Shown: positions 1-64,000 of the stretch, one piece after another | Layout: every line of letters begins with the position of its first letter | How positions within the stretch are numbered: position 1 is the stretch's first letter | The notes under the pieces: generated by a model | The model's input: the letters and a program-made list of their open reading frames with translations, nothing else | What the model was told of the DNA's origin: nothing | Database searches by the model: none | Position numbers and translations under genes: made by a program | Source: Acidimicrobiales bacterium | GTDB taxonomy: Bacteria > Actinomycetota > Acidimicrobiia > Acidimicrobiales > SZUA-35 | Direction: 5' to 3' | Assembly: GCA_020629155.1 (NCBI GenBank) | Contig: JAHDDW010000006.1 | Location: forward strand, 48,403 to 112,402 | Length of the DNA stretch: 64,000 nucleotides

Positions 1-1045
1 TAACAGGAGTTGTATCTTGAGAGCTGGAACCGTCGAGGCAAGTGGTTATCTGCGTTATTTCACGTTCTTCAGGTTTGGTGAGTGTGGACGGTATTGTTTG
101 CACGTTTGTTGCAGATCCCACGTTTTTGCCGTCAAGTATGATGCTCCATGAACCTGTAGAAGTTTGAGAAAGCGCAATATCGAGTTTGATCGTATGGCGT
201 CCTGGTTCTAATCGTGTCGGCAATTCCCAGAGGGTAAGATTTTCGTTTCGTTTATGCTCACTGTCGAGGCGAAGAAGTTTATCCGAATTGTAGATCACAA
301 GACCTAAACGCCACTCGTCGGTTTCGTCAGAACCCAGTTTCTGGTCGGTGCCGTTGATGAAGTCTGCATAATTGTCGAAGGACAGTATACGTATAAACGC
401 CTCTTGCTTGTCGTAAAAATCTGCAGGAATTTCAAAATCTAGTTCGGCAGAGATCGTTTTGGTAAGTGCCAATTTATCTTCATTCGGAAGGCTTCGGCGC
501 AGGCGTGCGTAGTGGTACAACGAGTCATACCCTCCGACAGTGCATTCAAAATAGTCTGCTGAGCGTGTCACCGTTTCTTGGCTACCAGATGTTTGAATGT
601 ACCACCCCGAGTAGCCGCTCGGCGAAAATGAGTTGCTAAACGTTGGACCGATTGGGTTTGGCGTCGTAATCGAATCGGTTGTCTGTGTTGTTTTAGCTGG
701 CGAGGTTGCCGCTTGTGTCGAAGTCAGCGGGTTTGACTCGTCTGAATTTGTGGAGTTTGAAAGGTTCGTCGTTAACTTCTCATCCAACTGGTCTTTGTTG
801 GGTTTCTCCCCAGACAAGGTCGACGTCGTTTCAGTATTGCTAATAAACCCCTCCAAGAGAGAATTTTTCTGTTCTTGAGTTTGAGGCACAGAAAGTTCTA
901 TATCAGGCTCGTCTGCATCTGCCTGGAGTCTGCTGGTGAGGCCATTTGGACTGCTAAGCATGACGGGGACAACAATAACAAACAGTACAAGCAGAAACAC
1001 AATAGTTGCTTTCACCGCTATCTTGTTGACGCCGCCTACGTACAT
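1..1045 (-). CDS. membrane-anchored secreted protein, function unknown (C-terminus lies beyond the window edge)
   Basis: Absent from the supplied track because it runs off the edge. The reverse strand is open from ATG (complement of 1043-1045) to the window start. Translation MYVGGVNKIAVKATIVFLLVLFVIVVPVMLSS... gives one N-terminal TM helix, then an S/T/P-rich linker, then a globular part (YFECTVGGYDSLYHYARL, WRLGLVIYNSDKLLRLDSEH). Track ORFs 633-878 and 875-1063 (+) are antisense shadows. Confidence 0.55.
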   Translation of the reverse strand, partial: MYVGGVNKIAVKATIVFLLVLFVIVVPVMLSSPNGLTSRLQADADEPDIELSVPQTQEQKNSLLEGFISNTETTSTLSGEKPNKDQLDEKLTTNLSNSTNSDESNPLTSTQAATSPAKTTQTTDSITTPNPIGPTFSNSFSPSGYSGWYIQTSGSQETVTRSADYFECTVGGYDSLYHYARLRRSLPNEDKLALTKTISAELDFEIPADFYDKQEAFIRILSFDNYADFINGTDQKLGSDETDEWRLGLVIYNSDKLLRLDSEHKRNENLTLWELPTRLEPGRHTIKLDIALSQTSTGSWSIILDGKNVGSATNVQTIPSTLTKPEEREITQITTCLDGSSSQDTTPV

Positions 1046-1227
1046 ACTAAGATTCTAGCCTGAATAACTACGGTTTTAGCATCGAAAGGGTTGGAGTAAC
1101 ACGCAAGTTGTAGTGATCAAGCCGAGGCCTTCGGCGCAGCCAAATATAATCTTTTGTTTCTAGAAATAAAGTGTTATAAGTTCTGAGTGGTTCAGTTCGG
1201 TTCAGCGTCACTAACATATTTCTGTGA

Positions 1228-1662
1228 CAGTTTAAGGAGCTGGTAGCAAACGTAGAAAATGGCCGCACTGTTTACCAGGAGGTTCAGTTTCTACTTGAAG
1301 CACTTGCAGAGTATGGCCATGAGATTGAAAGTCATGATCATTTCGCTGCCAGTAAACCGCTACTCGGTTCAAGACCTTGGGAGGTGTTCACCTTGCGGCG
1401 TACACCTCCGACGATTTACACTCCTAACGCTACGGGCGAACCTGTGTTGCGTGTCCCTTATCTTTGGTTTCGAGATACCGATACAGGAGACGAGATAGCT
1501 GTTGTACTTTTCATCGCCGACAAGTCCGACTGTGAAGACCAAGATAAGTGGTACGAACAACTCGCTGAGCAAGTCACCATTGTTGCTAACCAATGGAGAA
1601 AAGATCACCCAACTCACAGGCCCCTATCGATTCACGCTATTGGAAAGGCGAAAGATTCATGA
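1228..1662 (+). pseudogene. RelE/HigB (Gp49-like) family toxin with no usable in-frame start codon
   Basis: This frame is open over 1228-1662 and reads ...VYQEVQFLLEALAEYGHEIESHDHF..SRPWEVFTL..LRVPYLWFRDTDTGDEIAVVLFIADKSD..., which is RelE/HigB-like. Its TGA overlaps the antitoxin ATG (ATGA at 1659-1662). The first in-frame ATG/GTG/TTG is GTG 1384, which would remove the N-terminal third. ATG 1259 is in another frame. Confidence 0.5.
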
Positions 1663-2027
1663 AACCACTCAACGAAATAATCCCTGCAAACCCGCTAGAC
1701 ATAGCAGTCGAATCGGGCGACGGCACCACGGAAACGCTTGCTCTGTTTAAACAGCTCAGGCAAGACCCGCAGTACGCTGCCGAGCTTGACCAAGCAGCAG
1801 CGAACTTAGCAACGTTGCAAGACCTTCGTCGAGCTGCCGGGATGACCCAAGAAGACGTCGCCGAGAAGCTAGAGAAGAAGCAAGAAACCATCTTGGCGTT
1901 CGAGCGCAACCCTAACCCGAAGTTGAACAGCCTTGCGGACTACATCTCGGAGCTTGGTGGTCAACTTGTGGTGCTTGCCGTGTTCGACGGGAAAACTGAA
2001 CAACTCACCTTCCAACCCAAAATCTAA
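1659..2027 (+). CDS. XRE-family helix-turn-helix antitoxin (HigA-like)
   Basis: The HTH segment AGMTQEDVAEKLEKKQETILAFERNPNPKLNSLADYISELGG is XRE-type. ATG 1659 overlaps the upstream toxin stop. Toxin-first gene order is the HigBA arrangement. The track start at 1593 is in frame but overlaps the toxin. Confidence 0.7.
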   Translation: MKPLNEIIPANPLDIAVESGDGTTETLALFKQLRQDPQYAAELDQAAANLATLQDLRRAAGMTQEDVAEKLEKKQETILAFERNPNPKLNSLADYISELGGQLVVLAVFDGKTEQLTFQPKI

Positions 2028-2072
2028 ATTAGTCTGGGTCGATATTGGTAACCCAGGCGGTTCTAGTTGTCG

Positions 2073-2112
2073 AGATGGCCTTAGGGGCATCTGCTGGGCG
2101 TTCTCTAGCAGG
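2073..2112 (+). repeat. compact copy (K) of the recurrent intergenic element
   Basis: AGATGGCC-ttag-GGGCATCT forms a hairpin (7 of 8 pairs). It is followed by GCTGGGCGTTCTCTAGCAGG, which resembles GCTTGGGCCGTTCCACGGAGG of copy B. Confidence 0.35.
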
Positions 2113-2372
2113 TCGTCTAATGTATTTCGACGCTTCGAAGATCGGCCTGTTTTAGACGCTATACCATCAGTTCTGCGGCAGCGTACATGGCGTCATATTT
2201 ATGGGCAACGCTCTCCTCTATGTCGCTACTGTTGAGACTGTGTTTGGCGCCCAGGGCGACCTGATACCGCAGTTCGAGTTGAAGAACCCAGCCGAACGAG
2301 GCGGAGTCATGGGAACTACGATTGAAGTAGCGCTGGCCAGCCCGATTAGGCCTCTGACCAGGGCTTATAGCG

Positions 2373-2445
2373 TGCGCCCCCTGGGACTTGAACCCAGAAC
2401 CTGCGGATTAAGAGTCCGATGCTCTGCCAATTGAGCTAGAGGCGC
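2373..2445 (-). tRNA. tRNA-Lys (anticodon CTT)
   Basis: The reverse strand reads GCGCCTC-TA-GCTC-AATTGGCA-GAGC-A-TCGGA-CTCTTAA-TCCGC-AGGTT-CTGGG-TTCAAGT-CCCAG-GGGGCGC-A. This is a 73-nt cloverleaf with U33 and A37. CCA is not encoded. Confidence 0.9.
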
Positions 2446-2464
2446 TTGTCTTTGTATTTTTGAG

Positions 2465-2540
2465 GGTGACCGAGGGGATTTGAACCCCCGACATCCAGGA
2501 TCACAACCTGGCGCTCTAACCGGGCTGAGCTACGGCCACC
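2465..2540 (-). tRNA. tRNA-His (anticodon GTG) with encoded G-1
   Basis: The reverse strand reads G-GTGGCCG-TA-GCTC-AGCCCGGTTA-GAGC-G-CCAGG-TTGTGAT-CCTGG-ATGTC-GGGGG-TTCAAAT-CCCCT-CGGTCAC-C. The extra 5' G pairs with C73, a tRNA-His hallmark. Confidence 0.9.
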
Positions 2541-2671
2541 AAGACTATGCAATGGTATCTTATCTTTAGTGGAATTGTCGCCACTATTTTCTAAAAAATT
2601 TGTTTTCTAAGTAGCTATTTGTCGAAGTTTCAACATTGGGTAAGGTTTTTGTGACGTAAGTCTCTTTTGGG

Positions 2672-3664
2672 GTGGTGATAGTGTTACAAACCTATTACCG
2701 TATAGATGTGGAGAAAAAGTATGGATCATCTTGGAAGAACACTGTCTCGTCTTCTATCAAAACTGTACGGCATAATCAGAACCTAAAACCGCAACTCGCT
2801 GTTGCTCTTGTTCTCGTCCTTGTAGTCGGCACTGTGGTGTATTTCCAAGGTGGGCGTTCTGCTCAAGATCAGATTAGTCTTGCAGACGAATCTGTATCCG
2901 TTCTAGGTGAAGACGTCGTGAGTACCCAGGCAGCAACCTCAACCACGCTAGCTATAAACCCTCTATCCCAGCCAACAGGGACGCTTGTGGAAAGCACAAC
3001 AACCACAGGTGAAGAATCAGCTTCTACTGAAATCTCAAAACAAAAACCTGTCGGTTACCCGCCTTCTCCCAAACGAACACAATGCCAGAGCTATTATGGT
3101 GCCTCAGTCGCTAATGTGGCTTTTGCTCAAATGACAGAGAACGAAGAGACAACAACAACCGAAGCTCAAACAACCACAACAGAAGCTGAAACAACTACAA
3201 CGGCAAAACCCACTACAACACAGGCACCTACTACATCAGAGCCAACAACAACTAAAGCGCCTACGACTAAAGCACCTACAACGACGGCGAGGCCGACCAC
3301 GACACAAGCTCCAGCGACAACCGCAGCTCCAACAACAGCACAACCTGCGACAACTAACCCACACCCAAGCGGCTGGGTAAACGCAGGTCATAATGTGTAT
3401 GTTCCCAAAGTTTTAATCGTTATACGATGTTGTGAATCTACAGGCAATTACACTGCCGCAAATGCTCATTCAACAGCACGAGGCGCCTATCAATTCCTAA
3501 CAGGAAGTTGGGCTTACTATGGCCACAAAGATCGCTATGGTGCCAGCCAAGCGCATCTAGCATCTCCAGCGCAACAAGATGAAGCAGCGCTGAAAACTTG
3601 GGAACGAGACGGCACTCGTCCATGGAACGCTAGCAAAGCTTGCTGGGGACAAAACCCTGTTTGA
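2672..3664 (+). CDS. membrane-anchored secreted protein with a C-terminal transglycosylase-like (Rpf/SLT-like) domain
   Basis: A TM helix (LAVALVLVLVVGTVVYF) is followed by a long T/P/A-rich linker. The C-terminal segment CCESTGNYTAANAHSTARGAYQFLTGSWAYYG...WNASKACW resembles the CESGGN...YQF..STW transglycosylase-like signature. The exact start is uncertain (GTG 2672 or a downstream codon). Confidence 0.65.
   Translation: MVIVLQTYYRIDVEKKYGSSWKNTVSSSIKTVRHNQNLKPQLAVALVLVLVVGTVVYFQGGRSAQDQISLADESVSVLGEDVVSTQAATSTTLAINPLSQPTGTLVESTTTTGEESASTEISKQKPVGYPPSPKRTQCQSYYGASVANVAFAQMTENEETTTTEAQTTTTEAETTTTAKPTTTQAPTTSEPTTTKAPTTKAPTTTARPTTTQAPATTAAPTTAQPATTNPHPSGWVNAGHNVYVPKVLIVIRCCESTGNYTAANAHSTARGAYQFLTGSWAYYGHKDRYGASQAHLASPAQQDEAALKTWERDGTRPWNASKACWGQNPV
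3147..3358 (+). repeat. coding low-complexity repeat (TTTT-E-A / PTTT-K/Q-A units)
   Basis: The translation reads ETTTTEAQTTTTEAETTTTAKPTTTQAPTTSEPTTTKAPTTKAPTTTARPTTTQAPATTAAPTTAQPATT. The DNA is an imperfect ACA/ACC-rich tandem stretch inside CDS 2672-3664. Confidence 0.8.
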
Positions 3665-3816
3665 TCGCCCTAGCAAGTATTGTTTATCTTTGAATACCAA
3701 GTGCCAATACGGTGAGTATTGCTAGGAATCGTCACCGAATGTTGACGGACAGGTATGCCTGTAGAAAACAACGTGGTGTGGCTACAGGCCGACAGAGCTG
3801 GGATAACAAAAACGTT

Positions 3817-5115
3817 TTAGTCAGCGTCTGCCCAGAAAGCATCAGCACCTAAAGCCTGTAGGTTCTCTACAAAGTTAGGGTGTGCTCGACGAACAGGGTC
3901 GGCTTTATGGATGACTGACTTGCCGTCAATAGTGCTAGCAACCATGAAGAGTGAAATGATCACTCTGATAATATACGGTGCTTCAACAGCAGCAGGGCGT
4001 AAGTCTTGCCGACCGCTGATAATCACACGGTGAGGATCACAGACAGTCAGGCGTGCACCAAACTTTTGCAGCTCAGGAAGCCAACCCATAGCGCCTTCAT
4101 ACACCTTGTTCCAGAAAAGCGTCTCACCTTCAGCCACAGCACCAAGCGCCATGACGATAGGAAGCAAATCAACTGGAAAATATGGCCAAGGAGCACCTTC
4201 CACTTTAGGGAGAAGGTGGTCAGAAAGCGGCTCTTGAATCTTGAGCTGGCTGCCAGCCTGAACATAGGACCCTTTATCGTCATTAAGTACTTCAATGCCG
4301 AACTTAGAGAACGTACGGAACATAAGCGGGAAATGTTCATGCTGGTTATGTTCAACACGAACTTCGCCGCCAGTGATCGCGCCGATGCCAAGAAAGGTGA
4401 GCACCTCATGATAATCGTCACTAACAGTTACATCACAGCCAGAAAGTTTATCGACACCTTCAACGGTAAGAACTGACGTGCCGATGCCATCGATTTTTGC
4501 TCCCATGGCCACAAGGGCTTTGCAAAGGTCTTGCACATGAGGTTCGCTTGCCGCGTTCATTAACGTTGATCGGCCTGGCGTTGCAGCAGCACACATTAGA
4601 AAGTGTTCGGTTGTTGTCACCGATGCATAGTCCATCCAATGGTGAAACGGCTGAAATTTTTTATCCATTGTGAGTAAACGTTCGCTTGACCAGTCAACAT
4701 CAACACCAAAACCAGCAAGTACTTCAAGGTGCGGGTCAACTTCTCGTGCTCCTAGCGAGCAGCCAGTCGTGTCATGCTTAACACAAACACGTCCGACTCT
4801 ACTAAGTAGCGGTCCAAAGAGCATAACTGAGCTTCGCATACCCTCAGGCAGGTTGTTTATTTCACCATCGCCGAGCCCGTCATGGCGCACAACTATGGTT
4901 TTTTCTTGCTGGTCCCATTCGCAATAGGAACCAATTGCTTTAAAGAAAGCGACAAGTTTACGGATGTCTGTGATGTCAGGGATGTTGCGAATCGTACATT
5001 CTTCATCGGTAAGGACAGTGGCACAAAGAATAGGCAACACAGCGTTTTTGTTACCCGAGGGAACGATTGTTCCTGAAAGAGGTTTGCCGCCTGTGATGTG
5101 TAGATTTTCGCTCAT
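3817..5115 (-). CDS. murA: UDP-N-acetylglucosamine 1-carboxyvinyltransferase
   Basis: 432 aa. The N-terminus ITGGKPLSGTIVPSGNKNAVLPILCATVL matches the MurA/EPSP-synthase fold signature. The catalytic-loop cysteine is present in TTGCSLGAREVDPHL. Confidence 0.88.
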   Translation of the reverse strand: MSENLHITGGKPLSGTIVPSGNKNAVLPILCATVLTDEECTIRNIPDITDIRKLVAFFKAIGSYCEWDQQEKTIVVRHDGLGDGEINNLPEGMRSSVMLFGPLLSRVGRVCVKHDTTGCSLGAREVDPHLEVLAGFGVDVDWSSERLLTMDKKFQPFHHWMDYASVTTTEHFLMCAAATPGRSTLMNAASEPHVQDLCKALVAMGAKIDGIGTSVLTVEGVDKLSGCDVTVSDDYHEVLTFLGIGAITGGEVRVEHNQHEHFPLMFRTFSKFGIEVLNDDKGSYVQAGSQLKIQEPLSDHLLPKVEGAPWPYFPVDLLPIVMALGAVAEGETLFWNKVYEGAMGWLPELQKFGARLTVCDPHRVIISGRQDLRPAAVEAPYIIRVIISLFMVASTIDGKSVIHKADPVRRAHPNFVENLQALGADAFWADAD

Positions 5116-5196
5116 GAATAGACCCTTCGTGCATGATGAGGCATGGTTATATTCATGCCTATCGACAAGTATAACGTTGCGTTCAGTTGTTCTCTC

Positions 5197-5263
5197 AAGG
5201 GATGTCTATTAATTATACATCCCTTCAGTATTCCCGCTCCGCTCAGGGTTGGCACGCAGCTTT
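5197..5263 (+). repeat. copy A of the recurrent intergenic element (hairpin plus CCGCTCCGCT box)
   Basis: AAGGGATGT-ctattaattat-ACATCCCTT is a perfect 9-bp stem (5197-5225). It is followed by CAGTATTCCCGCTCCGCTCAGGGTTGGCACGCAGC. The copy lies between the murA start and the DUF1501 stop, antisense to both. Confidence 0.7.
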
Positions 5264-5365
5264 GGGTCTGCATCTATGAAATCATTCAGTAGACAAACAT
5301 ATTGCATGCGTTAAATTGGAATTCACTACCTCAAATCTTTTACAGTAGAAAAGAGGTATTCCCGT

Positions 5366-6745
5366 TTAAACAAAATCGAGCAGCTCTGGCTCGCCTTCCA
5401 TCACAGCGCCGGCTTCAACGCCGCACCATTTCTCGGCCAAGGTAGCAAGGTAGCTAGAATAAAGCACGTTTGTTCTAAGGTTTCCATTTGCTAAGTCAGT
5501 TAACGAAGCAGGCTCGCCATGATCGCCAGGATGCACGGGGCCAACAACACACAGCGTTGACCCTGCGCCGTGATCGAACCCACTGCCGTTCTCCGCTACT
5601 CGACGACCAAACTCGCTTGTCATCGCAACACAAACATCTTGCTCGCGGCCAATTTCTTCCATCTGTGTTAGGAAATGATCAATCGCGTAGTCTACGCCTT
5701 TCATTAACTGGGCGTGCCTGTTGGCATGGTTAGTGTGGGTGTCAAAGCCACCAATGCGTGCGTGAATAACACGAGTGCCATTGTCTGCTTTGATAAACTC
5801 TGTGGCCATAGAAAGCTGTTGAAGTAGCTGTGTCGGCGTGCCTTCAGGATGAACTTTGGGGTCGAATTTGTATTCTTTACCAGGTAGAGAAGATGACAAC
5901 GAAAATGTTTTTTTCCAAGAAGTGAGCATTTGCGTTGTCATAGGCCCACCTTGGTTTTGAAGCAAGGCACCTCGGTAGTCAGCAAATCTGGCTGCATCAC
6001 TCGTGACAATGTTTAATTCGTTAAAGTTCTGAAAACCAAGAACGCTGGCGTTTGCGCCATTAAACCACGGAGAGTGTCCAGCAACTGAAACGCCAACTAA
6101 CGGCGAGTTGGCGTCATCAAGCTGATCTACGACTCTTGCTAGGAAACCAGTACGCGTTCCGGTTGCTCCTGCCGCGTCACCGCGTTCGCAGCGTTTCTCC
6201 ATATCGAAATGCGACTGGGTTCCATCGTTGCCATGGCCAACACCATGAACAACAGCAAACTGCCTTCCATGAATGCGCTCTAAATGAGGGCTTAAACCGA
6301 AATCGTCGCTGTATGGCAAAACATCAGCTTCTGGAATAGCTAGCTTAGGTCGGGCATCATAGTAGGCACCATCATTGCGGGGGATAACCGTTGAAAGACA
6401 ATCATTGCCTCCTTGAAGCGTGACCACAACAAGCACGCGATTTTTGGGATCGCCAGGAACTAACAGCCCAGCTTGCTCTCGAGGGTCTATTTCTTTGACA
6501 GTTGTTGATGGGGAAGTGATTCGCTGCTGCGAACTTGTACCCACAGGTAACGTGCTTGCAGGCGATGTAGCAGAGTCAGAACTGATGCCACTTTTGTTCT
6601 GTGATAGGGCTAGAAATGCTCCAGCTCCGACCGCTCCGCTTGTGAGTAGTCCAAGTAAGAATCGTCGTCGTGTAACGCTAAGCTTCACCGAAGGAGAAGC
6701 AGCGTCTGCGTTACTGGTTGGTTCGTTAATTTGTGGATCGCTCAT
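5366..6745 (-). CDS. DUF1501 family protein with a twin-arginine signal
   Basis: The Tat-like motif is TRRRFLLGLLTSGAVGAGAF. GGFDTHTNHANRH and SEFGRR are DUF1501/sulfatase-like motifs. The preferred start is ATG 6745, whose ATGA overlaps the stop of the upstream DUF1800 gene. The track start at 6784 is an alternative. Confidence 0.8.
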   Translation of the reverse strand: MSDPQINEPTSNADAASPSVKLSVTRRRFLLGLLTSGAVGAGAFLALSQNKSGISSDSATSPASTLPVGTSSQQRITSPSTTVKEIDPREQAGLLVPGDPKNRVLVVVTLQGGNDCLSTVIPRNDGAYYDARPKLAIPEADVLPYSDDFGLSPHLERIHGRQFAVVHGVGHGNDGTQSHFDMEKRCERGDAAGATGTRTGFLARVVDQLDDANSPLVGVSVAGHSPWFNGANASVLGFQNFNELNIVTSDAARFADYRGALLQNQGGPMTTQMLTSWKKTFSLSSSLPGKEYKFDPKVHPEGTPTQLLQQLSMATEFIKADNGTRVIHARIGGFDTHTNHANRHAQLMKGVDYAIDHFLTQMEEIGREQDVCVAMTSEFGRRVAENGSGFDHGAGSTLCVVGPVHPGDHGEPASLTDLANGNLRTNVLYSSYLATLAEKWCGVEAGAVMEGEPELLDFV

Positions 6746-8304
6746 AATAGGTGAAACTCCGGACTGTTTAGAATGACTCTCCAACGCAAGAATGTTTTTT
6801 CTTCATCGCTTAACGTGCTTTTTTCAACGTCTGCAATCGCAGCAAGTGATGTCTGGCCGATTTCATACAGGCCACAGCGGTCAAGAATGTCCTCAGTTTC
6901 TGGTGTCGTGAGGACAGTAGAGTTTGTTTTGTTTATTCCGAAAGCAAAGTTGCTTCGCTGAAGCATAGATTCAGCGAGAAGCCAACGATCGTCTGGCCAG
7001 CCAGCTACGTTAGGTGGCTCATACAGCCCTTGACCTAACTTCTTGATATCGCTTGTGCTGACTTGTTCTTGTTTGCGGCCAATGGCGGAGAACGCTGCAC
7101 AGTAATATTCAAAGCCGCTGCGAGGACGGCTATAATATGTTTCATTCAGACTTGGATCGTTGAGAATTCTTTTTATGAGAGGTTTCATCTCAAGGTCTTG
7201 CGACGCCCACCAGCTGCCTTCGGTTTTCGCTTTTTCTTTGCTAAGACGAACGCCTGCTAGGTGGTACCAAAGCAGTGATGTTATGCGGGCATGTGTCGCA
7301 GGGTGATCGCAAACACGATCAGCGATCGAATCGAGCGTCCAAACCTTGCTTTCACCTAGAAAGGTTTCAGCCTCTTGATGACCGCGAGCTGGATCGTACT
7401 CAGAAATAAGTGTTTGTTGATCAAAAACGATTTTTGGCTTATGGTTTCCCTCGCCGTCAAGGTCAGCAACATAGATACCTTTAGGGTCTTTCACAAAGGT
7501 GCCATCATCTTCTTTGCGATGCGTAGCTACCTCGGCTTTCTGTGCTTCTTTCCCATCTTTAGCTGGTTGAGCTGCTTTGGCTTTCCTGTATTGGAAAATG
7601 ACAGTTCCATCGACAGTTACGTTCGAGCCTTTCTTGTCTGCATAGGCAGTTTTCCAACCTGAAAGGCCAAGGGCGGCGCTGCGAACGTCTGCCTCGGAAT
7701 AATTACCAACGCCTAGCGAGAAAAGTTCCATAAGTTCTCTAGCAAGGTTTTCGTTTGGATTTTTGGCAGTACTTGTATTGGCGTTAAGGTAGACAATCAA
7801 CGTTGTGTTTTTCAGGAAACCTTTAAGAAGGGTACGGAAATTTCCTAAGCTGTTAGCGCGAAACAAATCGATTTGATTGCCAACACCTATGTTGCCTCCA
7901 GAAGATTGATGTGAAGTAAGGAATGTATGGAAAAAGAAAGCCATTCTTTCTTGGAGCGGATTAGTAGAGAAAATAGCTTTTTGAGCCCACCATTGCAGCT
8001 CTTTACCCTTGTTCGTTCGCTTATAGGTAACTATATCTTTCGGCTTTAGCTCCAGTAGAAAAGGAGGAACCTTTGCTGTATCAAGAGGGCGAGCAAGTAG
8101 TGAATCAACTGCTTGCGCTCTAGAAAGCGACGCAAGGCTTTTAACGAGCGCTTGGCTGTTTGATAAGGTCGCTCTACGTACTAATTGTGCTGCTGAACGC
8201 AGCTCAGGGTTTCTATCCGCCATATATATAGTGTAGAGGAAAACGACCCAAAATATATGACAGCCATGTAGTTTTACAATCCATGGCGTACGTGCTTGAG
8301 TCAT
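6742..8304 (-). CDS. DUF1800 family protein
   Basis: About 500-520 aa. It is paired with and translationally coupled to a DUF1501 gene, the canonical DUF1800/DUF1501 arrangement. Conserved-looking stretches include FFHTFLTSHQS and YEPPNVAGWP. The start is uncertain (8304 or ATG 8223). Confidence 0.7.
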   Translation of the reverse strand: MTQARTPWIVKLHGCHIFWVVFLYTIYMADRNPELRSAAQLVRRATLSNSQALVKSLASLSRAQAVDSLLARPLDTAKVPPFLLELKPKDIVTYKRTNKGKELQWWAQKAIFSTNPLQERMAFFFHTFLTSHQSSGGNIGVGNQIDLFRANSLGNFRTLLKGFLKNTTLIVYLNANTSTAKNPNENLARELMELFSLGVGNYSEADVRSAALGLSGWKTAYADKKGSNVTVDGTVIFQYRKAKAAQPAKDGKEAQKAEVATHRKEDDGTFVKDPKGIYVADLDGEGNHKPKIVFDQQTLISEYDPARGHQEAETFLGESKVWTLDSIADRVCDHPATHARITSLLWYHLAGVRLSKEKAKTEGSWWASQDLEMKPLIKRILNDPSLNETYYSRPRSGFEYYCAAFSAIGRKQEQVSTSDIKKLGQGLYEPPNVAGWPDDRWLLAESMLQRSNFAFGINKTNSTVLTTPETEDILDRCGLYEIGQTSLAAIADVEKSTLSDEEKTFLRWRVILNSPEFHLL

Positions 8305-8385
8305 TCAAAACAGTCATGCGATAGCCGCAGTCGTGCAGCGGACTTTGGCAGATAGACTCACTTTGAGAGGTTCTAGGGAGGTCTT

Positions 8386-8994
8386 GTGGCTAGAGCATTA
8401 ACATTTATTGATGATGATGACACATTTGAAGTGGCGGTCGAAAAAGTTGACCGAAAAAAAGTCTATGGCTGGGTTGACCGTAAACCTGTTGACCGTGAAG
8501 GTAACAGTTGTTTCCTTGGGTCTGTTTCGGCAGATGGTTTACATATCTTCAGCCGCGAATCATTTGAAATGGGCCATGTTGATTCGCAAGGGCGTTGGGT
8601 CGAAAAAAGCGAATTGCAAGCAGTTGACAGCGACGGCGAAGCGTTAGAAAAAGAAGAGTCGTCTTTTAAACAGCAGCTAAAACTAGAAGAAACAGTCTCG
8701 ATTGATTTTTATCTTGACCATATTGTCAAGTCCGTGTACGAAATAGCAGAGCCAGGGGAGTTGCTTGCAAAAGTTCAAGCAAGCGAAGCGATCTTTACGT
8801 TTCCTTTTAACTACACGGCCTCATATGAGCCGTCGCCTGCGTTTCTTATAGAAAATGACGGCACGCTATTTATGGTTGTCGGTCAACCCGCTGGTTTTGA
8901 ATTTATAAGCAAACCAGAAGTAGAGAATGTAGTTCTGTTCGACGAAGAGGACGAAGAAAGCGCTGCAGATGATCTTGACTTCAGCATGATGTAG
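8386..8994 (+). CDS. acidic hypothetical protein with an acidic C-terminal tail
   Basis: 202 aa with no motif I recognise. It is strongly D/E-rich and ends in VVLFDEEDEESAADDLDFSMM. Its stop codon abuts repeat copy B. Confidence 0.55.
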   Translation: MARALTFIDDDDTFEVAVEKVDRKKVYGWVDRKPVDREGNSCFLGSVSADGLHIFSRESFEMGHVDSQGRWVEKSELQAVDSDGEALEKEESSFKQQLKLEETVSIDFYLDHIVKSVYEIAEPGELLAKVQASEAIFTFPFNYTASYEPSPAFLIENDGTLFMVVGQPAGFEFISKPEVENVVLFDEEDEESAADDLDFSMM

Positions 8995-9061
8995 GGGCAT
9001 CTCTGCGAGATTGTAGATGCCCCTGGTTTATCCGCTCCGCTTGGGCCGTTCCACGGAGGTT
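8994..9061 (+). repeat. copy B of the recurrent intergenic element (hairpin plus box plus GGAGG module)
   Basis: GGGGCATCT-ctgcgagattgt-AGATGCCCC is a perfect 9-bp stem (8994-9023). It is followed by TTTATCCGCTCCGCTTGGGCCGTTCCACGGAGGTT (9027-9061). The element starts at the last base of the TAG stop of 8386-8994. Confidence 0.75.
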
Positions 9062-9125
9062 GGGCTTGCGCCTGTTAAGGCAAGTTCCTAAAAATCGATT
9101 AGTGAAATTTCTATGAAAGAAAAGT

Positions 9126-9833
9126 ATGAAAACAATAAATATTGCTGATAGTCAGAATCGTAATTCGACAGTGGTTTTGACACCAAAAAAAGCGGTGGCA
9201 CGTTTGGCGTATGCAACGAAAGAAGCTGAACCTGTGCAGTCTGTGCGTGTTGTGAAAAACACCTTAGATACTGATTTTGCTACCTTAACAAAAGAAACTT
9301 CAGCCGAAGAACTTTCACAACTTCTTGTCGACGGTGACCCTGAAATAGATTTTGAACTTTTTGGGAAACAAATCCAGAAGACCAATCGTATCTATTTAGG
9401 AGCAGACAACGAGCCAGCGCATGGTGTGCTTATCGAAGAAGAAGTCTTCGCAGCCGATGGCGAACTGCAAGAAACCCGTGCCGAGAAAGTGATCGAAGCA
9501 AATGTCAACACTGATATTCCAGTGCGTTGGACAGGAAAAATGCTGCCAAAAAACAAGTTTTATAGCAAGTTTGCGTTTGTTGCGGCTTACCAAATCACCC
9601 ACGTTGACGGCCTAACCTACGACTTCTTATATTCGATGGCAAAAGAGCTAGAAGAAAAAGAATCATTCATGCTCGTTACCGCAGGCGAAAAAGGTGACAA
9701 ACCGTTGGTCTTCACTCGAAACGCAACACAATATCGTGGCCTGCTTGAAGGACGAACACAAGGCGACAGTTACCTGCTGATAATGCACCTCTCAAACTTA
9801 GAATTAAAAGCACTCGCGAAAGGCGAAGAGTAA
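9126..9833 (+). CDS. hypothetical protein translationally coupled to the ligase gene
   Basis: 235 aa with no recognisable domain. Its TAA overlaps the ATG of the next gene (TAATG at 9831-9835). Confidence 0.6.
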   Translation: MKTINIADSQNRNSTVVLTPKKAVARLAYATKEAEPVQSVRVVKNTLDTDFATLTKETSAEELSQLLVDGDPEIDFELFGKQIQKTNRIYLGADNEPAHGVLIEEEVFAADGELQETRAEKVIEANVNTDIPVRWTGKMLPKNKFYSKFAFVAAYQITHVDGLTYDFLYSMAKELEEKESFMLVTAGEKGDKPLVFTRNATQYRGLLEGRTQGDSYLLIMHLSNLELKALAKGEE

Positions 9834-11278
9834 TGTCAAAAATTGATGCAGCGAAAATGACAGCACACGCCAACGGCGTGAAAATAGGAGCAGCAGCAAT
9901 CACTGATGTTACGCTGCATGGACGCGCGAAAGAGTACAAAAAAAATATTGCGTCTCGCTATAAATTGTATTCTGAGCGAGATATACGAAGTTTCGGTGAA
10001 GAAAAGTTTTACACCTCAATCAAATACGATGGGCAGTTGCACTTTCTCTATAAAGATAGCGACGAGATCTTTTTGTTTAATCCGAACGGCAGAGTCGTGC
10101 AAGATCTTGCTTGTTTGCAAAAAGCGCAAGAAGCTCTAAGCGAAGTAGACCAAGCGTTTCTTGTTGGTGAGCTGTACGCACCGAATGACGAAGGGCGCTC
10201 GCGAGTTTATGACGTGACATCTGCTTTAGGATCGACTGCCGGTGATGTCGCAGCTAACCTAGTATTTGCAGTTTTCAACGTGCTTGAAGTTGCTGGTGAA
10301 ACCTTTCAAGGAGAACCAGCAGAGAAAGCAGTTTCTTGGTTGGAAAAGACGGTGCCAGTTGATGGACTTTTCCACCGAGTCGAGCAGGCTTTACTTGGCA
10401 AAGCAGAGATCATGTCGCTCTATAGCAAAGAGGTCATAGAGAATGGTCGTGAAGGTCTAGTTTGTGTGGCGGCAGAAACGCCAGCGATCTATAAAATAAA
10501 GCAGCGTCATAATGTGGATGCTGTTGTCGTTGGCTTCACTGAACGACCTGATGAGCCAGGCAAAATCCGTGTCCTACTTACTGCATTGCAGCGCCCTGAT
10601 GGTTCATTTCAAATATTTTCCAAAGTGGGTGGAGGTTTTAACGAAGAAGAGCGCCGCAGCGTGTTTGACAAATTGTACAAAGACGCGGTGCCTTCTGAAT
10701 ATAAAGAGGTTGATCGTAATCATACGCTTTTCACCATGGTCGAACCTAAACATGTGCTAGAAGTTTCGTTTCTAGATCTGATCACCGAAAATGGTTCTGG
10801 TAGCCCACAGATGAAAGCGGTGCTGAACTATACCGAAAACGGCTACGAGGCGTGTCTAGCGGAACGGTTTGTGACAGTGCTAGCGCCAACATTTAGCCGA
10901 TTTCGTGAAGATAAGGCAGTTAACCCGCAAGATTTACGCCTTGAACAGCTACGGGATCTTGTTGACCTTGACAACCTAGACGGTGCAGCTCGTCAGCTTG
11001 ATTTAGATGAGGCATCTGTTTGTGAACGTCAAGTCTTCACAAAAGAAACAAAAGGTTTGGTGAGTGTGCGTAAATTTGTTTCATGGAAGACAAACAAAGA
11101 GAATCTTGATGCAAGCTTTCCTCCGTATGTGTTTTGTTTCGTTGATTATAGCCCAGCGAGAAAAAGTCCTATGAAACGTGTGGTACGGACTGCGCAAACC
11201 GTTGAAGAGATTGCAGCGATTCAAGAAGATTTTGTCGAGAAAAATGTTAAAAAAGGTTGGGTTGCAGCAGACTTGTAG
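9833..11278 (+). CDS. ATP-dependent DNA ligase-like nucleotidyltransferase with a C-terminal extension
   Basis: All six ligase motifs are readable: I SIKYDGQ (KxDG), III FLVGELY, IIIa LVFAVFNVL, IV EGLVCV, V IYKIKQRHNVDAVVVGF, VI FSRFREDK. An unassigned tail of roughly 100 aa follows. Confidence 0.8.
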   Translation: MSKIDAAKMTAHANGVKIGAAAITDVTLHGRAKEYKKNIASRYKLYSERDIRSFGEEKFYTSIKYDGQLHFLYKDSDEIFLFNPNGRVVQDLACLQKAQEALSEVDQAFLVGELYAPNDEGRSRVYDVTSALGSTAGDVAANLVFAVFNVLEVAGETFQGEPAEKAVSWLEKTVPVDGLFHRVEQALLGKAEIMSLYSKEVIENGREGLVCVAAETPAIYKIKQRHNVDAVVVGFTERPDEPGKIRVLLTALQRPDGSFQIFSKVGGGFNEEERRSVFDKLYKDAVPSEYKEVDRNHTLFTMVEPKHVLEVSFLDLITENGSGSPQMKAVLNYTENGYEACLAERFVTVLAPTFSRFREDKAVNPQDLRLEQLRDLVDLDNLDGAARQLDLDEASVCERQVFTKETKGLVSVRKFVSWKTNKENLDASFPPYVFCFVDYSPARKSPMKRVVRTAQTVEEIAAIQEDFVEKNVKKGWVAADL

Positions 11279-11294
11279 CCACTAGGATACAACT

Positions 11295-11603
11295 ATGTTC
11301 AAGTCAAAAAGTTCGATAGAACGTAAACTTGTCTCTGTATCTGCTGAGCTTGTCAAGCTAACAGAAGAGCTGCAATTAGCAGAGCAGCAAACAAGATTTT
11401 TTGAAGAACAAAGCGAAGATGCACGTCTGCGTTCTCTTGTCTCAGAAAGCCCGTTGGCGCAAAGTGAATACAAAGATGCTCGTAAGTCGACAACCGCTGC
11501 TCGAAAGGTGAGTGACTCACTTTCTAGACGGAAAGACAAGTTGCAACAAAAACAAGACGCTTTACTCGATGAAATGGGTCGTATCGCAAGAAAAAGCTCA
11601 TAG
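11295..11603 (+). CDS. small coiled-coil protein, function unknown
   Basis: 102 aa. It is heptad-like and charged (LVKLTEELQLAEQQTRFFEEQSEDARL...RRKDKLQQKQDALLDEM). It sits tightly between the ligase gene and pdtaR. Confidence 0.5.
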   Translation: MFKSKSSIERKLVSVSAELVKLTEELQLAEQQTRFFEEQSEDARLRSLVSESPLAQSEYKDARKSTTAARKVSDSLSRRKDKLQQKQDALLDEMGRIARKSS

Positions 11604-11614
11604 ACTTGGATTTT

Positions 11615-12193
11615 ATGTCGCCCGCTAGAGTCCTTATTGCAGAAGACGAAGCCTTACTCCGTCTTGATTTGAAAGAATCGCTAATTGAGCTTGGCTACGA
11701 GGTGGTAGGCGAAGCCGAAGATGGTCTTGAAGCTGTCATGATGGCCCGAGAACTTGTGCCTGACGTGGTGATTCTCGATATTCGTATGCCGAATATGGAC
11801 GGTCTGCAAGCGACGCAAGAAATAATTGATCAACAACTTTCAGCGGTGGTAATTCTTTCTGCGTTCTCACAAAAAGATCTTATTGACCAGGCGTGTGAAG
11901 CTGGGGCTTTGGCGTATTTAGTGAAGCCGTATCAGCAGAAAGAAATTGTGCCAGCGTTAGAGCTTGCAATGAGCCGCTTTCGTGAGTTTGTGCTTTTGTC
12001 AGAAAAATCTGAGTCACTTAGCGAGCAGTTAGAGTCACGTAAGCTGGTTGATCGAGCGAAAGGCCTGCTGATGGACAAATATTCTTTGACCGAGCATCAG
12101 GCATTTCGGTTTATCCAGACAACTGCGATGGCTGGTCGTGAGTCTATGGCTGCCATCTCCCAGCAAGTGATCGACAAGAAACTAAAACCATAA
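11615..12193 (+). CDS. pdtaR: response regulator with an ANTAR RNA-binding output domain (PdtaR-like)
   Basis: The REC domain reads RVLIAEDEALLRLDL...PDVVILDIRMPNMDG. The ANTAR domain reads ESRKLVDRAKGLLMDKYSLTEHQAFRFIQTTAMAGRESM. ATG 11615 is preferred over TTG 11606. Confidence 0.85.
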   Translation: MSPARVLIAEDEALLRLDLKESLIELGYEVVGEAEDGLEAVMMARELVPDVVILDIRMPNMDGLQATQEIIDQQLSAVVILSAFSQKDLIDQACEAGALAYLVKPYQQKEIVPALELAMSRFREFVLLSEKSESLSEQLESRKLVDRAKGLLMDKYSLTEHQAFRFIQTTAMAGRESMAAISQQVIDKKLKP

Positions 12194-12241
12194 AACAGTA
12201 GAGACGCATGATTAATAGACATCGCCGCTAGGTTTGAATCT

Positions 12242-14896
12242 GTGTCTACTTTAATGCTAATCGACGGCAATTCGCTAACGTATCGAGCCTTTTATGCGCT
12301 TCCCCAAGACCTGGCAACTTCGAGTGGGCAGGTAACAAACGCAGTGCTTGGGTTTACCTCTATGCTCATCAACCTGGTTCGAGATAATCAGCCTGATGAT
12401 ATTGTTGTTGCGTTCGACCGTAAAGAACCGACATTTCGCCATAAACAGGTTGAAACCTATAAAGCGAATCGAACAGCTGCGCCCGATATCTTATATCAAC
12501 AAATGGGTCTTGTCCGTGAGCTGCTTGACGTTTTGAAAGTGAAACAGATCGATAAAGAAGGTTTTGAAGCTGACGATATTTTGGCAACGCTTGCCACACA
12601 AGCAGCAGCAAAAAAACTTGATGTGCTCGTTGTCACCGGTGATCGTGACAGTTATCAACTTGTGCAAGACCCCTATATTAAAGTGATCTATAACAAGCGT
12701 GGCGTGAGCGATTATGCACTTTACGACGAAGCAGGCATTTTAGAACGCACTGGCGTTACTCCGAACAACTATGTGCAGTATGCAGCGCTGCGTGGTGACA
12801 AGTCAGACAACTTGCCTGGCGTAACTGGCGTTGGTGAGAAAACAGCCGCCAAGCTGATTAACACCTATGGTGATGTGACAGGGATCTATGAAAACCTTGA
12901 CGATTTAACCCCAAAGTTGCGTGAAAATCTTGAAGCGGCGCAAGACGAAGTCATGGTTAATGTTGCGGTTATGGATTTGATTCGAGACGTCGAATTAGAT
13001 ATCACGATTGACCAGCTTTTTTCGCCCGAACCCTATGACAGTGACGAAGTTAAAAAGTTCTTTGACTTTCTAGAGTTTCGCAACCTTTTCGGGCGTTTAC
13101 AAGCTGCGTTTGCGCCGCAAGAAGTTGAGATTGAGCGCACAACAATTGATGTTTCTATCGTCGATATTACTGCGGCTGATGCGTTGCAGTCTTTCATCAA
13201 TGAAGCGGCGAAACCGTTAGCTATAACACAAAGTAGTGTTGAAGGGGAAGAGTATTTCTTTCTAGCTTTTCCAGGTAAAAAACAGGTTGCTGCATTGCCT
13301 TTGACGCTGTGTTCTGATGAAAAAGTAGCCACCATTTTGAACAAAACACTGCCTAATCCGAAACAAGGTGTTTTAGCGCATAAAGCAAAACCCTTGTTGA
13401 AAGAACTAAAACAGCTGATTGACACGCCGTCTTTCCTGGCCTTCGATACGTCTTTGGCTGGCTATTTGCTTGATTCTTCTAGCGACAGCGAGTATGAGTT
13501 GGAAGAACTTATCGAAAAATATACAACGTTGCAGCTGCCAGCGGAAGAAGAAACGCCTGAAGGGCAGCTGGCGTTTGATGTCAATACGAACGATGTGAAG
13601 CGAAGCCTTGGTGCGCGCGCTTGGGCAATCGCCGAGTTGTCTGTGATTTTGGCAAAACAAGTTGAAGAGCAATCGTTAACGACGTTGTTGGACGATATCG
13701 AGATTCCTTTAATCAGTGTGCTATCTCGCATGGAACTCACCGGTATCAGCGTCGATAAAAATGTTTTGTCTAGCTTAGACGCCGATATGACTGCCCAAGC
13801 AAACGACTATGCAATACAGATTTGTGTCGAAGCAGGCGAAGAATTCAACGTGAATTCGACAAAGAAACTGCAAGAAATTTTATTCACCAAACTTGGGTTA
13901 GAGCCGCAGAAAAAAACAAAAACGGGGTATTCAACGTCGCATGCGACCCTTGAAAAACTTAAAGGTGATCACCCGATTATTGATCTGCTGTTGAGCTACC
14001 GTGAGGTTGAAAAACTCCGTTCAACCTATGGTGCTGCTCTGCTCGACGCAGCGACAGAGGACAGTAAAATCCACGCAACGTTCCGTCAAACGGTAGCTCG
14101 CACTGGAAGATTATCGAGCGAGAACCCTAACTTGCATAATATTCCTGTGCGTACCGAGATAGGTAAATCGTTTCGTAAAGCGTTTGTTGCTTCGTCTGGC
14201 TGTTCGCTTTTAGTGGCTGACTATAACCAGATCGAGTTGCGCTGCATCGCCCATCTAGCGCAGGACCCTGGCCTGATCGAAGCGTTTACCGAGAAGGTCG
14301 ACATACATCGGGCGACTGCTGCGCGAATCTTTGCTGTTTCGCCTGATGAGGTGACTTCGGCGCAGCGTAATCGTGCAAAAATGGTTTCCTATGGTCTTGC
14401 TTATGGCATGGAAGCCTACGGTTTGGGGCAGCGATTGGGGATCCCTGTCAAAGAGGCGAAAGTTATTCTTGATTCGTTTTTTGAGAGCTTCCCAGCGGTG
14501 AAAGAGTATATGGATGAGACGGTGCGTAAAGCCCGCAATTGTGGTTACACCGAAACGCTTTTTGGGCGGAGGCGTCAGCTGCCCGAGTTGATGAGCGACA
14601 ACTGGAATGTGCGCCAAGCAGCTGAACGACAAGCGATGAACGCAGGCATTCAGGGCCTTGCCGCCGATATTTTTAAAGTGGCTCTTGTCCGAATTGACGC
14701 AGCATTGCAAGAGCAAAATCTGACTTCGACGCTGGTCTTGCAGGTGCACGATGAGGTAATTCTGGACGTGGTCGCTAGCGAGAAAGACCACGTCGAAAAG
14801 CTAGTAACTGAAACAATGCAGCAAGCTTTTGATATGGAAGTTCCTTTAGAAGTAAACCTCTCATTCGGCGCTACCTGGGCCGACGCGAAAGGATAA
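12242..14896 (+). CDS. polA: DNA polymerase I
   Basis: 884 aa. The 5'-nuclease region reads LMLIDGNSLTYRAFYAL and DNLPGVTGVGEKTA. The polymerase motifs are LLVADYNQIELR (A), RNRAKMVSYGLAYG (B) and QVHDEV (C). Confidence 0.95.
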   Translation: MSTLMLIDGNSLTYRAFYALPQDLATSSGQVTNAVLGFTSMLINLVRDNQPDDIVVAFDRKEPTFRHKQVETYKANRTAAPDILYQQMGLVRELLDVLKVKQIDKEGFEADDILATLATQAAAKKLDVLVVTGDRDSYQLVQDPYIKVIYNKRGVSDYALYDEAGILERTGVTPNNYVQYAALRGDKSDNLPGVTGVGEKTAAKLINTYGDVTGIYENLDDLTPKLRENLEAAQDEVMVNVAVMDLIRDVELDITIDQLFSPEPYDSDEVKKFFDFLEFRNLFGRLQAAFAPQEVEIERTTIDVSIVDITAADALQSFINEAAKPLAITQSSVEGEEYFFLAFPGKKQVAALPLTLCSDEKVATILNKTLPNPKQGVLAHKAKPLLKELKQLIDTPSFLAFDTSLAGYLLDSSSDSEYELEELIEKYTTLQLPAEEETPEGQLAFDVNTNDVKRSLGARAWAIAELSVILAKQVEEQSLTTLLDDIEIPLISVLSRMELTGISVDKNVLSSLDADMTAQANDYAIQICVEAGEEFNVNSTKKLQEILFTKLGLEPQKKTKTGYSTSHATLEKLKGDHPIIDLLLSYREVEKLRSTYGAALLDAATEDSKIHATFRQTVARTGRLSSENPNLHNIPVRTEIGKSFRKAFVASSGCSLLVADYNQIELRCIAHLAQDPGLIEAFTEKVDIHRATAARIFAVSPDEVTSAQRNRAKMVSYGLAYGMEAYGLGQRLGIPVKEAKVILDSFFESFPAVKEYMDETVRKARNCGYTETLFGRRRQLPELMSDNWNVRQAAERQAMNAGIQGLAADIFKVALVRIDAALQEQNLTSTLVLQVHDEVILDVVASEKDHVEKLVTETMQQAFDMEVPLEVNLSFGATWADAKG

Positions 14897-14977
14897 CGCC
14901 AAATAGGCGTTGTTAAGGTAAATAGCTGCTAGCCTTTACCTGTTGGGAAATTCCTAGCGTTATTCACAGATCTGTGT

Positions 14978-16474
14978 TTGCAGTGCGTGAATGATAGAGA
15001 AAGTATTGTCTATTACGTGTCCACTACTACTGAAGTAAAAGAAGAAACACCTGAGGCGCCTGCCTCAGAAGCTACACAAGAAGAATATGTTCCACGTCAA
15101 ATAACACTTAATGACCTCGAAGGGTCTTTAGAAGAAGCGTATTCGTCTACTATGGTTGTTGTTGATGATGGCCAGCTTGTTAACGGCACCGTCGTCCGGG
15201 TCGATCGAGACGAAGTCCTTGTTGATATTGGTTACAAGAGCGAAGGCGTTGTGCCTGCTCGCGAGCTTTCAATTCGTAATGATATCAACCCAGAAGAAAT
15301 TGTTTCTATTGGCGACAAGCTCGAAGCTGTTGTTATTCAGAAAGAAGATAAAGAAGGTCGTCTCCTTCTTTCTAAGAAAAAAGCCCAGTACGAACGCGCA
15401 TGGGGCGAAGTTGAGTCTGTTAAAGAACGCAACGGCATGGTTTCAGGACCTGTTATCGAAGTTGTTAAAGGTGGCCTTATCGTCGATATTGGTCTTCGTG
15501 GCTTCTTGCCAGCATCGCTTGTTGAACTCCGTCGAGTTCGTGACTTGCAGCCATATATTGGCAAAAACGTTGATTGTAAAATAATTGAGCTTGACAAAAA
15601 CCGCAATAACGTGGTTCTTTCACGTCGAGCGTACTTAGAAGAAACACAGAAAGAACAACGCGAAGACTTCCTCACCAACCTGGCTCCAGGTGAGGTAAAG
15701 AGCGGTGTTATCTCCTCTGTTGTTAACTTCGGTGCATTCGTCGATCTTGGCGGCATGGACGGTCTCGTTCACGTTTCTGAACTTTCTTGGAAGCATGTCG
15801 ATCACCCTGGTAGCGTTGTCGCTGTTGGTGATGAAGTTACCGTGCAGGTGCTTGAGGTCGATATGGACCGTGAACGCATCAGCCTGTCGTTGAAAGCAAC
15901 ACAGCAAGACCCATGGCAAGAATTTGCTTCTAGCCACCAGATGGGCGAACTTGTCTATGGCCGCGTGACTAAGCTTGTTCCGTTCGGTTCGTTTATTCAA
16001 GTTGGCGACGGCATTGAAGGTCTTGTGCACATTTCTGAAATGTCAGCGCATCACGTCGAACTTCCTGAGCAGGTTGTAACACCTGGCGAAGAGCTTTGGG
16101 TCAAGATTATCGATATTGACTTGCAGCGTCGTCGCATTAGCTTGTCTATTAAACAAGCTGCTGAAGGTGGCGTTGTTGCCCAAGAATACCAAGAGCACTT
16201 TGGCGAGCATGCCTTTGATGACGATGGTAACTACATCGGGCCAACAGAGGTTGATCCAGAAACAGAAGCTGCTTGGGCTGAATACTACGAAGAACTCGAA
16301 CGCAGCGGTGATCCGCACGCGATTCCTGAAGGTTCAACAATTACCGTAACGGGTGAAGGTTCTGAGGAAGCTGCTCCAGCTGAGCAAGCAGAAACAGAAG
16401 AAGAGCCTGTCGTTGCCGAAGCTCCAGCTGAAGAAGATGCTGCAGAATCAGCTGAAACAACGGAAGAGTCATAA
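14978..16474 (+). CDS. rpsA: 30S ribosomal protein S1
   Basis: It has repeated S1 domains (GTVVRVDRDEVLVDIGYKSEGVVP, GPVIEVVKGGLIVDIG, GVISSVVNFGAFVDLGGMDGLVHVSE, GRVTKLVPFGSFIQVGDGIEGLVHISE) and an acidic tail. The real start may be in-frame GTG 14987 or 15017. Confidence 0.92.
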   Translation: MQCVNDRESIVYYVSTTTEVKEETPEAPASEATQEEYVPRQITLNDLEGSLEEAYSSTMVVVDDGQLVNGTVVRVDRDEVLVDIGYKSEGVVPARELSIRNDINPEEIVSIGDKLEAVVIQKEDKEGRLLLSKKKAQYERAWGEVESVKERNGMVSGPVIEVVKGGLIVDIGLRGFLPASLVELRRVRDLQPYIGKNVDCKIIELDKNRNNVVLSRRAYLEETQKEQREDFLTNLAPGEVKSGVISSVVNFGAFVDLGGMDGLVHVSELSWKHVDHPGSVVAVGDEVTVQVLEVDMDRERISLSLKATQQDPWQEFASSHQMGELVYGRVTKLVPFGSFIQVGDGIEGLVHISEMSAHHVELPEQVVTPGEELWVKIIDIDLQRRRISLSIKQAAEGGVVAQEYQEHFGEHAFDDDGNYIGPTEVDPETEAAWAEYYEELERSGDPHAIPEGSTITVTGEGSEEAAPAEQAETEEEPVVAEAPAEEDAAESAETTEES

Positions 16475-16507
16475 GAAGTAACTCGAACTACTTTAAAGCA
16501 ATGTAGC

Positions 16508-16548
16508 AAAGAGGCTGGCGTCTAAAGACGCCAGCCTCTTTGGGTTTT
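16508..16548 (+). terminator. Rho-independent terminator after rpsA
   Basis: AAAGAGGCTGGCGTC-taaa-GACGCCAGCCTCTTT is a perfect 15-bp stem. It is followed by GGGTTTT. Confidence 0.85.
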
Positions 16549-16599
16549 GAGGAGAAGAAGTTTTCTTGCGTTCTGTGAGAAATCATATAAACTGTACGT

Positions 16600-17460
16600 A
16601 TGGGTTCACTTAAATTTGCTCTATTTCGGCTGGCGCGAAGAATATTTATCCCTATGCTTTTATTTGTTGACACGATCGTACTGTCACTGGCCATAGGCGG
16701 TCTTGTTGTAAAGTTTCCTGGTGCTCTTTCTGTTGGTGTGGGCGCCGCAGCTTCTATGGGTTTTTTGACATATCTTACTGCTGGAAAAACGGCGCGTACC
16801 AACAAACATCTCTTGTGGGTTACGGCGGCAGATATTGTTGCTTTGACAGTTGCTTCTGTAGCGTGGCTGCCTGTTCTTCCGGCTGTCACTGCCGCAGGTG
16901 TACTTCATCTTGCCTACGTCTACTGGTATTCTAGTTTGGATCGTTCAGGTCCAACCCCACTAAAAATCGGTCAGCCTCTGCCAGAGTTCGTGGTCGAATC
17001 AGTTGATGGATGCGAAACAGCAAGTAATGACCTACGCCAGCAGCCTCGCGTAATTTTGTTTTATCGAGGTAATTGGTGTCCGCTCTGTATGGCACAAATA
17101 TCAGAAATTGCGGCTGATTACCAGGCTCTTGAACAACGTGGCTATCGAGTGACGCTTATCAGCCCGCAACCCTCAGACAACACCGAAGAACTTGCTCAAC
17201 GATTCGATGTTTCATTCGATTTCTATGTCGATGCTGGGGGAGCAGCCGCTGATATTCTTGGCATTAAACATGTTGGAGGTACGCCCGCTGGAATCGCTTT
17301 AGGATATGATGGCGACACTGTGTTGCCAACAGTTATAATCACCGATAGCTCAGGTGTAGTTCGATGGCTTGATCTAACAGATAACTACCGAATACGCCCT
17401 GAACCGGCAACCTTCCTTGAGGTAATTGATTCTTTTGCAAGCGATAGCGTCAATGCCTGA
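16600..17460 (+). CDS. membrane-anchored AhpC/TSA (peroxiredoxin-like, thioredoxin-fold) protein
   Basis: Several N-terminal TM helices are followed by VILFYRGNWCPLCMAQISEIAADYQALEQRGYRVTLISPQ, a redoxin CxxC-type motif. Confidence 0.7.
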   Translation: MGSLKFALFRLARRIFIPMLLFVDTIVLSLAIGGLVVKFPGALSVGVGAAASMGFLTYLTAGKTARTNKHLLWVTAADIVALTVASVAWLPVLPAVTAAGVLHLAYVYWYSSLDRSGPTPLKIGQPLPEFVVESVDGCETASNDLRQQPRVILFYRGNWCPLCMAQISEIAADYQALEQRGYRVTLISPQPSDNTEELAQRFDVSFDFYVDAGGAAADILGIKHVGGTPAGIALGYDGDTVLPTVIITDSSGVVRWLDLTDNYRIRPEPATFLEVIDSFASDSVNA

Positions 17461-18070
17461 ACCTTTCGTTAATAAACGCAAAGAAGGTCAGCGGCGACGA
17501 AGTGATGCTCGTAGGCTGATAATTATTCAGTCTGCAACCAACCTCTTTATCCAATATGGATTTGAAGCAGTTACTGTGGATGATGTTGCTGCGGAAGCGA
17601 ATGCTTCGAAACAGACAATCTATCGACACTTCGGAAGCCGTGAAGGGCTTGTCAGCGCAGTAATTTCAAGTGTGCTTGCCACGATGCTAACCCCGCTAGA
17701 ACGTTCGTTGCGATCAGAAGACGGACGAAGGGCCCAACTACATGAGATAGCAAAAGCCTATCAAAAGATGGCTTTTGACAGTCAAGGGCTCCGATTGGTC
17801 AGATTTCTTATCGGAGTAACTCCCGGGAGTCCAAAACTAGGCGATTGCTTTGCAGAACAAGTGATACATCGAGTGATATCGCTTATCGAACCAGTAGTCG
17901 CCGAAGCACTTGGCAAAGACAAAGCTGTGGTTGAGACAGAGGCGTTTCTAGCTATTTTGCAGGGAAAAGAATACAACCGTGCATTGGTCGGCCAAACCCC
18001 AGATTGGCGACGCCTCAACGCTCTGCGAACGTATGCAGTTTCGAACGTTTTGGGAGAAAACGAAGCCTAA
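17453..18070 (+). CDS. TetR family transcriptional regulator
   Basis: The N-terminal HTH reads IIQSATNLFIQYGFEAVTVDDVAAEANASKQTIYRHFGSREGL. ATG 17453 overlaps the stop of the upstream gene. The track start at 17426 is less likely. Confidence 0.8.
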   Translation: MPEPFVNKRKEGQRRRSDARRLIIIQSATNLFIQYGFEAVTVDDVAAEANASKQTIYRHFGSREGLVSAVISSVLATMLTPLERSLRSEDGRRAQLHEIAKAYQKMAFDSQGLRLVRFLIGVTPGSPKLGDCFAEQVIHRVISLIEPVVAEALGKDKAVVETEAFLAILQGKEYNRALVGQTPDWRRLNALRTYAVSNVLGENEA

Positions 18071-18309
18071 AAATAGCTGTCAAACAATTTCTTGTAACAT
18101 CAGAACTTTGTTCTCCATAAGTATTTAGGGCTAGGCAGAAACGTGCCGAACTCAGCAGAAACACTAGCAAGATAGATAGTGAATAAGTACGGCGTAAAGA
18201 TTCTCTTAAAATTCCGCTAAGTATCACCTAATTGCGAGCCGACAGAGAAGTAGGAAGAAGATAAACATCTCGCAGCCATAGCAATGTGGCTGGGTTTAAG
18301 GAGAATCAC

Positions 18310-19542
18310 GTGGGTTCGAGACGAACAATAATTCTAATAGGGGCGGTCTTGTTTGGTCTCCTCGCAGCGATTGGCTTATTCAGCTATGTCCGAGGGGTAG
18401 AAGATAGCGTAGCAGAAGGTGCTGAAGCTATCGATGTCCTCGTCGCTAAACAAGATATACCTCAAGGTATCTCAGCTGATGAAGCTCTTAAGAACGGCAT
18501 GATCGAAGTAGATCAGATTCAGTCTGACTTTTCTCCTGCTTCAGCATTAACTGAGATAAGTCAGGTTCAGGAAGGCTTCGCCTCAACGAATATCCCCTCA
18601 GGATCAGTTATTGTCTCTGGGGCGTTTGTTAACGAACGTAAAGCAAACAACGTTAATCGAATCGTGAATAAGCTGGAAAACGAAGACCTAGTAACGGTTA
18701 CGCTTGAGCTTGATAAGCATCAAAATGTTGCAAGTCTTATAGAACCAGGTGACTTTGTGAACGTCCTTTCTATAACAACACCACAGCGTCCGTTCTGGGG
18801 TTCGAAAGAAGAACCAGCGAACGCTGACCTTAGCCAAGAAGCATACAATGAGTTTGTTGCTGTAACAGCGGCAAATAGGTTGCATAGCCATATCCCAGAA
18901 TCTTTGCGAACGACGCTAGGGCTTGGCGAAGATGAAGAGCCAAAGAAATTTCCTGAGTTGACGAAAGAAGAAAAAACACAAGTTATCGCTTGGGTAACAA
19001 CTAACGAATCTTTCTTTATCTCTAACCAGCTTTCGCAACGCAATAGCCGATATCTCTATCAAAAAGCGTTAGTGGTCGCTATTGATCAGAAGATAAATCC
19101 TAGTTTTGGTGCTGAACCTGGTGGAGCCGCAGGCCCAACAACACTTCTTGTAACATTGGGAGTAGCCCCTCGTGATGTGCAGGTTATTCTTAACGCGTCT
19201 CGCCAGAACAATGATGGCATTTACCTGTCGCTTGTTCCTGATGATTATGAGCCAATACCTCTTCCTAACTTGGATCCTTCGCTTCAAATCACTCCAGGTG
19301 AAGATGAATATCGTCTAGTCCCTACAGCTACTGGACGAATTCTTGATGATATTGATGGCCGCAACATTCCAGCGGATGCTAAACAAGCTGGAGGTTCAGC
19401 TTCTGCCGAACCAGAACCAGAGCCTGTAGAAACACCTGAACCGGCGACAGTGCCAGCAGGTGACGCTCCTGCAGAAGAAGGCGCTGGCGCCCCTGGCGAT
19501 TTAGCATTCCAAAGCCCACCCCCAGCTGACGCTATTAACTAA
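18310..19542 (+). CDS. cpaB: Flp pilus assembly protein CpaB/RcpC-like (SAF domain), unusually long
   Basis: The TM anchor is IILIGAVLFGLLAAIGLF. The SAF-like segment is IDVLVAKQDIPQGISADEALKNGMIEV. The C-terminal tail is P/E/A-rich. GTG 18310 lies 6 nt after AAGGAG (18298-18303). Confidence 0.75.
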   Translation: MGSRRTIILIGAVLFGLLAAIGLFSYVRGVEDSVAEGAEAIDVLVAKQDIPQGISADEALKNGMIEVDQIQSDFSPASALTEISQVQEGFASTNIPSGSVIVSGAFVNERKANNVNRIVNKLENEDLVTVTLELDKHQNVASLIEPGDFVNVLSITTPQRPFWGSKEEPANADLSQEAYNEFVAVTAANRLHSHIPESLRTTLGLGEDEEPKKFPELTKEEKTQVIAWVTTNESFFISNQLSQRNSRYLYQKALVVAIDQKINPSFGAEPGGAAGPTTLLVTLGVAPRDVQVILNASRQNNDGIYLSLVPDDYEPIPLPNLDPSLQITPGEDEYRLVPTATGRILDDIDGRNIPADAKQAGGSASAEPEPEPVETPEPATVPAGDAPAEEGAGAPGDLAFQSPPPADAIN

Positions 19543-19550
19543 AGGAACCT

Positions 19551-20846
19551 ATGAGCGAAGAATATGACTTCTCTAATCTTAACTTCGAAAGTTTCTCGGT
19601 AGATGGTTCGACATCAGCAGATGAAGAAACAGCGTTTCGCCTAGAAAACGGAGTTTCAATAGCGGTTGTCGATGCAGACCAAGCAGTTTGTGACTACTTG
19701 TCGTCGATGTTTGAAGGCTCAGTTGATTCAGCTTTTTCTTTATCAGCGATGGAGAACCAGCTTGGGCTTTCTTCTAAAGTTGTGATCATGGGGCCATCGT
19801 GTGCCACAGATTCAGAACTAGCTATAGCGGAACGTTGGGCAAAGCAGCATCCACATGTGGCGACTATTTTGATAACCTCTGAGCTGACAACGCAGCTGCT
19901 GCGTAAAGCGCTTCGTGTCGGGGTCAAAGATGTCTTAGCTGCTCCTGTTGATCAAAGTCAACTTTTTGAGACGATCAACCGTGTTGCTGAAGGTCTTCCT
20001 GATGGACAAGAACTAGCCGAAACTGCGCTGAGTGCACCTGTTCTTGATGAATCAGTTTCTGGTCGTGTTATCAACGTTTTTTCAACTAAAGGCGGTTCTG
20101 GTAAGTCTGTCACAGCAACGAACCTAGGTGTTGCGTTGGCGAAACGTTCGTCGTTGCCGGTAGTGATCATTGACGGGCATCTGCAATTTGGAGATGTTGC
20201 TGTCATGCTAAAATTGCAACCTAAACATAGTGTCGTTGACGCTATCGCACAAATAGACAGCCTTGACGGTCAAATGATCCAACAGTTCATGACAGTTCAT
20301 GAGCCAAGCGGTTTGATGGTGCTTTCAGCACCGCTTGACCCCATGTTTGCTGACCAAGTGCAAGGTGAACAGATGGTCAGGCTCATCGAAGTTGCAAAAT
20401 CATTCGCAGGGCATGTGATTGTTGATCTCCCTGGTTTGTTTAATGAGGTTGTACTTAGCGCTATTGAAGCCAGCGATGATTTGCTTATCGTCGCTGAGCT
20501 CGATATCCCAAACATCAAAAATGTCAAAGTTGGTTTGCAAACTTTAGAAATGCTTAACATTCCTAAAGAACAGATCCATATTGTGATCAACCGAGCTGAT
20601 TCAAAAGTGAAGCTTGATGTTACAGAAGTGGAAAAAGCGCTTGGAGTGAAAGCAATAGCGCATATTCCTTCTGATGTTGTGGTGCCAATATCTGTTAATC
20701 GCAGCACGCCCGTTGTGATATCTGCACCAAAATCTGGTGTGGCAAGAGCCTTTGAAGAGTTAGCGTTGCGCTTTTCTGAACAAGACGCAGTGCTTGCTCC
20801 TAGCAGCAGCGGTGGCAGCAGTCTTAAAAAGTTTTTGGTTAGGTGA
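19551..20846 (+). CDS. tadZ: TadZ/CpaE-like ParA/MinD-family ATPase with an N-terminal receiver-like domain
   Basis: The deviant Walker A is VINVFSTKGGSGKSVTATNLGVALAKR. The N-terminal receiver-like fold ends in ...GVKDVLAAPVDQSQL. Confidence 0.82.
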   Translation: MSEEYDFSNLNFESFSVDGSTSADEETAFRLENGVSIAVVDADQAVCDYLSSMFEGSVDSAFSLSAMENQLGLSSKVVIMGPSCATDSELAIAERWAKQHPHVATILITSELTTQLLRKALRVGVKDVLAAPVDQSQLFETINRVAEGLPDGQELAETALSAPVLDESVSGRVINVFSTKGGSGKSVTATNLGVALAKRSSLPVVIIDGHLQFGDVAVMLKLQPKHSVVDAIAQIDSLDGQMIQQFMTVHEPSGLMVLSAPLDPMFADQVQGEQMVRLIEVAKSFAGHVIVDLPGLFNEVVLSAIEASDDLLIVAELDIPNIKNVKVGLQTLEMLNIPKEQIHIVINRADSKVKLDVTEVEKALGVKAIAHIPSDVVVPISVNRSTPVVISAPKSGVARAFEELALRFSEQDAVLAPSSSGGSSLKKFLVR

Positions 20847-20860
20847 TGACTACCTCGCCC

Positions 20861-20899
20861 CAGTGTTCCGCTGCGATCGGATCGTTTCCATGTAGGTTT
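20861..20899 (+). repeat. copy E of the recurrent intergenic element
   Basis: CAGTGTTCCGCTGCGATCGGATCGTTTCCATGTAGGTTT aligns with copy C (GTATTTCCGCTCCGCTCGGGCCATTCCATGGAGGTTT). It sits in the 124-nt gap between tadZ and tadA. Confidence 0.55.
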
Positions 20900-20970
20900 C
20901 AGCGGATCGCTGTGTATGCAATTTGACAGAAAACAAAAATTTACCAGTTTGATGGATAGAAGGAGCCCCC

Positions 20971-22326
20971 GTGTCGCTGTATCAAAGGTTCAGTAACGAA
21001 AATGCAGATGAGTCTAGCGTAAGCGCTACCAGAGCGGCAGCGCTTGATGAGTTGCGCCACCGTGTACACGAAAGCTTGATAGAAGAGCTGGGCCCTATTC
21101 TTTACGACAAACGGCTTTCAGATGACGAACTGCGCACGAAAGTGCAAGATGCGTTACAGAAAGCTTTGATGCAAGAGAAAGTGCCGATTTCAGCTTCTGA
21201 TAGGGCGCAAATTATTGAAGATGTTTCTGCTGACGTCTTAGGGTATGGCCCGATCGATAAATTGTTGCGTGATGAAGATGTTTCTGAAATCATGTGTAAT
21301 GGTCCTGATCAGATATTTGTAGAGCGCTCAGGAAAAATCTCTTTGGAGGATACGACCTTTGTTGATGCTAGCCATTTGCGTCGTGTTATCGATAAGATTG
21401 TCTCGCAAGTTGGCCGTCGCATTGATGAGTCGTCCCCACTTTGTGACGCGCGTTTGCCCGATGGTTCTCGTGTGAATGCGGTGGTTGAACCGCTTGCTAT
21501 TGGCGGCCCTTTCTTAACAATTCGTAAGTTCGCGACTGAGCCGTTGCGTATCGATGATCTTATTCGCTTCGGCACATTAAGTGTCCATTCGGCTCGTTTC
21601 TTGCAGGCTTGTATTGTGGGCAAGTTAAATGTGATCGTTTCTGGTGGTACAGGTACAGGAAAAACAACCACGCTTAACGTTCTGTCTGGCTTCATTCCTT
21701 CTAATGAACGTATTATCACTGTTGAAGATGCGAAAGAGCTTCAATTGGACCAGGAGCATGTTCTTTCTTTAGAAAGTCGCCCTCCCAACATTGAAGGCAA
21801 AGGCGAGATCGCGATTCGTGATTTGGTGAAAAATACACTGCGTATGCGCCCTGACCGTATTGTGGTAGGGGAGTGTCGTTCGGGTGAAGCGCTTGACATG
21901 TTGCAGGCAATGAATACAGGCCATGATGGCTCGCTCACAACGTTGCACGCAAATAACCCTCGCGATTCGTTAAGCCGTCTTGAGACGTTAGTTATGATGG
22001 CAGGTTTCGATCTGCCTGTGCGTGCTATTCGCGAACAGATCTCGTCGGCTGTTGATCTTATTGTGCAGCTGCAACGTCTTCGTGATGGGACACGCCGTAT
22101 TACTCACGTGACTGAAGTGGATGGGATGGAAGGCGACATTATCACCTTGCAAGATATTTTCTTGTTTGACTTCAAAGCTGGGGCTGATGATTCAGGACGC
22201 TATAAAGGCGATTTGCAGCCAACAGGTGTGCGCCCTAAATTTTCTCAAAAGCTAGCAGATAACGGCATTCGACTCGCTCCAGAAATGTTTGCAGCAGCCT
22301 CTAGACAAGCGCCTGGGAGGAAATAA
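20971..22326 (+). CDS. tadA: TadA/CpaF type II/IV secretion ATPase
   Basis: The Walker A is VSGGTGTGKTTTLN. Other conserved stretches are RPDRIVVGECRSGEALDMLQAMNTGHDGSLTTLHAN. AAGGAG precedes GTG 20971. Confidence 0.92.
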   Translation: MSLYQRFSNENADESSVSATRAAALDELRHRVHESLIEELGPILYDKRLSDDELRTKVQDALQKALMQEKVPISASDRAQIIEDVSADVLGYGPIDKLLRDEDVSEIMCNGPDQIFVERSGKISLEDTTFVDASHLRRVIDKIVSQVGRRIDESSPLCDARLPDGSRVNAVVEPLAIGGPFLTIRKFATEPLRIDDLIRFGTLSVHSARFLQACIVGKLNVIVSGGTGTGKTTTLNVLSGFIPSNERIITVEDAKELQLDQEHVLSLESRPPNIEGKGEIAIRDLVKNTLRMRPDRIVVGECRSGEALDMLQAMNTGHDGSLTTLHANNPRDSLSRLETLVMMAGFDLPVRAIREQISSAVDLIVQLQRLRDGTRRITHVTEVDGMEGDIITLQDIFLFDFKAGADDSGRYKGDLQPTGVRPKFSQKLADNGIRLAPEMFAAASRQAPGRK

Positions 22327-23399
22327 TGACTATGAAATTTGCAGCGTCCTTGGAAGCTATTTCGCTTCATGCTGATATGTCTTCAGCTGAGCTGATGACA
22401 TTAGCGGCAGGCTCAAGCATTTGGGGTAGTAAAATTGTTCTTTATGTCTCGATGTTGCTGGCATTTGTTGGCATAGCAGCTGGTGTGTGGGCGATAGTTT
22501 CTTTGTTTGGTAACCCTGATGGCGAGCTTGATGGTGTGCTTTCAAGCTACGTTAACCCTGACGGCACTGTCGTGACAGAAGAAGACTTACTTGTTCAGTC
22601 ATCTATTGTTAAGAAGGCAATTAGTGCGACGGAAACTTTTACTGAGAAACGCGGTTTCTCTGAAAAAGTTGCGGATTTGCTTGAACGCGCTGATTTGCCT
22701 GTTAAAACAGCAGAGGCATTGTTTTTTGGATTCGCGGGAACGTTTATTGTTTTTGGTTTAGTGTTTGTTGTTTCTAAATCTTTAATAGGAGCCCTTGTTT
22801 TTGGTTTGACAGCTGCTGGGATTATGTTTTTTGTCTTGCAGTTCCTTGCACGTCGAAGGTTGAAAAAGTTTGAGTCTCAGCTTCCAGACACGTTGCAGTT
22901 GCTTGCTGGTACTTTACGCGCAGGTTACTCGCTTCCGCAGGGTATGGATGCTGTCTCTAAAGAGATTGATGATCCTATGGGGCAAGAACTTGCTAGGGCT
23001 ATGTCAGAAGCACAACTTGGTAGAGATTTGGAAGATGCTCTAGCAGGCGTCGCTGACCGTCTTGATAGTCCCGATTTTGCTTGGGCTGTTATGGCTATAG
23101 CGATTCAGCGCGAAGTGGGCGGTAACTTAAATGAGCTGTTGATGAGCGTTGCAGAAACAATGACCCAACGTGACCGCCTGAAGCGTGAGGTGTCGGCGTT
23201 GACTGCTGAAGGCCGTGTTTCAGCCGGCATGCTTTCGATTATGCCGCCTGCACTTGCTATGGTCATTTGGATTATTAACCCTGGCTATTTGGATCCTCTT
23301 TTTACCGAATGGGCAGGAAGGATAGCGTTGGGGGTTGGTATTATGTCCGCTCTCATTGGTTTGGTTTGGATGAAGAAAGTGATAACGATCGATGCCTAG
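22326..23399 (+). CDS. tadB: TadB-like type II secretion system F-family membrane protein
   Basis: The T2SSF-like region is QLPDTLQLLAGTLRAGYSLPQGMDAV with flanking TM helices. Its ATG overlaps the tadA stop (TAATG). Confidence 0.8.
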   Translation: MTMKFAASLEAISLHADMSSAELMTLAAGSSIWGSKIVLYVSMLLAFVGIAAGVWAIVSLFGNPDGELDGVLSSYVNPDGTVVTEEDLLVQSSIVKKAISATETFTEKRGFSEKVADLLERADLPVKTAEALFFGFAGTFIVFGLVFVVSKSLIGALVFGLTAAGIMFFVLQFLARRRLKKFESQLPDTLQLLAGTLRAGYSLPQGMDAVSKEIDDPMGQELARAMSEAQLGRDLEDALAGVADRLDSPDFAWAVMAIAIQREVGGNLNELLMSVAETMTQRDRLKREVSALTAEGRVSAGMLSIMPPALAMVIWIINPGYLDPLFTEWAGRIALGVGIMSALIGLVWMKKVITIDA

Positions 23400-24330
23400 T
23401 TTATTAAACATTATTGCATATCTTTCAGTCGCAGGAGTCGGTGTTTCTCTCGGGTTGGGTTTGTTTTTCCTTCTCTCTACTTTGGAAGATAAAGCAGCTG
23501 CCCGTGATTCGCTACGTCAACTTGGCGAGCTTGAAGTTGAAGACCAACGTGACAAGGACCTGCTTGCTCCAGCTCGTGACCGTTTAATTGCGCCTGCAAT
23601 GGCTGCCTTGGGTAAAGCTGGTAATCGATTTAACCCGCCTGCTTATGTTGAAAGTATTAAGGCTAAACATGTTCAGGCTGGCATAACCGAAGTGGGTGCG
23701 GTCGAACGATTCTTGGCGATCCGTGTCTTAGGCTTTGCACTTATCCCTGTGTGGCTTGCATTTGTATTCTTGTTAAACCCTTTGCAGCTAAGCGGCATGT
23801 TGCAGTTGATTCTTGCAGCTATTGGTGTTGCTGCGTTAGCTGTTGTGCCGAACTCACGGCTTAATCAAAGTGTTAGCCTTCGGCAAAAAGATATTCAGCG
23901 TTCGCTGCCTGATGTTCTTGATTTGCTTGTTATTTGTGTCGAAGCAGGGTTAGGTTTTGAACAAGCGCTCGATCGTGTTATCACAAACGTTCCTGGTGAA
24001 CTTTCTAATGAGTTTGCACGTATGCTTGGTGAAACTGCTGCTGGTGCGGCTCGTGCTGATGCGTTGCGTGGTATGCAAGAACGTATTGATACAGAAGAAG
24101 TTCGTTCGTTTGTTCTTGCTATGATTCAGGCAGATTCTTTTGGTGTGAGTATCGGTCGTGTGCTTCGTGGTCAGGCTGATGAGATGCGAATTAAGCGTCG
24201 TCAGCTTGCGCAAGAGAAGGCGCAGAAGGCTCCTATTAAAATGATGATTCCTATGGTCTTTTGTGTCTTTCCTGCATTGTTTGTGGTGATCTTAGGGCCA
24301 GCGGCTATTAAGATTGCAAACGACTTGTAG
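23392..24330 (+). CDS. tadC: TadC-like type II secretion system F-family membrane protein
   Basis: The T2SSF-like region is SLPDVLDLLVICVEAGLGFEQALDRV. It has multiple TM helices and overlaps the tadB 3' end by 8 nt. Confidence 0.8.
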   Translation: MPSLLNIIAYLSVAGVGVSLGLGLFFLLSTLEDKAAARDSLRQLGELEVEDQRDKDLLAPARDRLIAPAMAALGKAGNRFNPPAYVESIKAKHVQAGITEVGAVERFLAIRVLGFALIPVWLAFVFLLNPLQLSGMLQLILAAIGVAALAVVPNSRLNQSVSLRQKDIQRSLPDVLDLLVICVEAGLGFEQALDRVITNVPGELSNEFARMLGETAAGAARADALRGMQERIDTEEVRSFVLAMIQADSFGVSIGRVLRGQADEMRIKRRQLAQEKAQKAPIKMMIPMVFCVFPALFVVILGPAAIKIANDL

Positions 24331-24370
24331 CTGTAAAGGATAGGGTAGGCGCTACTTTATATTCTCATCT

Positions 24371-24401
24371 AGTGAACACTCTGAGCGCTGCGGAAATACT
24401 G
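24371..24401 (-). repeat. copy G of the recurrent intergenic element (box only, inverted)
   Basis: The reverse complement reads CAGTATTTCCGCAGCGCTCAGAGTGTTCACT. Compare copy A, CAGTATTCCCGCTCCGCTCAGGGTTGGCAC. Confidence 0.5.
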
Positions 24402-24457
24402 AGAGATGTGTGCTGAAAAGATATCCTGAGTAGCGATGTGCTGCTAGAATCGCCTGT

Positions 24458-26404
24458 GTGAATATTTCTGTTACTCTTCCTGATGGTTCTGCGAGAGAAT
24501 TAGAAGAAGGTTCAACCTTTTCTGATCTTGCCGCTTCGATAGGCTCGCGCCTTGCTAAAGATGCTGTTATCGGTGTCGCTGATGGGCAAGAGGTTGATTT
24601 GACAACACCAGTGCAAGCCGATCAAAATGTTGCTGTTGTGGTCGCCGATAGCGATCGTGGTTTGCATACAATTCGACATTCAACGGCGCATGTTCTGGCG
24701 CAAGCAGTTCTAGAGCTTTGGCCTGATGCAACCTTTGCTATCGGTCCGCCGATCGAAAACGGTTTTTATTATGATTTTGATCTTGGTGGCGATGCATTCA
24801 ACGATGACGATCTTGAAAAGATTGACGCGAAGATGCGTGAAATTATTGCTGCTGATCAGCCATTTATTCGCAGTGAAATGTCTGCAGCTGATGCTAAAGA
24901 AGTTATGGCGCAGCATAAATATAAGCGAGAGATTATCGATCGTGTGTCGGCTCACGAAGACGACAGCGAATTAGCTGGTGAAGCCGATGGCGATGTCATT
25001 AGCTTCTATCGCAATAGCGATCAATTTATTGATATGTGCATGGGTCCGCATGTGCCGTCGACTGCTCGTCTCGGTCATTTCAAGCTTATGAAAGTTGCTG
25101 GTGCATATTGGCGAGGTAGCGAAAAAAATCCGATGCTGCAACGTATTTATGGCACAGCATGGGCAACAAGAAAGCAGCTGAAGCAGCATCTTGTTCGTCT
25201 TGAGGAAGCCGCAAAACGCGATCACCGTAAGTTAGCAAATGAGCTTGATTTGCTGTCTTTCCCGCCTGAACTTGGCGGTGGTTTAGCTGTTTGGCATCCT
25301 AAGGGCGCCATCATTCGAAAGTTGATGGAAGATTATTCTCGTAAGCGTCACGAAGAGGGCGGCTATGAGTTTACGTATACGCCGCATTTGGCAAACGCTA
25401 AACTGTTTGAAACATCTGGTCACCTCGATTTTTATGAAGACGGCATGTATCCGCCGATGGAGATGGATAACGGCACTTACTATCCTAAACCAATGAACTG
25501 CCCAATGCATGTGCTTGTCTATAAGGCGCAGCAACGTTCCTATCGCGAGTTGCCGCTGCGTTTGTTTGAGTTGGGTACGGTGTATCGCTATGAGCGTGCA
25601 GGCACATTGCATGGGCTTATGCGCATCCGAGGGTTCACACAAGATGATTCCCACATTTTTGTGACGCAAGAAGAGTTGGCCAAAGAGTTGGCTAGTTTGT
25701 TAGCGTTCGTTCTTTCGGTCTTGCGGGCGTTTGGGTTTGAAGAGTTTCAAGCGAAACTTTCAACAAAACCTGAAGGTAAGGCTGTCGGTGGCGATGAAAT
25801 TTGGGATCATGCCACGCAGGCGTTGCGTGCAGCACTTGAAGAAGCTCAAATAGACTATGTTGTTGACGAGGGTGGCGGCGCTTTTTATGGCCCTAAGATC
25901 GATGTTGATGTGCGCGATGCGATTGGTCGTTCATGGCAACTTTCAACAATTCAGGCCGATTTTAATTTGCCTGAACGGTTCGATTTGGAATATGTCGCTG
26001 CTGATGGCACTCGTAAACAGCCAGTAATGGTGCATCGTGCGTTGTTCGGTTCTGTTGAGCGGTTCTTCGGTGTTCTGACTGAGCATTTCGCTGGGAACTT
26101 CCCGTTGTGGCTTGCTCCTGTGCAGGTTGAGGTGCTTCCAGTGGCCGAAGCTCACAACGAATATGCACAGAAAGTAGAACAACTCTTGACAGATAAAGGC
26201 TTGCGTGTGCAAACAACGTTGGCGACCATGCCGTTAGGTAAACGGATCCGCAATGCTAAGAAACAGAAACTGCCGTATGTGCTTGTTGTCGGTGATGATG
26301 ATGTGGCGCAGCAAAGCGTGGGTGTTAACCCTCGTGGCGGCGAAGTGGAACGTGGTGTGCCGCTAGATACGTTTGCTCTTCAGCTAACTGAAGAGTTAGC
26401 TTAG
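24458..26404 (+). CDS. thrS: threonine--tRNA ligase
   Basis: 648 aa. It has a TGS-like N-terminus, the editing-domain motif HSTAHVLAQAV, and class II core motifs YRELPLRLFELGTVYRYE and GFTQDDSHIF. Confidence 0.95.
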   Translation: MNISVTLPDGSARELEEGSTFSDLAASIGSRLAKDAVIGVADGQEVDLTTPVQADQNVAVVVADSDRGLHTIRHSTAHVLAQAVLELWPDATFAIGPPIENGFYYDFDLGGDAFNDDDLEKIDAKMREIIAADQPFIRSEMSAADAKEVMAQHKYKREIIDRVSAHEDDSELAGEADGDVISFYRNSDQFIDMCMGPHVPSTARLGHFKLMKVAGAYWRGSEKNPMLQRIYGTAWATRKQLKQHLVRLEEAAKRDHRKLANELDLLSFPPELGGGLAVWHPKGAIIRKLMEDYSRKRHEEGGYEFTYTPHLANAKLFETSGHLDFYEDGMYPPMEMDNGTYYPKPMNCPMHVLVYKAQQRSYRELPLRLFELGTVYRYERAGTLHGLMRIRGFTQDDSHIFVTQEELAKELASLLAFVLSVLRAFGFEEFQAKLSTKPEGKAVGGDEIWDHATQALRAALEEAQIDYVVDEGGGAFYGPKIDVDVRDAIGRSWQLSTIQADFNLPERFDLEYVAADGTRKQPVMVHRALFGSVERFFGVLTEHFAGNFPLWLAPVQVEVLPVAEAHNEYAQKVEQLLTDKGLRVQTTLATMPLGKRIRNAKKQKLPYVLVVGDDDVAQQSVGVNPRGGEVERGVPLDTFALQLTEELA

Positions 26405-26468
26405 GCGATGTCTTCTATTGTGCATCCACTGTATTTTCGCTTCGCTCAGGGCGTTAGCACGCAGTCTT
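26402..26468 (+). repeat. copy D of the recurrent intergenic element (decayed hairpin plus box)
   Basis: TAGGCGATGTCTTCTATTGTGCATCCACTGTATTTTCGCTTCGCTCAGGGCGTTAGCACGCAGTCTT starts at the thrS TAG stop. It shares the exact 14-mer GCGTTAGCACGCAG with copy F. Confidence 0.6.
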
Positions 26469-26485
26469 AACAGTTAAGGATTTTC

Positions 26486-27010
26486 ATGGACCGATTGTAT
26501 GCCGGTTGGCGAGTTCGCGAGTCAAATGAGCTAGCAAGTGATGGTCTCGTCCACGCTAACTTGTTGCCGAAAGATGGGTTGTCATTGTTTGAGACCATTG
26601 AACAAAGTGGGTTGCCTGATGAACGCACCTATGTGGTGCATCGGGGAGAAAAAGTTTTTTCCCTTATGAATATTTTTCCGTATGCGCCTGGACATGTCAT
26701 GGTGCTCCCGAAAAGAGCTGCGCCTACGATCGGTGATCTGACAGACGAAGAGTATACCCAACTTTGGGCTATGGTGAAGAAAGTGCGTGAAGTCGTGCTT
26801 GCTGCGTTTAGGCCACATGGTTTAAACATTGGATTAAACGAAGGTTCTGCGGGCGGTGGTTCGCAACCTGATCATGTGCACGTGCATGTGGTGCCTCGCT
26901 GGTCGCTTGATACAAGTTTTATGACAACTGTTGGAAACGCTCGTGTTTTGCCGTTTACGCTAGCAGATTCTTGGGAAAAGCTTCGCAAAAACTGGCCGTT
27001 AGATGTCTAA
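26486..27010 (+). CDS. HIT family hydrolase/phosphorylase
   Basis: The histidine triad is QPDHVHVHVVPRW. Its position after thrS matches the actinobacterial synteny I recall (Rv2613c). Confidence 0.85.
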   Translation: MDRLYAGWRVRESNELASDGLVHANLLPKDGLSLFETIEQSGLPDERTYVVHRGEKVFSLMNIFPYAPGHVMVLPKRAAPTIGDLTDEEYTQLWAMVKKVREVVLAAFRPHGLNIGLNEGSAGGGSQPDHVHVHVVPRWSLDTSFMTTVGNARVLPFTLADSWEKLRKNWPLDV

Positions 27011-27040
27011 CTAGCTATCGCAAGATAGGATATATTTATA

Positions 27041-27562
27041 ATGGTTGGCGATACTGCAGAAAATGTTGAGATAGGCAATGGGTCAGAGGTTGACGTTGTT
27101 GATGTTTTGCCTGATGATTTGCAGCCAGCATTAGCAGACAGGGACGAATATGTTTTTCCTAATAACTCTCGTCGTCGCATCCCAGGCTATCTTTATCTAG
27201 CGACAGCTGCCTTGCTGGCGCTTTGCTATTTCTTTTTCCCAGACAGCGCATACATAAACAAAGGAGTTTTGTACGCCGCTGTTTTTCTGTTCGTGTTGGG
27301 TGCCTACAGCGTACTTGCAGGCAGGAACCTTGCTGTTGATGAACGCCAAGCGTTGCTTTCTGCTTCTTCAGCATGCGGTTTTGCTGTAGGCCATGCCTCC
27401 GCTCAGATGGTTTGGCGAGGATGGCTAAGTAAACCAGTTTGGAGAATTCTACTTTTTTCGGCTGAGGAACCACCTTTGCAGCGAGGTTTCGTTGTTGTTG
27501 ACGGCACGACCAGCAAGGTGTTAGAGTCAATTGTCGAAGACAACCCTGACGATCTTGTCTAA
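27041..27562 (+). CDS. two-TM membrane protein, function unknown
   Basis: 173 aa with hydrophobic helices IPGYLYLATAALLALCYFFF and VLYAAVFLFVLGAYSVLA. No catalytic motif was recognised. Confidence 0.55.
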   Translation: MVGDTAENVEIGNGSEVDVVDVLPDDLQPALADRDEYVFPNNSRRRIPGYLYLATAALLALCYFFFPDSAYINKGVLYAAVFLFVLGAYSVLAGRNLAVDERQALLSASSACGFAVGHASAQMVWRGWLSKPVWRILLFSAEEPPLQRGFVVVDGTTSKVLESIVEDNPDDLV

Positions 27563-27573
27563 TCAGCCACATA

Positions 27574-27595
27574 AACCTATAAGCTTATAGAGGTT
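27574..27595. promoter_or_regulatory. palindrome AACCTATAAGCTTATAGAGGTT (candidate operator or small hairpin)
   Basis: CTATAAGCTTATAG (27577-27590) is a perfect 14-nt palindrome. It lies 14 nt after the stop of 27041-27562 and 37 nt before GTG 27628. Confidence 0.35.
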
Positions 27596-27627
27596 CATGC
27601 TGTCAAGTAGGTCTAGGGTGCAGTCAC

Positions 27628-28704
27628 GTGGACGATCTCGTTCAAGAAAATTCTGAAAAAGTTATTGTTGGTATAGAAGTCGGTCGACAGCTCGTCCGTG
27701 CGGTTGTGTTCGACGAAAAAAGTCGAACAATTACGGCCTATGCCGACAGCGCCAATATTTCTTTAGCTGATAGCAATGCAGCGAACCCTTCTCACGCACT
27801 TGTTTCTGTCTGGCGTAAACTTCAAATAGGTTTTTCGGCTAACGCTCGTGTGGCTGTTGCTGTCGGAGCAAAAAACTCTGGTATAGGCAGCGGTCCTGCA
27901 ATCGTTGATTGGATTGCATCGTTGGAGTCACAGTTAGGTAGACCTGTAGTGCGTGCAGGAGAGCCAGATAAAGGCGTTTCATATTTCCCAGAGTCTAACT
28001 TAGAGGCGGTGCTTACCTCATTTGATGCGATTGGTGTGTCGCCTGAACGTGTCGAGCTTGCACCGATCTCAGTTGCTCGCGTGCTCCCAAAGGGCGTAAC
28101 GTGTGCAGTAAGTGTTGATTCAAGCATCGGATGGCGAGCACGGCTACACACAGGTCATGTTTTAGAGGCGTTAGCATATCCTGATGGTTTTAATGACCAA
28201 GGCGTTATGGTCGAGTTGCCAGGTGCCGAAGCTACGAAATTAACAAAACTCACAAACATTTCGGTTGCCTCACATATATTCAAAGAAAATAATGTTGATA
28301 TAAGCTCGATCGCATGCGTTGCTGGTGCTGCGCTGGGCCTGCTTGAAACTAAAGCAATTGGCAATTTAAAAGCTTCCGATTCTGATGTTGCTGAGGATGA
28401 GGCGACAACACAAAAACTTAAAGCTGTGCAGGGTATTCCTGTTTCGACTGATGTGAGTTGGCCTGGTCCAGAGGGCTCTTCTGGCTCTCTTGCAGTGAAG
28501 CCATCAACTCGTCCTACTAGAGCGCCAACACATCGAGTAAAGAAAGTTACTGTTCCTAAAAGAAAAGTACGTGTAGCTTCTAAAGCGCGAATGGTTAAAC
28601 AGAAAGAATCACAACGTGTAAAGAAATTACAATTAGTTGTTGGTTTCCTATTCATACTAGCTATCTCAATGGGGCTGTTTCTCCTTGTGCGAGCGCTTGC
28701 CTAG
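27628..28704 (+). CDS. C-terminally membrane-anchored hypothetical protein (weak PilM/FtsA-like resemblance)
   Basis: 358 aa. The N-terminus reads VIVGIEVGRQLVRAVVFDEKSR and a later stretch reads VELAPISVARVL, both faintly actin-like. It ends in a basic stretch (KKVTVPKRKVRVASKARMVKQK) and a terminal TM helix (LVVGFLFILAISMGLFLLV). Confidence 0.5.
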   Translation: MDDLVQENSEKVIVGIEVGRQLVRAVVFDEKSRTITAYADSANISLADSNAANPSHALVSVWRKLQIGFSANARVAVAVGAKNSGIGSGPAIVDWIASLESQLGRPVVRAGEPDKGVSYFPESNLEAVLTSFDAIGVSPERVELAPISVARVLPKGVTCAVSVDSSIGWRARLHTGHVLEALAYPDGFNDQGVMVELPGAEATKLTKLTNISVASHIFKENNVDISSIACVAGAALGLLETKAIGNLKASDSDVAEDEATTQKLKAVQGIPVSTDVSWPGPEGSSGSLAVKPSTRPTRAPTHRVKKVTVPKRKVRVASKARMVKQKESQRVKKLQLVVGFLFILAISMGLFLLVRALA

Positions 28705-28826
28705 TAGTTATTTGCGCAGAATCTCTGTGTCGCGCGCTTGAGTCTTGCGAATGCAATATTGCCATTTGTTGCATAATAAAGGTACCCTTAAAGAGATACA
28801 ATGTCTGTTTGCCTAAGGTGGTAAAT

Positions 28827-29495
28827 ATGTTTGATGGTTCGTTTCGTACTGCGTTTGATAAAAGCGTCGTCCCTGTGGGGAGAAGGCTGCAAAAGTTAGG
28901 TGTTTCTCCAGATTTTATAACCTTTACAGGTGTTCTTATGGCAGGTGTCTGCGGCGTAGCAATAGGTCTTGGTCAGTTTCCACTTGCTCTCCTTTTGCTT
29001 ATTCTGACTGGTGTCCCGGATGCACTCGATGGCGCAGTCGCAAAAGCTGGCGGGAGGTCAGGCCCAAGGGGAGCGTTTCTTGATTCGGTTTCTGATCGTT
29101 TAAGCGATGCGCTTATTTTCGCTGGTTCTGGTTGGTATCTGTTAGAAAATGAGAACCCCCGCCTTGTCATGTTGCCTTTCGCTTTGTACATCGCAGCTTC
29201 GTTAGTGTCTTACGAACGTGCGAAAGCAGAATCGCTAGGGTTTGACGCTAAAGGCGGCATTATGGAACGAGCTGAACGGTTTATCGCTCTTGGGTTCGGG
29301 CTACTTTTCAATCCTTGGTTTACCTATACGCTTTGGGTGATGCTCGCCTTAACAGTTGTGACAGTGGGTACACGTTTTGTCAAAGTGTGGAAACAAGCAT
29401 CTGTCGATACGCCTAAACCTGCTCGTCGAACACGTCGACGCAGTCGCCGTCGCGCGTCTGGCCGTTCGACAAGGCGTCAGGCTTCACAAAGATAG
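28827..29495 (+). CDS. pgsA: CDP-alcohol phosphatidyltransferase (phosphatidylinositol-phosphate synthase-like)
   Basis: The CDP-alcohol motif D-x2-DG-x2-AR...G-x3-D-x3-D is readable as DALDGAVAKAGGRSGPRGAFLDSVSDRLSDA. ATG 28827 follows AAGGTGG. The C-terminus is Arg-rich. Confidence 0.85.
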   Translation: MFDGSFRTAFDKSVVPVGRRLQKLGVSPDFITFTGVLMAGVCGVAIGLGQFPLALLLLILTGVPDALDGAVAKAGGRSGPRGAFLDSVSDRLSDALIFAGSGWYLLENENPRLVMLPFALYIAASLVSYERAKAESLGFDAKGGIMERAERFIALGFGLLFNPWFTYTLWVMLALTVVTVGTRFVKVWKQASVDTPKPARRTRRRSRRRASGRSTRRQASQR

Positions 29496-29530
29496 AAGCG
29501 AAGAATTTAGGAATTGGTAAAGATTCTAAG

Positions 29531-30388
29531 ATGAGTCGCCCATTTTTGTTAATCAAAGCAGCTGAGACGCTCGTCCGTTTTGTTCCGCTGCGTATTAGCG
29601 TGCCTCTTTCTGAACGTCTTGGCCGTTTTTGGGCTTCTCGATTTCCTAAAAAAACTGGTTACTTGCGGGAAAATTATGCCCGTGTTGTCCCTGATGCATC
29701 GCCAGAAGAACTTGACCGTTTAGTGGCGAAAGGGTATGGATCGTATGCCCGTTATTGGGTTGAGTCGCTTAAAATGCCGCATGTCAGTTCGAACGCAACA
29801 GATGCAGGTTTCTCTGTTGCAGGGTTTGAAAATATTGAAGAGACCCTATCGGCTGGGTATGGTCCTATTCTTGCGCTGCCACATCTCGGTGGCTGGGAAT
29901 GGGGCGCTGCGTGGCTTTATAGAGAAAAAAACATGCATGTCAGCGCGGTTGTCGAAAGAGTTAAACCCGATGATGTTTTCAACTGGTTTATCAAGCTTCG
30001 ACAGAGCTACGGAATAGAGGTTATCCCTCTCGGCAAGGGTTCTATGGGGGCTTTGCAGAAAGCAGTGAAGAAGCAAAACATTGTTTGTTTGCTTTGTGAT
30101 CGAGATCTTGCTGGCAATGGTATCGCCGTAGAGTTTTTTGGCGAAAAAACTACTTTCCCAGTGGGACCCGTAGTTCTTTCGAAAAGGACAGGTGCCCCTA
30201 TTCTTCCTACCGCTGTTTTTTTCGACGGTGCGAAGCGGCATTGTATTGTTGGTGAACCTATCTGGCCAGATAAAAACGTGTCTGTAAAAGACAGTATGCA
30301 AGACACGATGCAGTTAGTGGCCGTTGCTTTTGAAGAGCTGATACGTAAAGCTCCTGAACAGTGGCACGTGACTTCACGAGTCTGGTAA
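29531..30388 (+). CDS. lauroyl/myristoyl (LpxL/HtrB-type) acyltransferase, PIM acyltransferase-like
   Basis: 285 aa. The LpxL-family HX4D-region context is LALPHLGGWEW. Its position between pgsA and pimA matches M. tuberculosis Rv2611c as I recall it. Confidence 0.75.
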   Translation: MSRPFLLIKAAETLVRFVPLRISVPLSERLGRFWASRFPKKTGYLRENYARVVPDASPEELDRLVAKGYGSYARYWVESLKMPHVSSNATDAGFSVAGFENIEETLSAGYGPILALPHLGGWEWGAAWLYREKNMHVSAVVERVKPDDVFNWFIKLRQSYGIEVIPLGKGSMGALQKAVKKQNIVCLLCDRDLAGNGIAVEFFGEKTTFPVGPVVLSKRTGAPILPTAVFFDGAKRHCIVGEPIWPDKNVSVKDSMQDTMQLVAVAFEELIRKAPEQWHVTSRVW

Positions 30389-30490
30389 AACAAAAAAGCA
30401 AGAAGTACATGCTTTAAAGATTTTGTCATATTTTTGCGACTTTTTTATGCCGCTGATTTATTTGACACATTTGCGATTACCTTAGTAGTA

Positions 30491-31561
30491 GTGCGTATAG
30501 GTATGGTTTGCCCATATAGCTTGGCCGTTCGAGGCGGTGTGCAAGCTCAAGTTTTAGGCCTTTCGAGGACGCTGCGCGCCATGGGTGTTGACGTGCAAGT
30601 TTTAGCTCCATGTGATGGCCAACCGCCAGAGACTTGGGTTACGCCGTTAGGTAATTCGATTCCCTATGCCCAAAACGGTTCGATCGCACCGTTAGCGCCT
30701 GATCCAGCAGCACAGTTTCGTATGCTTGGCGCAATTAAAGATTTTCGGTTTGATCTGCTTCATTTGCATGAACCGTTAGCGCCTGGTCCGACATTCACTA
30801 GTGTGCTTGTGAAGCCTGTGCCGTTGGTTGGTACGTTCCATGCAAGTGGAAGAATCGGGATTTATCGCTGGGCGAGGCCATTCTTGCGTCGCTTGGCAGC
30901 GAAGATTGATACGAAAATAGCTGTTTCGCAAGAGGCTGCTGCGATGGCGCAGCGAAATATTCGCGGCGACTATGACATACTTTTCAATGGTATCGAAATG
31001 TCGCAGTTTGCTTCTAGAACAACTGTTGCTAAAGAAGGTCCGACTATTTTATTTCTCGGTCGCCATGAGCCTCGCAAAGGATTGTCATTGCTGCTTGAAG
31101 CGTTGCAGATGCTTCCAGATAACGTTTCGTTATGGGTCGCTGGTGAAGGCCCTGAGACTACTGAACTACGAGCGCGATATGGCGAAGATGGGCGCATATC
31201 GTGGTTAGGGTTTGTATCTGAGGCTGAAAAGATCGCTCGGTTACAAGCGGCCGACATTTTTTGTGCTCCTTCGTTGGGTGGCGAAAGTTTTGGTATCGTC
31301 CTTCTTGAAGCTATGGCGGCTGGCACAGCTGTTGTAGCCAGCGACTTAGTTGCCTACAAAGCAGTGGCAAGAAACAATCAGGACGCGTTTTTCTTCCGAA
31401 CAGGTGATGCTGATTCTTTAGCAAAAACACTGTTAGACACGTTAGACAATGAAGTAAAAACCCAGGCCGCGATAGCGAGCGGCTTACTTCGCGCCGAACA
31501 ATTCTCAATGAAGACTTTAGCAGAGGCCTATCTCATCAAATATGAGCAGCTTCTTCGTTAG
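30491..31561 (+). CDS. pimA: GT4 glycosyltransferase, phosphatidylinositol mannosyltransferase PimA-like
   Basis: From GTG 30491 the protein starts (M)RIGMVCPYSLAVRGGVQAQVLGLSRTLRAMGVDVQVLAP, close to the PimA N-terminus I remember. The GT4 C-terminal motif is ESFGIVLLEAMAAGTAVVASD. Confidence 0.85.
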   Translation: MRIGMVCPYSLAVRGGVQAQVLGLSRTLRAMGVDVQVLAPCDGQPPETWVTPLGNSIPYAQNGSIAPLAPDPAAQFRMLGAIKDFRFDLLHLHEPLAPGPTFTSVLVKPVPLVGTFHASGRIGIYRWARPFLRRLAAKIDTKIAVSQEAAAMAQRNIRGDYDILFNGIEMSQFASRTTVAKEGPTILFLGRHEPRKGLSLLLEALQMLPDNVSLWVAGEGPETTELRARYGEDGRISWLGFVSEAEKIARLQAADIFCAPSLGGESFGIVLLEAMAAGTAVVASDLVAYKAVARNNQDAFFFRTGDADSLAKTLLDTLDNEVKTQAAIASGLLRAEQFSMKTLAEAYLIKYEQLLR

Positions 31562-31627
31562 ACTTTCGCTTGTATATGAATCCTTCTTGATGATATCTCT
31601 ACGGTGCTAGTACGCAGCTCGTAGTAT

Positions 31628-32443
31628 TTGCCTGCTAGTATTTACTTCGTGACTAAATTACTTGATACGCCTCGTTATAGCAAAGTTGTTGTGATGGCAA
31701 TTGCAGCATTTCTTTTGTTTATCCCCCTTTCTATCCTACTTGGTTTGGTTGCTTGGTTATTGCCAATTCCGTTTGCCCTGGGCCTTCTAGCAGCTGCTGT
31801 TTTTGCTGTTGTCCCCGTTTTTGTTTGGGCTAAAAAAGCTGGCTCAATTATGCTGCGTAGTTTAGAATTGACACCAGCGAAAGGTCACAGAGAAACAGGT
31901 TTTATCAATCTTGTTGAAGGCTTGTCACTAACCGCTGGCGTCGCCGAACCGCAGTGCTATGTGTTAGAGGACCAAGCCCGTAACGCAATGGTGGTCGCCG
32001 ATGATTCGGTCCAAGCGTTGGTCGTGACCAGAGGTTTGCTTGAGTCATTACAGCGCGTTGAGCTCGAAGGCGTTGTCGCCGAATTATTGGTTCAGATCAA
32101 AAACGGGGACGCACAGAAAGCAACTTTTGTCAGCGCGTTATTTGGCCAGACTATTTTGAATCGGAGCGGGCTTTCATTCTTATGGCCACTCGTGTCTTGG
32201 TTATACCGCAACGTCTTAAGCGCTGAACGATCGCTAGCAGCCGATCGTCTAGCTGTTGGGCTGACGCGATACCCTCCAGGCCTTCGTGATGCGTTTTGTG
32301 TTATAAAAGAGGGCAATGTTAAACCAGCTGCAACAACAAAAGGCAATGAGTGTTTGTGGTGTGTCGCACCTTCTTCGCGCGGTCCTTTACAATCGTCAGG
32401 TTCTGAAATAGGTTTACGTATCGATGTTCTAGGAGAACTATAA
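31628..32443 (+). CDS. HtpX/M48-peptidase homologue lacking the HExxH zinc motif (probable pseudo-peptidase)
   Basis: It has TM helices, then NAMVVADDSVQALVVTRGLLESLQRVELEGVVAELLVQIKNGD. This aligns with the M48 core NAFA...VTxGLLxxLxxxELxxVLAHELGHIxxxD. AELLV occupies the HELGH position. Confidence 0.6.
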   Translation: MPASIYFVTKLLDTPRYSKVVVMAIAAFLLFIPLSILLGLVAWLLPIPFALGLLAAAVFAVVPVFVWAKKAGSIMLRSLELTPAKGHRETGFINLVEGLSLTAGVAEPQCYVLEDQARNAMVVADDSVQALVVTRGLLESLQRVELEGVVAELLVQIKNGDAQKATFVSALFGQTILNRSGLSFLWPLVSWLYRNVLSAERSLAADRLAVGLTRYPPGLRDAFCVIKEGNVKPAATTKGNECLWCVAPSSRGPLQSSGSEIGLRIDVLGEL

Positions 32444-33490
32444 GTGAAATCGTTGCAAGCAAAACATTGGGCGGCCATTAGTCTTTCAGTGTTCTTGATT
32501 TTGCTTGTATTCGTGTGGGGCGGTAACGATATAAAGAAAGAAGTGACAGCTAGCGAGCCATCATCTGCTTCTTCAACGGCGTTGCCTCCTGCTAATGCTG
32601 TGGCCCCAGTGCCATCGACAGTGCAACCTTTTACCGGTCTTCCACTAGTAGACGGCGTGGACTTGCCTCCAAAACCTTTGCTTATGAAAATAGGGAACCA
32701 CCCTAAATCGCGGCCACAATCTGGCTTAGATATGGCTGACATAGTTTTTGAACTGCGAGCTGAAAGTATCACTCGGTTCATTGCAGTGTTTCACTCGCAA
32801 CTTCCAGAAAAAGTAGGTCCTGTTCGTTCGGCTCGGACCTCGGACCTTGACATAATCGAAGGGTTCGGTTCGCCACTTTTCGGCTATTCAGGAAGCAATG
32901 TTATTGTTAAAAGGCGTTTAGATAGCACTGAAGCGCAGCTCTTTTCTGAAGAGAATTCCCAACTTTTCTTTCGTGACGCCTCCCGAAGCCGTCCATACAA
33001 TTTGTATGTGAATCCTGATCATTTGCTAGAGAAGGCACAAGGGGCGGAGATCAAACCATGGTTTACCTATAAGAAGGCAAACACCAGTATCGATTTGCAA
33101 GAGCCCCCTTCGCCAGTGAAAGTAGATTTTACAGATGCACCCACGGTTGTCTTTACCTGGGATGAGTCGCTTAAAGGGTGGACACGGACACAAAACGGTA
33201 AACCTCATATTTCTAACAACGATGAGCTTTTGGCTCCAAAAAATGTTGTAATTATGATTACCACCTATCAACAAAGCACAGCTGATAGTCTTTCCCCTGA
33301 GCTGGTTTCAACTGGTGGCGGCGCTGCCGTAGTGCTTAGTGAAGGTGCGGTTCGTAACGGAACGTGGTCTCGTCCTACTAAAAAAGATGCTGTCGTGTTA
33401 AAAGATATAAGTGGCGAAGTACTAGAACTAGCGCCTGGCCAGACGTGGGTTGTCTACCCAGAAGCGGGTCAAGTTAGCTTCGGTGAATAG
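32444..33490 (+). CDS. DUF3048 (YerB-like) domain protein, secreted or anchored
   Basis: The signal/anchor is HWAAISLSVFLILLVFVWG. The core LLMKIGNHPKSRPQSGLDMADIVFELRAESITRFIAVFHS...VGPVRSARTSD is typical of DUF3048. Confidence 0.7.
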   Translation: MKSLQAKHWAAISLSVFLILLVFVWGGNDIKKEVTASEPSSASSTALPPANAVAPVPSTVQPFTGLPLVDGVDLPPKPLLMKIGNHPKSRPQSGLDMADIVFELRAESITRFIAVFHSQLPEKVGPVRSARTSDLDIIEGFGSPLFGYSGSNVIVKRRLDSTEAQLFSEENSQLFFRDASRSRPYNLYVNPDHLLEKAQGAEIKPWFTYKKANTSIDLQEPPSPVKVDFTDAPTVVFTWDESLKGWTRTQNGKPHISNNDELLAPKNVVIMITTYQQSTADSLSPELVSTGGGAAVVLSEGAVRNGTWSRPTKKDAVVLKDISGEVLELAPGQTWVVYPEAGQVSFGE

Positions 33491-33529
33491 ATAGCGTTCG
33501 TCCCACATTGCGGTTCTATGGCGTTTAAT

Positions 33530-33554
33530 CAGTATTCTTGCTGGTTCGCTAAGC
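33530..33554 (+). repeat. weak, decayed copy (I) of the recurrent element box
   Basis: CAGTATTCTTGCTGGTTCGCTAAGC compares with CAGTATTCCCGCTCCGCTCAGGG of copy A. It lies 40 nt after the stop of 32444-33490. Confidence 0.3.
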
Positions 33555-33592
33555 TTACATAGAGCTAGTACCTTGAGATGTGGAGAAGATAT

Positions 33593-34105
33593 ATGAAGAA
33601 AATCGTAGTTGTAACTGCTGCTGCTGGATTATTATTTTCAGCTTGTGGCGAAAGCGGAGCAAGTCTAAGCGCTGATGAGCAGGCAGTAGCAGATCAGATT
33701 AGTGAACAGTTTATTGAGGAGTTTGCTTCTTTTGAAGGTTCTGATCTAGGGAAGTCTGATGGCGATTGTGTAGGCGAGAAGTACGTACAGGAACTTGGAA
33801 CCGAGCGTCTTGCCGAACTGCAAGTTACTGCTGAGGATGCTTCAGCGATAAGCGACGCCGATTTCAGCGCTGATGAAGGAAAGAAAAACTTGTCGATAAT
33901 GAAAGATTGCGTTGGGCTTGACAAGTTCCTTATCAATAGTTTTCGGGCTAGTGGCGTAGAAAAAACTGATGCTGAATGTGTTATAGAAAAAGTAGACATG
34001 GGCGCTTTAGAAGATTCATTTGGCGATCCTGAAGATGAAGAACTTGACAAGAAAGCTACTGATGAGCTCGAAAAGGCAGCTGAAGAATGTGAAGTAGATT
34101 TCTAA
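33593..34105 (+). CDS. acidic lipoprotein, function unknown
   Basis: The lipobox signal is MKKIVVVTAAAGLLFSACGES. The mature part is D/E-rich with four Cys. GGAGAAG precedes ATG 33593. Confidence 0.65.
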   Translation: MKKIVVVTAAAGLLFSACGESGASLSADEQAVADQISEQFIEEFASFEGSDLGKSDGDCVGEKYVQELGTERLAELQVTAEDASAISDADFSADEGKKNLSIMKDCVGLDKFLINSFRASGVEKTDAECVIEKVDMGALEDSFGDPEDEELDKKATDELEKAAEECEVDF

Positions 34106-34132
34106 CCTTTGCCAAGAAGAAAAATAGTGTAC

Positions 34133-34172
34133 TAGAAATCCCCTGATCATAATCAGGGGATTTCTATTTGTT
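34133..34172 (+). terminator. Rho-independent terminator
   Basis: TAGAAATCCCCTGAT-cata-ATCAGGGGATTTCTA is a perfect 15-bp stem. It is followed by TTTGTT. Confidence 0.85.
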
Positions 34173-34253
34173 GCCTAGCAAGATTCGAAAGAGAATGCGT
34201 TTGTTGTTGCATGATGACAACGAAAAAGCGATTCTAGAGATAGCCTGATAGAT

Positions 34254-35153
34254 ATGTCTGGTAACGATACTGAAAAATCTACTGTCGGAACGCTGCGAGT
34301 TAAACGAGGATTAGCAGAGATGCTTAAAGGCGGTGTCATTATGGATGTCGTCAACCCTGAGCAAGCTAAAATAGCTGAAGATAATGGTGCATGCGCTGTT
34401 ATGGCCCTAGAGCGTGTTCCTGCCGATATTCGTCGTGACGGGGGAGTAGCTCGTATGAGCGACCCTGAAATGATTGAAGGTATTAAAGAGGTAGCGTCGG
34501 TGCCAGTTATGGCAAAAGCACGCATTGGTCATTTTGTTGAAGCGCAGATTTTAGAGTCGTTACAGGTTGACTACATCGATGAATCAGAAGTGTTAACACC
34601 TGCTGACGAAACGCACCACATTGACAAGTTCGCATTCACTGTGCCTTTTGTTTGCGGTGCAACAAACTTAGGAGAAGCGCTGCGTCGTATCAGCGAAGGC
34701 GCCTGTATGATCCGTTCTAAAGGCGAAGCTGGGACAGGTAATATCGTCGAAGCCGTTCGTCATCTTCGTGCTATAACAGGCGATATTCGCAAACTCACAC
34801 AAGCAGATGAAGCCGAACTTTTTGAATGGGCAAAGCAGTTACAAGCGCCGCTTCCTCTTGTGCAAGAAATCGCTGAAACAGGCAAGCTTCCTGTGCCACT
34901 ATTTTGTGCAGGCGGTATAGCAACACCTGCTGATGCAGCATTAGCAATGCAGCTTGGCGCAGATGCTGTTTTTGTCGGTTCAGGCATTTTTAAAAGCAAT
35001 GATCCAGCGCCTCGTGCGCGTGCCATTGTCGAAGCGGTAACGCACTTCAATAACCCTGATCTGCTTGCAAAGGTAAGCCGTAATTTAGGGGCGCCGATGA
35101 CAGGCATTGAAATGGATGATATTAACACAAAGATGGCAGACCGAGGTTGGTAA
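34254..35153 (+). CDS. pdxS: pyridoxal 5'-phosphate synthase, lyase subunit
   Basis: Diagnostic stretches are [49 protein letters not shown] and [18 protein letters not shown]. Confidence 0.95.
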
Positions 35154-35710
35154 AGGTCGCTGTTCTTGCGCTGCAAGGTGCTTTTGCGAAGCATTGCGAA
35201 GCGGTAGCGCTATGTGGGCATACTCCTGTTGTTACACGTTCAGCCAGCGAACTGGCTAGGTGTGACGCACTTATACTTCCTGGTGGCGAGTCGACGGTTA
35301 TTTCTAAACTGCTTGTTTCTAATGGGTTAGTCGAACCTATACGAGGCTTTATAGCCTCGCAAGCCCCAGTGTTTGGAACCTGCGCCGGTATGATTGTGCT
35401 TTCGCAGCCAAAACCGCTTGAACAAGGTATTCGTTTCTCTGCTATACATATTGAAGTCGATCGCAACGGTTATGGTAGCCAAATAGCTTCTTTTGAAGTG
35501 CCTGTTACTGTTCTAGCTCTTGGTAGTAAGCCATTTCAATCTGTTTTTATTAGAGCACCAAAAGTAACAAGAGTGGGAGAGCATGTTAGGGTGCTCGCAA
35601 GTCATGATGGTACGCCTGTCTTGTGTCAAGAAAACAACGTTCTAACGGCATCATTCCACCCAGAACTCACCGATGATATTCGTTTGCATGAATATTTTCT
35701 CAGACAGTAA
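35147..35710 (+). CDS. pdxT: pyridoxal 5'-phosphate synthase, glutaminase subunit
   Basis: Diagnostic stretches are [29 protein letters not shown] (catalytic Cys) and SFHPELTDD. It overlaps the pdxS stop. Confidence 0.9.
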
Positions 35711-35773
35711 GGCGCATCGAGCCTGCGATGCAATCCGATAAGGTGAAGTTTATTCACCATATTGAAAGGCCGC

Positions 35774-36271
35774 ATGAAAATCACGACAGCACAAGAGCTT
35801 CTAACCCAGCTTGAAACATGGAATGTGTCACATGTGACCAAAAGCCACAAGCCTGTCTTTACCGTCGAAGAATCAAAGGAGATCGAACATTTCGGTTCGC
35901 CCGAAGGTCATTGCAAGAACCTTCTTTTGCGTGATAAAAAGAAGAGAATGTATCTAGTGACGGTTCAACAAGATGTGCAGGTAGATCTTAAAGCCTTAGC
36001 AGAAATCGTTAAAAGTAAACGGCTTTCGTTTGCTAGCCCAGATCGTTTGATGCAATACCTCGGAGTAATCCCAGGTGCTGTGTCGCCTCTTGCTCTTATT
36101 AATGACACAGGAATTGAAGTTGAGTTTTGGTTAGGAAAGACCTTAGCCGCTAGTGAGTATATGTATTTTCACCCTTTAGATAACTCTATGACTACTGAAA
36201 TTACCTTTCAAGGCTTTATGTCATTTCTGGCGAAGACAAAACATGCTAGTAACATCTTAGAAGAGCTCTAA
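35774..36271 (+). CDS. YbaK/ProX-type aminoacyl-tRNA trans-editing domain protein
   Basis: GHCKNLLLRDKKKRMYLVTVQQDVQVDLKALAEIV...GVIPGAVSPLALIND matches the YbaK/prolyl-tRNA-synthetase-associated domain pattern. Confidence 0.75.
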   Translation: MKITTAQELLTQLETWNVSHVTKSHKPVFTVEESKEIEHFGSPEGHCKNLLLRDKKKRMYLVTVQQDVQVDLKALAEIVKSKRLSFASPDRLMQYLGVIPGAVSPLALINDTGIEVEFWLGKTLAASEYMYFHPLDNSMTTEITFQGFMSFLAKTKHASNILEEL

Positions 36272-36318
36272 AATAGTCTATTTTCTTAAATGTCACACCT
36301 TTCATCTAGTGTGTCTGC

Positions 36319-37239
36319 ATGAAAGAAAAATCAAATTCACATGAGAGTTCTATCCACAACCCTCATGATTCAGTAGTCAAAAAGTTCTTTACTGCGCGAA
36401 CTATGAAAGAATTTCTAGAAGAATATTTCCCTTACGGATTATGTAAGGAAATCAATCTTGATTCTTTGACTTTATGCGACACTGAGTTCATCAGTTCTGA
36501 ACTTGTACGTTCTTCTGCGGATCTTCTATTTAAGGCCGATTGTAGCCATGAAAGATGGACCTATGTTTACGTCTTGTTTGAACACAAAAGTCAACCCGAA
36601 CGTGAAGTCGCATTGCAGTTGTTGCGATACATTGTTAACATCTGGAGCAAAGGTAAACCTGAACTAGTGCTGCCTATTGTATTTTATCATGGCAAAGAGA
36701 GCTGGAATATAGAGACAAGCTTTCAGGCATCAGTGTTTCCTGGAATGCCAGAGATTCTTCGTTCATGCACACCAGAATTTGACTATTGGCTTTTTGATGT
36801 CCAGTCTTTGGGCGATTTCGATGTTGAAGTAGTTTCTGAATTGCAGGCACTACTCCTGGTTCTAAAAGCGTTAAGTAGCCAGAACCCTTACCTTTATCTG
36901 GAAAGACACAGCAATATGGTGTTAAAATGGATCATAGGGAATTCAATAAACAAAGAAAAACTTGAATCTCTGATGAGATACCTAGCAGATCAAACGAATG
37001 AGTTGGATGATTATAAGCAATTTGAGACTCAACTACTCGAACAAGGAGCAAAAATGCCAAGCGTATTAGAACAACTTACACAACAAGGCCTTGAGCAGGG
37101 TCTTGAGCAGGGTCTTGAACAAGGGCTAGAGCAAGGGGTCGAACAAGTAGCAAAAAAGATGCTTGGCAAAGGCTATAGCATAGCCGAAATCGAGGAAGTC
37201 ACAGGCCTTAAACAAACAAGAATTACAGAGCTTAAGTAA
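36319..37239 (+). CDS. Rpn-family recombination-promoting nuclease / putative transposase (YhgA-like PD-(D/E)xK)
   Basis: HDSVVKKFF...ADLLFKADCSHERWTYVYVLFEHKSQPEREVALQLLRYIVNIW matches the Rpn/YhgA-like core. The C-terminus carries (GLEQ)n repeats. The locus looks A/T-richer than its neighbours by eye. Confidence 0.75.
   Translation: MKEKSNSHESSIHNPHDSVVKKFFTARTMKEFLEEYFPYGLCKEINLDSLTLCDTEFISSELVRSSADLLFKADCSHERWTYVYVLFEHKSQPEREVALQLLRYIVNIWSKGKPELVLPIVFYHGKESWNIETSFQASVFPGMPEILRSCTPEFDYWLFDVQSLGDFDVEVVSELQALLLVLKALSSQNPYLYLERHSNMVLKWIIGNSINKEKLESLMRYLADQTNELDDYKQFETQLLEQGAKMPSVLEQLTQQGLEQGLEQGLEQGLEQGVEQVAKKMLGKGYSIAEIEEVTGLKQTRITELK
37087..37146 (+). repeat. five tandem 12-bp units encoding (GLEQ)x4-GVEQ
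   Basis: The units are ggccttgagcag, ggtcttgagcag, ggtcttgaacaa, gggctagagcaa and ggggtcgaacaa, all inside the Rpn-family CDS. Confidence 0.9.
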
Positions 37240-37272
37240 GGGCCACAGTGGTTTGCTGATAGAAAAGCCAGT

Positions 37273-38028
37273 CTATAACGAATAGCTGATACGAACTTTT
37301 TTCTTCTTGGTTCGTATAGTGCGAAGCGTAATCGATCCGATTGTCGCAAGATCTGAAACATGAGTGCCGCCACATGGCGAGCTATAGTTTCCGAAAGAAA
37401 CAACTCGGATCGGTTTGTTTGACGGTATATAGTCTGGAACGTAGTTGCAAAGTGAGGCAAGTTCTTCTTTCTTGACGAACTGTATTGTATTAGTTGTAGT
37501 GCTTGTTAGGAGCTTGTCTAATGCGTCTTGGAGCTGTTGGCAAAAGGTGTCTTTGTCAGTTGGGGCTAGAGCTCCGCTGTATTCAACAAAAGACATATGC
37601 GGATAGTGTGCTCCATTTGTTGGTGTCCAACCAGGTTGAATGTCGCCTATTGCCATATCTATAAGATGGCCAGCGCTGTGTAGTCTGGTATTAAGCGACC
37701 GTTGCTTTACATCAACAAGACAGCGAACTGAATCACCCACAGCAAAAGTGCCTTTTATCTGACCGACATGGTGAACAACACCGTTATCGTCAAGAAACGA
37801 AGCGACGACGTTTAGACGGCCATTCTCCGCTTCGATGATGCCAGTGTCGCTAGCTTGGCCACCGCCTTTGGGATAGAAACTTGTCTGATCTAGCGTTATG
37901 TCAACAGTGCCGCTTGTTTGCTCGATAGTGACAATGGTTGCTTGCGTTTCATGGACATCAAAGTCCTCCAAATAGCGTAGTTTTGTCGGTTTAGTATCTT
38001 GTGAAATGATTGAAGTCATATATATCAA
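37273..38028 (-). CDS. AlaX-type alanyl-tRNA editing protein (Thr/Ala-tRNA synthetase SAD domain)
   Basis: FYPKGGGQASDTG is present. The zinc-site motifs are HSAGHLID (HxxxH) and CGGTHV (CxxxH). Confidence 0.8.
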   Translation of the reverse strand: MIYMTSIISQDTKPTKLRYLEDFDVHETQATIVTIEQTSGTVDITLDQTSFYPKGGGQASDTGIIEAENGRLNVVASFLDDNGVVHHVGQIKGTFAVGDSVRCLVDVKQRSLNTRLHSAGHLIDMAIGDIQPGWTPTNGAHYPHMSFVEYSGALAPTDKDTFCQQLQDALDKLLTSTTTNTIQFVKKEELASLCNYVPDYIPSNKPIRVVSFGNYSSPCGGTHVSDLATIGSITLRTIRTKKKKVRISYSL

Positions 38029-38148
38029 GGTAAAACGTTGGCATCGCTAGAAACAAAAAATAACCCGGATAAAACAAATTCTCATCAAACCGTTTAGAAT
38101 AAAACAATCAAACCTATTGCATCATATGTTGCCGACCATCTTCAAACC

Positions 38149-38742
38149 TTGCCGCTACTTGTTGACTATCTACGGCAAGGGCTTATAAACGAGAGCGCAA
38201 TAGCCAGAAAAATTAGGCCTGCGATTGAACAACAAATGGGACGCAATGTAACGCAAGAGTCAGTGGCTATTGCTATCAACAGGTTAAACAAAAAAGCAGA
38301 CTCAATGATGTATGGTGATCCCACCGCATATATTGGAGATGTCAGCATTCAGAGCGGCCTTACTATAGTAAGTTATGCAGCAGCTGATTTTATTGCTGCC
38401 ACATCAGCACTAGAAAAATTGCATGCAGTAAAAGAGTTTTATATTCATACGCAAGGCATTTGGCACGCTGGATTTGTTGCCCGAACTGAAATTATCGACA
38501 AACTAGAGGTAACCTTTGAAAAAGCGTTGCGCAGAGAAGATGACCTGGCTGGTGTTACGGTCAGGCTTCGTCCAGGGCATGAACCTGTCATCGGGGTTTG
38601 CGCTTACATAATCGGTTTGACATCACAACACGGCGTCAATTTAGAAGAAGTTCTATCTGTTCACGACGAGATAACTATGATCATGCATCAAAGATATGCT
38701 TTCGATGCAGCTAATTCTTTACTAGCAGCTTCCACAAAATAA
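38149..38742 (+). CDS. hypothetical protein (possible ACT-like C-terminal half, unverified)
   Basis: 197 aa with a TTG start. No motif could be firmly assigned. The coding call rests on ORF length and amino-acid composition only. Confidence 0.4.
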   Translation: MPLLVDYLRQGLINESAIARKIRPAIEQQMGRNVTQESVAIAINRLNKKADSMMYGDPTAYIGDVSIQSGLTIVSYAAADFIAATSALEKLHAVKEFYIHTQGIWHAGFVARTEIIDKLEVTFEKALRREDDLAGVTVRLRPGHEPVIGVCAYIIGLTSQHGVNLEEVLSVHDEITMIMHQRYAFDAANSLLAASTK

Positions 38743-38872
38743 ATGCTGGCGCCCCTCTGCACAAACTTTTTTTGGAAAAGCCAACTTGGTCGCACATCGT
38801 AGCGTTCTTTGTACATTTAGAACTCGCAGGCTAATCGACAGTGAGCGGCGATTTAAAAAGTCAGCACATAAT

Positions 38873-39745
38873 CTAAAAAAGAGTCGCAGGTTTAGAGTTA
38901 GGCGGTTCAGGCAGCGATGACAATTGTGGCATTCGGTTACGTATCTGCTCATACAATAATCGGCAAAGTGTTAAGCCATGAACATTATCGGGTGTATGAA
39001 TAAAAATATATGGGGTGCGTCCTTCTTGTATCCACTGCACTATCTTAGGTAGCCATGGATCCCAAAAAAGAGAGTTCTCTTCGGGCGCTGTTTGTCCTAT
39101 AAAGCGTACTGTGGGGTTTTGTGATAAGGCAACTGGCCGAACTTTGAGACGAGGTTTGCGCTCCCAGGCTTCGCGTTCTTGGGGCGTAATGCAAGGCCCA
39201 GCAAATAACGCACGTGAGTCGAAAATAATTCGATCAACCTTGTAACGGTATAACAGATCGTTAAGTTGGCGCTCATGTAATGCTTCTGCTTCAAAAAGTC
39301 TATGTCTGACTTCGACAGCCCAACTATAGTCAGCTGGTAGCAGCTGCAAAAATTTTTCAAGCACCGTAAGATCTGCGGGTGAAAATGATGCTGGGAGTTG
39401 TATCCAAAGAGGTCCAAGAGTATGCCCTAGCGGCTCAACAGCGGAAAGAAAAGCGTGAAGCTCTTCAGAAGCATTGCGTAATTTTCGTTCATGCGTGATT
39501 GACCGATGTAACTTGAAGCAGAAACGAAAGTTTGTCTCTAGCTGTTCAAGCCAGAGTGATGTTTTCTGTGGCGTTGGTATGGCGTAGAACGTTGTGTTGC
39601 CTTCGACAGCATTTACCCATTGGCTATAGTGCCGTAAATCATGTGTGTCTTTAGGGTGCTGAGGAAAATAGTTGCTAGACCATCCAGGTAAGCTCCATTG
39701 CGGGCATCCAACAAAAAGTTGGGGGTCTGAAGTTTTTTCTCCCAT
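38873..39745 (-). CDS. DUF72 (UPF0759) family protein
   Basis: GCPQWSLPGWSSNYFP...NAVEGNTTFYAIP...FRFCFKLHRSITHERKL...LGPLWIQLPASF fits the DUF72 pattern. Confidence 0.75.
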   Translation of the reverse strand: MGEKTSDPQLFVGCPQWSLPGWSSNYFPQHPKDTHDLRHYSQWVNAVEGNTTFYAIPTPQKTSLWLEQLETNFRFCFKLHRSITHERKLRNASEELHAFLSAVEPLGHTLGPLWIQLPASFSPADLTVLEKFLQLLPADYSWAVEVRHRLFEAEALHERQLNDLLYRYKVDRIIFDSRALFAGPCITPQEREAWERKPRLKVRPVALSQNPTVRFIGQTAPEENSLFWDPWLPKIVQWIQEGRTPYIFIHTPDNVHGLTLCRLLYEQIRNRMPQLSSLPEPPNSKPATLF

Positions 39746-39835
39746 GCTACTAAGCCTATAGCTACTGTTGTAGTCTAACGCGATGAAATGGAGGTCATAA
39801 TTTTTGTAGACACGTGAGTGCTAGACGTCACACCA

Positions 39836-41707
39836 CTAGCTAGTCGTAGTAACTTCGAATACGATTGTGACGCTTCCTACACCAGCTGGAATCGTGCCAT
39901 TTGACTCGCGTGCGTCAACAGTGAGCCTCACCTCATAGACTGTATTCGGCTCTAGCGTAATATTGCCCCAGTGGGTCCGCCCTTCGTGATAAGGGCCGAA
40001 ACAGCCAGGGTCGCCGACGTGTTCTCCAACATAAGCACCTGTTGATTTCTTATAGTAGACAAAACTGCCAGAGCCGCAGACATTGTTTGTTGTGTATTTG
40101 AAATCGAGCCAAGTAGGTCCTACGCCTATGACTTCTGGTGCTAGGACGATCCGTAGTTGGTTAGGATGTGTTGTTGTCGTCTGGTTCTGTGTCGTGGACG
40201 TCGTTGCGGTTGTCGTTGCTGTTGACGAAGTAGAAGTGGCTTTCTTTGTTGTAGCTATTTTCTTCGTGGTTGTAGGATTTACCGCTGTCGTCGGTTTCGA
40301 GGTAGTCTCTGGTGCTGCTGTTACAGGCTGAGTCGTCGAGCCCTGTAGCGTTTGTAAAGAAGCGGCAGTTATGTTAGTCGTAGAAGAAGCAGCAGTTGGC
40401 CGTTTCGTTGTCGTTTGTGAAGCGTTGCTAGAAGGAACCGAGTTGCTAGAAGCGATTGTTGTTTGACTTGAAAGTTGTGTTGTTGTCGTTGAAGATAAGG
40501 CGGCAATAGTTGTTGACAATAAACTAGCTGCTGTGCTTGAAGTAGAAGTTGTTTCTGAGAAGGCCAGTTGCACAGTTTCTTGCTCGGTTGAAGTGTTTAG
40601 CGGAGAAGCAAGTGGGATAGCGACACTGGAAGTAGTTGCTAAACCAGCCATAAAAACGGTTTTAAGCGCTTGAAGAGGCATAGCGACGCCATTTGTTGAG
40701 AGGCTGAAAAAAGATGCTAGCCAGCCAAAAGGTCCGAGGTGCATACGAAGCTTTCCTATACCGATGTTTAGGAAAGCTCGAACCACAGCCGGGTCGAACT
40801 GTGTGCCTGAGCAGCGAGCAATTTCGGCTAGAGCTTCTGCTGGGGGAATAGGCTTTTTATAACTTCTGGTTGAAGTCATAACGTCATAAGCATCGGCTAC
40901 AGCGACGATACGTGCCCCAAGTGGAATATAGTTGCCGCTTAGACCATCGGGGTAACCGCCTCCGTCCCAACGCTCATGGTGGTTGCGTACAGCTTGTGAC
41001 CATTGGCCCATCCAACCGTGCAGTGGACGGGTTAATTCATCTCCCAAACTTGTATGTGCTTTGATTAGTTCCCACTCTTTATCTGAAAGTTTTCCTTTGC
41101 TTGAGAGAATATTTTGCGGCACATGGATTTTGCCAGCGTCATGGAGTAAAGAAGCCCAACGAAGTTTCATGCGGTCATCTTCTGGCAGTTCTATTTGTTC
41201 GGCGATCATGTCGGTATAGGCTCGTACTCGTTCGCAGTGGCCACGTGTCATGCGGTCATGGATACTTAAAGCAGCTACAAGTTCAAGAATCGTTTGACCG
41301 TGTGTCGATTCGTCGTTGCTGATGCCTTCAACTTTAAATTGACGTATGCGACGTTCGAGAGAGCGAGTGCTGTTTGCGCGTAGCGCAAGAGAAAATCTTG
41401 ATGGGGCTTCTTCGGGGAACGTTAACGCTAGTTGATAAAGTGCAACAAGAGGCAGAAGTCTACGACTTAGACGTTCAAAAAGAAGAAGCAGAAAAACGCC
41501 GAGAGCTAAAAAAGTTGCCACCCAGGTTAAACGGTTGTCTACAAAAGAACCAGGTGGAAAAGCTCGACTCAAGAAAAAAACGCTGATGAAAGTAAGAATG
41601 CTAGGAACGAGTAGAACAACCCAACGAACAAGTAACGCAGAAATAGGATAAGAACGCCAACTAGACGCAGTATCGTGCTGCTTAGATTGTGTTGAAGTAG
41701 CTACCAC
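39836..41707 (-). CDS. membrane HD-GYP domain protein with an S/T-rich linker and C-terminal FN3-like domain
   Basis: The HD-GYP core is HCERVRAYTDMIAEQI...LLHDAGKIHVP...HHERWDGGGYPDGL...IVAVADAYDVMTS. It has N-terminal TM helices and a hydrophobic segment after the HD-GYP domain. About 180 aa of S/T-rich sequence follow, then LEPNTVYEVRLTV (FN3-like). Confidence 0.8.
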   Translation of the reverse strand: MVATSTQSKQHDTASSWRSYPISALLVRWVVLLVPSILTFISVFFLSRAFPPGSFVDNRLTWVATFLALGVFLLLLFERLSRRLLPLVALYQLALTFPEEAPSRFSLALRANSTRSLERRIRQFKVEGISNDESTHGQTILELVAALSIHDRMTRGHCERVRAYTDMIAEQIELPEDDRMKLRWASLLHDAGKIHVPQNILSSKGKLSDKEWELIKAHTSLGDELTRPLHGWMGQWSQAVRNHHERWDGGGYPDGLSGNYIPLGARIVAVADAYDVMTSTRSYKKPIPPAEALAEIARCSGTQFDPAVVRAFLNIGIGKLRMHLGPFGWLASFFSLSTNGVAMPLQALKTVFMAGLATTSSVAIPLASPLNTSTEQETVQLAFSETTSTSSTAASLLSTTIAALSSTTTTQLSSQTTIASSNSVPSSNASQTTTKRPTAASSTTNITAASLQTLQGSTTQPVTAAPETTSKPTTAVNPTTTKKIATTKKATSTSSTATTTATTSTTQNQTTTTHPNQLRIVLAPEVIGVGPTWLDFKYTTNNVCGSGSFVYYKKSTGAYVGEHVGDPGCFGPYHEGRTHWGNITLEPNTVYEVRLTVDARESNGTIPAGVGSVTIVFEVTTTS

Positions 41708-41798
41708 CTATGTAGTAACGGTATCTTATGCGTTCTTCTTTATTGGCGTTGTCCTCAAAACCGCCAGTACTACCAGGTAGTGACGAGACGAAACACCA

Positions 41799-43343
41799 CT
41801 AAGAAGCTTGAATACGAGATGTTGTTATGCGTCGCCAAAGACGTCTTGAAGGTCTTGGCAACCTTGTAAGAGCTACGATTATAGGGTAAATCTCTAACCG
41901 CCCAAGAAGCATCGCAACCATAGAAAAGGCCCGTCCTATAGGGTTTATTTGTGTAAAATCGTTACTCGGGCCTATTTCTTCAAACCCAGGACCTACATTG
42001 CCTAGCGAAGTCGCTGATGCAGAAAAAGCAGTCAATAATGGTTCTCCCGAAAGGCTGATGAGTAACGCGCCACCACCGAAGATCGCTAAGGTAAGGATAA
42101 AAAAGCCTAGAACTTGACTAGCGACGCTGTTGTCAACAACAATTTTGCCAATACGAATAGGCCGTTTCAATCCTGGATGCAGTTGGTTCATTATTTCTCG
42201 GCGGGCGAAGCTTCCTACTGTCAGTACACGGACAAGTTTGACACCACCTGAAGTAGACCCTGCCATGCCTCCAAGCGGAAGAAGAAAAAACAGTACTGAT
42301 TGTGCTTGGAACGTCCAGTCATTGACGAAGTCGACAGTGCCATAGCCTGTAGTTGAAACGATAGAAGTTACACTAAAGAACGCGTTACGTAGCCCGTCAG
42401 CAGTCTGATGCTGAGCACCTGCTGTTAGAAAAGTTAGCGACACTGCAACAAGCACAACGAGGCAATAAACACGAAATTCGATAGACCGTAAGAGCGGGCC
42501 AGGTTTGCCGAAAATCAGTTTATAGAGAAGTGAAAAACTAGCGCCTGCAATAAACATTGCGCTGATCGCAATCCATTCGATTAACGCAGAGTCGAAATGG
42601 CCCATAGACTTGGTATATATCGAGAAGCCTCCAGTCGAAACGGTTGTCAAACCATGGGTAGCGGCTTCGTAGAAGTCCATACCAGCAGCAAGGTAAGCAA
42701 AAGATACCGCTACGGTAAAGCCTAAATAAAACACCCAAAGCTTACGGGCGGTATGGCGCACCCGTGGCGTTAAACGCTCACCTGTGGGGCCAGGTGCTTC
42801 GGCTTGTAGCAAACCCATGCCCCAGTTGCCTAACGCAGGCAATATTGCAACAATCAAGACGATTACACCCATGCCGCCAATCCACTGGCTAAGCGAACGC
42901 CACAAAAGAATACCTTTGGACGCGTCAAAGATAATCGGGTTGTCAGGGTTTGCCTGCAAAACGGTTGCCCCTGTTGTGCTTAGGCCAGAAATAGATTCAA
43001 ATAAAGCATTATCGAAACGTGTGAATGTTTTAGTCAACAAGTAGGGGAGCGACCCTATAAGTGACATGACAACCCACGAGATAGTCACAGCGGCGAACAC
43101 TTCTATTCGTGCTATGCGTTCAGAAATATAGGTCGCTTCTTGAAGGAAATAGCCGACGATTGTAGAAGTCGCGCCTATCGCAAGAAGCGGCACCCAATCT
43201 TGTGTATCACCAACGGTTAGCTCTACCAGGGCTGATAAGAGTAGCGCGCCGCCGACAAGTACAAGCGTTAACCCTAATACGTGAAGGATAAGGTTTGGTC
43301 GTTGTTTTGATTTCGCGATAGTGCGTAGCGTTAACTTTCTCAT
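41799..43343 (-). CDS. trkH: TrkH-family potassium uptake membrane subunit
   Basis: 514 aa polytopic protein with repeated selectivity-filter-like motifs (STTGAT, VSTGGFS, STTGYG, STSGGVK). Confidence 0.88.
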   Translation of the reverse strand: MRKLTLRTIAKSKQRPNLILHVLGLTLVLVGGALLLSALVELTVGDTQDWVPLLAIGATSTIVGYFLQEATYISERIARIEVFAAVTISWVVMSLIGSLPYLLTKTFTRFDNALFESISGLSTTGATVLQANPDNPIIFDASKGILLWRSLSQWIGGMGVIVLIVAILPALGNWGMGLLQAEAPGPTGERLTPRVRHTARKLWVFYLGFTVAVSFAYLAAGMDFYEAATHGLTTVSTGGFSIYTKSMGHFDSALIEWIAISAMFIAGASFSLLYKLIFGKPGPLLRSIEFRVYCLVVLVAVSLTFLTAGAQHQTADGLRNAFFSVTSIVSTTGYGTVDFVNDWTFQAQSVLFFLLPLGGMAGSTSGGVKLVRVLTVGSFARREIMNQLHPGLKRPIRIGKIVVDNSVASQVLGFFILTLAIFGGGALLISLSGEPLLTAFSASATSLGNVGPGFEEIGPSNDFTQINPIGRAFSMVAMLLGRLEIYPIIVALTRLPRPSRRLWRRITTSRIQAS

Positions 43344-43425
43344 GCAACTGATTTTTTCTTGTAGGAGCGTTTAGATAGTTGCATATAAAAACCTGCGTGG
43401 CAATGCATGAAGTAAGGCATACCTG

Positions 43426-44763
43426 TTATGAACCTAGTTTAGGTCGCAGACGCGACACGGCTTTAGAGGTCCCGAAGACGATAACTGTGTCTCCAGCGTT
43501 AATTTCTGTCTGGTCGTTCGCGATCGATGAGATCCCGTTTCTGGTAGTAACAGCACCTATGAGAAGGTTTTTCGGCAATGAAATATCGGCGAGGCTATGT
43601 CGGTCAAGTTCACTGTCTGGTCCAATAATAAATTCATCTATTTCGACGTCGCTTTCTAAAATCGAGTGCACGTTGCCTTTGCGGATTTGGCGTAACACAG
43701 CGTTTGCTGACGCTTTACGTGGGCTAAGTGAAGCATCAACGCCAAATCGTTTAACCATCGCAAGTAGATCTAACCTATGGATTACCGCCACAGTAAAATG
43801 AGTGCCTTCTGTCGCTGCGAAACCACATGCCAGTACGTTCGAAGCATCTTCACCTGTTGTTGCAATCACAACGTCTGCTTCGCCGACAGATTCTTGGAGC
43901 AGAAGTTCGGTGTCAGTGATATCGCCACAGATGACCATCGCTTTTTCTAGCCGTCTCGCAAGTGCATCTGCTCTGTCTGAATCTTTCTCGATGACGGTCA
44001 CTTCTATACCGGCAGAGCAGAGCCGGCCTGCTAATCGCTCAGCGACAGCGCCGCCACCTAGAATCATAACTCGGCGTGCTTTTTTTGCGGTAACGCCGAG
44101 CAGCTGTAGCAGCCTGATTTGGTCGCTGCGTTGGCAGAGCACACGTACATGATCGCCTGGAAGAAGCTTTTCGTCGCCTCTGGGAATAATTGTTTTTTCA
44201 TCCCGAGTTATCGTGCCAACAAGAAATGCATTATCTGCTGAAGCATAGATTGAAGTGAGAGCTTGCTGCGCTAAAGGTGCTTCTTCTGTAACTGTCGCTC
44301 CTAACACAATGAGCTGACTAGCGGACATCTGATAAAATTCTTTTGCGCCATTTGCACCGATCAGGGTTAAGATTTCATCAGCTGTTTCTGCATCAGGGTC
44401 GATCAGAATGTCAACACCTGCGGCTTGGAGAAGGTTAGCAGCATCTTTTTTGTGTAACTCGTCTGCTTCTACGCGCACAACCGTCGTTGCAACATTGTTT
44501 TCTTTTGCCAGCAGCGACGCAACAAGGTTTACCTCATCATTTTGCGTAACTGCTGCGAGGATATCGGCTTTTTCTATGCCAGCCTCTTTTAAAGCAACAG
44601 GGCTAGACCCGCTGCCCACAACAACTTGAATATCAAGTTTGTTGCTTACTTTGGCAGCTTTTATCGGGTCAAGTTCAATCATTGCCACGTCTACTCCCTC
44701 ATATTGCAGACGTTTGGCCAGGTATACGCCGACTTCACCAGCGCCTATAATTATCACATGCAC
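43426..44763 (-). CDS. trkA: TrkA potassium uptake regulatory subunit (tandem RCK domains)
   Basis: MHVIIIGAGEVGVYLAKRL and RVMILGGGAVAERLAGRL are two Rossmann GxGxxG motifs. Each is followed by a TrkA-C-like segment. Confidence 0.9.
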   Translation of the reverse strand: MHVIIIGAGEVGVYLAKRLQYEGVDVAMIELDPIKAAKVSNKLDIQVVVGSGSSPVALKEAGIEKADILAAVTQNDEVNLVASLLAKENNVATTVVRVEADELHKKDAANLLQAAGVDILIDPDAETADEILTLIGANGAKEFYQMSASQLIVLGATVTEEAPLAQQALTSIYASADNAFLVGTITRDEKTIIPRGDEKLLPGDHVRVLCQRSDQIRLLQLLGVTAKKARRVMILGGGAVAERLAGRLCSAGIEVTVIEKDSDRADALARRLEKAMVICGDITDTELLLQESVGEADVVIATTGEDASNVLACGFAATEGTHFTVAVIHRLDLLAMVKRFGVDASLSPRKASANAVLRQIRKGNVHSILESDVEIDEFIIGPDSELDRHSLADISLPKNLLIGAVTTRNGISSIANDQTEINAGDTVIVFGTSKAVSRLRPKLGS

Positions 44764-44849
44764 AGCAACTAGTATTACCCAAAAACGGTTTGGAATGTTA
44801 CCAACAGCTAAACTTCTAGAAATCTGTGTCTTGACAGACCTCTATTGGT

Positions 44850-46329
44850 GTGATTGTATTTTGCATGGTCCAGAGTACAAGAATTATAAATGCAACGGTT
44901 ATCGACGGTAGTGGTTCACCTGGTTTCGCGGCTGATGTAACCCTAGAAGGCAGCCAGATCGCGAACGTTGAAAAAAGAAGCGAATTTCTTAGCGAAGAAC
45001 CTAAGCCAATTAAGGCAACAAAAACTATTGACGCTTCTGGTTTAGTTCTGGCCCCAGGGTTTTATTGATGCCCATACCCATGACGACTTGGTGGTATTTA
45101 AAGATCCACTTATGCTAATGAAGGTAAGTCAGGGAGTCACAACAGTTATTACTGGTAATTGTGGGATCAGCCTTGCACCTTTAAAAGGCCTAGGTGATGA
45201 TAGAGAGTTAGTCCCACCATTTGATTTATTAGGCGACCCTGATGATTATCATTTCGATACCCTTTCGGAATATATTGAATACTTTGGAACTAAACCTGCT
45301 GCTGTAAACTCTGCAATGTTAACAGGACATTCTACCTTACGTCGTGAGGCAATGGACACGTTGAATCGTCCAGCCAGCAAGGTCGAAATTCAATACATGT
45401 GTCGGCGTCTTGAGCAAGCCTTAGAAGATGGGAGCCTGGGTATGAGCACGGGCCTTTCTTATCCGACAGCTGTTGCAGCACAAACAACAGAGGTTATAGA
45501 ACTTGCGTCTGTCCTTGCCCAGTACGAGCGAGTTTACACGACACATATGCGTGATGAAGAAGAACGCCTGTTATATGCGCTTGAAGAGACCTTTCAGGTT
45601 GGGCGTGAGGCAGGAGTTAAGGTTGTGATTTCTCATCATAAAGTTTGCGGTCGTCGGAACTGGGGACTAACACGTGAGTCAATTGCCATGATAGACATAG
45701 CAAGACAAACACAATCAATAGAGCTAGATGTCTATCCGTATACTGCGAGTTCTACTATATTATTGCTTTCCTTGGTTGAGCAAGCAGAACGTGTAGTGAT
45801 TACTTGGTCAAAATCACACCCATCTTTTGCTGGACGAGATCTCACTGATATCGCTGAAGAGTGGATGTGCACGATCGATGTTGCTGTCGAGCGGTTGCAA
45901 CCAGCAGGTGCTATCTATCATGAAATGTCGCCCGAGGATCTTGAGCGAGTTATGAGTTATCCTCCATCTATGATTGGATCCGATGGGCTTCCAAGCGATG
46001 AATATCCACATCCGCGACTTTGGGGTACCTTCCCCCGTGTATTAGGCCATTTTGCGCGTGATCTTGGCCTTTTTTCTTTGGAAGAGGCAATACATAAGAT
46101 GACAGGTAAAACTGCAACAGTATTTGGTCTTCAAGACCGTGGCTATGTAAAAGCTGGATTTTTTGCGGATCTTGTTTTATTTGATGCTTCTAAAGTTATT
46201 GATCGAGCTACATATGAAAACCCTACAGCAGTGTCTGAAGGTATTAAAAGTGTTTATGTGAACGGGACATTGATTTATGATGAAACTGGTGTAACTGGCG
46301 CGACCCCAGGAAGATACTTGTGTAACTAG
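44850..46329 (+). pseudogene. N-acyl-D-amino-acid deacylase (D-aminoacylase) interrupted by a 1-nt frameshift
   Basis: Track ORFs 44850-45068 (...IDASGLVLAPGFY*) and 45088-46329 are two halves of one gene. Removing one T from the TTTT run at 45060-45063 restores APGFIDAHTHDD, the amidohydrolase HxH metal motif, in frame with the second ORF. Confidence 0.8.
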
Positions 46330-46401
46330 ATTAATTCTCATTTCATTGTTTTCTTTGTCGTTACTGAGTTTTTAAGAAGGTACTTTTTCTAGGATGAATC
46401 A

Positions 46402-46791
46402 ATGGTGACAAATAATGTTCGATTCGGAAATGTATATGAGACGCTTGGCAAGGACTGGTTCGTAGCAGTCATTGACCGTTTCTATGACAAAGTTGAAACT
46501 GACGATCTATTGCGTCGGCTCTATCCTCAAGATCTTACTGAATCGCGTGATCATATGGTGAAGTTTCTTATCCAATTCTGGGGCGGCCCAACTACATATA
46601 GCGATGAACGTGGTCATCCTCGTTTGCGTATGCGCCACATGCCTTTTGAAATTGGCCAAGCTGAGCGAGATGCTTGGATGAAACATATGCGAGAAGCTGT
46701 ACAAGAAGGAAACCTTCAAGCCGAGCTAGAACAACAGATGCTTGACTATTTCGAGCGCGCTGCCACTCATACGATCAACACAGCATCGTAA
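46402..46791 (+). CDS. glbO: group II truncated haemoglobin
   Basis: FYDKVETDDLLRRLYPQDLTESRDHMVKFLIQFWGGPTTYSDERGHPRLRMRHMPFEIGQAERDAWMKHM closely follows the trHbO sequence pattern. Confidence 0.88.
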   Translation: MVTNNVRFGNVYETLGKDWFVAVIDRFYDKVETDDLLRRLYPQDLTESRDHMVKFLIQFWGGPTTYSDERGHPRLRMRHMPFEIGQAERDAWMKHMREAVQEGNLQAELEQQMLDYFERAATHTINTAS

Positions 46792-46832
46792 GGGCACCTC
46801 TAGAAATTGTATTGTTTGGCCGTTCGAAAAAG
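46789..46832 (+). repeat. copy J of the recurrent element (5' arm and 3' module retained, box deleted)
   Basis: TAAGGGCACCTCTAGAAATTGTATTGTTTGGCCGTTCGAAAAAGG compares with copy B TAGGGGCATCTCTGCGAGATTGTAGATG...TTGGGCCGTTCCACGGAGG. It begins at the glbO TAA stop. Confidence 0.5.
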
Positions 46833-46847
46833 GAATTACTTCTCCTA

Positions 46848-47621
46848 CTAGTAAACAAGGAGTTTAGTGATTAGTTCTGCAAGGTTTTCGCTTATATGCG
46901 TGGGAGCTGGTTGCACGGGTAGATCTTGTAACTGTGTGACGCCGCTGAGAACTAGACCAAAGTGGTAGCCCATATTTTGGGCAAAGAGTCCGTCAGTCTC
47001 TGGTCTATCGCCAATCATTATTCCATTTTTGCCATAGCGACGCTGCACAATTTGTTTCATGGGGTCATGTGGTTTACCAGCAATGATGGGAGGATGTCCG
47101 ACAGCTGTTTGCACGGCAGCTACGAGAGTGCCGCCTCCTGGCCAGAACTCATCTTCATGAGGATACGTTGCATCATCGTTGGAAGCTAAAAAGCGTGCCC
47201 CATTATGGATAGCTAACGTCGCACTGCGAAGTCGCTCATACGTCAGATTGTGGTCTAAACCGACGATAACCGCATCAGCTGGACCATGTTCAACGACGTG
47301 ACCGCCTTGGTTGTGTACCGCTTCACAAATGCCTTCACCTCCGAGCACAACAACTTTTTCGCCTCGTTCGACAAGTGAACCAACTGCAAGAGCTGATGTT
47401 ATAACACGACCTTTGGCCTCAATGTCTAGGTCGATAAGTCGCTGCTCGTTTTGGGTCATGGTCTTGGCAGAGTTATTTGTCACAAATGTAACTTCTTCAC
47501 CATTGCTTAGCAATTTCTCGATTGCTTCGACAGACCCTGGCAGCGCTGTTTTGCCTCGCCAAACAACGCCATCAAGATCGAGGCACCAGACATCGAAAGA
47601 AGTAGTATCGGTGCTAGTCAT
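46848..47621 (-). CDS. HAD-superfamily subfamily IIA hydrolase (NagD-like)
   Basis: Motif I is CLDLDGVVWRGK. Later motifs are FVTNNS and MIGDRPETD. Confidence 0.8.
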   Translation of the reverse strand: MTSTDTTSFDVWCLDLDGVVWRGKTALPGSVEAIEKLLSNGEEVTFVTNNSAKTMTQNEQRLIDLDIEAKGRVITSALAVGSLVERGEKVVVLGGEGICEAVHNQGGHVVEHGPADAVIVGLDHNLTYERLRSATLAIHNGARFLASNDDATYPHEDEFWPGGGTLVAAVQTAVGHPPIIAGKPHDPMKQIVQRRYGKNGIMIGDRPETDGLFAQNMGYHFGLVLSGVTQLQDLPVQPAPTHISENLAELITKLLVY

Positions 47622-48051
47622 GCGTTGCTAGCTCGCCTTCAAGGTTTGCAGCCAAACCGATTGCGGCTTTATCTCCCAGGTTATTGAAGAACTTTTTTAG
47701 AGCAAAGTCGAACACACGTAGCGGCCCATTGAGAAGAAGGATCGCGTCGTAGGTAACAAGAGACCCAGACTGATTTTTTTCTACTGTTATTTTGTCGATT
47801 GATTCAAAAAAACGAGTTTTGGCTTCAAACCCAACGAGGCTAGGTTTTTGATAGTCCGTAATTTTGTAGCGCAGCTTTGCCTTATTCGCAGAAACATCGT
47901 AGGTTGCTCCGTCTTCACCTTTTGTTCCTTGAACTATTTTTGCCGAGGAGACGCCTGGGTCCCACTGTTCTAGATTCTCCAAATCGGCTAGATAGGAGAA
48001 AACCTTTTCGGCTGTCCACGGAGTTTGCACTTGCGCTACATAGGTTGCCAT
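47614..48051 (-). CDS. SRPBCC (polyketide cyclase/dehydrase-like) family protein
   Basis: 145 aa. The N-terminus VFSYLADLENLEQWDPGV is typical of SRPBCC ligand-binding proteins. It overlaps the downstream HAD gene by 8 nt. Confidence 0.6.
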   Translation of the reverse strand: MATYVAQVQTPWTAEKVFSYLADLENLEQWDPGVSSAKIVQGTKGEDGATYDVSANKAKLRYKITDYQKPSLVGFEAKTRFFESIDKITVEKNQSGSLVTYDAILLLNGPLRVFDFALKKFFNNLGDKAAIGLAANLEGELATHD

Positions 48052-48107
48052 ACGTGCAAGCCTAGCCGCTGCGAGTCGTATTTACCTCATAACGCATAGT
48101 AAAAAAA

Positions 48108-48139
48108 TGCGCAAAAACAAAAAATAGTGTTTTTGCGCA
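48108..48139. promoter_or_regulatory. perfect 11-bp inverted repeat TGCGCAAAAAC-N10-GTTTTTGCGCA in a divergent promoter region
   Basis: The arms are at 48108-48118 and 48129-48139. The repeat lies between the SRPBCC gene start (48051, -) and the ATPase gene start (48180, +). Confidence 0.45.
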
Positions 48140-48179
48140 GAGAAGTTTGTGTTACTATTGTCAAAGGAAGGTAGGTTTC

Positions 48180-49616
48180 ATGGTGAAACGTATGGATCTA
48201 TTTGTTGGTCGTGAAAAAGAGCTGAGCCAACTAGAAGAACTACAAAATAAAAAAATTGCAAGCCTTGTCGTTATCAAAGGGCGCAGACGTGTAGGCAAAA
48301 GTCGATTATTGGAACACTTTACGCAAGATAAGAAAGTTCTTTGGTTCGCTGGTTTAGCACCTCATCCTACTGTTTCTGCAGCACAACAGCGGATCGAATT
48401 TCAGACGCAGCTTGCAAGGCAAACCACTGCATCTGATGTAGCTACAGAAAACTGGAGTCTCTTGTTTGAAGAACTAGCTAGACAGGTTCAACCAGGAATG
48501 ACTATAGTGCTCGACGAAATAACTTGGATGAGCCATAACGATCCGACTTTTTTGCCAAAACTAAAAAACTTGTGGGATTTACACTTGTCAAAAGTCGAGG
48601 GACTGCTTGTTATCCTATGTGGCTCTGTTTCTTCGTGGATCGAGAAAAACATTGTTAGCAGCACCGCTTTTTTCGGTCGAATTTCAAAGAAGATAACGGT
48701 TGACGAACTCAGTTTACAAGAAAGCAACTTGTTATTAGAAAAGATTGGTTTTAAACGCTCCCCAATGGAAAAATTTCTTCTCCTATCGCTTGTCGGTGGT
48801 ATTCCTTGGTACATAGAGCAAATTAATCCTGCGCTTTCTGCACCTGCGAATATTCAGCGTCTTTGTTTCGACCCAGATGGGCTACTTGTAGATGAGCATA
48901 GGCATATTTTTCATGATCTTTTCGGTAAACGTAGCGATATTTATGGCAAAATCACAGAATTTTTGGCGTCAGGAGCGTCTGCATATAAAGAAATTGCAGC
49001 GGGGGTAGGGTATGGCAATGGTGGCACCTTAAGTCAGTATCTCGATGAGTTGGTAGCTTCTGGCTATATCAGTCGAGATGCTCATTGGTCCTTTAAAACA
49101 GGAAAGTTTTCGGCTAAGGCTGCCTATAGATTATCAGATAACTATTTGCGGTTCTACTATAAGTATATAAAGCCAAGAATTGGGCAGATTTCGCAAGGGC
49201 TATTTGTTAACGAAGACGTGACTGCGCTGCCTGGATGGAATGCAGTGATGGGTCTACAGTTCGAAAATTTAGTTTTGAGGAATAAAAGAACTATCACAAC
49301 TATTCTTGGTCTTCAATCGCGCGATATCGTTTCTGCTAACCAGTACTTTCAAAGAAAAACGAAATCCCGGGAAGGCACGCAAATAGATCTTCTGGTGCAA
49401 ACACAGCTTAATACTCTGTTCATATGTGAGGTAAAGTTTTCGAAACGGGAAATTGGTAGTTCTGTCATTGAAGAAACTAAAGAAAAGGTAGCAAGGCTTG
49501 AGAAGCCAAAAGGCTTCACCTGCGTACCTGTATTGATTCATGCTAGCGGCGTCACCGAAGCGGTCGATGATAGCGGTTATTTCTATAAAATGATTAATCT
49601 CATCGATGAGTTATAA
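48180..49616 (+). CDS. AAA-type ATPase (archaeal-ATPase/DUF234-like orphan ATP-binding protein)
   Basis: FVGREKELSQLEEL...LVVIKGRRRVGKSRLL is the Walker A context. IVLDEITWM is Walker B-like. The long C-terminal region ends ...FICEVKFSKREIG, which looks like a PD-(D/E)xK-like/DUF234 tail. The locus looks A/T-rich by eye. Confidence 0.65.
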   Translation: MVKRMDLFVGREKELSQLEELQNKKIASLVVIKGRRRVGKSRLLEHFTQDKKVLWFAGLAPHPTVSAAQQRIEFQTQLARQTTASDVATENWSLLFEELARQVQPGMTIVLDEITWMSHNDPTFLPKLKNLWDLHLSKVEGLLVILCGSVSSWIEKNIVSSTAFFGRISKKITVDELSLQESNLLLEKIGFKRSPMEKFLLLSLVGGIPWYIEQINPALSAPANIQRLCFDPDGLLVDEHRHIFHDLFGKRSDIYGKITEFLASGASAYKEIAAGVGYGNGGTLSQYLDELVASGYISRDAHWSFKTGKFSAKAAYRLSDNYLRFYYKYIKPRIGQISQGLFVNEDVTALPGWNAVMGLQFENLVLRNKRTITTILGLQSRDIVSANQYFQRKTKSREGTQIDLLVQTQLNTLFICEVKFSKREIGSSVIEETKEKVARLEKPKGFTCVPVLIHASGVTEAVDDSGYFYKMINLIDEL

Positions 49617-49619
49617 ATC

Positions 49620-49644
49620 AGTCGTTATGCATGTCATAGGTGGC
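49620..49644 (+). repeat. direct repeat DR1 (AGTCGTTATGCATGTCATAGGTGGC)
   Basis: 24 of 25 nt are identical to 50455-50479. It lies 3 nt after the ATPase stop codon. Confidence 0.85.
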
Positions 49645-49710
49645 TGATCGCACCTTCAGAGAATCTGAATGTAAACTGATTAGGACGGGTATGAAACGTA
49701 AAGGTGGGTA

Positions 49711-50439
49711 ATGGCAGAGTCACGTTTGCAGGATTTAGATTCACATTACAAAATTATGGGTGCTTTAGGTGGAAATAGAATCGATAACACACAAGCTGGA
49801 CAGCTGCTTATAGAGAATGTAAAGAAAAATTGCGAACCATATGCATGCGTCTTTGAACTGCTACGCCCTAACTTGTTTGAAACGTTACGTCAAGAGGACA
49901 AAGAATTTCTTGCCTCATTTATACTTGAAACGACAAGAACTGGAATGCCAGCCGATCGCTCTTGGGATTTTAGCAACGAGTTTGTTTGGAAACTTTACAG
50001 TAAAATTTTGACGCATAAGCAAGTTGCCCAAACGCTTTCTGAGTCGATCCGAAGAAAAAATAGCCCCAACATTTTACGCAATGTTAACTATTTTGAGAGT
50101 CGAAAGTTACTGGAAAGTCTTGATGCAACAGAACGCGAAATTTTAGCGGCCAGTATTCTCAATAAAGTGGAATCTGGGACGATAACGTTAGGGCCTGAAA
50201 CTCTACATGTTTTTATCAAAAAAGGTCTGTTGCTGCAAGGCGATGTTGTTGATTCGTTTGCCAAAGCTGCTCACGCTGGCTACTTCGTTGAAGAAAACCA
50301 GCATGTTGTAAATAGCCTCCAGTTTCGCCGTCCGTTCTTGCCTATCGATCGTAATTTTGGTCTTCCTTCGCAATGGCGTGGCAGTCAGAACGGTGGAGTC
50401 GAGTCGTCAGCGCCGAAGCCTAATTCAGCTGGCCTTTAG
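49711..50439 (+). CDS. hypothetical protein (orphan, bracketed by the 25-nt direct repeats)
   Basis: 242 aa with no recognisable motif. AAAGGTGGG precedes the ATG. The composition looks A/T-rich. Confidence 0.5.
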   Translation: MAESRLQDLDSHYKIMGALGGNRIDNTQAGQLLIENVKKNCEPYACVFELLRPNLFETLRQEDKEFLASFILETTRTGMPADRSWDFSNEFVWKLYSKILTHKQVAQTLSESIRRKNSPNILRNVNYFESRKLLESLDATEREILAASILNKVESGTITLGPETLHVFIKKGLLLQGDVVDSFAKAAHAGYFVEENQHVVNSLQFRRPFLPIDRNFGLPSQWRGSQNGGVESSAPKPNSAGL

Positions 50440-50454
50440 AGCAAAATTTGGGTT

Positions 50455-50479
50455 AGTCGTTATGAATGTCATAGGTGGC
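50455..50479 (+). repeat. direct repeat DR2 (AGTCGTTATGAATGTCATAGGTGGC)
   Basis: This is the second copy of DR1. Its last 5 nt include the pcrA GTG start at 50475. Confidence 0.85.
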
Positions 50480-52742
50480 GGCTAGGTTTGATAGAGTGAC
50501 TCAGCTAATCGATAATTTGAATCCCCAACAGCTTGAAGCTGTAACACACAAGGGTGGTCCGCTTCTTGTAGTTGCTGGCGCTGGTTCGGGCAAAACCCGT
50601 GTCTTGACGAGACGGATAGCGTGGCTGATCGAAAACGGTGCGTCGCCATATTCTATTTTAGCGATCACGTTCACCAATAAAGCCGCTGCCGAGATGCGTC
50701 ATCGTGTTGAGGAGCTTCTTGGCCCGCAACAAACCAACGGCATGTGGATTGCTACGTTTCACAGTGCTTGTGTTCGTATTCTGCGAAGCGAAGCTGAAGC
50801 GTTGGGGTATCCCTCATCGTTCACTATTTATGATCAAGCTGATGCTGTCCGGCTGACAAGTTATGTGATCAGAGACATTGGCCTGGACCCAAAACGTTTC
50901 GCTCCACGTCAGGTGCATAGCGCTATCAGTGCCGCTAAAAACGAAGGCATGTCGCCCGATCAGTTTAAAGATGCGGCTTCGTCTCCGCTCCAAAAAAAAT
51001 CTGCTGAAGTGTATGAGATTTATCAACAACGCATGCGAGAAGCTGGGGCGATGGACTTCGACGACTTGTTGCTAAACACAGCGCAGCTTTTTCGTACTCG
51101 ACCAGAAGTATTGGCTCGGTACCGTCACCGTTTTCAACATGTCCTTGTTGATGAATATCAAGATACAAACTCTGTTCAAAATGAGCTGGTTGTTACCTTA
51201 GGCGCAGAACATAGAAATGTCACTGTGGTCGGCGACAGCGATCAGTCTATCTATCGTTTCCGTGGCGCTGATTTGCGTAATATTATGCGTTTCGAAGACG
51301 AGTTTCCAGACACAAAAACGGTTCTACTCGAACAAAATTATCGTTCGACGCAAACAATTCTTGATGCTGCTAACGCCGTTATTTCTAACAACTTTGGTCG
51401 TGCGCCGAAGAAGTTGTGGACTGATGAAGGAAGCGGCGAAAAGATTATGCGATTCTACGCTGATGACGAAATAGGCGAGGCGCAGTTTGTTGCCGGCGAA
51501 CTTGCTCGTTTCCATGACGTGGGGGACTATCACTGGAATCAGATGGCGGTTTTTTATCGAACAAACGCACAGTCACGCACGATTGAAGAATATTTTATGC
51601 GTGTTGGCATTCCCTATAAAGTTGTCGGCGGCACCCGTTTCTATGATCGACGTGAAATAAAAGACGCCTTGGCGTACCTAAAGGTTATGGTCAACCCTGT
51701 TGATGAAGTCGCACTGAAACGAGTCATTAATACCCCAAAACGGGGTGTTGGTGATGCGTCTATTATCAAGCTGGAAACCTATGCACGTGCCAATAATATG
51801 ACGTTGCATACAGCGTTGGCGAAACCAGGCGACGCTGGGGTAAAAGGTAAAGCATTAAAAGGCATCGCACAGTTTCTGGCGTTGCATGAATCGTTTGCTG
51901 CCGAATCTGACGGTAATCCAGCTAAATCATTAGAGATGGTGTTGCGAGATTCTGGCTATATTGTCGAGCTTGAAGACGAGCGTTCGCTAGAGGCAGAAAC
52001 CCGTTTAGAGAACTTGCATGAGCTGATAGGCGTTGCGAGAGAGTTTGAAACGATTGATGAGTTTCTAGAAAACGTTAGTTTGGTTTCTGATCTCGATGGC
52101 TATGAAGAGTCCGAATCGGCAGTCACGTTAATGACTGTTCATGCTTCTAAAGGTTTGGAATTTCCCGTTGTTTTCATTATGGGGCTTGAAGACGGCATTT
52201 TCCCTCATTCTCGTTCCTTAACCGAGCCAGTCGAAATGGAAGAAGAACGCCGCCTTGCATATGTTGCTATTACACGGGCGCGAGAAAAACTCTATATGAC
52301 TAATGCGTGGTCGCGTATGCTTTTTGGGCAAAGTCAATATAACCCTCCGAGTCGATTTTTAACTGAGGTGCCAGCTTCGCTGCAAACTGAAGCAAAAGGA
52401 AGTCGAAGCACCACATCTAAAGGGCGGCGTTCTTCCGATTTCAGCGATTCGAGCTATGGCAGCAGCTTCACTACAAAAAGTGGTACGAAAAAGAAGTCGG
52501 TGTTTGGATCGTCACTGTATGGCGGCAAGAACGCAAAAATGGAAGCAGCATTAGCTGCTGCCAAAAAAACTGAAATAAAAGACAGTATCGACCTAAAAGT
52601 CGGTGATGACGTGGTTCATAAAGAATGGGGCGACGGTGTCGTGTTAGGGATGCGCAGCGAAAGCGAAGCAGTCATAAACTTTCCCACTGTCGGCGAAAAA
52701 GTTTTGCTTCTAGAATACGCCCCGCTAGAGAAATTAGGCTAA
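50475..52742 (+). CDS. pcrA: ATP-dependent DNA helicase PcrA/UvrD1
   Basis: LNPQQLEAVTHKGGPLLVVAGAGSGKTRVLTRRIAWL (motifs Q/I), VLVDEYQDTN (II), YRSTQTIL, and VHASKGLEFPVVFIMG...RRLAYVAITRAREKL (V/VI). Confidence 0.92.
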   Translation: MAARFDRVTQLIDNLNPQQLEAVTHKGGPLLVVAGAGSGKTRVLTRRIAWLIENGASPYSILAITFTNKAAAEMRHRVEELLGPQQTNGMWIATFHSACVRILRSEAEALGYPSSFTIYDQADAVRLTSYVIRDIGLDPKRFAPRQVHSAISAAKNEGMSPDQFKDAASSPLQKKSAEVYEIYQQRMREAGAMDFDDLLLNTAQLFRTRPEVLARYRHRFQHVLVDEYQDTNSVQNELVVTLGAEHRNVTVVGDSDQSIYRFRGADLRNIMRFEDEFPDTKTVLLEQNYRSTQTILDAANAVISNNFGRAPKKLWTDEGSGEKIMRFYADDEIGEAQFVAGELARFHDVGDYHWNQMAVFYRTNAQSRTIEEYFMRVGIPYKVVGGTRFYDRREIKDALAYLKVMVNPVDEVALKRVINTPKRGVGDASIIKLETYARANNMTLHTALAKPGDAGVKGKALKGIAQFLALHESFAAESDGNPAKSLEMVLRDSGYIVELEDERSLEAETRLENLHELIGVAREFETIDEFLENVSLVSDLDGYEESESAVTLMTVHASKGLEFPVVFIMGLEDGIFPHSRSLTEPVEMEEERRLAYVAITRAREKLYMTNAWSRMLFGQSQYNPPSRFLTEVPASLQTEAKGSRSTTSKGRRSSDFSDSSYGSSFTTKSGTKKKSVFGSSLYGGKNAKMEAALAAAKKTEIKDSIDLKVGDDVVHKEWGDGVVLGMRSESEAVINFPTVGEKVLLLEYAPLEKLG

Positions 52743-52808
52743 GTTCAGGGGCGAAATAATGCTGAATCATGCATTGCTGGTCAACGATTTTTGAGTAGGA
52801 TCATTCAT

Positions 52809-53516
52809 ATGGATATACATAAAAAAAGTGTTGGTACTATTCTAGTAAGTGCAACAATGTTTCTCGCGGCATGTGGCTCAGGTTCGGAAACAGTTGACTC
52901 TTTGGAATCAGAAGAAGGATCTGAGACTCAGAATGAAAATTCTGAAAGCGAAAAAGAGTCCTCAGACAAAGGCGAAGAATCTGAAACTGGTGATTCTGCA
53001 AATGGCAATGATGAAGCGTCAGCTGCCGCAATTGAAATCGAAGGCGATCAGTTAGAACAATTTTCACGAGGTGGGCAAGACCCTGCAGTTGGTGTTGTAG
53101 CGCCGACGCTCCGTGGAAAAAACTTTGATGGTGATGAGCTGACAATCGAAGCCGATGGTAAGAAAAAAGCGGTTTACTTTTTAGCTCATTGGTGTGGCCA
53201 CTGCCAGCAAGAAGTGCCTATGGTTCAGGAGCTGCTAGATGATGGTGAATTGCCTGATGATCTTGAAATCTATTCAGTCTCTACCTTGGAACGACCAGGA
53301 ACAGCTGTAGCTCCGCAAGAGTGGTTAGAGGGTGAGAACTGGACGCCTCCTGTTTTACTTGATGATAGCGATAGTTCAGCCTTCGAAGCATATGGGGCAA
53401 CTGGTACTCCGTTTGTGGTTTATCTTGACGGCGATAACAAAGTTATCAAACGAAGCTCTGGCTCCACGACCAAAGATGTCACACTAACTGATTGGAAATC
53501 CGTTTCAGATTCATAG
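52809..53516 (+). CDS. TlpA/ResA-like thiol:disulfide oxidoreductase lipoprotein
   Basis: The lipobox is ILVSATMFLAACGSG, followed by an acidic linker. The thioredoxin fold carries AHWCGHCQQEVP (CxxC). Confidence 0.8.
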   Translation: MDIHKKSVGTILVSATMFLAACGSGSETVDSLESEEGSETQNENSESEKESSDKGEESETGDSANGNDEASAAAIEIEGDQLEQFSRGGQDPAVGVVAPTLRGKNFDGDELTIEADGKKKAVYFLAHWCGHCQQEVPMVQELLDDGELPDDLEIYSVSTLERPGTAVAPQEWLEGENWTPPVLLDDSDSSAFEAYGATGTPFVVYLDGDNKVIKRSSGSTTKDVTLTDWKSVSDS

Positions 53517-53609
53517 ATGTCGTCGAAATATGACAAATCGATTATATCTTGTAGCTATGACAGCTGCCTTGTTCTAGGATCAGCCACAGAAACTCTCAAA
53601 GGAAATGTT

Positions 53610-54206
53610 ATGAAAAAAAATTCGTTAAAAATGTTAGGTTTTGCTTTTTCTGCAGCAGTAGTGTTTGCTTCTTGCGGCTCAGATGGCGAAGGCAGTTCAA
53701 CAACTAATGACCAAGTTGCGACAACAGCTGATGAGCCATCTTCAGCTGAAGTAACAACAACAATAGACGATGTCGCAGAGGCATCAACAACTGCTGTCAG
53801 CGGTGCTACAAGTGTTGCAGGAGCTGCCGAGACAACTGTTAATGCCGATGAAAGTGCTGCATTGGTGGAATTTTCTAACACAGGTTCTTTCGGCGATATC
53901 GCCGTTAACAGTGATGGCATGACGCTTTATGGCTTTGTGCCAGATCTTGATGCTAAAAAAGTTACATGTGAGGGAGGCTGTGCTACAGCTTGGCCTCCTG
54001 TAACTGTGCCTTCTGAAGAACTCCCTGAAGGATTAAGTGCGGAACTTTTCTCTGTCACCGAAGGTCCGAATGGTTTCCAACTACAGATAGCAGATGTGCC
54101 GCTTTATCTTTATCAAAGTGATAGTGCTCCTGGCGACACTAAAGGTCAAGGCGTCGGCAGCAAATGGTATGTTGTTGGTCCTGATGGCAGCCTTATCAAG
54201 TCATAA
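53610..54206 (+). CDS. lipoprotein with COG4315-type secreted repeats (Lipoprotein_15-like)
   Basis: The lipobox is AAVVFASCGSD. The two repeat halves are MTLYGFVPD...CEGGCATAWPPV and VPLYLYQSDSAPGDTKGQGVGSKWYVVGPDG. Confidence 0.7.
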   Translation: MKKNSLKMLGFAFSAAVVFASCGSDGEGSSTTNDQVATTADEPSSAEVTTTIDDVAEASTTAVSGATSVAGAAETTVNADESAALVEFSNTGSFGDIAVNSDGMTLYGFVPDLDAKKVTCEGGCATAWPPVTVPSEELPEGLSAELFSVTEGPNGFQLQIADVPLYLYQSDSAPGDTKGQGVGSKWYVVGPDGSLIKS

Positions 54207-54207
54207 A

Positions 54208-54251
54208 TGCCATGCGTATTTCCGCTCCGCTCGGGCCATTCCATGGAGGTT
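54208..54251 (+). repeat. copy C of the recurrent intergenic element (box plus GGAGG module)
   Basis: TGCCATGCGTATTTCCGCTCCGCTCGGGCCATTCCATGGAGGTT is near-identical to copy B across about 35 nt. It starts 2 nt after the stop of 53610-54206. Confidence 0.7.
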
Positions 54252-54372
54252 TTCACGTGTGCTTGTGCAAGCAAAAAGTAAACAAAAATTATTTTAAGAG
54301 ATAGACTGTAGTATTCAAAGAGCTGCGTCTCGATCTGAGACGCAGCTCTTTGACTTACTTAAGGAGAATGTT

Positions 54373-55005
54373 ATGGCTATCAGACTCGGTGATGAAGCGC
54401 CAAACTTTACCGCCCCAACAACCGAAGGCGAGATTTCTTTTCATGAATGGAAGAAAGACTCATGGGCTGTGTTTTTCTCGCACCCTAAAGATTTTACGCC
54501 GGTATGCACAACTGAGTTAGGCTTCACCGCAAAACTAAAAGAAGAGTTTGCGAAACGCAATGCCAAAGCAATAGCGTTAAGCGTCGACAGCGTTGAGGAT
54601 CATAAAGCGTGGTCTGGCGATATCGAAGAAACGCAAGGTTGCGCGGTTAATTTTCCTATCATCGCAGATACGGATCGCAGCGTCGCTTCACTCTATGACA
54701 TGATTCATCCAAATGCCGATAACACGTTAACGGTACGTTCTGTTTTCATTATCGACCCTGTGAATAAGGTACGTTTAACGTTGACTTACCCTGCATCTAC
54801 GGGACGCAATTTCAATGAAATTCTGCGCGTTATCGACTCGTTGCAGTTAACCGATGGCCACAAGGTAGCGACTCCTGTGAACTGGAATCAAGGCGAAGAC
54901 GTAATTGTCTCTCCTGGGTTAAGCGATGATCAAGCTACTGAACTTTTCCCTACTGGTTTCACAACGGTTAAGCCGTACTTGCGGACAACAAAGCAACCGT
55001 CATAG
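54373..55005 (+). CDS. 1-Cys peroxiredoxin (Prx6-like)
   Basis: WAVFFSHPKDFTPVCTTELG carries the peroxidatic Cys motif. The protein is 210 aa, typical for the class. Confidence 0.9.
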   Translation: MAIRLGDEAPNFTAPTTEGEISFHEWKKDSWAVFFSHPKDFTPVCTTELGFTAKLKEEFAKRNAKAIALSVDSVEDHKAWSGDIEETQGCAVNFPIIADTDRSVASLYDMIHPNADNTLTVRSVFIIDPVNKVRLTLTYPASTGRNFNEILRVIDSLQLTDGHKVATPVNWNQGEDVIVSPGLSDDQATELFPTGFTTVKPYLRTTKQPS

Positions 55006-55048
55006 GGAATGTAGCGCATTTCTCCGCAAGGTAGAGGTGGTTGCGAAG

Positions 55049-55576
55049 TTAGGTTTGGGAGGTCTGCGGCTGTTCGACTGTGTTGATATCGACAAGAACA
55101 ATGTCTTGTTCGATGCGCACGTTGAGTTGTCTCAGACCTTCACCATTCGGTCCATAGGTTTGATCACCGCAAGGTTCGGCAAATACTTGCTTGTCGTCTT
55201 GTATCCGTGGCGCAAAATGTTGTTCTTCTGGTTGCCAGATAGCGAGACATTCCTTTTGTGAAGGGTCTATAACTATTGAGTAAGCTTTCCAACCTTGTAG
55301 CGGGTCTTCTCCGCTGTGGTAGACATAGAAACCTTGGTAGCCGCCAGTTGGATTGTTGACGGGTTTGGGTTGTGAACGGTCTTGTATTTGTTGACGTAGC
55401 TCTTCGACGTTGCCAGCTGGGATCTCGGATGCGGTGGCCACGCCAGCTAAATCACTACGTGTGTTTGTTGTGCCTAGGCGAGTGAATAAAAAAAGAATAC
55501 CAATTGCTATGATAAGAGCTCCGAGTCCTATCAGAAAAGCTTGTCGGCTTGGTGCGTCACGTTGTTCAACTGGCAT
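55049..55576 (-). CDS. N-terminally anchored exported protein, function unknown
   Basis: 175 aa with TM helix AFLIGLGALIIAIGILFLF. No motif was recognised. Confidence 0.5.
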   Translation of the reverse strand: MPVEQRDAPSRQAFLIGLGALIIAIGILFLFTRLGTTNTRSDLAGVATASEIPAGNVEELRQQIQDRSQPKPVNNPTGGYQGFYVYHSGEDPLQGWKAYSIVIDPSQKECLAIWQPEEQHFAPRIQDDKQVFAEPCGDQTYGPNGEGLRQLNVRIEQDIVLVDINTVEQPQTSQT

Positions 55577-55899
55577 TAGGTAAGGCTATCTGTCTCTTGT
55601 GATGATTTGAACATGTCGAAGCCGACTGGCGAGCTCATGGCTCAGAGCGTAAAGATCTAGTTAACCTTAACCGTAAAGCTGCCTTCTGAACGTTCATGTA
55701 AGGTTTCTCAACAGCAGGGCCAAGCAATAAGCTGTACAGCATGCAGGTTTTAGCGCTTGCATGGGCAAACAGCGAAATATGTTGTAAGTTAGTGCAATGC
55801 TAGAAAGTATTGGTCATCACAAATTCCTGATTTTCTGGTACGACCTATCACGTAGAAGTCGTCTGCTCATTGGAGCACTGACTCGGATAAGGATTTTTC

Positions 55900-58059
55900 A
55901 TGGACGTCAAACTTAAAAAGAACCTCAAGCTCTTCGATGTGTACGCAATGTCGACAGGAGCAATGTTTAGCTCGGGTTTGTTTCTTCTGCCTGGCATTGC
56001 CGCTGGCGTCACAGGCGACAGTGTCTACCTTGCATACCTTGTTGCAGGTTTTTTGATTCTGCCCGCCATGTATTGTATTGCTGAGCTATCGACTGCGATG
56101 CCAAAAGCAGGCGGCACGTATTACTTTCTTGACCGTTCAATGGGCCCGTTGATGGGAACAATCGGTGGTCTTGGTTCTTGGGTCGCCGTTGTCTTCAAAA
56201 GCGCGTTCGCGCTTGTCGGTATGGGTGCATATCTTGGCATCTATCTTGATCTGCCGTTCACCTTGATGGCTATTATCTTGACCATCGTGTTTGGTGTGGT
56301 GAACGTTGTTGGTGCTAAAGAAACCACGATGCTGCAACGCATACTCGTGGGTGCACTTGTTGTCATTCTCGCAACTTTCATTATCTTTGGTATTTCGGAG
56401 GTGGGCGGTGCGTCCGCCTTTGACCCAAACGGTAACACGCAAGGGTTTTTCCGCTCTGGATTTGTTGGCTTTGTTTCTACTATCGGTCTGGTTTTTGTTT
56501 CTTACGCTGGTCTTACGAAGGTGGCGAGTGTGGCCGAAGAAGTCGAAAATCCTGACGTGAATATCCCATTAGGCATGACGTTGTCGCTTGCCACCGCAAC
56601 TATTATCTACACCCTCGGCACACTTATTTTGATTAATGTGCTTGATCAGGCAGTTCTAGAAGAGAGCTTGACACCAGTGGCTGACGCAGGCGAAGTATTT
56701 CTTGATTGGGCACCGTTTGATTTGGGAGTGATTCTAATCGTCGTAGCAGCTATTGCTGCTTTTGCCTCGACAGGCAATGCTGGCATTATGTCGGCGTCTC
56801 GCTATCCCTATGCTATGGGGAAAGACAAACTAATCCCAAGTAGCCTTGCCGAACTGGGTCGCTTCGGCACTCCTACACGTTCGGTTGCCATGACGGTAGC
56901 GGCTATGGTCTTGGTGTTAAGCGTGCTCAACGTGGAAGCCGTGGCTAAGCTAGCATCTGCTTTTCAGCTTGTGCTTTTTGCATTGATCTGTGTTGCTGTT
57001 ATCGTGATGCGTGAAAGCCGTATCGACAGCTATAAACCAGGTTTTCGTGCTCCATTCTATCCAGTTCTGCCGATTGGCGGGATACTTATCGCTCTTTGGC
57101 TTATAAGCGAGATGGGTCTGCTAGCTATCGGCTTCACCGCTGCCTTGATTATCGGTTGCGTCCTTTGGTACAAATACTACACGTCAGGCAACCTTGAACG
57201 TCGCGGCGCTATTTTCCATGTGTACCAGCGTTTAGGCGAGCGCAAATATGTAGGTCTTGAACGCGAACTTATGACGATTATTCACGACCGTACACAAGCT
57301 GAAGATCTTACCTATGAAGCATTGATTGCTCGATCGGCAGTGGTTGATGTTCAAAGCGGCGGCTATAGCAAAGAACAGCTCACCAATCTGCTTGTTAAAA
57401 CGGCGACCGAACGTTTCGACTCGGGAGATGAGATAGCCGCGTTCTTTGCCGAGAACTGGACATTTCGTCCGATCGGCGACGGCAGCTATCTGTCGCTTAA
57501 TACACAGAAAGATCTGGTTCAGCCAGAACTCGTTGTCTTTCGTTTCGGAGCTGACGCTCATTTGGCACTCGATGAAGTTGAAGGTTCTATCGAGAGTCTT
57601 AACGAGGCACATACCTTGTATTTTCTTGAAGCTCCAGCTCGGCCAGTTGGGCTTGATCTGCGACTTGCGGGCCATATTGCCGAGGTGGTGCAGAGCGATC
57701 ACTTTATCGAGCGTTGGCTGCGTGCCACTGATGAGAAGGCTCTCAACGCTGTCTTGATGCGTGACGATCATTTCTATCATGGTCCAGTCGAAACGATGCC
57801 TTTCCTTGTCGAGCAGCTTGGTCGCAAAGTCGGGGAGTTAGAGTTGCCGCCTTCATGTATCATCGCCATTTTGGAACGCGACGGCGAACTTGTTATTCCT
57901 ACTCCAGATGTGACGCTGCTGGCGTTCGATGGTGTTGCTATCATCGGCGATCCTGGAGATATCCAGCTTCTGAACGAAGGGCTCGACCCTTGGGAAGTTA
58001 AGCAACAGGCATTGGCCGATGCTGCTGCTTTAGTAGAATCAGCACCTAATGACAGATAG
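55900..58059 (+). CDS. APC-superfamily amino-acid permease with a long cytoplasmic C-terminal regulatory extension (TrkA-C-like end)
   Basis: It has about 12 TM helices, with STAMPKAGGTYYF typical of APC permeases. The C-terminal roughly 280 aa end in LELPPSCIIAILERDGELVIPTPDVTLLAFDGVAIIGDPGDIQ, which is RCK_C/TrkA-C-like. Confidence 0.8.
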   Translation: MDVKLKKNLKLFDVYAMSTGAMFSSGLFLLPGIAAGVTGDSVYLAYLVAGFLILPAMYCIAELSTAMPKAGGTYYFLDRSMGPLMGTIGGLGSWVAVVFKSAFALVGMGAYLGIYLDLPFTLMAIILTIVFGVVNVVGAKETTMLQRILVGALVVILATFIIFGISEVGGASAFDPNGNTQGFFRSGFVGFVSTIGLVFVSYAGLTKVASVAEEVENPDVNIPLGMTLSLATATIIYTLGTLILINVLDQAVLEESLTPVADAGEVFLDWAPFDLGVILIVVAAIAAFASTGNAGIMSASRYPYAMGKDKLIPSSLAELGRFGTPTRSVAMTVAAMVLVLSVLNVEAVAKLASAFQLVLFALICVAVIVMRESRIDSYKPGFRAPFYPVLPIGGILIALWLISEMGLLAIGFTAALIIGCVLWYKYYTSGNLERRGAIFHVYQRLGERKYVGLERELMTIIHDRTQAEDLTYEALIARSAVVDVQSGGYSKEQLTNLLVKTATERFDSGDEIAAFFAENWTFRPIGDGSYLSLNTQKDLVQPELVVFRFGADAHLALDEVEGSIESLNEAHTLYFLEAPARPVGLDLRLAGHIAEVVQSDHFIERWLRATDEKALNAVLMRDDHFYHGPVETMPFLVEQLGRKVGELELPPSCIIAILERDGELVIPTPDVTLLAFDGVAIIGDPGDIQLLNEGLDPWEVKQQALADAAALVESAPNDR

Positions 58060-58534
58060 AAAAATATTGATCTTTGGCAATTCAGGCTCAGGCAAATCAA
58101 CACTTGCGAAAAAACTTTCTGAAGCTGAAAAGATAACCCATCTTGATCTTGATGAACTTGCATGGGAATCTGCTGATCCGCCGATTCGTCGAGACATCGC
58201 TGACTCTGAGAAAGAAATCAGCAAGTTTATTCGGCTCAACGACGGTTGGGTAATCGAAGGATGCTACACCGATTTGTTGGAAATGGCTGAACCGTTTTCT
58301 GCTGAAATATTTTTTCTTGATGTACCTTTCGAAGACTGTGTTGAGAATGCACGCAGCCGACCATGGGAACCGCACAAGTATGAGTCGAAAGATGCGCAAG
58401 ATAAAAATATAGAAATGCTGATCGGTTGGATAGAACAATACGCAGCGAGAGATGACGGCACTTCTCACAAAGCTCACGCTGACTTCTATAAACGGTATAG
58501 CCGCAAGAAGCAGTTATTGAATAGTAACAAGTAG
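58049..58534 (+). CDS. small P-loop NTPase/kinase (adenylate-kinase-like / topology-modulation-protein-like)
   Basis: The Walker A is KILIFGNSGSGKSTLAKKL, followed by HLDLDELAW. It overlaps the permease 3' end by 11 nt. Confidence 0.65.
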   Translation: MTDRKILIFGNSGSGKSTLAKKLSEAEKITHLDLDELAWESADPPIRRDIADSEKEISKFIRLNDGWVIEGCYTDLLEMAEPFSAEIFFLDVPFEDCVENARSRPWEPHKYESKDAQDKNIEMLIGWIEQYAARDDGTSHKAHADFYKRYSRKKQLLNSNK

Positions 58535-58560
58535 CGAAACTTACAAGATACTTGCCGACG

Positions 58561-60462
58561 TCAACGTTTGGTCGTAACTATATCGACCAGTTCTTGGCCA
58601 TAAAAGTTGGCTTTTGTTTTATTCATGTTCGCTAGAGCAGCCAGAGCTTGTAGGCTCTCTGGTCGTTCTGTGGCAAGTTGATCGATTAAAGCGTCAGAGA
58701 CAACAGCTTTGGGCATAATAATCGCTGCTCGCGCTTTGCGCTTTCGCCAAGCGAGTAGTTCCTGTTTGATTTCTTCAGTTATGGCGTTTGTTTGCTCTTC
58801 AGATTTGAGATGCGAAGCTGGAATGTCTTGCTTAGGGTTAGTGTTTGTTGGTTCTGAAGTTAGCTGAGTCCGTGAGGCTGCGATACCTTGACGCCAATTT
58901 GACGCGCCTGTGGCAGAAGTAGTGGTCATCGATGCGATAACACGGCGTAGTACGCTTATTTTCGGCGAAGCGGCACGTTCTTTTGTGCGCTCGCCGACAT
59001 GGCGATTACGGCACCATGAAAGAGACAAGGTACGTTCCGCACGTGTCACTGCAACATAAAGCAGTCGGTATTCTTCGTCGATTTGCTCTTTCGTTTTTGC
59101 ATGCCATAGGGGAGTGAGGCCTTCTTCGAGACCGCAGACATACACAGTGGGCCACTCTAACCCTTTTGCAGCGTGAAAGGTCAACAGCTCGACGCTGTTT
59201 TGCTGCTCGTCTACGTCGCGGGCCGAAACAATAGCAGCTTCTTTCATTTGCGTCTCAAACAGTGATTCGTCGGCGTTGGTTGCAGGTTTTTGAGCCGCCA
59301 AACGTTCATTCGAATATCGTATAACAGTCGGCACGCCTGCTTTCCCTAGTATTGTTTCTAGCAAAACAAGTTGCTCATTTGTGCGGGCTAGAACAGCCTG
59401 GTTTTTCCATGTTTTGTCGTTAGTAAAGACAGCTTTGACTCTCTCACAGATTCCTTCAGCCTCTTTGTAATTATCTTGATAGGCAGTTATTTCTGGAATT
59501 GGGCCGTCAGAGCAGTGCGCTTTCATCACGGAGCCAGACTGCACCTGCGATTGTTTGTCAGCCGCTTTCGATTCAGGCAGGCAAGCCGACGCAAGTTGTA
59601 AGATTTGCGGCGACGAACGATAATTCTCGTCGAGATAAATTACATGGGCATCTGGCTGATTTGCAATAAAGTGTTCGAGCAGTGTTGGATCTGCCCCATT
59701 CCAGCTATAAATCGCCTGGTTCGGATCACCGACAAGAAACAAGTCGTTGCGTTTGTTTGTCCACTGTTGTAAAAGTTCGAATTGTAAAGGGTTTATATCT
59801 TGAAATTCGTCGACATAAAAATGGCGGTGACGCCAACGCACTGCCGCAGCATAAGTTTCGTCTTGCTGTAAGTCTCGAATAGCTAAATAGAGCAAGTCGT
59901 CAAAGTCAACAACTCGTTTTTTTTGTTTCGCTTGTTGATAGGCAATCATCGCGTCAGCGACACGTTCATAATCAATCGAAACAGCTCGCCTATGTGTCTG
60001 GGCTGCGTCGTTGTAATGCTGCGGAGCGATCATTTTTGATCTTGCCCAGTTTATTTCGGCGAGAAGCGCCTTCGCAAGAGGCCGCTGTTGTTTGGGCAGC
60101 AGATTCTGCAGAAAACGGGTCTGATTATCAAGGATCGTCGGTTCGGCTTGGTTTTTCTCTTCCCAGCGTTGACGCAACTGCCGCAATGCAATGCTATGGA
60201 AGGTACCCGTCACTATTTTGTCTCGCACACCCAGAGACGTTATTTTTTGGGCAAGCGACTGCGATGCTTTACGGGTGAACGTTAAGGCCATCACACGGCT
60301 AGGGTCTGTTTCGCCGACAGCAATTCGTCTAGCGATGCGGCGAGTCAGCACCCGAGTCTTGCCAGAACCAGCACCAGCAATCACAACAAGCGGGTTAGCG
60401 TCGGTGCAGATGGCGTCATATTGTGCCGCATTGACGTTGCCAAGAAGCTGGTCAGTATCCAT
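58561..60462 (-). CDS. UvrD-family helicase with a C-terminal HRDC-like domain (UvrD2-like)
   Basis: PLVVIAGAGSGKTRVLTRRIARR (I), FYVDEFQDINPLQ (II), ENYRSSPQIL, and FHAAKGLEWPTVYVCG...YRLLYVAVTRAERTL (V/VI). The C-terminus ELLAWRKRKARAAIIMPKAVVSDALIDQLA is HRDC-like. Confidence 0.85.
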   Translation of the reverse strand: MDTDQLLGNVNAAQYDAICTDANPLVVIAGAGSGKTRVLTRRIARRIAVGETDPSRVMALTFTRKASQSLAQKITSLGVRDKIVTGTFHSIALRQLRQRWEEKNQAEPTILDNQTRFLQNLLPKQQRPLAKALLAEINWARSKMIAPQHYNDAAQTHRRAVSIDYERVADAMIAYQQAKQKKRVVDFDDLLYLAIRDLQQDETYAAAVRWRHRHFYVDEFQDINPLQFELLQQWTNKRNDLFLVGDPNQAIYSWNGADPTLLEHFIANQPDAHVIYLDENYRSSPQILQLASACLPESKAADKQSQVQSGSVMKAHCSDGPIPEITAYQDNYKEAEGICERVKAVFTNDKTWKNQAVLARTNEQLVLLETILGKAGVPTVIRYSNERLAAQKPATNADESLFETQMKEAAIVSARDVDEQQNSVELLTFHAAKGLEWPTVYVCGLEEGLTPLWHAKTKEQIDEEYRLLYVAVTRAERTLSLSWCRNRHVGERTKERAASPKISVLRRVIASMTTTSATGASNWRQGIAASRTQLTSEPTNTNPKQDIPASHLKSEEQTNAITEEIKQELLAWRKRKARAAIIMPKAVVSDALIDQLATERPESLQALAALANMNKTKANFYGQELVDIVTTKR

Positions 60463-60557
60463 ATGTCTGAGCCTACCAGCCGCTTGTAACTGTCGTCTTT
60501 AACTTGAGGCTATCTCTGTTTATTGCTTCTCCGCTGAATCGCTTTACCCAAAACCCG

Positions 60558-60628
60558 CTAAAAGCTGCGTGCTAACGCGTTAAGCGCAGCGGAAATAAAG
60601 TGGGCATCTACAATTATTAGAGATGCCC
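60558..60628 (-). repeat. copy F of the recurrent intergenic element (full copy, inverted orientation)
   Basis: The reverse strand reads GGGCATCT-ctaataattgt-AGATGCCC-a-CTTTATTTCCGCTGCGCTTAACGCGTTAGCACGCAGCTTTTAG. The hairpin is at 60602-60628 (8-bp perfect stem). Its arm contains the track ATG (60623) of the ABC exporter. Confidence 0.75.
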
Positions 60629-62446
60629 TTGCTTGAAGATCAAGATCCTAGTCTTAGCCTGTACGCTGACATGATGCAACAAGTTCCTAGAACCGCCAAA
60701 GAACTCTTTATCGAGGTCGGCAAGCCGTATCGGAAGAAGTTTTTTCTTTTCTTTTTATTAGGCGGTATTGGCTCATTTTTTTGGATGACAACGCCATATG
60801 TTGTAGCAAAAATAATTGATGCACTAACTGAGACTCCATCGATCACCAACATCGTTGTGTGGCTTCTGGTTTTATTCGTTTTTCTGCGATTCGCCGAAGA
60901 AACGTTGTGGCGTGCAGCTGAATATGTCGCGCGATCTTTTGTTCCCGAGCTTGTAGAAGATGTGAGAATGTCGCTCTTTCGGTCGACGTTGGCAAAGTCT
61001 CACTACTATTTTGTGAACAGTAGCAGCGGACAGCTGGGACATTGGATTAACCAGGCATCAGCAACAACCAAAAACTTCATCTCAACAGTTTTCTGGAACA
61101 TGTGGGGTATGGCATTTAAACTTGTCGTCGCAGCAGGTTTCCTTTTCACGGTTCATTGGGCGCTCGCGTTGCTATTTATTGTTTGGCTCATCCTCCTCTT
61201 CGTTTTTACTGTTAAACGAGGTCGCACATTTAGCGAATTAATAGCTGACTGGGGAGAAGAAAAAAGCAAAGGCGCTGGCCAGGTAGTTGATGCTATGAGT
61301 AATCATCTTGCTGTTCGTTCATTTACAACGAAGAGCTATGAAGAAAAATTATTGGCTGCGCAACAGAGAAATATTGTGCGAAGTCGCAAAATTTCTTGGC
61401 GGCATAACTTGATCACAAACGCAGCGAAAGGGCAAAGCGCTAACGTCGCTGGCCTTTTAGGTCTTGTGTTCGCTGTCTGGTTATATGCCGAAGGGCAGAT
61501 TACGATCGGCGAACTTGTCTTGTTTATCGCCTATTTCGACGCAGCGTCAGTTGGTCTATGGAAACTGTCGTGGGCAATAAACGAGCTATATATGGACTAT
61601 GGGATGTTGAACAATGCATTGGAAGGCCTTCACGGCGCAGACGAGCGACAAGCATCTCTGCAAAATGCATCGAGTCAGTCAGAAGTAGCTAGCGATAGAA
61701 GTGTTACCGTAGTTCTTAACAACGTCGGCTTCGCATACCCAGATCAACCTGAAAGCAAAATTCTTTCCTCGTTCGATCTGAAGATAGAGCCAAAACAAAA
61801 AGTTGGTGTCGTCGGCGGTAGCGGCGCAGGTAAGTCGACGCTCGTCGCGTTACTCCTAGCGTTCTATGATGCGACTGAAGGAGAAATACTAGTAAACGGA
61901 CAAACGCTACAGGAACAAGACCCTTCATTCATGCGTAGCCTGGCATCGTACGTGCCACAAGAAACTAACTTGTTTAACCGAACGATCAAAGAAAATGTTT
62001 TGTATGCCAAACTTGATGCGACAAATGCGCAGATAACTAGGGCGTTAGAGCTTGCCGAAGCGAGCGATTTTGTTGCTGCTCTTCCTAAAGGTATCGACAC
62101 ATTAATAGGAGAGCGAGGCGTGAAACTTTCAGGCGGACAACGCCAAAGAATTGCTATAGCGAGGGCCATTCTACGTGATGCGCCATTGCTGATCTTGGAC
62201 GAGGCAACAAGTGCGTTAGATAGCGTTAGTGAACAAGCCATTCAAAAGGCGTTACACACATTGATGCAGGACAGAACGGCTGTGGTAGTTGCACATCGCC
62301 TTTCCACGCTAAAACATCTAGACAAAATTATTGTTATGGATCAAGGCCGTGTTGTTGAGTGCGGCAATCACAACGAGCTACTCGTGCTAGACGGTAACTA
62401 CGCCGATTTATGGAAGCGTCAAAAAGATGGTTTCCTCGCTGCGTAA
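60623..62446 (+). CDS. ABC exporter, fused permease/ATPase (MsbA/MdlB-like)
   Basis: The N-terminal half is a six-TM domain. Walker A is GGSGAGKST, the signature is LSGGQRQRIAIARA, and Walker B is LLILDEATSALD. The start is uncertain: ATG 60623 lies inside a repeat hairpin and ATG 60671 (MMQQVP...) is in frame. Confidence 0.9.
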   Translation: MPLLEDQDPSLSLYADMMQQVPRTAKELFIEVGKPYRKKFFLFFLLGGIGSFFWMTTPYVVAKIIDALTETPSITNIVVWLLVLFVFLRFAEETLWRAAEYVARSFVPELVEDVRMSLFRSTLAKSHYYFVNSSSGQLGHWINQASATTKNFISTVFWNMWGMAFKLVVAAGFLFTVHWALALLFIVWLILLFVFTVKRGRTFSELIADWGEEKSKGAGQVVDAMSNHLAVRSFTTKSYEEKLLAAQQRNIVRSRKISWRHNLITNAAKGQSANVAGLLGLVFAVWLYAEGQITIGELVLFIAYFDAASVGLWKLSWAINELYMDYGMLNNALEGLHGADERQASLQNASSQSEVASDRSVTVVLNNVGFAYPDQPESKILSSFDLKIEPKQKVGVVGGSGAGKSTLVALLLAFYDATEGEILVNGQTLQEQDPSFMRSLASYVPQETNLFNRTIKENVLYAKLDATNAQITRALELAEASDFVAALPKGIDTLIGERGVKLSGGQRQRIAIARAILRDAPLLILDEATSALDSVSEQAIQKALHTLMQDRTAVVVAHRLSTLKHLDKIIVMDQGRVVECGNHNELLVLDGNYADLWKRQKDGFLAA

Positions 62447-62506
62447 ACGCGAGGAAGTAGCTGTGTCTCACACGGAAAAATTTTGTTTCTGCGATAGGGT
62501 CGAGGC

Positions 62507-63196
62507 GTGAAATATTTAGAAAAAGATGATAAATGTAGGCGACAGGCTGTAATCGAAAGCGTTGCCAATTCCATTCTTAGACTAGAGGTTGATGGCGTAA
62601 CGGTCGTTGGTATTAACGGAGTTGACGGTTCAGGTAAAACTACTTTTGCTGCTGAACTAGTGGAGCAGTTGGAAGTGCAAACAGATAGAGAGGTTCTTAG
62701 TTTTTCTATCGACGATTTCCATAATCCTCAGACTGAACGTTACAGAAAAGGCGAACTTTCGGCTCAGGGGTTTTATGAGGATTCGTTTAATAAGAAAGCG
62801 TTGATCAAAAAAGTCTTACACCCTTTGAAACAGGGAGCGCGACGTTACCAACAGAAACATTTCGATCACCGTCTTGATGTCGAAGTTGATTCTCCTACCA
62901 AAGAAGCCACGCCTGATGCGATAGCTATAATTGAAGGTGTTTTCCTATTCACTGTTGATTTAGTGAAATTTTTTGATTATAAAATTTTCCTTCACGCTGA
63001 TTTTGAAAACACGATGCAACGCGGCATAACCCGTGATATTGCTATAGATTCAAAGCAAAAAGTTGAGATGAGAGAAAAATATCTCAAGCGATATATCCCT
63101 GGACAGAAGCTATATTTGGAAGAAAATTCTCCTATGACGGTAGCTGACCTTGTTATAGAAAATACAAATTTTGTAGCTCCGAAAATCCTACTCTAA
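62507..63196 (+). CDS. uridine-kinase/phosphoribulokinase-family P-loop kinase
   Basis: The Walker A is VVGINGVDGSGKTTFAAEL. Its length and downstream pattern (IIEGVFLF) are as in the uridine kinase family. Confidence 0.6.
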   Translation: MKYLEKDDKCRRQAVIESVANSILRLEVDGVTVVGINGVDGSGKTTFAAELVEQLEVQTDREVLSFSIDDFHNPQTERYRKGELSAQGFYEDSFNKKALIKKVLHPLKQGARRYQQKHFDHRLDVEVDSPTKEATPDAIAIIEGVFLFTVDLVKFFDYKIFLHADFENTMQRGITRDIAIDSKQKVEMREKYLKRYIPGQKLYLEENSPMTVADLVIENTNFVAPKILL

Positions 63197-63281
63197 ATTT
63201 AGATTAGTACGTGCATTGGTTAGTTCTCGGCCGTAGAAGTGTGGCTTAATTCAACGCAGTAAAGCAGATTTGCACGCTGTT

Positions 63282-63506
63282 TTAAGAAGCTTCTGGCCAT
63301 GAAATAGAAACCTCACGGTTAGAAGCCATACAGTCTTGGAGATAGAGGTTTATCAGGCTTTGATAAGAGACTCCAGATTTTTCTGCCATCGTCTTGAAAT
63401 ATGAAATAACGTCGGTTCTTAGACGAATGGTGACTTGCTTCTTCAGTTTTTTTGCATACGGGTTTTTTCTACTTTGCATTCTTTCTAAATCGTATTCTTC
63501 TTTCAT
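63282..63506 (-). CDS. brnA: BrnA antitoxin (ribbon-helix-helix)
   Basis: NPYAKKLKKQVTIRLRTDVISYFKTMAEKSGVSYQSLINLYLQDC matches the BrnA pattern. Its ATG overlaps the brnT stop (TGATG). Confidence 0.8.
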   Translation of the reverse strand: MKEEYDLERMQSRKNPYAKKLKKQVTIRLRTDVISYFKTMAEKSGVSYQSLINLYLQDCMASNREVSISWPEAS

Positions 63507-63796
63507 CAGTTACCTTTCTTATAGAGTTTGGTTTCTTTTCGTGTTGCCCGTCTGGCTGAGATTATTCTTACAGCTGTTGTTTCTTTGTCAATCCTTTCAC
63601 AATGGCAGATCAGTAATAACCTTGAGTGTAAATCTTCTCCTAGGAGAAGAAAACGATCTTCATATTCTGAGTTCTTGTCATCATAGAATTGGATAGCTAG
63701 TTCGTCATAGAAAACAGAGCGTGCTTGTTCAAATGAGATTCCATGCTTAGTCTTGTTTGTCTTATTCTTTTCGTCATCCCACTCAAAAGAAATCAC
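63506..63796 (-). CDS. brnT: BrnT toxin (DUF497 ribonuclease)
   Basis: FEWDDEKNKTNKTKHGISFEQARSVFYD...RFLLLGE...LLLICHCER...VRIISARRATRKE matches the BrnT/DUF497 pattern. The start is GTG. Confidence 0.8.
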   Translation of the reverse strand: MISFEWDDEKNKTNKTKHGISFEQARSVFYDELAIQFYDDKNSEYEDRFLLLGEDLHSRLLLICHCERIDKETTAVRIISARRATRKETKLYKKGN

Positions 63797-63797
63797 A

Positions 63798-63812
63798 CAT
63801 TACAATGTAATG
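63798..63812. promoter_or_regulatory. inverted repeat CATTACA-a-TGTAATG immediately upstream of brnT (candidate BrnTA operator)
   Basis: It has 7-bp perfect arms, 2 nt from the brnT start codon. Type II TA operons are typically autoregulated at such palindromes. Confidence 0.4.
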
Positions 63813-63835
63813 CATGATTTCTCACGAGTCAATCG

Positions 63836-64000
63836 TTATTCAGGTATTTCCATAACAGGTCTGATTTCTATGGTCCCTGATTTTGCTGCTGGAATATCGC
63901 ATGCGATTTTCACGGCTTCATCAAAGTCGGCGCATTCAAGTAGATAGAACCCACCTAGTACTTCTTTGCTCTCAAGAAAAGGTCCATCGGTTGTAATAGC
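63836..64000 (-). CDS. YciI-like (DGPF domain) protein, N-terminus beyond the window edge
   Basis: Absent from the track because it is edge-truncated. The reverse strand reads ...AITTDGPFLESKEVLGGFYLLECADFDEAVKIACDIPAAKSGTIEIRPVMEIPE*, which is the TDGPFxExKE...GGF...EVRP pattern of YCII/DGPF proteins. Confidence 0.7.
   Translation of the reverse strand, partial: AITTDGPFLESKEVLGGFYLLECADFDEAVKIACDIPAAKSGTIEIRPVMEIPE

Follow-up and report, generated by a model that had tools for sequence, protein, structure and literature searches.

Small palindromic intergenic repeats have been well studied in Proteobacteria but are hardly described in Acidimicrobiia, an abundant and mostly uncultured group of freshwater and marine actinobacteria. 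An actinobacterial repeat of another kind, the MIRU (40–100 bp), occupies operon spacers and overlaps flanking stop and start signals; MIRU units are direct and tandem, all face the same way with respect to transcription, and lack a terminal hairpin. HUH enzymes, which act at IS200/IS605 ends, relaxase nic sites, and rolling-circle origins, read a hairpin together with the adjacent single-stranded sequence. REP elements have stems of 5–13 bp and loops of 2–20 nt, their termini are a frequent source of TAG stop codons, and uni-REPs sit tight against the 3′ end of the preceding ORF (PMC3733652). Actinobacteria are not mentioned in that survey (PMC3733652). In the REP–RAYT system, a hairpin is read structure-specifically beside a single-stranded segment that is read sequence-specifically (PMC3479197).

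The hairpin considered here, hairpin 1, is the left end of a larger dispersed intergenic repeat of 80–140 bp. Seven copies and one fragment lie in the window (the whole stretch of DNA that was analyzed, 64,000 nucleotides), an eighth copy, H, lies 2.5 kb past the window end, and a ninth, L089, is found in an unrelated metagenome contig; the GC contents of the two genomes are 46% and, for the L089 contig, 39.6%. The seven window copies are recovered by nhmmer with E values of 1e-12 to 1e-33, along with the fragment, and the motif TYCCGCTCCGCTYRGG with up to three mismatches occurs 9 times against 1.9 expected (0 of 100 shuffles). The repeat takes up at least eight gene spacers, with eight copies in ~69 kb, all of them intergenic. 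Each locus holds one unit, nhmmer finding no second unit nearby. The features are as follows.

Copy A, hairpin 1: 5197..5225, plus strand; 9-bp stem, 11-nt loop; DNA fold −7.2 kcal/mol, z −4.4
Copy A, whole element: 5197..5337, plus strand; nhmmer E 2e-27
Copy A, linker and core TATTCCCGCTCCGCTCAGG: 5229-5247
Copy A, GTTGGCACGCAG: 5248-5259
Copy A, 3′ module, end near CACTACCTCAAATC: 5324-5337
Copy B: 8993..9104, plus strand; hairpin 1 at 8993-9024 (10 bp), core at 9028-9045
Copy C: 20840..20965, plus strand; core at 20865-20880, hairpin 1 a 4-bp remnant
Copy D: 24339..24428, minus strand; core at 24379-24398, hairpin region at 24400-24428
Copy E: 26402..26485, plus strand; core at 26432-26451, hairpin degraded
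Copy I, partial: 43387..43406, minus strand; only the post-core block GCATTGCCACGCAGGTTTTT, upstream of trkH; weak match, E 0.6-2
Copy G: 54183..54311, plus strand; core at 54217-54235, 3′ module AGAGATAGACTGTAG at 54297-54311
Copy F: 60503..60630, minus strand; hairpin 1 at 60602-60628, core at 60579-60597, 3′ module AGAGATAGCCTCAAG at 60503-60517

The nine-copy set used below comprises A through H and L089, from two genomes; the alignable set (n = 8) comprises A, B, D, E, F, and G from the window together with H and L089. Short copies measure ~80 nt and full-length copies 130–140 nt. The element begins with a stem of 8–10 bp and a loop of 8–12 nt, followed by a linker of 6–8 nt, the core CCGCTSCGCT, and a CGTT..CAYGSAG block; longer copies add a 3′ module ending in ...AGAyAGCCT. 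The core holds a tandem YCGCT-YCGCT repeat and a CGTT motif. In copy F, the best-preserved full-length copy, one long-range inverted repeat matches the hairpin 5′ arm and loop with the 3′ module and a second matches the core with the downstream CAGCGGAG block.

The best reading of the repeat is that of a new REP/MITE-like family. As in REPs, its palindromic unit (27–32 bp) is GC-rich and dense in intergenic spacers, with stem and loop sizes in the REP range, its members differ by complementary stem changes, it abuts or overlaps the ORF upstream at its 3′ end, for which it can provide the TAG stop, and a conserved unpaired motif sits beside the hairpin. Here, however, that unpaired part is a ~45-nt 3′ tail with a 10-nt near-invariant core, whereas the REP tag is a 5′ GTAG or CGTC tetranucleotide conserved in >90% of members. 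The tetranucleotide just 5′ of the stem is GTAG in copy B only (CTAG, TTAG, CAAG, CAAG, AAAG, TCAG, TTTG, and GATG in the others), and CGTC stands 5′ of the stem in no copy. The repeat also differs from REPs in having no inverted dimers (REPINs), in that examination of 69 kb revealed no RAYT gene, and in its Acidimicrobiia-like actinobacterial host.

Compared with MITEs and long palindromic repeats (Correia/NEMIS, ERIC/IRU, RUP), the repeat shares their length of 80–140 bp and non-coding character. Like bacterial MITEs, it is dispersed in either orientation and inside transcription units, has filled and empty sites between relatives, and contributes stop codons or C-terminal residues, and in F and L089 the whole element folds as a long imperfect palindrome. 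Unlike them, it has weak terminal inverted repeats: complementarity between its inverted ends rises above the 95th percentile of shuffles in F and L089 alone and not in H, A, G, or D, the left end of copy F matching the 3′ module over 19 nt at 74% complementarity (99th percentile of shuffles). No target-site duplication can be defined, the only candidates, 2-nt matches at loosely placed ends (AA in H, TT in L089, CA in A and F), being indistinguishable from chance, and no parent IS is known for the repeat. With MIRUs it shares an actinobacterial host and a spacer position overlapping flanking gene signals, but it is present as a single copy per locus, occurs in both orientations, and begins with a palindrome.

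A reading of the sequence alone had described hairpin 1 in three copies: A (AAGGGATGT / ctattaattat / ACATCCCTT, 9 bp), B (AGGGGCATCT / ctgcgagattgt / AGATGCCCCT, 10 bp), and F (minus strand; GGGCATCT / ctaataattgt / AGATGCCC, 8 bp). The sequences are as it gave them, except that it counted 9 bp in the stem of B. Its central observation, the flip of a G-C pair into C-G between ATGT:ACAT and ATCT:AGAT, is real; relative to B and F, copy A has also lost one C:G pair, from both arms together, and differs at an outer position (A-T versus G-C). The stems of B and F are essentially the same, so that these three copies represent only two independent stems. The pattern GGGCATCT-N9-14-AGATGCCC occurs twice where 0 occurrences are expected.

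The nine copies fall into two clear groups. The hairpin is intact in A, B, F, H, and L089 (27–32 bp, stems of 8–10 bp, non-complementary loops of 8–12 nt), with DNA folds of −7.1 to −10.4 kcal/mol and z scores of −3.2 to −5.6 against shuffles; these hairpins are not a product of chance. All 44 pairs in the five intact stems are Watson–Crick, with no G-T pair. In C, D, E, and G, the hairpin is weak or absent (z about 0). It has been cut down in C by a deletion of ~17 nt, the hairpin region of D is mismatched and has no stable fold, and the hairpin of G (54183-54214) is weakened to ATGGCA/TGCCAT, 6 bp around an 18-nt loop. These four copies retain the downstream core, which argues that selection does not hold the fold at every locus.

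The two arms of hairpin 1 co-vary. Across the eight alignable copies, 4 of 10 stem pairs have changed on both sides, and a paired C:G insertion/deletion separates A and L089 from B, F, and H. Stem cells are paired in 81.8% of cases versus 74.4 ± 2.7% in shuffles (6 of 500 reach the observed value; n = 8), and the covariation score is 0.25 versus 0.15 (11 of 500; n = 8). When own-arm pairing is compared with arm-swapped pairing, the observed total is reached by 2 of 120 permutations for the five intact copies and by 80 of 40,320 for all eight. RNAalifold gives no net covariation bonus (+0.25 kcal/mol). Because the arms change in coordination, the palindrome has been maintained through sequence change and not only recently copied, in agreement with the earlier argument against simple recent duplication. 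Roughly four to six independent compensatory events are indicated, although this count and the sub-family structure are uncertain, given nine copies from two genomes.

In terms of segment conservation, the earlier premise of a conserved loop beside a different stem is reversed. Mean pairwise identity is lowest of all in the loop (0.55), intermediate in the arms (0.65–0.80), and highest in the core 10-mer (0.88–0.93), and the loop frame CT....ATTRT that had been proposed fails in H, G, and D. A loop no better conserved than its flanks is an outcome that the sequence-only reading had itself named as refuting. Tabulation of stem substitutions over the larger set (n = 8), by which the sequence-only reading was to be checked, returns co-variation of the arms. 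The claim of selection on a folded nucleic acid is partly supported: the arms co-vary, but the fold has been lost in four of nine copies. The linker and core TCAGTATTCCCGCTCCGCTCAGG (23 nt) are identical in copy A and L089 while the two stems differ by compensated changes, which places a sequence-specific part next to a structure-specific part.

The insertion status of the repeat is visible at two loci. Copy E takes up the entire thrS-hit spacer, which measures 81 nt here, its first three bases being the thrS TAG stop (26402-26404); the gene pair is syntenic in Acidimicrobiia, and the spacer is 5–46 nt in 11 of 12 Acidimicrobiia relatives (median about 7), with a 5-nt gene overlap in the twelfth. 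The spacer between the 202-aa and 235-aa genes is 131 nt with copy B and 47, 7, and 12 nt in relatives. The relatives compared at these filled and empty sites are distant (59–79% protein identity), and the exact junctions cannot be aligned. The nearest relative found (79% identity for a protein of the 202-aa/235-aa pair) has no copy in 20 kb, the examined loci of relatives of the 202-aa protein hold no copies, and a copy is present at 0 of 80 thrS loci of other genomes. Homology of the first hit codons to the CGATTC block of the element was considered and rejected, the HIT N-terminus being conserved in relatives without the element.

Copy orientation is not tied to transcription: four copies (and one fragment) are sense, three are antisense, and two lie in divergent spacers. 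Copy A runs antisense to the minus-strand genes on either side of it (DUF1501 and EPSP-synthase-like), copy D is antisense between a tadC-like gene and thrS, and copy F occupies the spacer from which a UvrD-like helicase gene and an ABC transporter gene diverge. Antisense copies have their right end 3–29 nt away from a stop codon. The upstream ORF has its stop codon at or in the hairpin in B, C, E, and G. Copy B lies in sense orientation between co-directional genes, and the TAG of the upstream 202-aa ORF (8992-8994) abuts and overlaps the first stem base; in copy C the upstream TGA stop (20844-20846) lies inside the 5′ arm; and hairpin 1 of copy G contains the last seven codons and TAA stop of the upstream lipoprotein ORF.

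We consider it about an even chance that the repeat is a lineage-specific, REP/MITE-like, non-autonomous mobile intergenic element, with hairpin 1 a terminal palindrome kept in those copies that spread. The element has inserted between the members of otherwise tightly packed gene pairs, entering their very short spacers in either orientation. Its mobilizing machinery, which we infer to act at the DNA level, would recognize the fold together with the adjacent invariant core, and the stem would for this reason stay paired through base changes; the machinery would most plausibly be a protein reading the DNA hairpin and a 3′ single-stranded tail. Only element lineages with an intact palindrome would go on spreading, giving rise to sub-families with different but paired stems, and older copies (C, D, E, and G) would decay since no constraint would act after insertion. 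The palindrome reads the same on both strands. The REP-like, DNA/protein-recognition alternative that the sequence-only reading had offered is the best fit to the wider evidence. Against the mobile reading, the identical 23-nt core in genomes of very different GC content could equally fit a host function.

Several searches bear on the distribution of the repeat. Two Logan contigs and one JGI contig terminate exactly inside the core, which indicates that the repeat is multi-copy elsewhere in both genomes. A metagenome pattern scan gave eight matches, one of them a true relative, and relatives of the L089 amidase yielded solely a 99% identical contig that begins inside the core. DNA similar to the repeat was found neither among plasmids (blastn) nor in viral contigs, where the scan returned only 42 chance 17-mers; megablast of an 8.2-kb window segment with copies A and B against phages gave no match, and a chimeric peptide query for ORFs called across element copies gave nothing at E ≤ 10. 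A phage origin was rejected on this empty phage search and the chromosomal housekeeping genes. A planctomycete origin, to which the DUF1501/DUF1800 pair had pointed, gave way to Acidimicrobiia in view of a 73% identical ThrS, the conserved thrS-hit synteny, and an Rpf domain. Within the window and flanks (69 kb; ~50 window ORFs scanned with Pfam), no transposase of a plausible kind was found; none of the ~50 window ORFs matches Y1_Tnp, and the sole “transposase” Pfam match is a YhgA/Rpn-like nuclease gene (36319-37239) that is not beside any copy.

A rather doubtful alternative is that the repeat is a host-useful RNA module, in which hairpin 1 at the stop codon acts as a 3′ stabilizer, a decay barrier, or a modulator of termination/re-initiation. 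Such roles have been demonstrated for some REP and ERIC copies, and selection on an RNA fold would explain the compensatory changes in the hairpin 1 stem. All four sense copies overlap the upstream stop codon; B and E, lying between the closely spaced genes of conserved pairs, must either be co-transcribed or contain the ribosome-binding site of the downstream gene; and copy G, between a stop codon and a strong, 17-bp terminator-like palindrome (54315-54353), lies within a 3′ UTR. RNA folding of the whole element gives significant stability for F, H, and L089 (z −2.9 to −3.5). However, three of eight orientable copies are antisense to both neighbors, and three of the four sense stop-codon copies (C, E, and G) are exactly those with degraded hairpins. 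The intact stems have no G-U pairs, RNAalifold gives no bonus, and covariation is confined to hairpin 1: hairpin 2 (CTSCG/CRSAG), rejected as a conserved helix, shows none, and 172 of 500 shuffles reach its observed pairing. An outer helix, CCGCT...AGCGG, was likewise rejected, since only F and C have it, and H in part. Rfam 15 has no match at gathering thresholds, at E ≤ 10, or on short excerpts with lax filters, which also disposes of a known RNA family, and its models for IS605-associated RNAs do not match. With copies in both orientations, Watson–Crick pairs only, no Rfam match, and no covariation in hairpin 2, nothing was gained for the RNA-specific version of the sequence-only reading.

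It is unlikely that the compensated stems reflect palindrome mechanics, in which one arm is rewritten from the other by intra-strand template switching or by repair, so that a mutation in one arm is either undone or mirrored and no functional constraint acts. The perfect Watson–Crick stems without wobble intermediates, the split of copies into perfect and clearly decayed classes, and the paired C:G indel, which is typical of template switching, are consistent with such a process. It should, however, extend complementarity into the loop, whereas the intact loops stay at 8–12 nt and non-complementary, and it leaves unexplained both the invariant non-palindromic core beside the hairpin and the occurrence of the same architecture in genomes of 46% and 39.6% GC.

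Similarly improbable is a reading of the hairpin and 3′ tail TATTYCCGCTSCGCT as the recognition/cleavage module of an undescribed single-stranded DNA transposition system or as a domesticated operon-spacer module. The former may belong to low-GC Acidimicrobiia and be REP-like, lacking the GTAG/CGTC tag and relying on another partner enzyme; the latter may place a hairpin at the upstream stop codon and supply the downstream ribosome-binding site. Either version would explain the identical 23-nt block in two genomes beside a stem that has drifted with compensation. The likeness to HUH sites, a hairpin of variable stem sequence beside a sequence-specific segment, is purely an architectural analogy; in contrast to those sites, no HUH gene was found and no cleavage site is defined for the repeat.

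We regard as very unlikely that the core is bound by a host regulator or an alternative sigma factor, the element then serving as a portable promoter/operator with hairpin 1 as accessory terminator or insulator of the upstream gene. Of nine copies, six (B, C, E, F, G, and L089) lie 50–150 nt upstream of a gene in sense orientation, several downstream genes function in DNA repair or oxidative stress (a DNA ligase cassette, the UvrD-like helicase, and AhpC), and the core, with its YCGCT-YCGCT tandem and CGTT, is the most conserved block, identical with its linker over 23 nt between the two genomes; but A, D, and H do not face a gene start, and the terminator-like palindrome separates copy G from ahpC. 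Consensus scans flagged no sigma-70-type promoter in the hairpin or core of any copy; one weak promoter-like match falls within an element (5290-5317, in the 3′ part of copy A), and promoter-like sites overall are no commoner than in shuffles. A terminator scan flagged neither hairpin 1 nor the core in any copy; hairpin 1 has no T run, a T-rich stretch beginning 3–5 nt past the stem, and its 8–12-nt loops and short stems are unlike the evident terminators of the genome (stems of 12–17 bp, loops of 4–8 nt). An ECF-type promoter with CGTT as the −10 element was rejected, because no −35 GGAAC stands at a suitable distance and three copies face the wrong way; a sigma-54-like reading of TTGGCACGCAGCTTTGG in copy A was rejected because other copies do not conserve that sequence and Actinobacteria are not known to carry RpoN. 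A tRNA-like origin of the core was dismissed, ARAGORN finding only the two true tRNAs.

If the repeat is merely another REP/MITE-like repeat, it is ordinary, compensated stem variants being known in such families. The family would provide an example where the mode of conservation distinguishes a hairpin read by structure from a tail read by sequence, and this could point to a new mobilizing enzyme. The element breaks short-read assemblies and inflates spacers in conserved operons such as thrS-hit, with consequences for the contiguity of MAGs, for operon prediction, and for gene calling at stop codons.

A longer repeat has hairpin 1 at its left end, followed by a 6–8-nt linker, a near-invariant core, CCGCTSCGCT, and the block CGTT..CAYGSAG. 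Allowing up to three mismatches, the motif TYCCGCTCCGCTYRGG is found nine times in the window against 1.9 expected, and seven of these are true copies that the profile search of the window also returned, at E values of 1e-12 to 1e-33. The other two matches, 6629–6644 and 46655–46670, are chance occurrences with support from no profile search. Logan contigs with the UvrD-like gene of the window reach 4.8 kb beyond the window end and contain an eighth copy, H; a pattern scan of metagenome contigs yielded one true relative, on L089 (39.6% GC; window, ~46%).

Copies of the element (in the window, by motif match and profile search unless noted) and hairpin 1 as 5′ arm / loop / 3′ arm
5197, + strand: copy A; hairpin 1 at 5197–5225, AAGGGATGT / ctattaattat / ACATCCCTT
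8993, + strand: copy B; hairpin 1 at 8993–9024, AGGGGCATCT / ctgcgagattgt / AGATGCCCCT
20840, + strand: copy C
24428, − strand: copy D
26402, + strand: copy E
43387–43406: fragment of the element, by profile search
54183, + strand: copy G
60630, − strand: copy F; hairpin 1 at 60602–60628, GGGCATCT / ctaataattgt / AGATGCCC
Past the window end: copy H, AAGGGCATC / tacttagtat / GATGCCCTT
Upstream of an amidase gene: L089 copy, GGGGATCT / tttcattgt / AGATCCCC, then the same core

In pairwise alignments, homology spans about −38 to +32 around the core in every case. It extends into a 3′ module, ...CGATTCAG...AATAAAyAgAGAyAGCCT, in F, H, and L089 and, with a weaker signal, in A, G, D, and C; with this module the element measures 130–140 nt. 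The module of copy F is an inverted copy of the hairpin 5′ arm and loop (19 nt, 74%), and its core has a second inverted repeat downstream (20 nt, 75%), so that the entire element could fold as a single long imperfect palindrome. Only F and L089 have a terminal complementarity above the 95th percentile of shuffles, and this fold is therefore tentative.

The hairpins of A, B, and F are present as a sequence-only reading had given them, with the correction that the stem of copy B, put at 9 bp, has ten pairs. Folded as single-stranded DNA, the intact copies of the hairpin reach −7.1 to −10.4 kcal/mol, and comparison with dinucleotide shuffles gives them z-scores of −3.2 to −5.6. The pattern GGGCATCT-N9-14-AGATGCCC occurs twice in the window and in none of 100 shuffles; hairpins perfectly paired over 8 bp or more number 25, compared with 10.6 ± 3.1 expected, and include those of A, B, and F. 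That reading was borne out only in part, however, as its argument from a conserved loop does not hold. The loop was ranked the least conserved segment, with a mean pairwise identity of 0.55 versus 0.65–0.80 for the arms (linker, 0.52–0.62; core, 0.88–0.93; post-core block, 0.66), and the proposed loop frame CT....ATTRT fits only A, B, F, and E. In G, E, D, and C the hairpin is lost (z ~0) and the core is kept, and 23 nt of tail are identical in copy A and L089 although their stems differ by compensated changes. There are thus two modes of conservation: the palindrome is conserved in its pairing rather than its sequence, and the adjacent tail in its exact sequence.

Covariation of the arms was assessed in a hand-fitted alignment of eight copies in structural register (A3). 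Paired stem cells amount to 81.8%, versus 74.4 ± 2.7% with 3′ letters shuffled (6 of 500 shuffles reach the observed value), and changes on both sides affect four of ten stem pairs and seven cells (6 of 500). The covariation score is 0.25 versus 0.15 (11 of 500), and slid registers give 32–55% pairing.

Variable stem positions, numbered from the loop outward
Position 2: C-G in B, F, H, and L089; G-C in A and E
Position 5: C-G in B, F, H, and G; pair missing in A, E, and L089 as scored (E is G-C in an alternative register)
Position 6: A-T in D; G-C in the other copies
Position 8: T-A in G
Position 9: A-T in A, H, and G; G-C in B, L089, and E; A×A in F

The 5′ arms pair better with their own 3′ arms than with those of other copies: the observed total was reached by only 2 of 120 arm-swapped permutations for the five intact copies and by 80 of 40,320 for all eight. 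The compensatory changes claimed earlier are upheld by shuffle and permutation tests, but they earn no net bonus in RNAalifold (covariation term, +0.25 kcal/mol), since compensated pairs are offset by broken ones. Because the copies are related, perhaps no more than four to six independent events lie behind the counts. A second hairpin (CTSCG / 13–15 nt / CRSAG) shows no covariation, with four of nine copies mismatched at its sole variable position.

Comparison with relatives reveals filled and empty sites. The thrS–hit pair is syntenic across Acidimicrobiia loci; its spacer is 5–46 nt in 11 of 12 relatives (median ~7) and a 5-nt gene overlap in the twelfth, whereas the window has 81 nt there, all of it copy E. 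Likewise, three relatives have 47, 7, and 12 nt between the genes for a 202-aa and a 235-aa protein; this spacer is 131 nt long, with copy B, in the window, where the junction at the 202-aa gene stop reads TAG|GGGCATCT instead of the TAG|GGCC of a 79%-identical relative. The element is absent from 20 kb of that relative, from three further relatives, and from 80 thrS loci of other genomes. Copies D (24339–24428) and E (26402–26485) flank thrS, inverted to each other with hairpin ends toward the gene; as the thrS–hit synteny is ancient, the arrangement seems fortuitous and not that of a composite element.

Copies B, C, E, and G and the fragment lie in sense orientation between co-directional genes; A, D, and H are antisense to their neighbors, with the right end of antisense copies 3–29 nt from a stop codon, and F and L089 occupy divergent spacers. 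Each of the four sense copies has the stop of the upstream ORF at or within its hairpin: TAG lies on the junction of B and of E, TGA is found four bases into C, and seven codons and TAA are within the hairpin of G. Three contigs, two from Logan (SRR14415273/4) and one from JGI (Ga0114956), end exactly within the core (L135 end, equivalent to window ~54222; L136 end; L138 start), and both host genomes are affected. These ends mark a repeat that the assembler failed to cross, and the breakage of independent short-read assemblies there indicates that the repeat limits the contiguity of these MAGs.

The element resembles REPs in the size of its unit, in the lengths of stem and loop, in having stem variants that differ by complementary changes, in lying near ORF 3′ ends, and in supplying TAG stops (PMC3733652); it differs in that the GTAG/CGTC tag defining REPs is missing in eight of nine copies and in lacking inverted dimers. 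The 69 kb covered by the analysis show no RAYT gene. MITE-type repeats (Correia, ERIC, RUP) share its size, free orientation, filled versus empty sites, and, in copy F, the long palindromic fold, but the element has only weak terminal inverted repeats, and a target duplication could not be defined at its copies. Rfam gave no match, at curated thresholds or permissively with short excerpts, and phage, plasmid, and viral collections held no similar DNA. With defining features missing, the element belongs to neither family, although it is of the same general kind; among small palindromic intergenic repeats it represents a variant, from an acidimicrobial lineage, that had not been described before.

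Its natural history is most likely that of a small non-autonomous mobile repeat, as suggested by its lineage-restricted, patchy distribution, its insertion in either orientation into minimal spacers, its overlap with gene ends, and the coexistence of intact copies with decayed ones. REP-associated and IS200/IS605 tyrosine/HUH transposases and relaxases read a DNA hairpin together with a neighboring single-stranded segment, and the paired palindrome and exact tail would, by analogy, suit such enzymes. All 44 pairs of the intact stems are Watson–Crick; with the strand-symmetric palindrome and free orientation, this favors a DNA-level palindrome over an RNA helix and selection at the level of element spread. 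Sub-families would proliferate only with a paired terminus and copies would decay once inserted, a scheme on which our confidence is evenly balanced. A role for RNA at stop codons within operons is doubtful: the sense copies do sit on stop codons, but the same three features suit a DNA palindrome better. The REP-like branch of the sequence-only reading is the better supported one. Three of the four sense copies on stop codons have degraded hairpins, which neither the favored nor the rival view fully explains; a stable hairpin at a stop codon might be harmful. Self-correction of the palindrome by template switching, which would yield paired arms without selection, is unlikely. A portable regulator or promoter site is less likely still, sigma-70 promoter and terminator scans having left hairpin and core unflagged in every copy and made one weak promoter-like match within an element (5290–5317, 3′ part of copy A). 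That the DNA-level repeat marks a new hairpin-reading mobilization system or a domesticated operon-spacer module is an improbable extension.

Long perfect palindromes with A/T-run flanks follow genes at 16507–16542, 34133–34166, 48108–48139, and 54315–54353, the last between copy G and ahpC. With 12–17-bp stems and 4–8-nt loops they are quite unlike hairpin 1, and they probably serve as the true bidirectional intrinsic terminators of this genome.

The window is bacterial chromosome, encoding PolA, ribosomal protein S1, ThrRS, a Tad pilus locus, PdxS/T, TrkAH, and UvrD. Its ThrRS is 73% identical to those of Acidimicrobiales MAGs that share its thrS–hit gene order, which, with an encoded Rpf domain, places it in Acidimicrobiia; the L089 amidase likewise has relatives in Acidimicrobiales/Actinomycetota. 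The Rpf-like gene (PF06737, 2708–3664) has a Thr/Pro-rich region made up of 18–21-nt periodic repeats at 3145–3361 (seven copies of ~37 nt, 62–78% identity). ARAGORN found only tRNA-Lys(CTT) and tRNA-His(GTG), in tandem at 2372–2539 (−); one Logan contig starts within the tRNA-His gene, ~50 nt from its upstream end. The 202-aa and 235-aa proteins, both without a Pfam match, form a cassette with an ATP-dependent DNA ligase (8386–11278) that recurs in distant genomes (L091, 10001–12875; L139, 10001–12757), in one genome among uvrA, uvrB, and uvrC, and may be an uncharacterized DNA-repair module. The window's only transposase-like match, a YhgA/Rpn-like Transposase_31 ORF (36319–37239), adjoins no element copy and has near its 3′ end a 12-nt tandem repeat, GTCTTGAGCAGG, of 3–4 units (37088–37137). 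A 74-aa ORF (63282–63506, −), whose corresponding Logan gene call matches the BrnA-antitoxin Pfam family, is adjoined upstream by a 96-aa ORF (63506–63796, −), and the two (63282–63796) may constitute a BrnT/BrnA-type toxin–antitoxin pair.

Follow-up and report, generated by a model that had tools for sequence, protein, structure and literature searches.

A family of small dispersed repeats with a conserved hairpin and box at gene ends of an Acidimicrobiia-like bacterium

Here we describe a genuine family of dispersed repeats in an actinobacterium, seven solid copies of which (A, B, C, D, E, F and G) are found in the window, i.e. the whole stretch of 64,000 nucleotides analysed. The family is new in sequence and ordinary in kind. 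It is probably a lineage-specific family of small, non-coding and non-autonomous repeats of the REP/BIME-MITE kind.

Results

Organization of the element and its copies

The full unit measures ~125-135 nt in its long form and ~75 nt in its short form. Read 5' to 3', it consists of a stem-loop (SL1), a T-rich linker (consensus yWGTATTT), a strongly conserved box (consensus CCGCTSCGCT), a CGTTnnCAYRSAG block, ~40 variable nucleotides and a 3' block. The stem of SL1 comprises 9 bp and encloses a loop of 10-12 nt that is AT-rich and conserved; the box repeats a pentamer directly (CCGCT-CCGCT in copies A, B and C, TCGCT-TCGCT in copy D). The 3' block, AGAGAYAGMCT in long copies, occurs at an equal offset in C, F and H and resembles the 5' end in inverted, imperfect form. 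Counted by eye in these few copies, the 5' AAGGGCATCTCT agrees with the reverse-complemented 3' block at 9 of 12 positions in copy F and at 6 of 12 in copy H, and the 3' block of C matches the 5' end of F as an inverted repeat at 8 of 12. The copies are listed below, with the E value each obtained when it was left out of the model.

Copy A, 5197-5263, plus strand, E 6.1e-8: SL1 at 5197-5225 (arms AAGGGATGT/ACATCCCTT, -11.8 kcal/mol), box at 5232-5243; antisense to both neighbours, the minus-strand DUF1501 and EPSP synthase genes
Copy B, 8994-9084 (solid-copy span 8994-9061), plus strand, E 1.9e-6: SL1 at 8994-9023 (arms GGGGCATCT/AGATGCCCC, -16 kcal/mol), box at 9030-9041, SL2-like CCGT/ACGG at 9046-9056, additional small hairpin at 9064-9084; the upstream ORF ends with a TAG stop (8992-8994) that runs into the first base of the stem
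Copy C, 54184-54308 (solid-copy span 54184-54254), plus strand, E 1.8e-6: long form, box at 54220-54231, 3' block AAGAGATAGACTG at 54296-54308; SL1 weakened, its left arm within the final codons of the upstream lipoprotein gene and its loop holding the TAA stop of that gene (54204-54206)
Copy D, 26403-26474 (solid-copy span 26403-26469), plus strand, E 6.3e-9: short form occupying the 81-nt ThrRS-HIT spacer, its 5' end overlapped by a TAG stop (26402-26404); SL1 decayed, -3 kcal/mol
Copy E, 20841-20965 (solid-copy span 20841-20900), plus strand, E 3e-5: long form between cpaE-like and cpaF-like tad pilus genes; SL1 mostly deleted, a TGA stop (20844-20846) within the left-arm remnant, the 3' block overlapping the Shine-Dalgarno region of the following gene
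Copy F, 60503-60630 (solid-copy span 60560-60629), minus strand, E 7.7e-11: most intact long form, SL1 at 60602-60630 (-13.1 kcal/mol), box at 60583-60594, 3' block ACAGAGATAGCCTCAAG at 60503-60519; in a divergent promoter region, sense to a UvrD-like helicase gene, its stem containing the annotated ATG (60623) of an ABC transporter gene
Copy G, 24364-24427, minus strand, E 1e-3: box at 24384-24395, SL1 decayed; antisense, between tadC-like and thrS genes
Copy H, contig L017 of the same organism: antisense to its flanking genes
L045 copy, contig L045 of the same organism: antisense to its flanking genes
Copy J, 46790-46826, plus strand, gap-tolerant p ~0.0003: probably a B-type copy lacking ~25 nt internally (SL1 right arm and box); its 5' end overlapped by the TAA stop of a globin gene (46789-46791)
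Copy K, 2073-2118, plus strand, gap-tolerant p ~0.0007, not significant in nhmmer: probably a compact or internally deleted copy, TTAGGGGCATCT...GGGCGTT...TCTAGCAG
Fragment, 12205-12226, minus strand, gap-tolerant p ~0.0003: SL1 left arm and loop only, GGCGATGTCTATTAATCATGCG, probably a decayed copy; inside the 48-nt spacer from an ANTAR regulator gene to polA

The sequences quoted in the preliminary description were all found where it had placed them, and its observation that D and F share GCGTTAGCACGCAG is exact. The extent it gave for the element (8994-9083) is too short for several copies, C, E, F and H aligning over ~105-135 nt, and copy C starts at 54184 rather than 54208. The near-identity of B and C, put there at about 35 nt, was measured as 79% identity across 48 nt. 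The fragment at 12205-12226 had been overlooked.

Reality and size of the family

In leave-one-out searches with nhmmer, in which a model from seven copies sought the eighth, each copy was recovered, with E values from 1e-3 (G) to 8e-11 (F). The left-out copies scored 14.9-37 bits, above the maximum of 10.4 bits reached by 40 dinucleotide shuffles. Nine solid copies are present in the ~95 kb of the organism examined, seven of them in the window, H in contig L017 and one in L045. All nine are intergenic, as had been proposed for the recurrence of the element, while non-coding DNA makes up 11% of the sequence. This corresponds to a density of ~1 copy per 7-9 kb and, by extrapolation, to hundreds of copies per genome.

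The candidates J, K and I and the fragments were compared with the genome background in a gap-tolerant manner. Both J and K, which nhmmer missed because of their internal deletions, were significant by this comparison, their p values being uncorrected for the number of spacers among which a reader could have chosen. Copy I (33530-33554) is unsupported as a family member (p ~0.09), and the fragments at 43385 and 55737 could not be told apart from background. Where at least ten copies in 64 kb had been counted, seven are solid, J and K are probable decayed members, and I is not supported.

Pairwise identity between copies is 65-85%, and two subfamilies can be distinguished (B/C and A/D/F/H). Together with the long and short forms, the internally deleted copies (J, K and E) and the fragments, these subfamilies suggest a birth-and-decay-like pattern. 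Copies stand singly, tandem arrays and inverted doublets being absent among those examined. Two independent short-read assemblies from two runs both break at 54222, within copy C, and another short-read contig ends within the SL1 loop of the L045 copy; such breaks point to near-identical k-mers elsewhere in the genome.

No element copies were found in three relatives (ThrRS identity 76-78%), whose ThrRS-HIT spacer measures 3-30 nt, whereas here it measures 81 nt and is filled by copy D. Pattern scans of GTDB species genomes, JGI metagenomes and IMG/VR, among which the source genome is not included, gave only chance matches in unrelated taxa, none of them confirmed by nhmmer, and blastn with the long form gave no match to plasmids or phages. 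Covariance-model searches against Rfam 15 placed no family on any copy, whether at the gathering threshold or with the limit relaxed to E<=5 to 10. A literature search on the box sequence and on repeats of Acidimicrobiia returned nothing relevant, and to our knowledge such elements have not been catalogued for the Acidimicrobiia-like group.

Structure and conservation

SL1 is maintained as a base-paired structure. Its pairing amounts to 88.7%, compensatory changes occur in four of its nine pairs, and the observed covariation was reached by none of 500 shuffles; in intact copies its folding energy ranges from -11.8 to -16 kcal/mol. Among the helices examined, covariation is confined to SL1. Pairing in a second mini-hairpin (SL2) reaches 90%, and in two of its pairs both sides have changed, yet it does no better than shuffles (73 of 500). 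A box helix GCTSCG/CGSAGC, which B, F and E had suggested, is interrupted in A, D and H and likewise no better than shuffles, and an extended second hairpin, in which the box would pair with (C/T)AGCGG further downstream, is present in E and F only. The RNAalifold consensus energy is near zero (-0.57 kcal/mol), and SL1 itself has been lost or has decayed in many copies (D, E, G and J).

Conservation extends to the loop sequences and to ~35 non-palindromic nucleotides 3' of the hairpin. The box is far better conserved than the rest of the unit, which suggests that selection acts on its sequence and would likewise be compatible with a functional site in RNA or DNA. Protein coding is implausible, as had been stated before: the frames of the copies are all short or interrupted, no open frame is common to them, and concatenated six-frame translations found nothing in a protein database at E<=10.

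Genomic setting

Five copies (B, C, D, E and J) have the sense orientation of their flanking genes, four of the nine solid copies (A, G, H and the L045 copy) the antisense orientation, and F lies in a divergent region. Seven sense copies 3' of a plus-strand gene had been counted earlier; five can be retained, and K is uncertain. With the exception of F, solid copies lie downstream of an ORF's stop codon, and for each of the five sense copies the upstream ORF stops within the first ~25 nt of the element. A T-rich tract, interrupted and imperfect as a T tract, directly follows SL1. The neighbouring genes share no common function (EPSP synthase, DNA ligase, tad pilus, ThrRS, HIT, AhpC, helicase and malic enzyme). 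As a separate observation, the ORF at 1593-2027 of the window is not a called gene.

Search for signs of mobility

A Pfam scan of the ~50 window ORFs revealed no transposase of the types that are known to mobilise such repeats, and no Y1/HUH enzyme, RAYT gene (PF01797-type) or classical IS. The sole candidate enzyme gene is Rpn-like (PF04754) and is adjoined by no copy. On inspection the borders, which are uncertain by a few nucleotides, carry no consistent direct repeat that would indicate target-site duplication. All short-read contigs are 100% identical to the window, no empty-site allele was seen, and recent transposition was not directly observed in the window or in these contigs.

Discussion

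Comparison with known repeats and terminators

The element shares many features with REP and BIME sequences (PMC3733652, PMC2817692). It contains a short imperfect palindrome maintained as a hairpin, SL1 falling within the 20-40 nt imperfect, conserved stem-loops that define REP palindromes; it is strictly extragenic, abundant (~1 per 7-9 kb) and present in both orientations; it lies mostly just 3' of ORFs, its end sometimes providing the TAG stop; and it is a candidate terminator or mRNA stabiliser. REPs, too, lie mostly downstream of ORFs and often supply TAG stops (PMC3733652), and the composite build with conserved non-palindromic neighbours is that of BIMEs. However, REPs, including the GTAG- or CGTC-tagged forms, carry a conserved unpaired tetranucleotide at the foot of the palindrome (PMC3733652), whereas the element has no such conserved tag: the tetranucleotide preceding the stem reads GTAG in B only, TTAG in D and E, CAAG in A and F, AAAG in H and TCAG in G, and CGTC is found nowhere. 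REPs are numerous (more than 100 per genome), often come in inverted pairs, and flank a RAYT gene of their own genome. The copies of the element examined form no inverted doublets (REPINs), no RAYT gene was found among the ORFs scanned, and the unit has a long non-palindromic body of ~100 nt. Its host is an actinobacterium, in contrast to the proteobacterial hosts of REPs, and the word Actinobacteria is missing from the main text of the REP survey (PMC3733652).

Bacterial MITEs that have been reviewed include Correia/NEMIS in Neisseria, ERIC/IRU in enterobacteria, and RUP and BOX in Streptococcus pneumoniae (PMC3184786). Like these, the element is a multi-copy, non-coding, intergenic unit of 75-135 nt that is probably co-transcribed with its neighbours, has subfamilies, gives rise to short forms by internal deletion (J, K and E), appears to end in imperfect inverted copies and could carry terminator or hairpin signals, its length lying within the 50-500 nt of MITEs; its modular build of hairpin and box resembles BOX elements in particular. 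It differs from MITEs in its weak terminal inverted repeats (6-9 of 12 positions), in having no detectable target-site duplication, and in that no parent IS with matching ends was found in the window. Its copies are also much more diverged (65-85% identity) than those of recently active MITEs.

Two further kinds of sequence were compared. MIRUs (mycobacterial interspersed repetitive units), reported by Supply et al. in 1997, are actinobacterial, intercistronic sequences of 40-100 nt that lie inside operons and overlap the upstream stop codon; they are also reported to form tandem arrays, to be always co-oriented with the operon and to contain small ORFs coupling translation. The element shares with them an actinobacterial host, an intercistronic position and the overlap with the stop codon of the upstream gene, but its solitary copies, found in both orientations and organised around a hairpin, contain no conserved ORF, which places them outside the MIRUs. 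Intrinsic (Rho-independent) terminators have in common with it a G+C-rich stem (-12 to -16 kcal/mol) right after a stop codon, followed by a T-rich stretch. Unlike them, the element has a sequence-conserved loop of 10-12 nt, an interrupted T tract and a conserved stretch of ~35-100 nt beyond the hairpin, and is also found antisense and in a divergent promoter region. Canonical terminators of the same genome look different (e.g. 16507-16545). SL1 is absent from the terminator scan list because the scan rule allows only loops of 3-8 nt.

Alternative explanations

The most serious alternative, which we nevertheless regard as unlikely, is that the copies are cis-acting RNA elements under functional selection, i.e. 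an intercistronic or 3'-UTR 'punctuation' module (terminator or attenuator, processing site or stabiliser, with the box possibly bound by a protein) that came to many gene ends by duplication or recruitment and would not be a selfish mobile element. The covariation in SL1, the T-rich tract behind it, the paired state of SL2 with its two double-sided changes, and a near-invariant box between drifting flanks all speak for such a module, as do sense copies that begin exactly at stop codons and fill entire intercistronic spacers, E within the tad operon and D between ThrRS and HIT. However, the antisense copies (four of the nine solid ones) would present the box and the downstream blocks to the transcript as their complement; SL2 stays at shuffle level and the box helix is unsupported; the consensus energy is very small; SL1 is gone from many copies; no Rfam match appears even at E<=5; and a mechanism of dispersal would still be required. 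Considerably less probable is a DNA-level site for an abundant nucleoid-associated or global regulator that reads the tandem CGCT-N-CGCT box and/or an SCGT-N3-4-ACGS palindrome. The pentamer repeat in the box, the ability of a DNA site to function in either orientation and a density resembling that of nucleoid-associated-protein sites speak for it, but the homology spans 75-135 nt, well past the size of a protein site, the location is at gene 3' ends and not at promoters, the decayed and deleted copies resemble insertion remnants, and the compensatory changes in SL1 point to base pairing rather than base-specific protein readout. Chance or composition, e.g. independent look-alike intrinsic terminators, can practically be dismissed. 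Hairpins after stop codons are common, and copy I and two fragments are indeed at background level, but the leave-one-out and shuffle results refute this explanation for the seven core copies, and neither conserved loops with ~35 nt of non-palindromic 3' sequence nor an exclusively intergenic location of solid matches would be expected from it.

Several more specific readings were rejected. Promoter readings by eye on both strands (sigma-70 -35/-10, sigma-54 TGGCAC-N5-TTGC, ECF GGAAC...GTT and SigF/B GTTT...GGGTA) gave no consistent register across copies, and a sigma-70-type consensus scan found no sites inside A and B. An ANTAR target RNA was considered because of the ANTAR regulator gene at 11606-12193; dual hexaloop hairpins are absent, and no ANTAR-related family is among the Rfam matches listed at E<=5. 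On inspection, no conserved target, GTTRRRY core or intron boundary motifs of integron attC sites, IS200/IS605 ends or group II intron remnants were seen.

The preliminary description had preferred a REP/MITE-like element or a family of terminator- or 3'-UTR-associated RNAs over a single operator. This preference agrees with the evidence, since copies occur in both orientations beside unrelated neighbours, include decayed and deleted forms, are absent from the orthologous ThrRS-HIT spacer of the relatives and reach a density of ~1 per 7-9 kb.

Possible spread and function

If the repeats are of the REP/BIME-MITE kind, as we favour, the family would have spread within a low-GC Acidimicrobiia-like lineage into DNA directly 3' of ORFs, in either orientation, and the majority of copies would now be decaying. 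By analogy with such repeats we infer that the element may be mobile: SL1 might be recognised by an enzyme acting on folded single-stranded DNA, and recognition by this proposed enzyme could be the reason why SL1 is kept by compensatory changes. Co-oriented copies would place a hairpin and a T-rich tail at the stop codon of the ORF, where the hairpin may act as an intrinsic terminator, an attenuator or a protective 3' mRNA hairpin; the loop of 10-12 nt and the imperfect T tract speak against a typical intrinsic terminator.

A more far-reaching reading, which seems to us rather improbable, is that the element is a portable structured 'gene-end module' in which a compensated hairpin and an invariant single-stranded box are recognised by a dedicated protein of the lineage. 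Such a protein might be an undescribed enzyme mobilising hairpin-bearing repeats of Actinobacteria, in which we know of no description of RAYT-type systems, or an RNA-binding factor that punctuates operons via the box by termination, processing or insulation. What speaks for this reading is that the box is conserved so much better than the rest and that the ORF stop codon lies inside the element.

In conclusion, the feature is at present well supported and of an ordinary kind. It extends what is known of an uncultured, low-GC Acidimicrobiia-like lineage by a family of small dispersed repeats that is novel in sequence. The repeats break the short-read assemblies of this organism, contigs ending within copies, and gene callers can be misled where copies overlap the stop codons or start regions of genes, as at copy A, across which a 32-aa ORF is called in one assembly, and at the ABC transporter start in the stem of F. 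They could also work as strain markers. Should the hairpin and box function as a terminator or stabiliser, or be the target of a mobilising enzyme, they would offer a useful way into the gene-end architecture of streamlined actinobacteria.

Results

Copy number

We built an nhmmer profile on seven anchored copies of the intergenic element; run against the window, it gave exactly seven matches at E<1e-8, the next match having E=3.5. Two further copies lie on short-read contigs (L017 and L045).

Solid copies of the repeat family (window coordinates unless a contig is named)
Copy A, 5197-5263, + strand, nhmmer E<1e-8
Copy B, 8995-9061, + strand, nhmmer E<1e-8
Copy C, 54184-54254, + strand, nhmmer E<1e-8
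Copy D, 26403-26469, + strand, nhmmer E<1e-8
Copy E, 20841-20900, + strand, nhmmer E<1e-8
Copy F, 60629-60560, - strand, nhmmer E<1e-8
Copy G, 24427-24364, - strand, nhmmer E<1e-8
Copy H, L017 12334-12400, - strand, solid
L045 copy (ninth), L045 12718-12775, - strand, solid

As a guard against circularity the profile was rebuilt without each copy in turn, and every omitted copy was regained, with scores from 14.9 bits (G, E 1e-3) up to 37 bits (F, E 8e-11). When the 68.8-kb sequence was shuffled 40 times with its dinucleotides preserved, the top score was 10.4 bits, which places the similarity above the shuffle level. The sequences quoted in the preliminary description are present where it put them. 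Independently, a generic repeat finder paired B with C (79% over 48 nt), D with F (85% over 39 nt) and also A with C. J and K, two probable decayed copies, were not recovered by nhmmer because of internal deletions. In a gap-tolerant comparison with 3000 random genomic 51-mers as background both were outliers (p ~0.0003 and ~0.0007, respectively), as was a previously overlooked fragment at 12205-12226 (- strand; p ~0.0003), all before correction for the number of spacers that could have been picked. By the same comparison two look-alikes of the 3' block, at 43385-43403 (- strand) and 55737-55756 (+ strand), were inseparable from background. In total the window has 7 solid copies and 3 probable ones, not far from the 'at least 10' first proposed, of which candidate I is lost to the background (p ~0.09).

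L017, which reaches 4.8 kb past the window end, carries the eighth solid copy, H, and a distant paralogue of an Rpn-like gene in the window led to a second 46%-GC contig from the same samples, L045, with the ninth aboard. De Bruijn assemblers break where one k-mer also occurs elsewhere. Two independent assemblies start at window position 54222, within the box of copy C, and L045 ends in the hairpin loop of its own copy; from these breaks inside copies we infer, indirectly, that near-identical copies exist in the unseen rest of the genome.

Anatomy and structure

The unit begins with a 5' stem-loop (SL1). Its stem, which has at most 9 bp (GGGGCATCT/AGATGCCCC in B, AAGGGATGT/ACATCCCTT in A), encloses an AT-rich loop of 10-12 nt with the conserved sequence CTnnnAATTGT. 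A T-rich linker (yWGTATTT) follows, then the box CCGCTSCGCT, which is the best conserved part (10 invariant alignment columns over eight copies), and a block yRGGsCGTTnnCAYRSAG. C, E, F and H have ~70 nt more of co-linear sequence 3' of the CAYRSAG block; F and H are 67% identical across 105 nt (E 1e-11), with 40/65 ungapped positions identical 3' of CACGCAG. This long form ends ~80 nt past the box in the block AGAGAYAGMCT, an imperfect inverted copy of the 5' end (9/12 positions in F, counted by eye on the alignment). The short form, ~75 nt long and ending in ...CAGyCTkAACAGT, is represented by D and the L045 copy. The 'stem-loop plus box' originally delimited at 8994-9083 therefore covers one copy, and the family unit is larger, given the further conserved blocks and the long form with its 3' block.

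Support for SL1 is good: 88.7% of cells are paired, both partners have changed in 4/9 pairs (G-C to A-U or U-A; C-G to G-C twice), the covariation was matched by 0/500 shuffles, and slid controls were 33-47% paired. These compensatory changes argue that folding of the hairpin matters. Folding energies range from -11.8 to -16 kcal/mol for intact stems; decay has weakened the stem to -5.8 kcal/mol in C and -3.0 kcal/mol in D, and the hairpin is largely gone in E, G and J. A 4-bp mini-hairpin 3' of the box (SCGU/ACGS) was 90% paired yet no better than shuffles (73/500), and a helix between the box and CGSAG, suspected at first, was rejected as unsupported in the structure test. The RNAalifold consensus energy was essentially nil (-0.57 kcal/mol), and no Rfam family matched any copy, even at E<=5 to 10.

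Placement relative to genes

Non-coding DNA makes up 11% of the sequence and contains all nine solid copies; their density is one copy per 7-9 kb, and the genes next to copies share no functional theme. Each of B, C, D, E and J reads in the same direction as the two + strand genes that flank it, and in 5/5 the stop codon of the upstream ORF falls within the first ~25 nt of the element. In B, D and J this stop is a TAG or TAA at the base of the stem; in E it is a TGA lying three bases deeper, and in C a TAA in the SL1 loop, the left arm encoding the last codons of the ORF. TAG at the element end is not itself diagnostic, since it is a common stop in this genome; its position is. Four copies (A, G, H and the one on L045) sit antisense to the co-directional genes on either side of them, with the 3' end towards the upstream gene's stop codon (L045 copy abutting, H within ~5 nt, G 34 nt and A ~100 nt away), and F lies between divergent genes.

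The annotated ATG of an ABC transporter (60623) falls within the stem of F. A 32-aa ORF called in a short-read assembly antisense across copy A (5209-5307, - strand) has no detectable homologues and is probably a gene-calling artefact due to the repeat. A gene for a response regulator whose output domain is an RNA-binding ANTAR domain (11606-12193, + strand) lies directly upstream of polA, and the 48-nt spacer after it contains the hairpin-arm fragment of the family; the window showed no dual-hairpin target of the ANTAR type.

Source organism and relatives

The window has 46% G+C and carries housekeeping genes (polA, thrS, ribosomal protein S1, the tad pilus operon, ATP-dependent DNA ligase and pdxS/T). 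No other protein in a 5.8-billion-sequence database exceeds 79% identity to the ThrRS of the window, and the named top matches are MAGs labelled Actinomycetota, Acidimicrobiales or Acidimicrobiia. Judging from G+C, identity and these labels, the source is an Acidimicrobiia-like actinobacterium, uncultured and unusually low in G+C, that has no close sequenced relative. The DNA recurs at 100% identity in short-read assemblies of SRR14415273-75. Across 61 ORFs of a crude gene map the stop codons are TAA 31, TAG 25 and TGA only 5; such TGA avoidance is unusual for an actinobacterium, the genome however having just 46% G+C. Genes for tRNA-Lys(CTT) and tRNA-His(GTG) lie side by side at 2372-2539 (- strand). 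Two short-read contigs terminate at 2492, within tRNA-His, and L017 within another tRNA gene, which points to more than one occurrence of these tRNA sequences, within the genome or across the community.

The element is absent from three loci of organisms whose ThrRS is 76-78% identical (55-65% G+C). The ThrRS-HIT spacer measures 3-30 nt in 3/3 relatives versus 81 nt in the window, where copy D fills it, and gene order 3' of thrS is largely shared with one relative's locus (L016). This makes D look as if it had inserted into a conserved operon-like block, although these relatives are distant. When one genome per GTDB species, JGI metagenomes and IMG/VR were scanned for exact patterns, the only matches were chance ones, and blastn against plasmids and phages gave none.

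Other features of the window

A 25-nt sequence, GTCGTTATG(C/A)ATGTCATAGGTGGC, occurs at 49620-49644 and 50455-50479 (96% identical), one site upstream of a 242-aa hypothetical gene and the other directly before a UvrD/PcrA-type helicase gene, whose annotated GTG start it overlaps; the pair could be a shared operator or promoter, possibly DNA-damage related. A perfect 16-bp inverted repeat, AAAGAGCTGCGTCTC-GATCT-GAGACGCAGCTCTTTG (54317-54352), between copy C and a 1-Cys peroxiredoxin (AhpC/TSA) gene ~20 nt downstream, could be an operator or bidirectional terminator. The Rpn/YhgA-like 'Transposase_31' (PF04754) gene (36319-37239, + strand) has no family copy adjoining it. Its best database relative is just 37% identical (the query itself is missing among the matches), its paralogue on another contig of the same samples is 31% identical, and its 3' part carries 12-nt tandem repeats (GTCTTGAGCAGG, 37088-37137). 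Degenerate 18-nt periodic repeats rich in ACA/ACC codons (3145-3361; a Thr/Pro-rich linker) lie within a secreted transglycosylase-like (Rpf-type, PF06737) gene at 2672-3664.

Discussion

The family probably belongs to the REP/BIME-MITE kind of small, non-autonomous dispersed repeat. Several observations together point to this reading: copies occur in both orientations next to unrelated genes; there are subfamilies, long and short forms, and copies that are internally deleted or survive as fragments; the relatives' conserved spacer lacks the element; and there is one copy per 7-9 kb. A site just 3' of ORFs, where the end of the element provides or overlaps the stop codon, has been described for REPs (PMC3733652), and our family resembles them in both respects. 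As the GTAG/CGTC tag, when tested, was not conserved and REP doublets are absent, it differs from RAYT-type REPs and cannot be filed with them. Nor can it be filed firmly as a MITE, because of its terminal inverted repeats (9/12 in F, by eye) and target duplications (none detectable); it is of the same broad kind and works like REP/MITE elements. The strongest alternative, a cis-acting RNA module under selection, would be suited by the invariant box and the exact placement at the stop codon; with four copies antisense and the supported structure confined to SL1, we consider it rather unlikely. That the element is simply a DNA-binding site is very improbable, as this leaves 75-135 nt of homology and the covariation unexplained.

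For a REP/BIME-MITE-like repeat, mobility might involve the hairpin itself. In REPs and IS200/IS605-type elements a HUH enzyme recognises a fold on single-stranded DNA, and by analogy an enzyme similar to HUH would recognise the SL1 fold. No HUH-type enzyme was found among ~50 ORFs scanned, and no empty site was seen in short-read contigs of the same DNA. A secondary role of co-oriented copies in transcript-end formation is plausible, because SL1 and its T-rich tail (2-6 T in the next 10 nt) occupy the position of a terminator or protective 3' hairpin, and could help form the transcript end. Compared with intrinsic terminators, however, SL1 is atypical in its long loop and broken T tract; canonical terminators are present elsewhere in the genome (e.g. 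in the first bases of contig L001). In conclusion, the repeat family is real and lineage-specific; it is new in sequence and in host lineage, and its broad kind is already known.

Follow-up and report, generated by a model that had tools for sequence, protein, structure and literature searches.

A near-identical 25-nt direct repeat around an orphan gene ahead of pcrA in an Acidimicrobiales bacterium, read as a possible insertion scar

Ahead of the helicase gene pcrA of an Acidimicrobiales bacterium, two nearly identical 25-nt sequences in the same orientation bracket a segment that holds one gene for a protein of 242 residues, ORF242, and the first of the two adjoins a gene for an ATPase. This arrangement raises the question of whether the repeat is the footprint of an insertion and, if so, of which kind, and why it is this particular stretch that was duplicated. 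We analyzed the locus within a window of 64,000 nucleotides, by which we mean the whole stretch of DNA studied here, and its features are collected in Table 1.

Table 1. Features of the region between the SRPBCC gene and pcrA, with positions counted from the first letter of the window.
Feature	Position	Strand	Remarks
Leaderless promoter of the divergent SRPBCC gene	48052-48085	-	TAGGCT 48064-48059, 7 nt, ATG 48051
Palindromic box, 32 nt	48108-48139	+	TGCGCAAAAACA-N8-TGTTTTTGCGCA; 5' of the ATPase gene
ATPase_2 (PF01637) protein, PADLOC candidate defence family PDC-S27	48180-49616	+	adjoins copy 1
Direct repeat, copy 1	49620-49644	+	AGTCGTTATGCATGTCATAGGTGGC; begins 3 nt past the ATPase stop codon
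Mini-ORF, 23 codons	49640-49711	+	VADRTFRESECKLIRTGMKRKGG and stop codon; opened by the GTG of copy 1
Bracketed segment (putative insert), 810 bp	49645-50454	+	66-nt leader, ORF242, 15-nt trailer
Shine-Dalgarno-like sequence	49700-49708	+	AAAGGTGGG; directly 5' of the ORF242 ATG; read from sequence
ORF242, 242 aa	49711-50439	+	only sizeable ORF of the bracketed segment
Direct repeat, copy 2	50455-50479	+	AGTCGTTATGAATGTCATAGGTGGC; equals pcrA promoter -41 to -17 (+1 = 50496)
PafBC-type bipartite motif	50467-50488	+	TGTCAT-N10 (AGGTGGCGGC)-TAGGTT; in copy 2 and its 3' flank
pcrA (UvrD/PcrA helicase)	50496-52742	+	likely start GTG 50496 (MTQLIDNLNPQQLEAV), leaderless transcript

Comparison of the two copies revealed a single difference, at position 11 (C/A), so that 24 of the 25 positions agree, and the longest identical run common to both is 14 nt. 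When both strands of the window were scanned for the 25-mer with up to three mismatches only these two matches were returned, and 100 shuffled sequences gave none. Loosening the scan to ten mismatches yielded 37 further matches as compared with 21-42 in the shuffles; since this count falls within the shuffle range, the window contains no degenerate extra copies. The 120-nt flanks of the two copies are no more similar to each other than shuffled sequence, which indicates that the repeat has sharp edges. The pair had been pointed out by the first-pass annotation and its description as two 25-mers around 810 bp is confirmed: the match is non-random and, after the search for further copies, unique within the 64-kb window. 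Chance similarity or an assembly artefact might be suspected because the contig is metagenome-derived and has one supporting sample. However, both the shuffles and an analytic expectation of about 1e-4 speak against chance, the longest exact stretch was judged too short to collapse assembly graphs, and run SRR14415275, assembled independently in Logan, yields a contig that matches across both copies at 100% identity. We regard this explanation as almost certainly wrong.

To what does the repeat correspond? The GTG at 50475, inside copy 2, had been taken as the pcrA start and copy 1 as a duplicated 5' end of that gene. Inspection of the region indicates that this start is probably wrong and that the GTG at 50475 lies within the promoter. 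The hexamer TAGGTT at 50483-50488 stands 7 nt upstream of the GTG at 50496, and a TAnnnT hexamer is found 6-8 nt ahead of the start codon of 14 of the 53 genes of the window, in addition to pcrA, where about 3 would be expected. Because this leaderless layout is common to 14 other genes, GTG 50496 is most likely both the start codon and the transcription start of pcrA, which would correct the start given at first. On this reading the repeat is promoter DNA. The flanks align at shuffle level only; homology extending past the 25-mer, as in a duplicated pcrA 5' end, was rejected.

Actinobacterial promoters that depend on PafBC (RecA-NDp promoters), which acts by sigma adaptation, follow the pattern tGTCgg-N10-tA(N3)T (PMC8635444, PMC6789036). 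Copy 2 together with the 9 nt downstream of it fits tGTCnn-N10-tA(N3)T, the consensus of PMC8635444, with a GTC triplet at -28 to -26, a spacing of exactly ten nucleotides and a TAnnnT hexamer, and it serves a gene for a DNA-repair helicase; it differs from the known promoters in having AT instead of gg after the GTC. We predict from these features that it forms part of a PafBC-type promoter of pcrA. The picture in relatives is mixed: four Ilumatobacteraceae loci are similarly arranged, with TGTCAC-N10-TAGAGT or AGTCAC-N10-TAGAGT at equal spacing upstream of pcrA, and at the pcrA loci of other relatives the position of the GTC element is occupied by TGTGAC, TGCGAC or CGCCAC. The loose motif TGTCR-N(10-12)-TAnnnT occurs in the window about as often as expected (13 matches against 13.4) and is informative only where it stands at the exact distance from a start codon, as it does at pcrA and at 36319; the second PafBC-type leaderless promoter of the window lies at 36291. 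No WYL or PafBC genes (pafB, pafC) were found among the annotated genes of the window, and a run of three genes at 20971-24330, considered as a PafBC candidate, was discarded because these are Tad-pilus genes. If this reading is right, the promoters described here add evidence for PafBC-type "-26 element" promoters and for leaderless transcription in a deep-branching lineage of Acidimicrobiia.

Copy 1 carries TGTCAT at 49632-49637 and has TCGCAC (49648-49653) in the place expected for the -10 hexamer, where it fails to fit the consensus; the hexamer TAGnnT is absent throughout 49645-49710. Because the TGTCAT is present but the -10 hexamer is absent, copy 1, unlike the known PafBC promoters just half a promoter, looks like a scar in which the upstream half of that promoter is duplicated without function. 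A regulatory explanation would instead see the 25-mer as a cis module (the PafBC -26 element plus the palindrome TATGA-N3-TCATA) that puts ORF242 and pcrA under one factor, the module having been copied ahead of ORF242 or its near-identity there being kept by selection or gene conversion. The repeat does coincide with the working half of the pcrA promoter on its upstream side, copy 2 holds the 5+5 palindrome, the promoter at 36291 makes the motif seem in use in this genome, and identity at 24 of 25 positions despite the host-like codon usage of ORF242 could mean constraint. On the other hand, copy 1 has no -10 at N10 spacing, its mismatch weakens the palindrome, no additional full or partial copy occurs in the 64 kb, and the binding sites of a regulon usually vary in sequence, unlike these two, which are 96% identical over 25 nt with sharp edges. 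We consider the regulatory explanation unlikely.

ORF242 is a real protein-coding gene and an orphan. Its codon log-likelihood is +0.20 in frame versus -0.42 and -0.83 out of frame. The gene had been described as A/T-richer, which is true in a mild form (GC of 0.428, sixth lowest among 51 window genes, in a range of 0.39-0.50), but its GC3 and codon usage are ordinary for the window. These host-like values, which count against the insertion proposed below, are a better fit to a long-resident or native gene than to a recent foreign arrival, whereas the near-identity of the repeat points to a recent event unless copy 1 is under selection. Homologues were detected neither by a word-indexed search of 5.8e9 proteins nor by full phmmer against 1.84e9 representatives, and there was no match in Pfam, PADLOC, PHROGs or PDB sequences and no tblastn match in plasmids or phages. 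The only second contig that carries the gene is that of SRR14415275, where it is 100% identical. Two earlier statements, that the protein has no recognisable domain and that it is the sole content of the 810-bp segment, are borne out by the lack of a family match in Pfam, PADLOC and PHROGs and by the ORF content of the segment. The protein is all alpha-helical, its C-terminal 40 residues are disordered, and a motif, LxExL...E[FI]LA..IL, recurs weakly within it (p about 0.01). A single-sequence AlphaFold (AF2) model was of low confidence (pLDDT 51, pTM 0.39), and a Foldseek search with it against PDB and BFVD returned generic helical repeats only and nothing with E < 0.04. The possibilities that ORF242 derives from pcrA or any other window gene, or is related to the neighbours of ATPase homologues, were rejected (a comparison at E values up to 10 gave two noise hits and nothing else).

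The GTG of copy 1 does open a short ORF, as had been reported, though its coordinates are shifted by one from the 49641-49712 given at first. Its stop codon overlaps the ATG of ORF242 (TAATG), and it is unlikely to be a gene. The bracketed segment contains neither a terminator nor a promoter that we could recognise, and terminator-like sites are absent both between the ATPase gene and ORF242 and between ORF242 and pcrA. As ORF242 has its own putative ribosome-binding site without a promoter or terminator, it would most likely be expressed by read-through that begins at the promoter of the ATPase gene.

We propose, and give it about an even chance, that the repeat is a target duplication from a one-off illegitimate insertion of a promoterless 810-bp fragment bearing ORF242 between the ATPase gene and the pcrA promoter. 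The ATPase gene would have entered the spacer upstream of pcrA first, which would give the order ATPase stop, ATC, 25-mer, GGC-TAGGTT-7 nt-GTG ahead of a leaderless pcrA, with an empty-site junction modeled as ...GAGTTATAAATC-AGTCGTTATGMATGTCATAGGTGGC-GGCTAGGTTTGATAGAGTG. In a second acquisition, the gene-sized fragment would have landed in the very short spacer between the ATPase gene and the pcrA promoter, by a route of breakage and repair that copied the stretch from the ATPase junction through -17. The right copy would have stayed joined to the -10, leaving the full PafBC-type promoter (TGTCAT-N10-TAGGTT) to pcrA, and the left copy would have lost it and become the scar. Since an insertion without a long duplication would separate the -26 element from the -10, probably only the duplicating event survived, if, as we assume, pcrA is important to the organism. 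A duplicating insertion is the most economical account of a repeat around a single orphan gene next to pcrA, and two successive acquisitions in the upstream spacer, ATPase and then ORF242, are plausible. If this is right, the locus is a clean natural case of a compact genome that accepts new genes beside an important promoter, the insertion being tolerated through duplication of the activator-binding half so that one working copy and one scar remain. An insert with a copied target is in itself a fairly ordinary kind of genome scar, and the finding is a single unreplicated event that involves an orphan gene in one metagenome-derived genome.

Small variable segments with short flanking direct repeats that are ascribed to illegitimate recombination form a documented class in bacteria (PMC2884548). 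The segments described by Touzain et al. 2010 resemble ours in their size (sub-kb to kb), in lying between conserved genes without the hallmarks of mobile elements, and in their bounding direct repeats, which are mostly shorter than 30 bp and make the segments prone to loss by slippage. They differ in that presence/absence polymorphism is seen there, whereas here there is one genome, and in that the repeat described here is identifiable as a duplicated functional half-promoter. Comparison of 41 pcrA loci from GTDB genomes and of the top 120 PcrA proteins revealed no conserved synteny, no related strain and no empty-site allele, which weighs against the proposal; the closest PcrA among 5.8 billion proteins is 65% identical, and a search for strain variants by exact matches to the SRPBCC and redoxin proteins on either side returned no record.

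Insertion sequences, MITEs and transposons are recognized by terminal inverted repeats and target duplications of 2-14 bp, and a target duplication of 25 bp exceeds the lengths of classical transposition, a point that also weighs against the one-off insertion proposed here. With a 25-bp duplication, no terminal inverted repeats at 49645 and 50454 and no transposase in it, the segment does not fit elements of this type. Integron gene cassettes carry at their 3' end an attC site, made of imperfect inverted repeats with R''/R' cores that fold as a hairpin. The 15-nt trailer of ORF242 has no inverted repeat and no attC-like structure, and RNA folding of the junction regions was no better than that of shuffles (z = +0.14 and -0.11). 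No hairpin, terminator or known RNA family was found at the repeats, and an integron cassette was rejected for the missing attC.

The locus nevertheless shares several traits with CIMEs and integron cassettes: near-identical direct repeats (24 of 25) are present at both ends of a lone ORF that has a ribosome-binding site of its own but no promoter, and this unit adjoins another acquired gene in an array-like order of gene, repeat, gene and repeat. The 25-mers could accordingly be the attL/attR cores of an integrase-less cassette, CIME-like or a satellite, mobilized by a recombinase in trans; this would imply a circle of 835 bp with the junction ...AAATTTGGGTT-25-mer-TGATCGCACC. Near-identical direct repeats of about 25 bp around a discrete unit are a classical footprint of tyrosine recombinases, and our recombinase search covered only part of the genome. 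In contrast to such cassettes, no integrase and no attC-type imperfect palindrome or GTTRRRY core is present here, the repeat consists of target (promoter) DNA and not of element DNA, and the site is not known in further copies. A search of the genes annotated between 36 and 63 kb returned neither an integrase nor a serine recombinase, the only gene of a mobility type being that of a YhgA/Rpn-like nuclease at 36319, 12 kb away. Near the repeats there is neither a tRNA gene nor another of the usual att targets, and no inverted arm-type repeats or structure were seen. The 25-mer core has no match in 2.9 million viral contigs or in 62 other loci that we fetched, and its two matches in metagenomes are chance ones, inside unrelated coding sequence with different flanks. 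The edges of the repeat, at the ATPase junction and at promoter position -17, are also better explained by what needed preserving. Site-specific recombination thus seems to us improbable. The first-pass annotation had noted the lack of an integrase or transposase in the island, which holds, and had left the choice between site-specific and duplication-mediated insertion; of the two, insertion with target duplication is retained as the most economical.

The other gene of the island encodes an ATPase whose residues 16-471 match positions 1-456 of the 474 of the PDC-S27 profile PDLC04984 (E=5.3e-83), PDC-S27 being a single-gene candidate without experimental validation (PMC12988326). The neighbouring gene thus agrees with PDC-S27 in its full-length match and in being a solitary insertion among housekeeping genes, while ORF242 lies outside the single-gene PDC-S27, and other PDC-S27 loci have nothing equivalent to it. 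Since its closest homologues, 52-60% identical, come from other phyla (Gammaproteobacteria, Legionellales and Chlamydiae), when the PcrA of this genome reaches no more than 65% identity with any known protein, the ATPase gene is clearly of foreign origin and horizontally acquired. Its C-terminal region gives weak matches to DUF234, DUF4143 and REase, all under the cut-off, and bears a faint resemblance to a domain of the PD-(D/E)xK nuclease or DUF234 kind. The 32-nt palindromic box upstream is a conserved cis element of the family, of which homologues carry two or three tandem copies.

A third match to the 25-mer had been reported upstream of the ATPase gene (48074-48094) as a hint of serial insertion at one site. 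Its gapped score of 8 is attained by 305 of 6396 sequence windows (4.8%) and is therefore at chance level, and the match falls on the upstream part of the SRPBCC gene's leaderless promoter (-17 to -30). It was rejected as a third copy, and serial insertion is left with the two successive acquisitions, which are plausible, but draws no evidence from this match.

We compared the locus with eight loci of ATPase homologues. The homologues are solitary insertions, whose neighbours are unrelated to ORF242 and which have no conserved downstream cargo, and such insertions, too, end at or near the ATPase stop codon; as ORF242 also has no homologues, the proposed pairing of the ATPase with ORF242 found no backing. 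Two of the eight are flanked by long target duplications and the other six by no repeat. At one (L048) the duplication is 43 nt long, takes in the final codons of the HMG-CoA reductase gene upstream, and its right-hand repeat begins right after the ATPase stop, as copy 1 does. At the other (L045) 163 nt from the 3' end of a dotB-like gene are duplicated. Each of the two duplications rebuilds the element that was interrupted. Such duplicating insertions, like the junctions near the stop codon, also speak for the one-off insertion proposed above.

These loci allow a further explanation, in which the ATPase element made the duplication: a PDC-S27-type ATPase with a nuclease-like C-terminus would be an autonomous single-gene mobile cassette that inserts itself between housekeeping genes with long, variable target duplications (so far 25, 43 and 163 nt) and could recruit promoterless genes at its 3' junction, ORF242 being such a recruit. 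The tandem 32-nt boxes would then be its recognition mark and the two 25-mers the trace of an insertion mechanism not described before, with a left copy that could link a defence operon to the DNA-damage regulator PafBC. The long duplications at two of the eight loci, the position of the L048 repeat and the weak nuclease or DUF234 likeness speak for it, and a second ATPase 3' end at L045 hints at a circular or tandem intermediate. However, the repeat in the window brackets ORF242 and not the ATPase, which has no significant flanking repeat of its own and whose candidate left copy scores at chance level; six of the eight homologue loci have no flanking repeat, the nuclease assignment is below threshold and downstream cargo is not conserved. 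We hold this explanation, including the autonomous cassette that it implies, to be very improbable, and retain the one-off insertion of ORF242. The by-product may still outweigh the main finding, in the form of a widespread family of defence-candidate ATPases with conserved palindromic boxes and sometimes long flanking duplications. Of note, the additional copy of the ATPase 3' end at L045 lies upstream of the ATPase gene.

The two 25-nt direct repeats that the first-pass annotation had reported around an 810-bp segment were confirmed in position (copies 1 and 2, see table). They differ at a single position and are the only matches to each other with three or fewer mismatches in the 64-kb window, against 0 in 100 shuffles, while the 37 hits obtained in the window with up to ten mismatches are background only (21-42 in shuffles). 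Homology ends sharply at both repeat edges, since the 120 nt on either flank show no more similarity than shuffled sequence does. Across the entire region the sequence was identical in an independent Logan assembly of run SRR14415275, and an assembly artefact is therefore an unlikely source of the pair. Among 5.8 billion proteins none exceeded 65% identity to PcrA, which is encoded 3' of copy 2; the best hits were in Acidimicrobiia. Species-representative genomes, the majority Ilumatobacteraceae, supplied 41 pcrA loci, none of which shared neighbouring genes with the window.

The one sizeable ORF of the segment, ORF242 (242 aa), is a genuine gene with host-like codon usage, because its in-frame codon log-likelihood (+0.20, vs -0.42 and -0.83 in the other frames) lies within the range of the window genes (0.12-0.45) and its GC3 is 0.38. 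Its GC content (0.428) is low, yet five window genes are lower. ORF242 is preceded by a Shine-Dalgarno sequence, AAAGGTGGG. Neither promoter nor terminator signals were seen for it, and no terminator-like site lies between the upstream ATPase gene and ORF242 or between ORF242 and pcrA. No search route returned a homologue and there was no family or PDB match. A single-sequence structure model was all-helical with low confidence (pLDDT 51) and gave nothing significant in Foldseek, and the protein contains a weak internal repeat (p ~0.01). This orphan status is unremarkable by itself because the lineage is isolated and at least five other window genes also lack a family match.

Copy 2 is followed directly by GGC-TAGGTT-TGATAGA-GTG. 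In 14 of the 53 window genes, as well as in pcrA, a TAnnnT hexamer (in most cases TAGnnT) precedes the first start codon by 6-8 nt, when about 3 would be expected by chance, which argues that leaderless transcription is common in the window. GC[GC]GC-TAGG[TC]T-TG is common to pcrA, polA and the divergent SRPBCC gene. The leaderless pattern fits a pcrA start at GTG 50496 (MTQLIDNLNPQQLEAV) and not GTG 50475, the start picked by gene callers. With 50496 as +1, copy 2 covers -41 to -17 and is predicted to be promoter DNA rather than coding sequence, so that the "duplicated pcrA start" proposed earlier is left unsupported.

The 3' half of copy 2 and the next bases form TGTCAT-N10-TAGGTT, which matches the bipartite PafBC ("RecA-NDp") consensus tGTCgg-N10-tA(N3)T; PafBC promoters can do without a -35 element, and PafB makes contact with their GTC triplet, located at -23 to -28 (PMC8635444; PMC6789036). 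Just 5' of the pcrA ATG, Ilumatobacteraceae carry TGTCAC-N10-TAGAGT (loci L030, L031 and L035) or AGTCAC-N10-TAGAGT (L011), and other relatives have near variants. Taken by itself, the loose motif shows no enrichment in the window (13 hits vs 13.4 expected); in exact register it occurs in 2 of ~15 leaderless promoters, vs ~0.02-0.2 expected by our own, post hoc estimate. Neither pafB nor pafC was found in the 64-kb window, and the PafBC-type assignment of the predicted pcrA promoter therefore rests on motif, spacing and conservation. The second window instance, from 36291 on, is a perfect PafBC-type leaderless promoter (TGTCAC-N10-TAGTGT, 6 nt, ATG) preceding the YhgA/Rpn-family nuclease gene, which has the lowest GC of the window (0.397); this promoter suggests that the nuclease may be DNA-damage-inducible. 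The UvrD2-like gene is also leaderless (TAGGCT, 7 nt, ATG), with AGTTAC at the position where a PafBC GTC element would be expected. Leaderless PafBC-type promoters in a deep Acidimicrobiia lineage are a secondary lead that may outvalue the original finding.

Copy 1 has the same TGTCAT as copy 2, but TCGCAC at N10 distance. It shows no notable folding, and no TAGnnT hexamer is present between it and ORF242. We read copy 1 from these features as a non-functional duplicate, although the near-perfect state of the repeat despite the host-like codon usage of ORF242 leaves room for a regulatory duplication, with copy 1 under constraint.

A site-specific cassette, as first proposed, found no support: terminal inverted repeats are absent from the segment ends, no integrase was found among the genes annotated at 36 to 63 kb, and the repeat core had no match in 2.9 million viral contigs. 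Its two occurrences in a metagenome collection are in unrelated coding sequences with different flanks, at about the chance rate for 18 specified bases. Apart from two tRNAs near 2.4 kb, ~47 kb off, the window has no tRNA gene or Rfam match. The supposed third repeat copy, AGTCGTATTTACCTCATAACG (48074-48094), taken as a hint of serial insertion, was rejected as a repeated attachment site because it aligns only with a gap, has a score (8) reached by 4.8% of all windows, and lies in the -17 to -30 region of the SRPBCC gene's leaderless promoter (TAGGCT-7 nt-ATG 48051). What stays plausible of the insertion reading is a duplication-associated insertion with stepwise accretion, without site-specific cassette, third attachment copy or duplicated pcrA start.

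The gene upstream of copy 1 encodes an ATPase of the PADLOC family PDC-S27, a single-gene, unvalidated defence candidate (PMC12988326). Its C-terminus has weak, sub-threshold likeness to DUF234, DUF4143 and a restriction-endonuclease fold. The nearest relatives (52-60% identity) belong to Gammaproteobacteria/Legionellales, Chlamydiae and Alphaproteobacteria, and this placement in other phyla points to horizontal acquisition. At each of 8 distinct loci the homologue stands alone among housekeeping genes, at sites including the interval between HMG-CoA reductase and synthase, the inside of a met ABC-transporter operon and the vicinity of dot/icm genes, with no downstream partner conserved across the 8 loci. 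All examined homologues have 2-3 tandem 32-nt palindromic boxes, T[ATG]CGCA-N20-TGCG[TCA]A, just 5' of the start with a ~53-nt period, probably an operator or promoter kept across phyla together with the gene.

Long target duplications flank the homologue in two of these loci, L048 and L045, and were found neither at the other six nor around the window's ATPase. In L048 the right copy begins directly after the ATPase stop. L045 has, 5' of the gene, an additional copy of the ATPase 3' end plus 31 nt, a possible sign of a tandem or circular intermediate. The boxes and these occasional duplications are another lead that may exceed the original finding in value. L048 also holds a second, different solitary ATPase (AAA_14 + DUF4143) between HMG-CoA synthase and GHMP kinase; single ATPase genes have thus been wedged twice into one mevalonate operon. 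In L055-L064, one population, the ATPase lies inside a metN-metI ... metQ operon with two DUF4949 genes, a HigB/HigA toxin-antitoxin pair and a 141-aa orphan, a small defence or toxin-antitoxin islet splitting the transporter operon.

Coordinates of features (window positions unless a locus is named)
Feature	Position	Strand	Remark
Copy 1	49620-49644
Copy 2	50455-50479
Bracketed segment	49645-50454		810 bp
ORF242	49711-50439
Mini-ORF opened in copy 1	49640-49711		23 codons; read as by-product
ATPase	48180-49616	+	ATPase_2; full-length PDC-S27 match, E=5e-83
Leaderless site, polA	12221-12244		start 12242
Leaderless site	24437-24460
Leaderless site, SRPBCC gene	48052-48064	-	start 48051
Leaderless site, second UvrD-like helicase	60463-60475	-	start 60462
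Second UvrD-like helicase	58561-60462	-	C-terminal HRDC-like region, UvrD2-like
YhgA/Rpn-family nuclease	36319-37239	+	'Transposase_31', PF04754, E=3e-40
ATP-dependent DNA ligase	9833-11278	+	weak, below-cutoff similarity to NHEJ LigD ligase domains
Tad/Flp pilus cluster	18286-24330	+	RcpC/CpaB-like, ParA-like ATPase, T2SSE ATPase, two T2SSF proteins
Palindromic boxes, window	48108-48139		one intact
Palindromic boxes, L045	3907-3990
Palindromic boxes, L046	2146-2230
Palindromic boxes, L048	3910-3995
Palindromic boxes, L051	3402-3487
Palindromic boxes, L053	3361-3475
Palindromic boxes, L054	upstream of 3501
Duplication, L048	3871-3913 / 5474-5516		43 nt, incl. last codons of upstream HMG-CoA reductase gene
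Duplication, L045	3333-3495 / 5503-5665		163 nt, 3' end of dotB-like gene
ATPase 3'-end copies, L045	3756-3838 / 5395-5477
Second ATPase, L048	6902-8107
Islet, L055	~4441-6990
Split pcrA matches			L025, L027-L030, L032-L034, L039, L040; proteins P0004, P0071, P0086 and others

A two-step history is the most economical. The PDC-S27 cassette would first have entered the interval between the promoter of the divergent SRPBCC gene and that of pcrA, leaving 3 nt between the ATPase 3' end and the upstream boundary of the pcrA promoter. An 810-bp fragment that carried ORF242 but no promoter would later have inserted at about -17 of the pcrA promoter and thereby duplicated the full 25-nt stretch from the ATPase junction to the point of insertion. 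Because the duplication would leave the -26 element beside the -10, pcrA would keep a complete promoter; insertion there without duplication would separate the promoter halves. The duplications in L048 and L045 would likewise give the interrupted genes back their 3' ends, and by this likeness to pcrA long target duplications may reflect which insertions survive selection and not the action of a dedicated enzyme. That copy 1 coincides with the 3' junction of the ATPase, and that two homologue loci carry duplications, would also suit an ATPase family with an insertion mechanism of its own, which is a possibility. Under the two-step history, candidate routes are staggered-break fill-in with end joining, template switching, or a Campbell-type single crossover on ~25-bp homology. 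The window encodes an ATP-dependent DNA ligase and an Rpn-type recombination-promoting nuclease, which bears on the route only circumstantially; the two genes 5' of the ligase (8386-8994 and 9126-9833) matched no family, and a Ku gene was not recognised. Small variable segments flanked by direct repeats are a known, common class attributed to illegitimate recombination (PMC2884548), and the locus is plausibly an instance of this kind of event.

The window also contains a Tad/Flp pilus cluster. Its pcrA is free of the in-frame insertion of ~0.5-1 kb that many Ilumatobacteraceae pcrA genes carry after about residue 250; their products of 980-1115 aa match Pfam PF14890 and PF13403, and the insertion is probably an intein.
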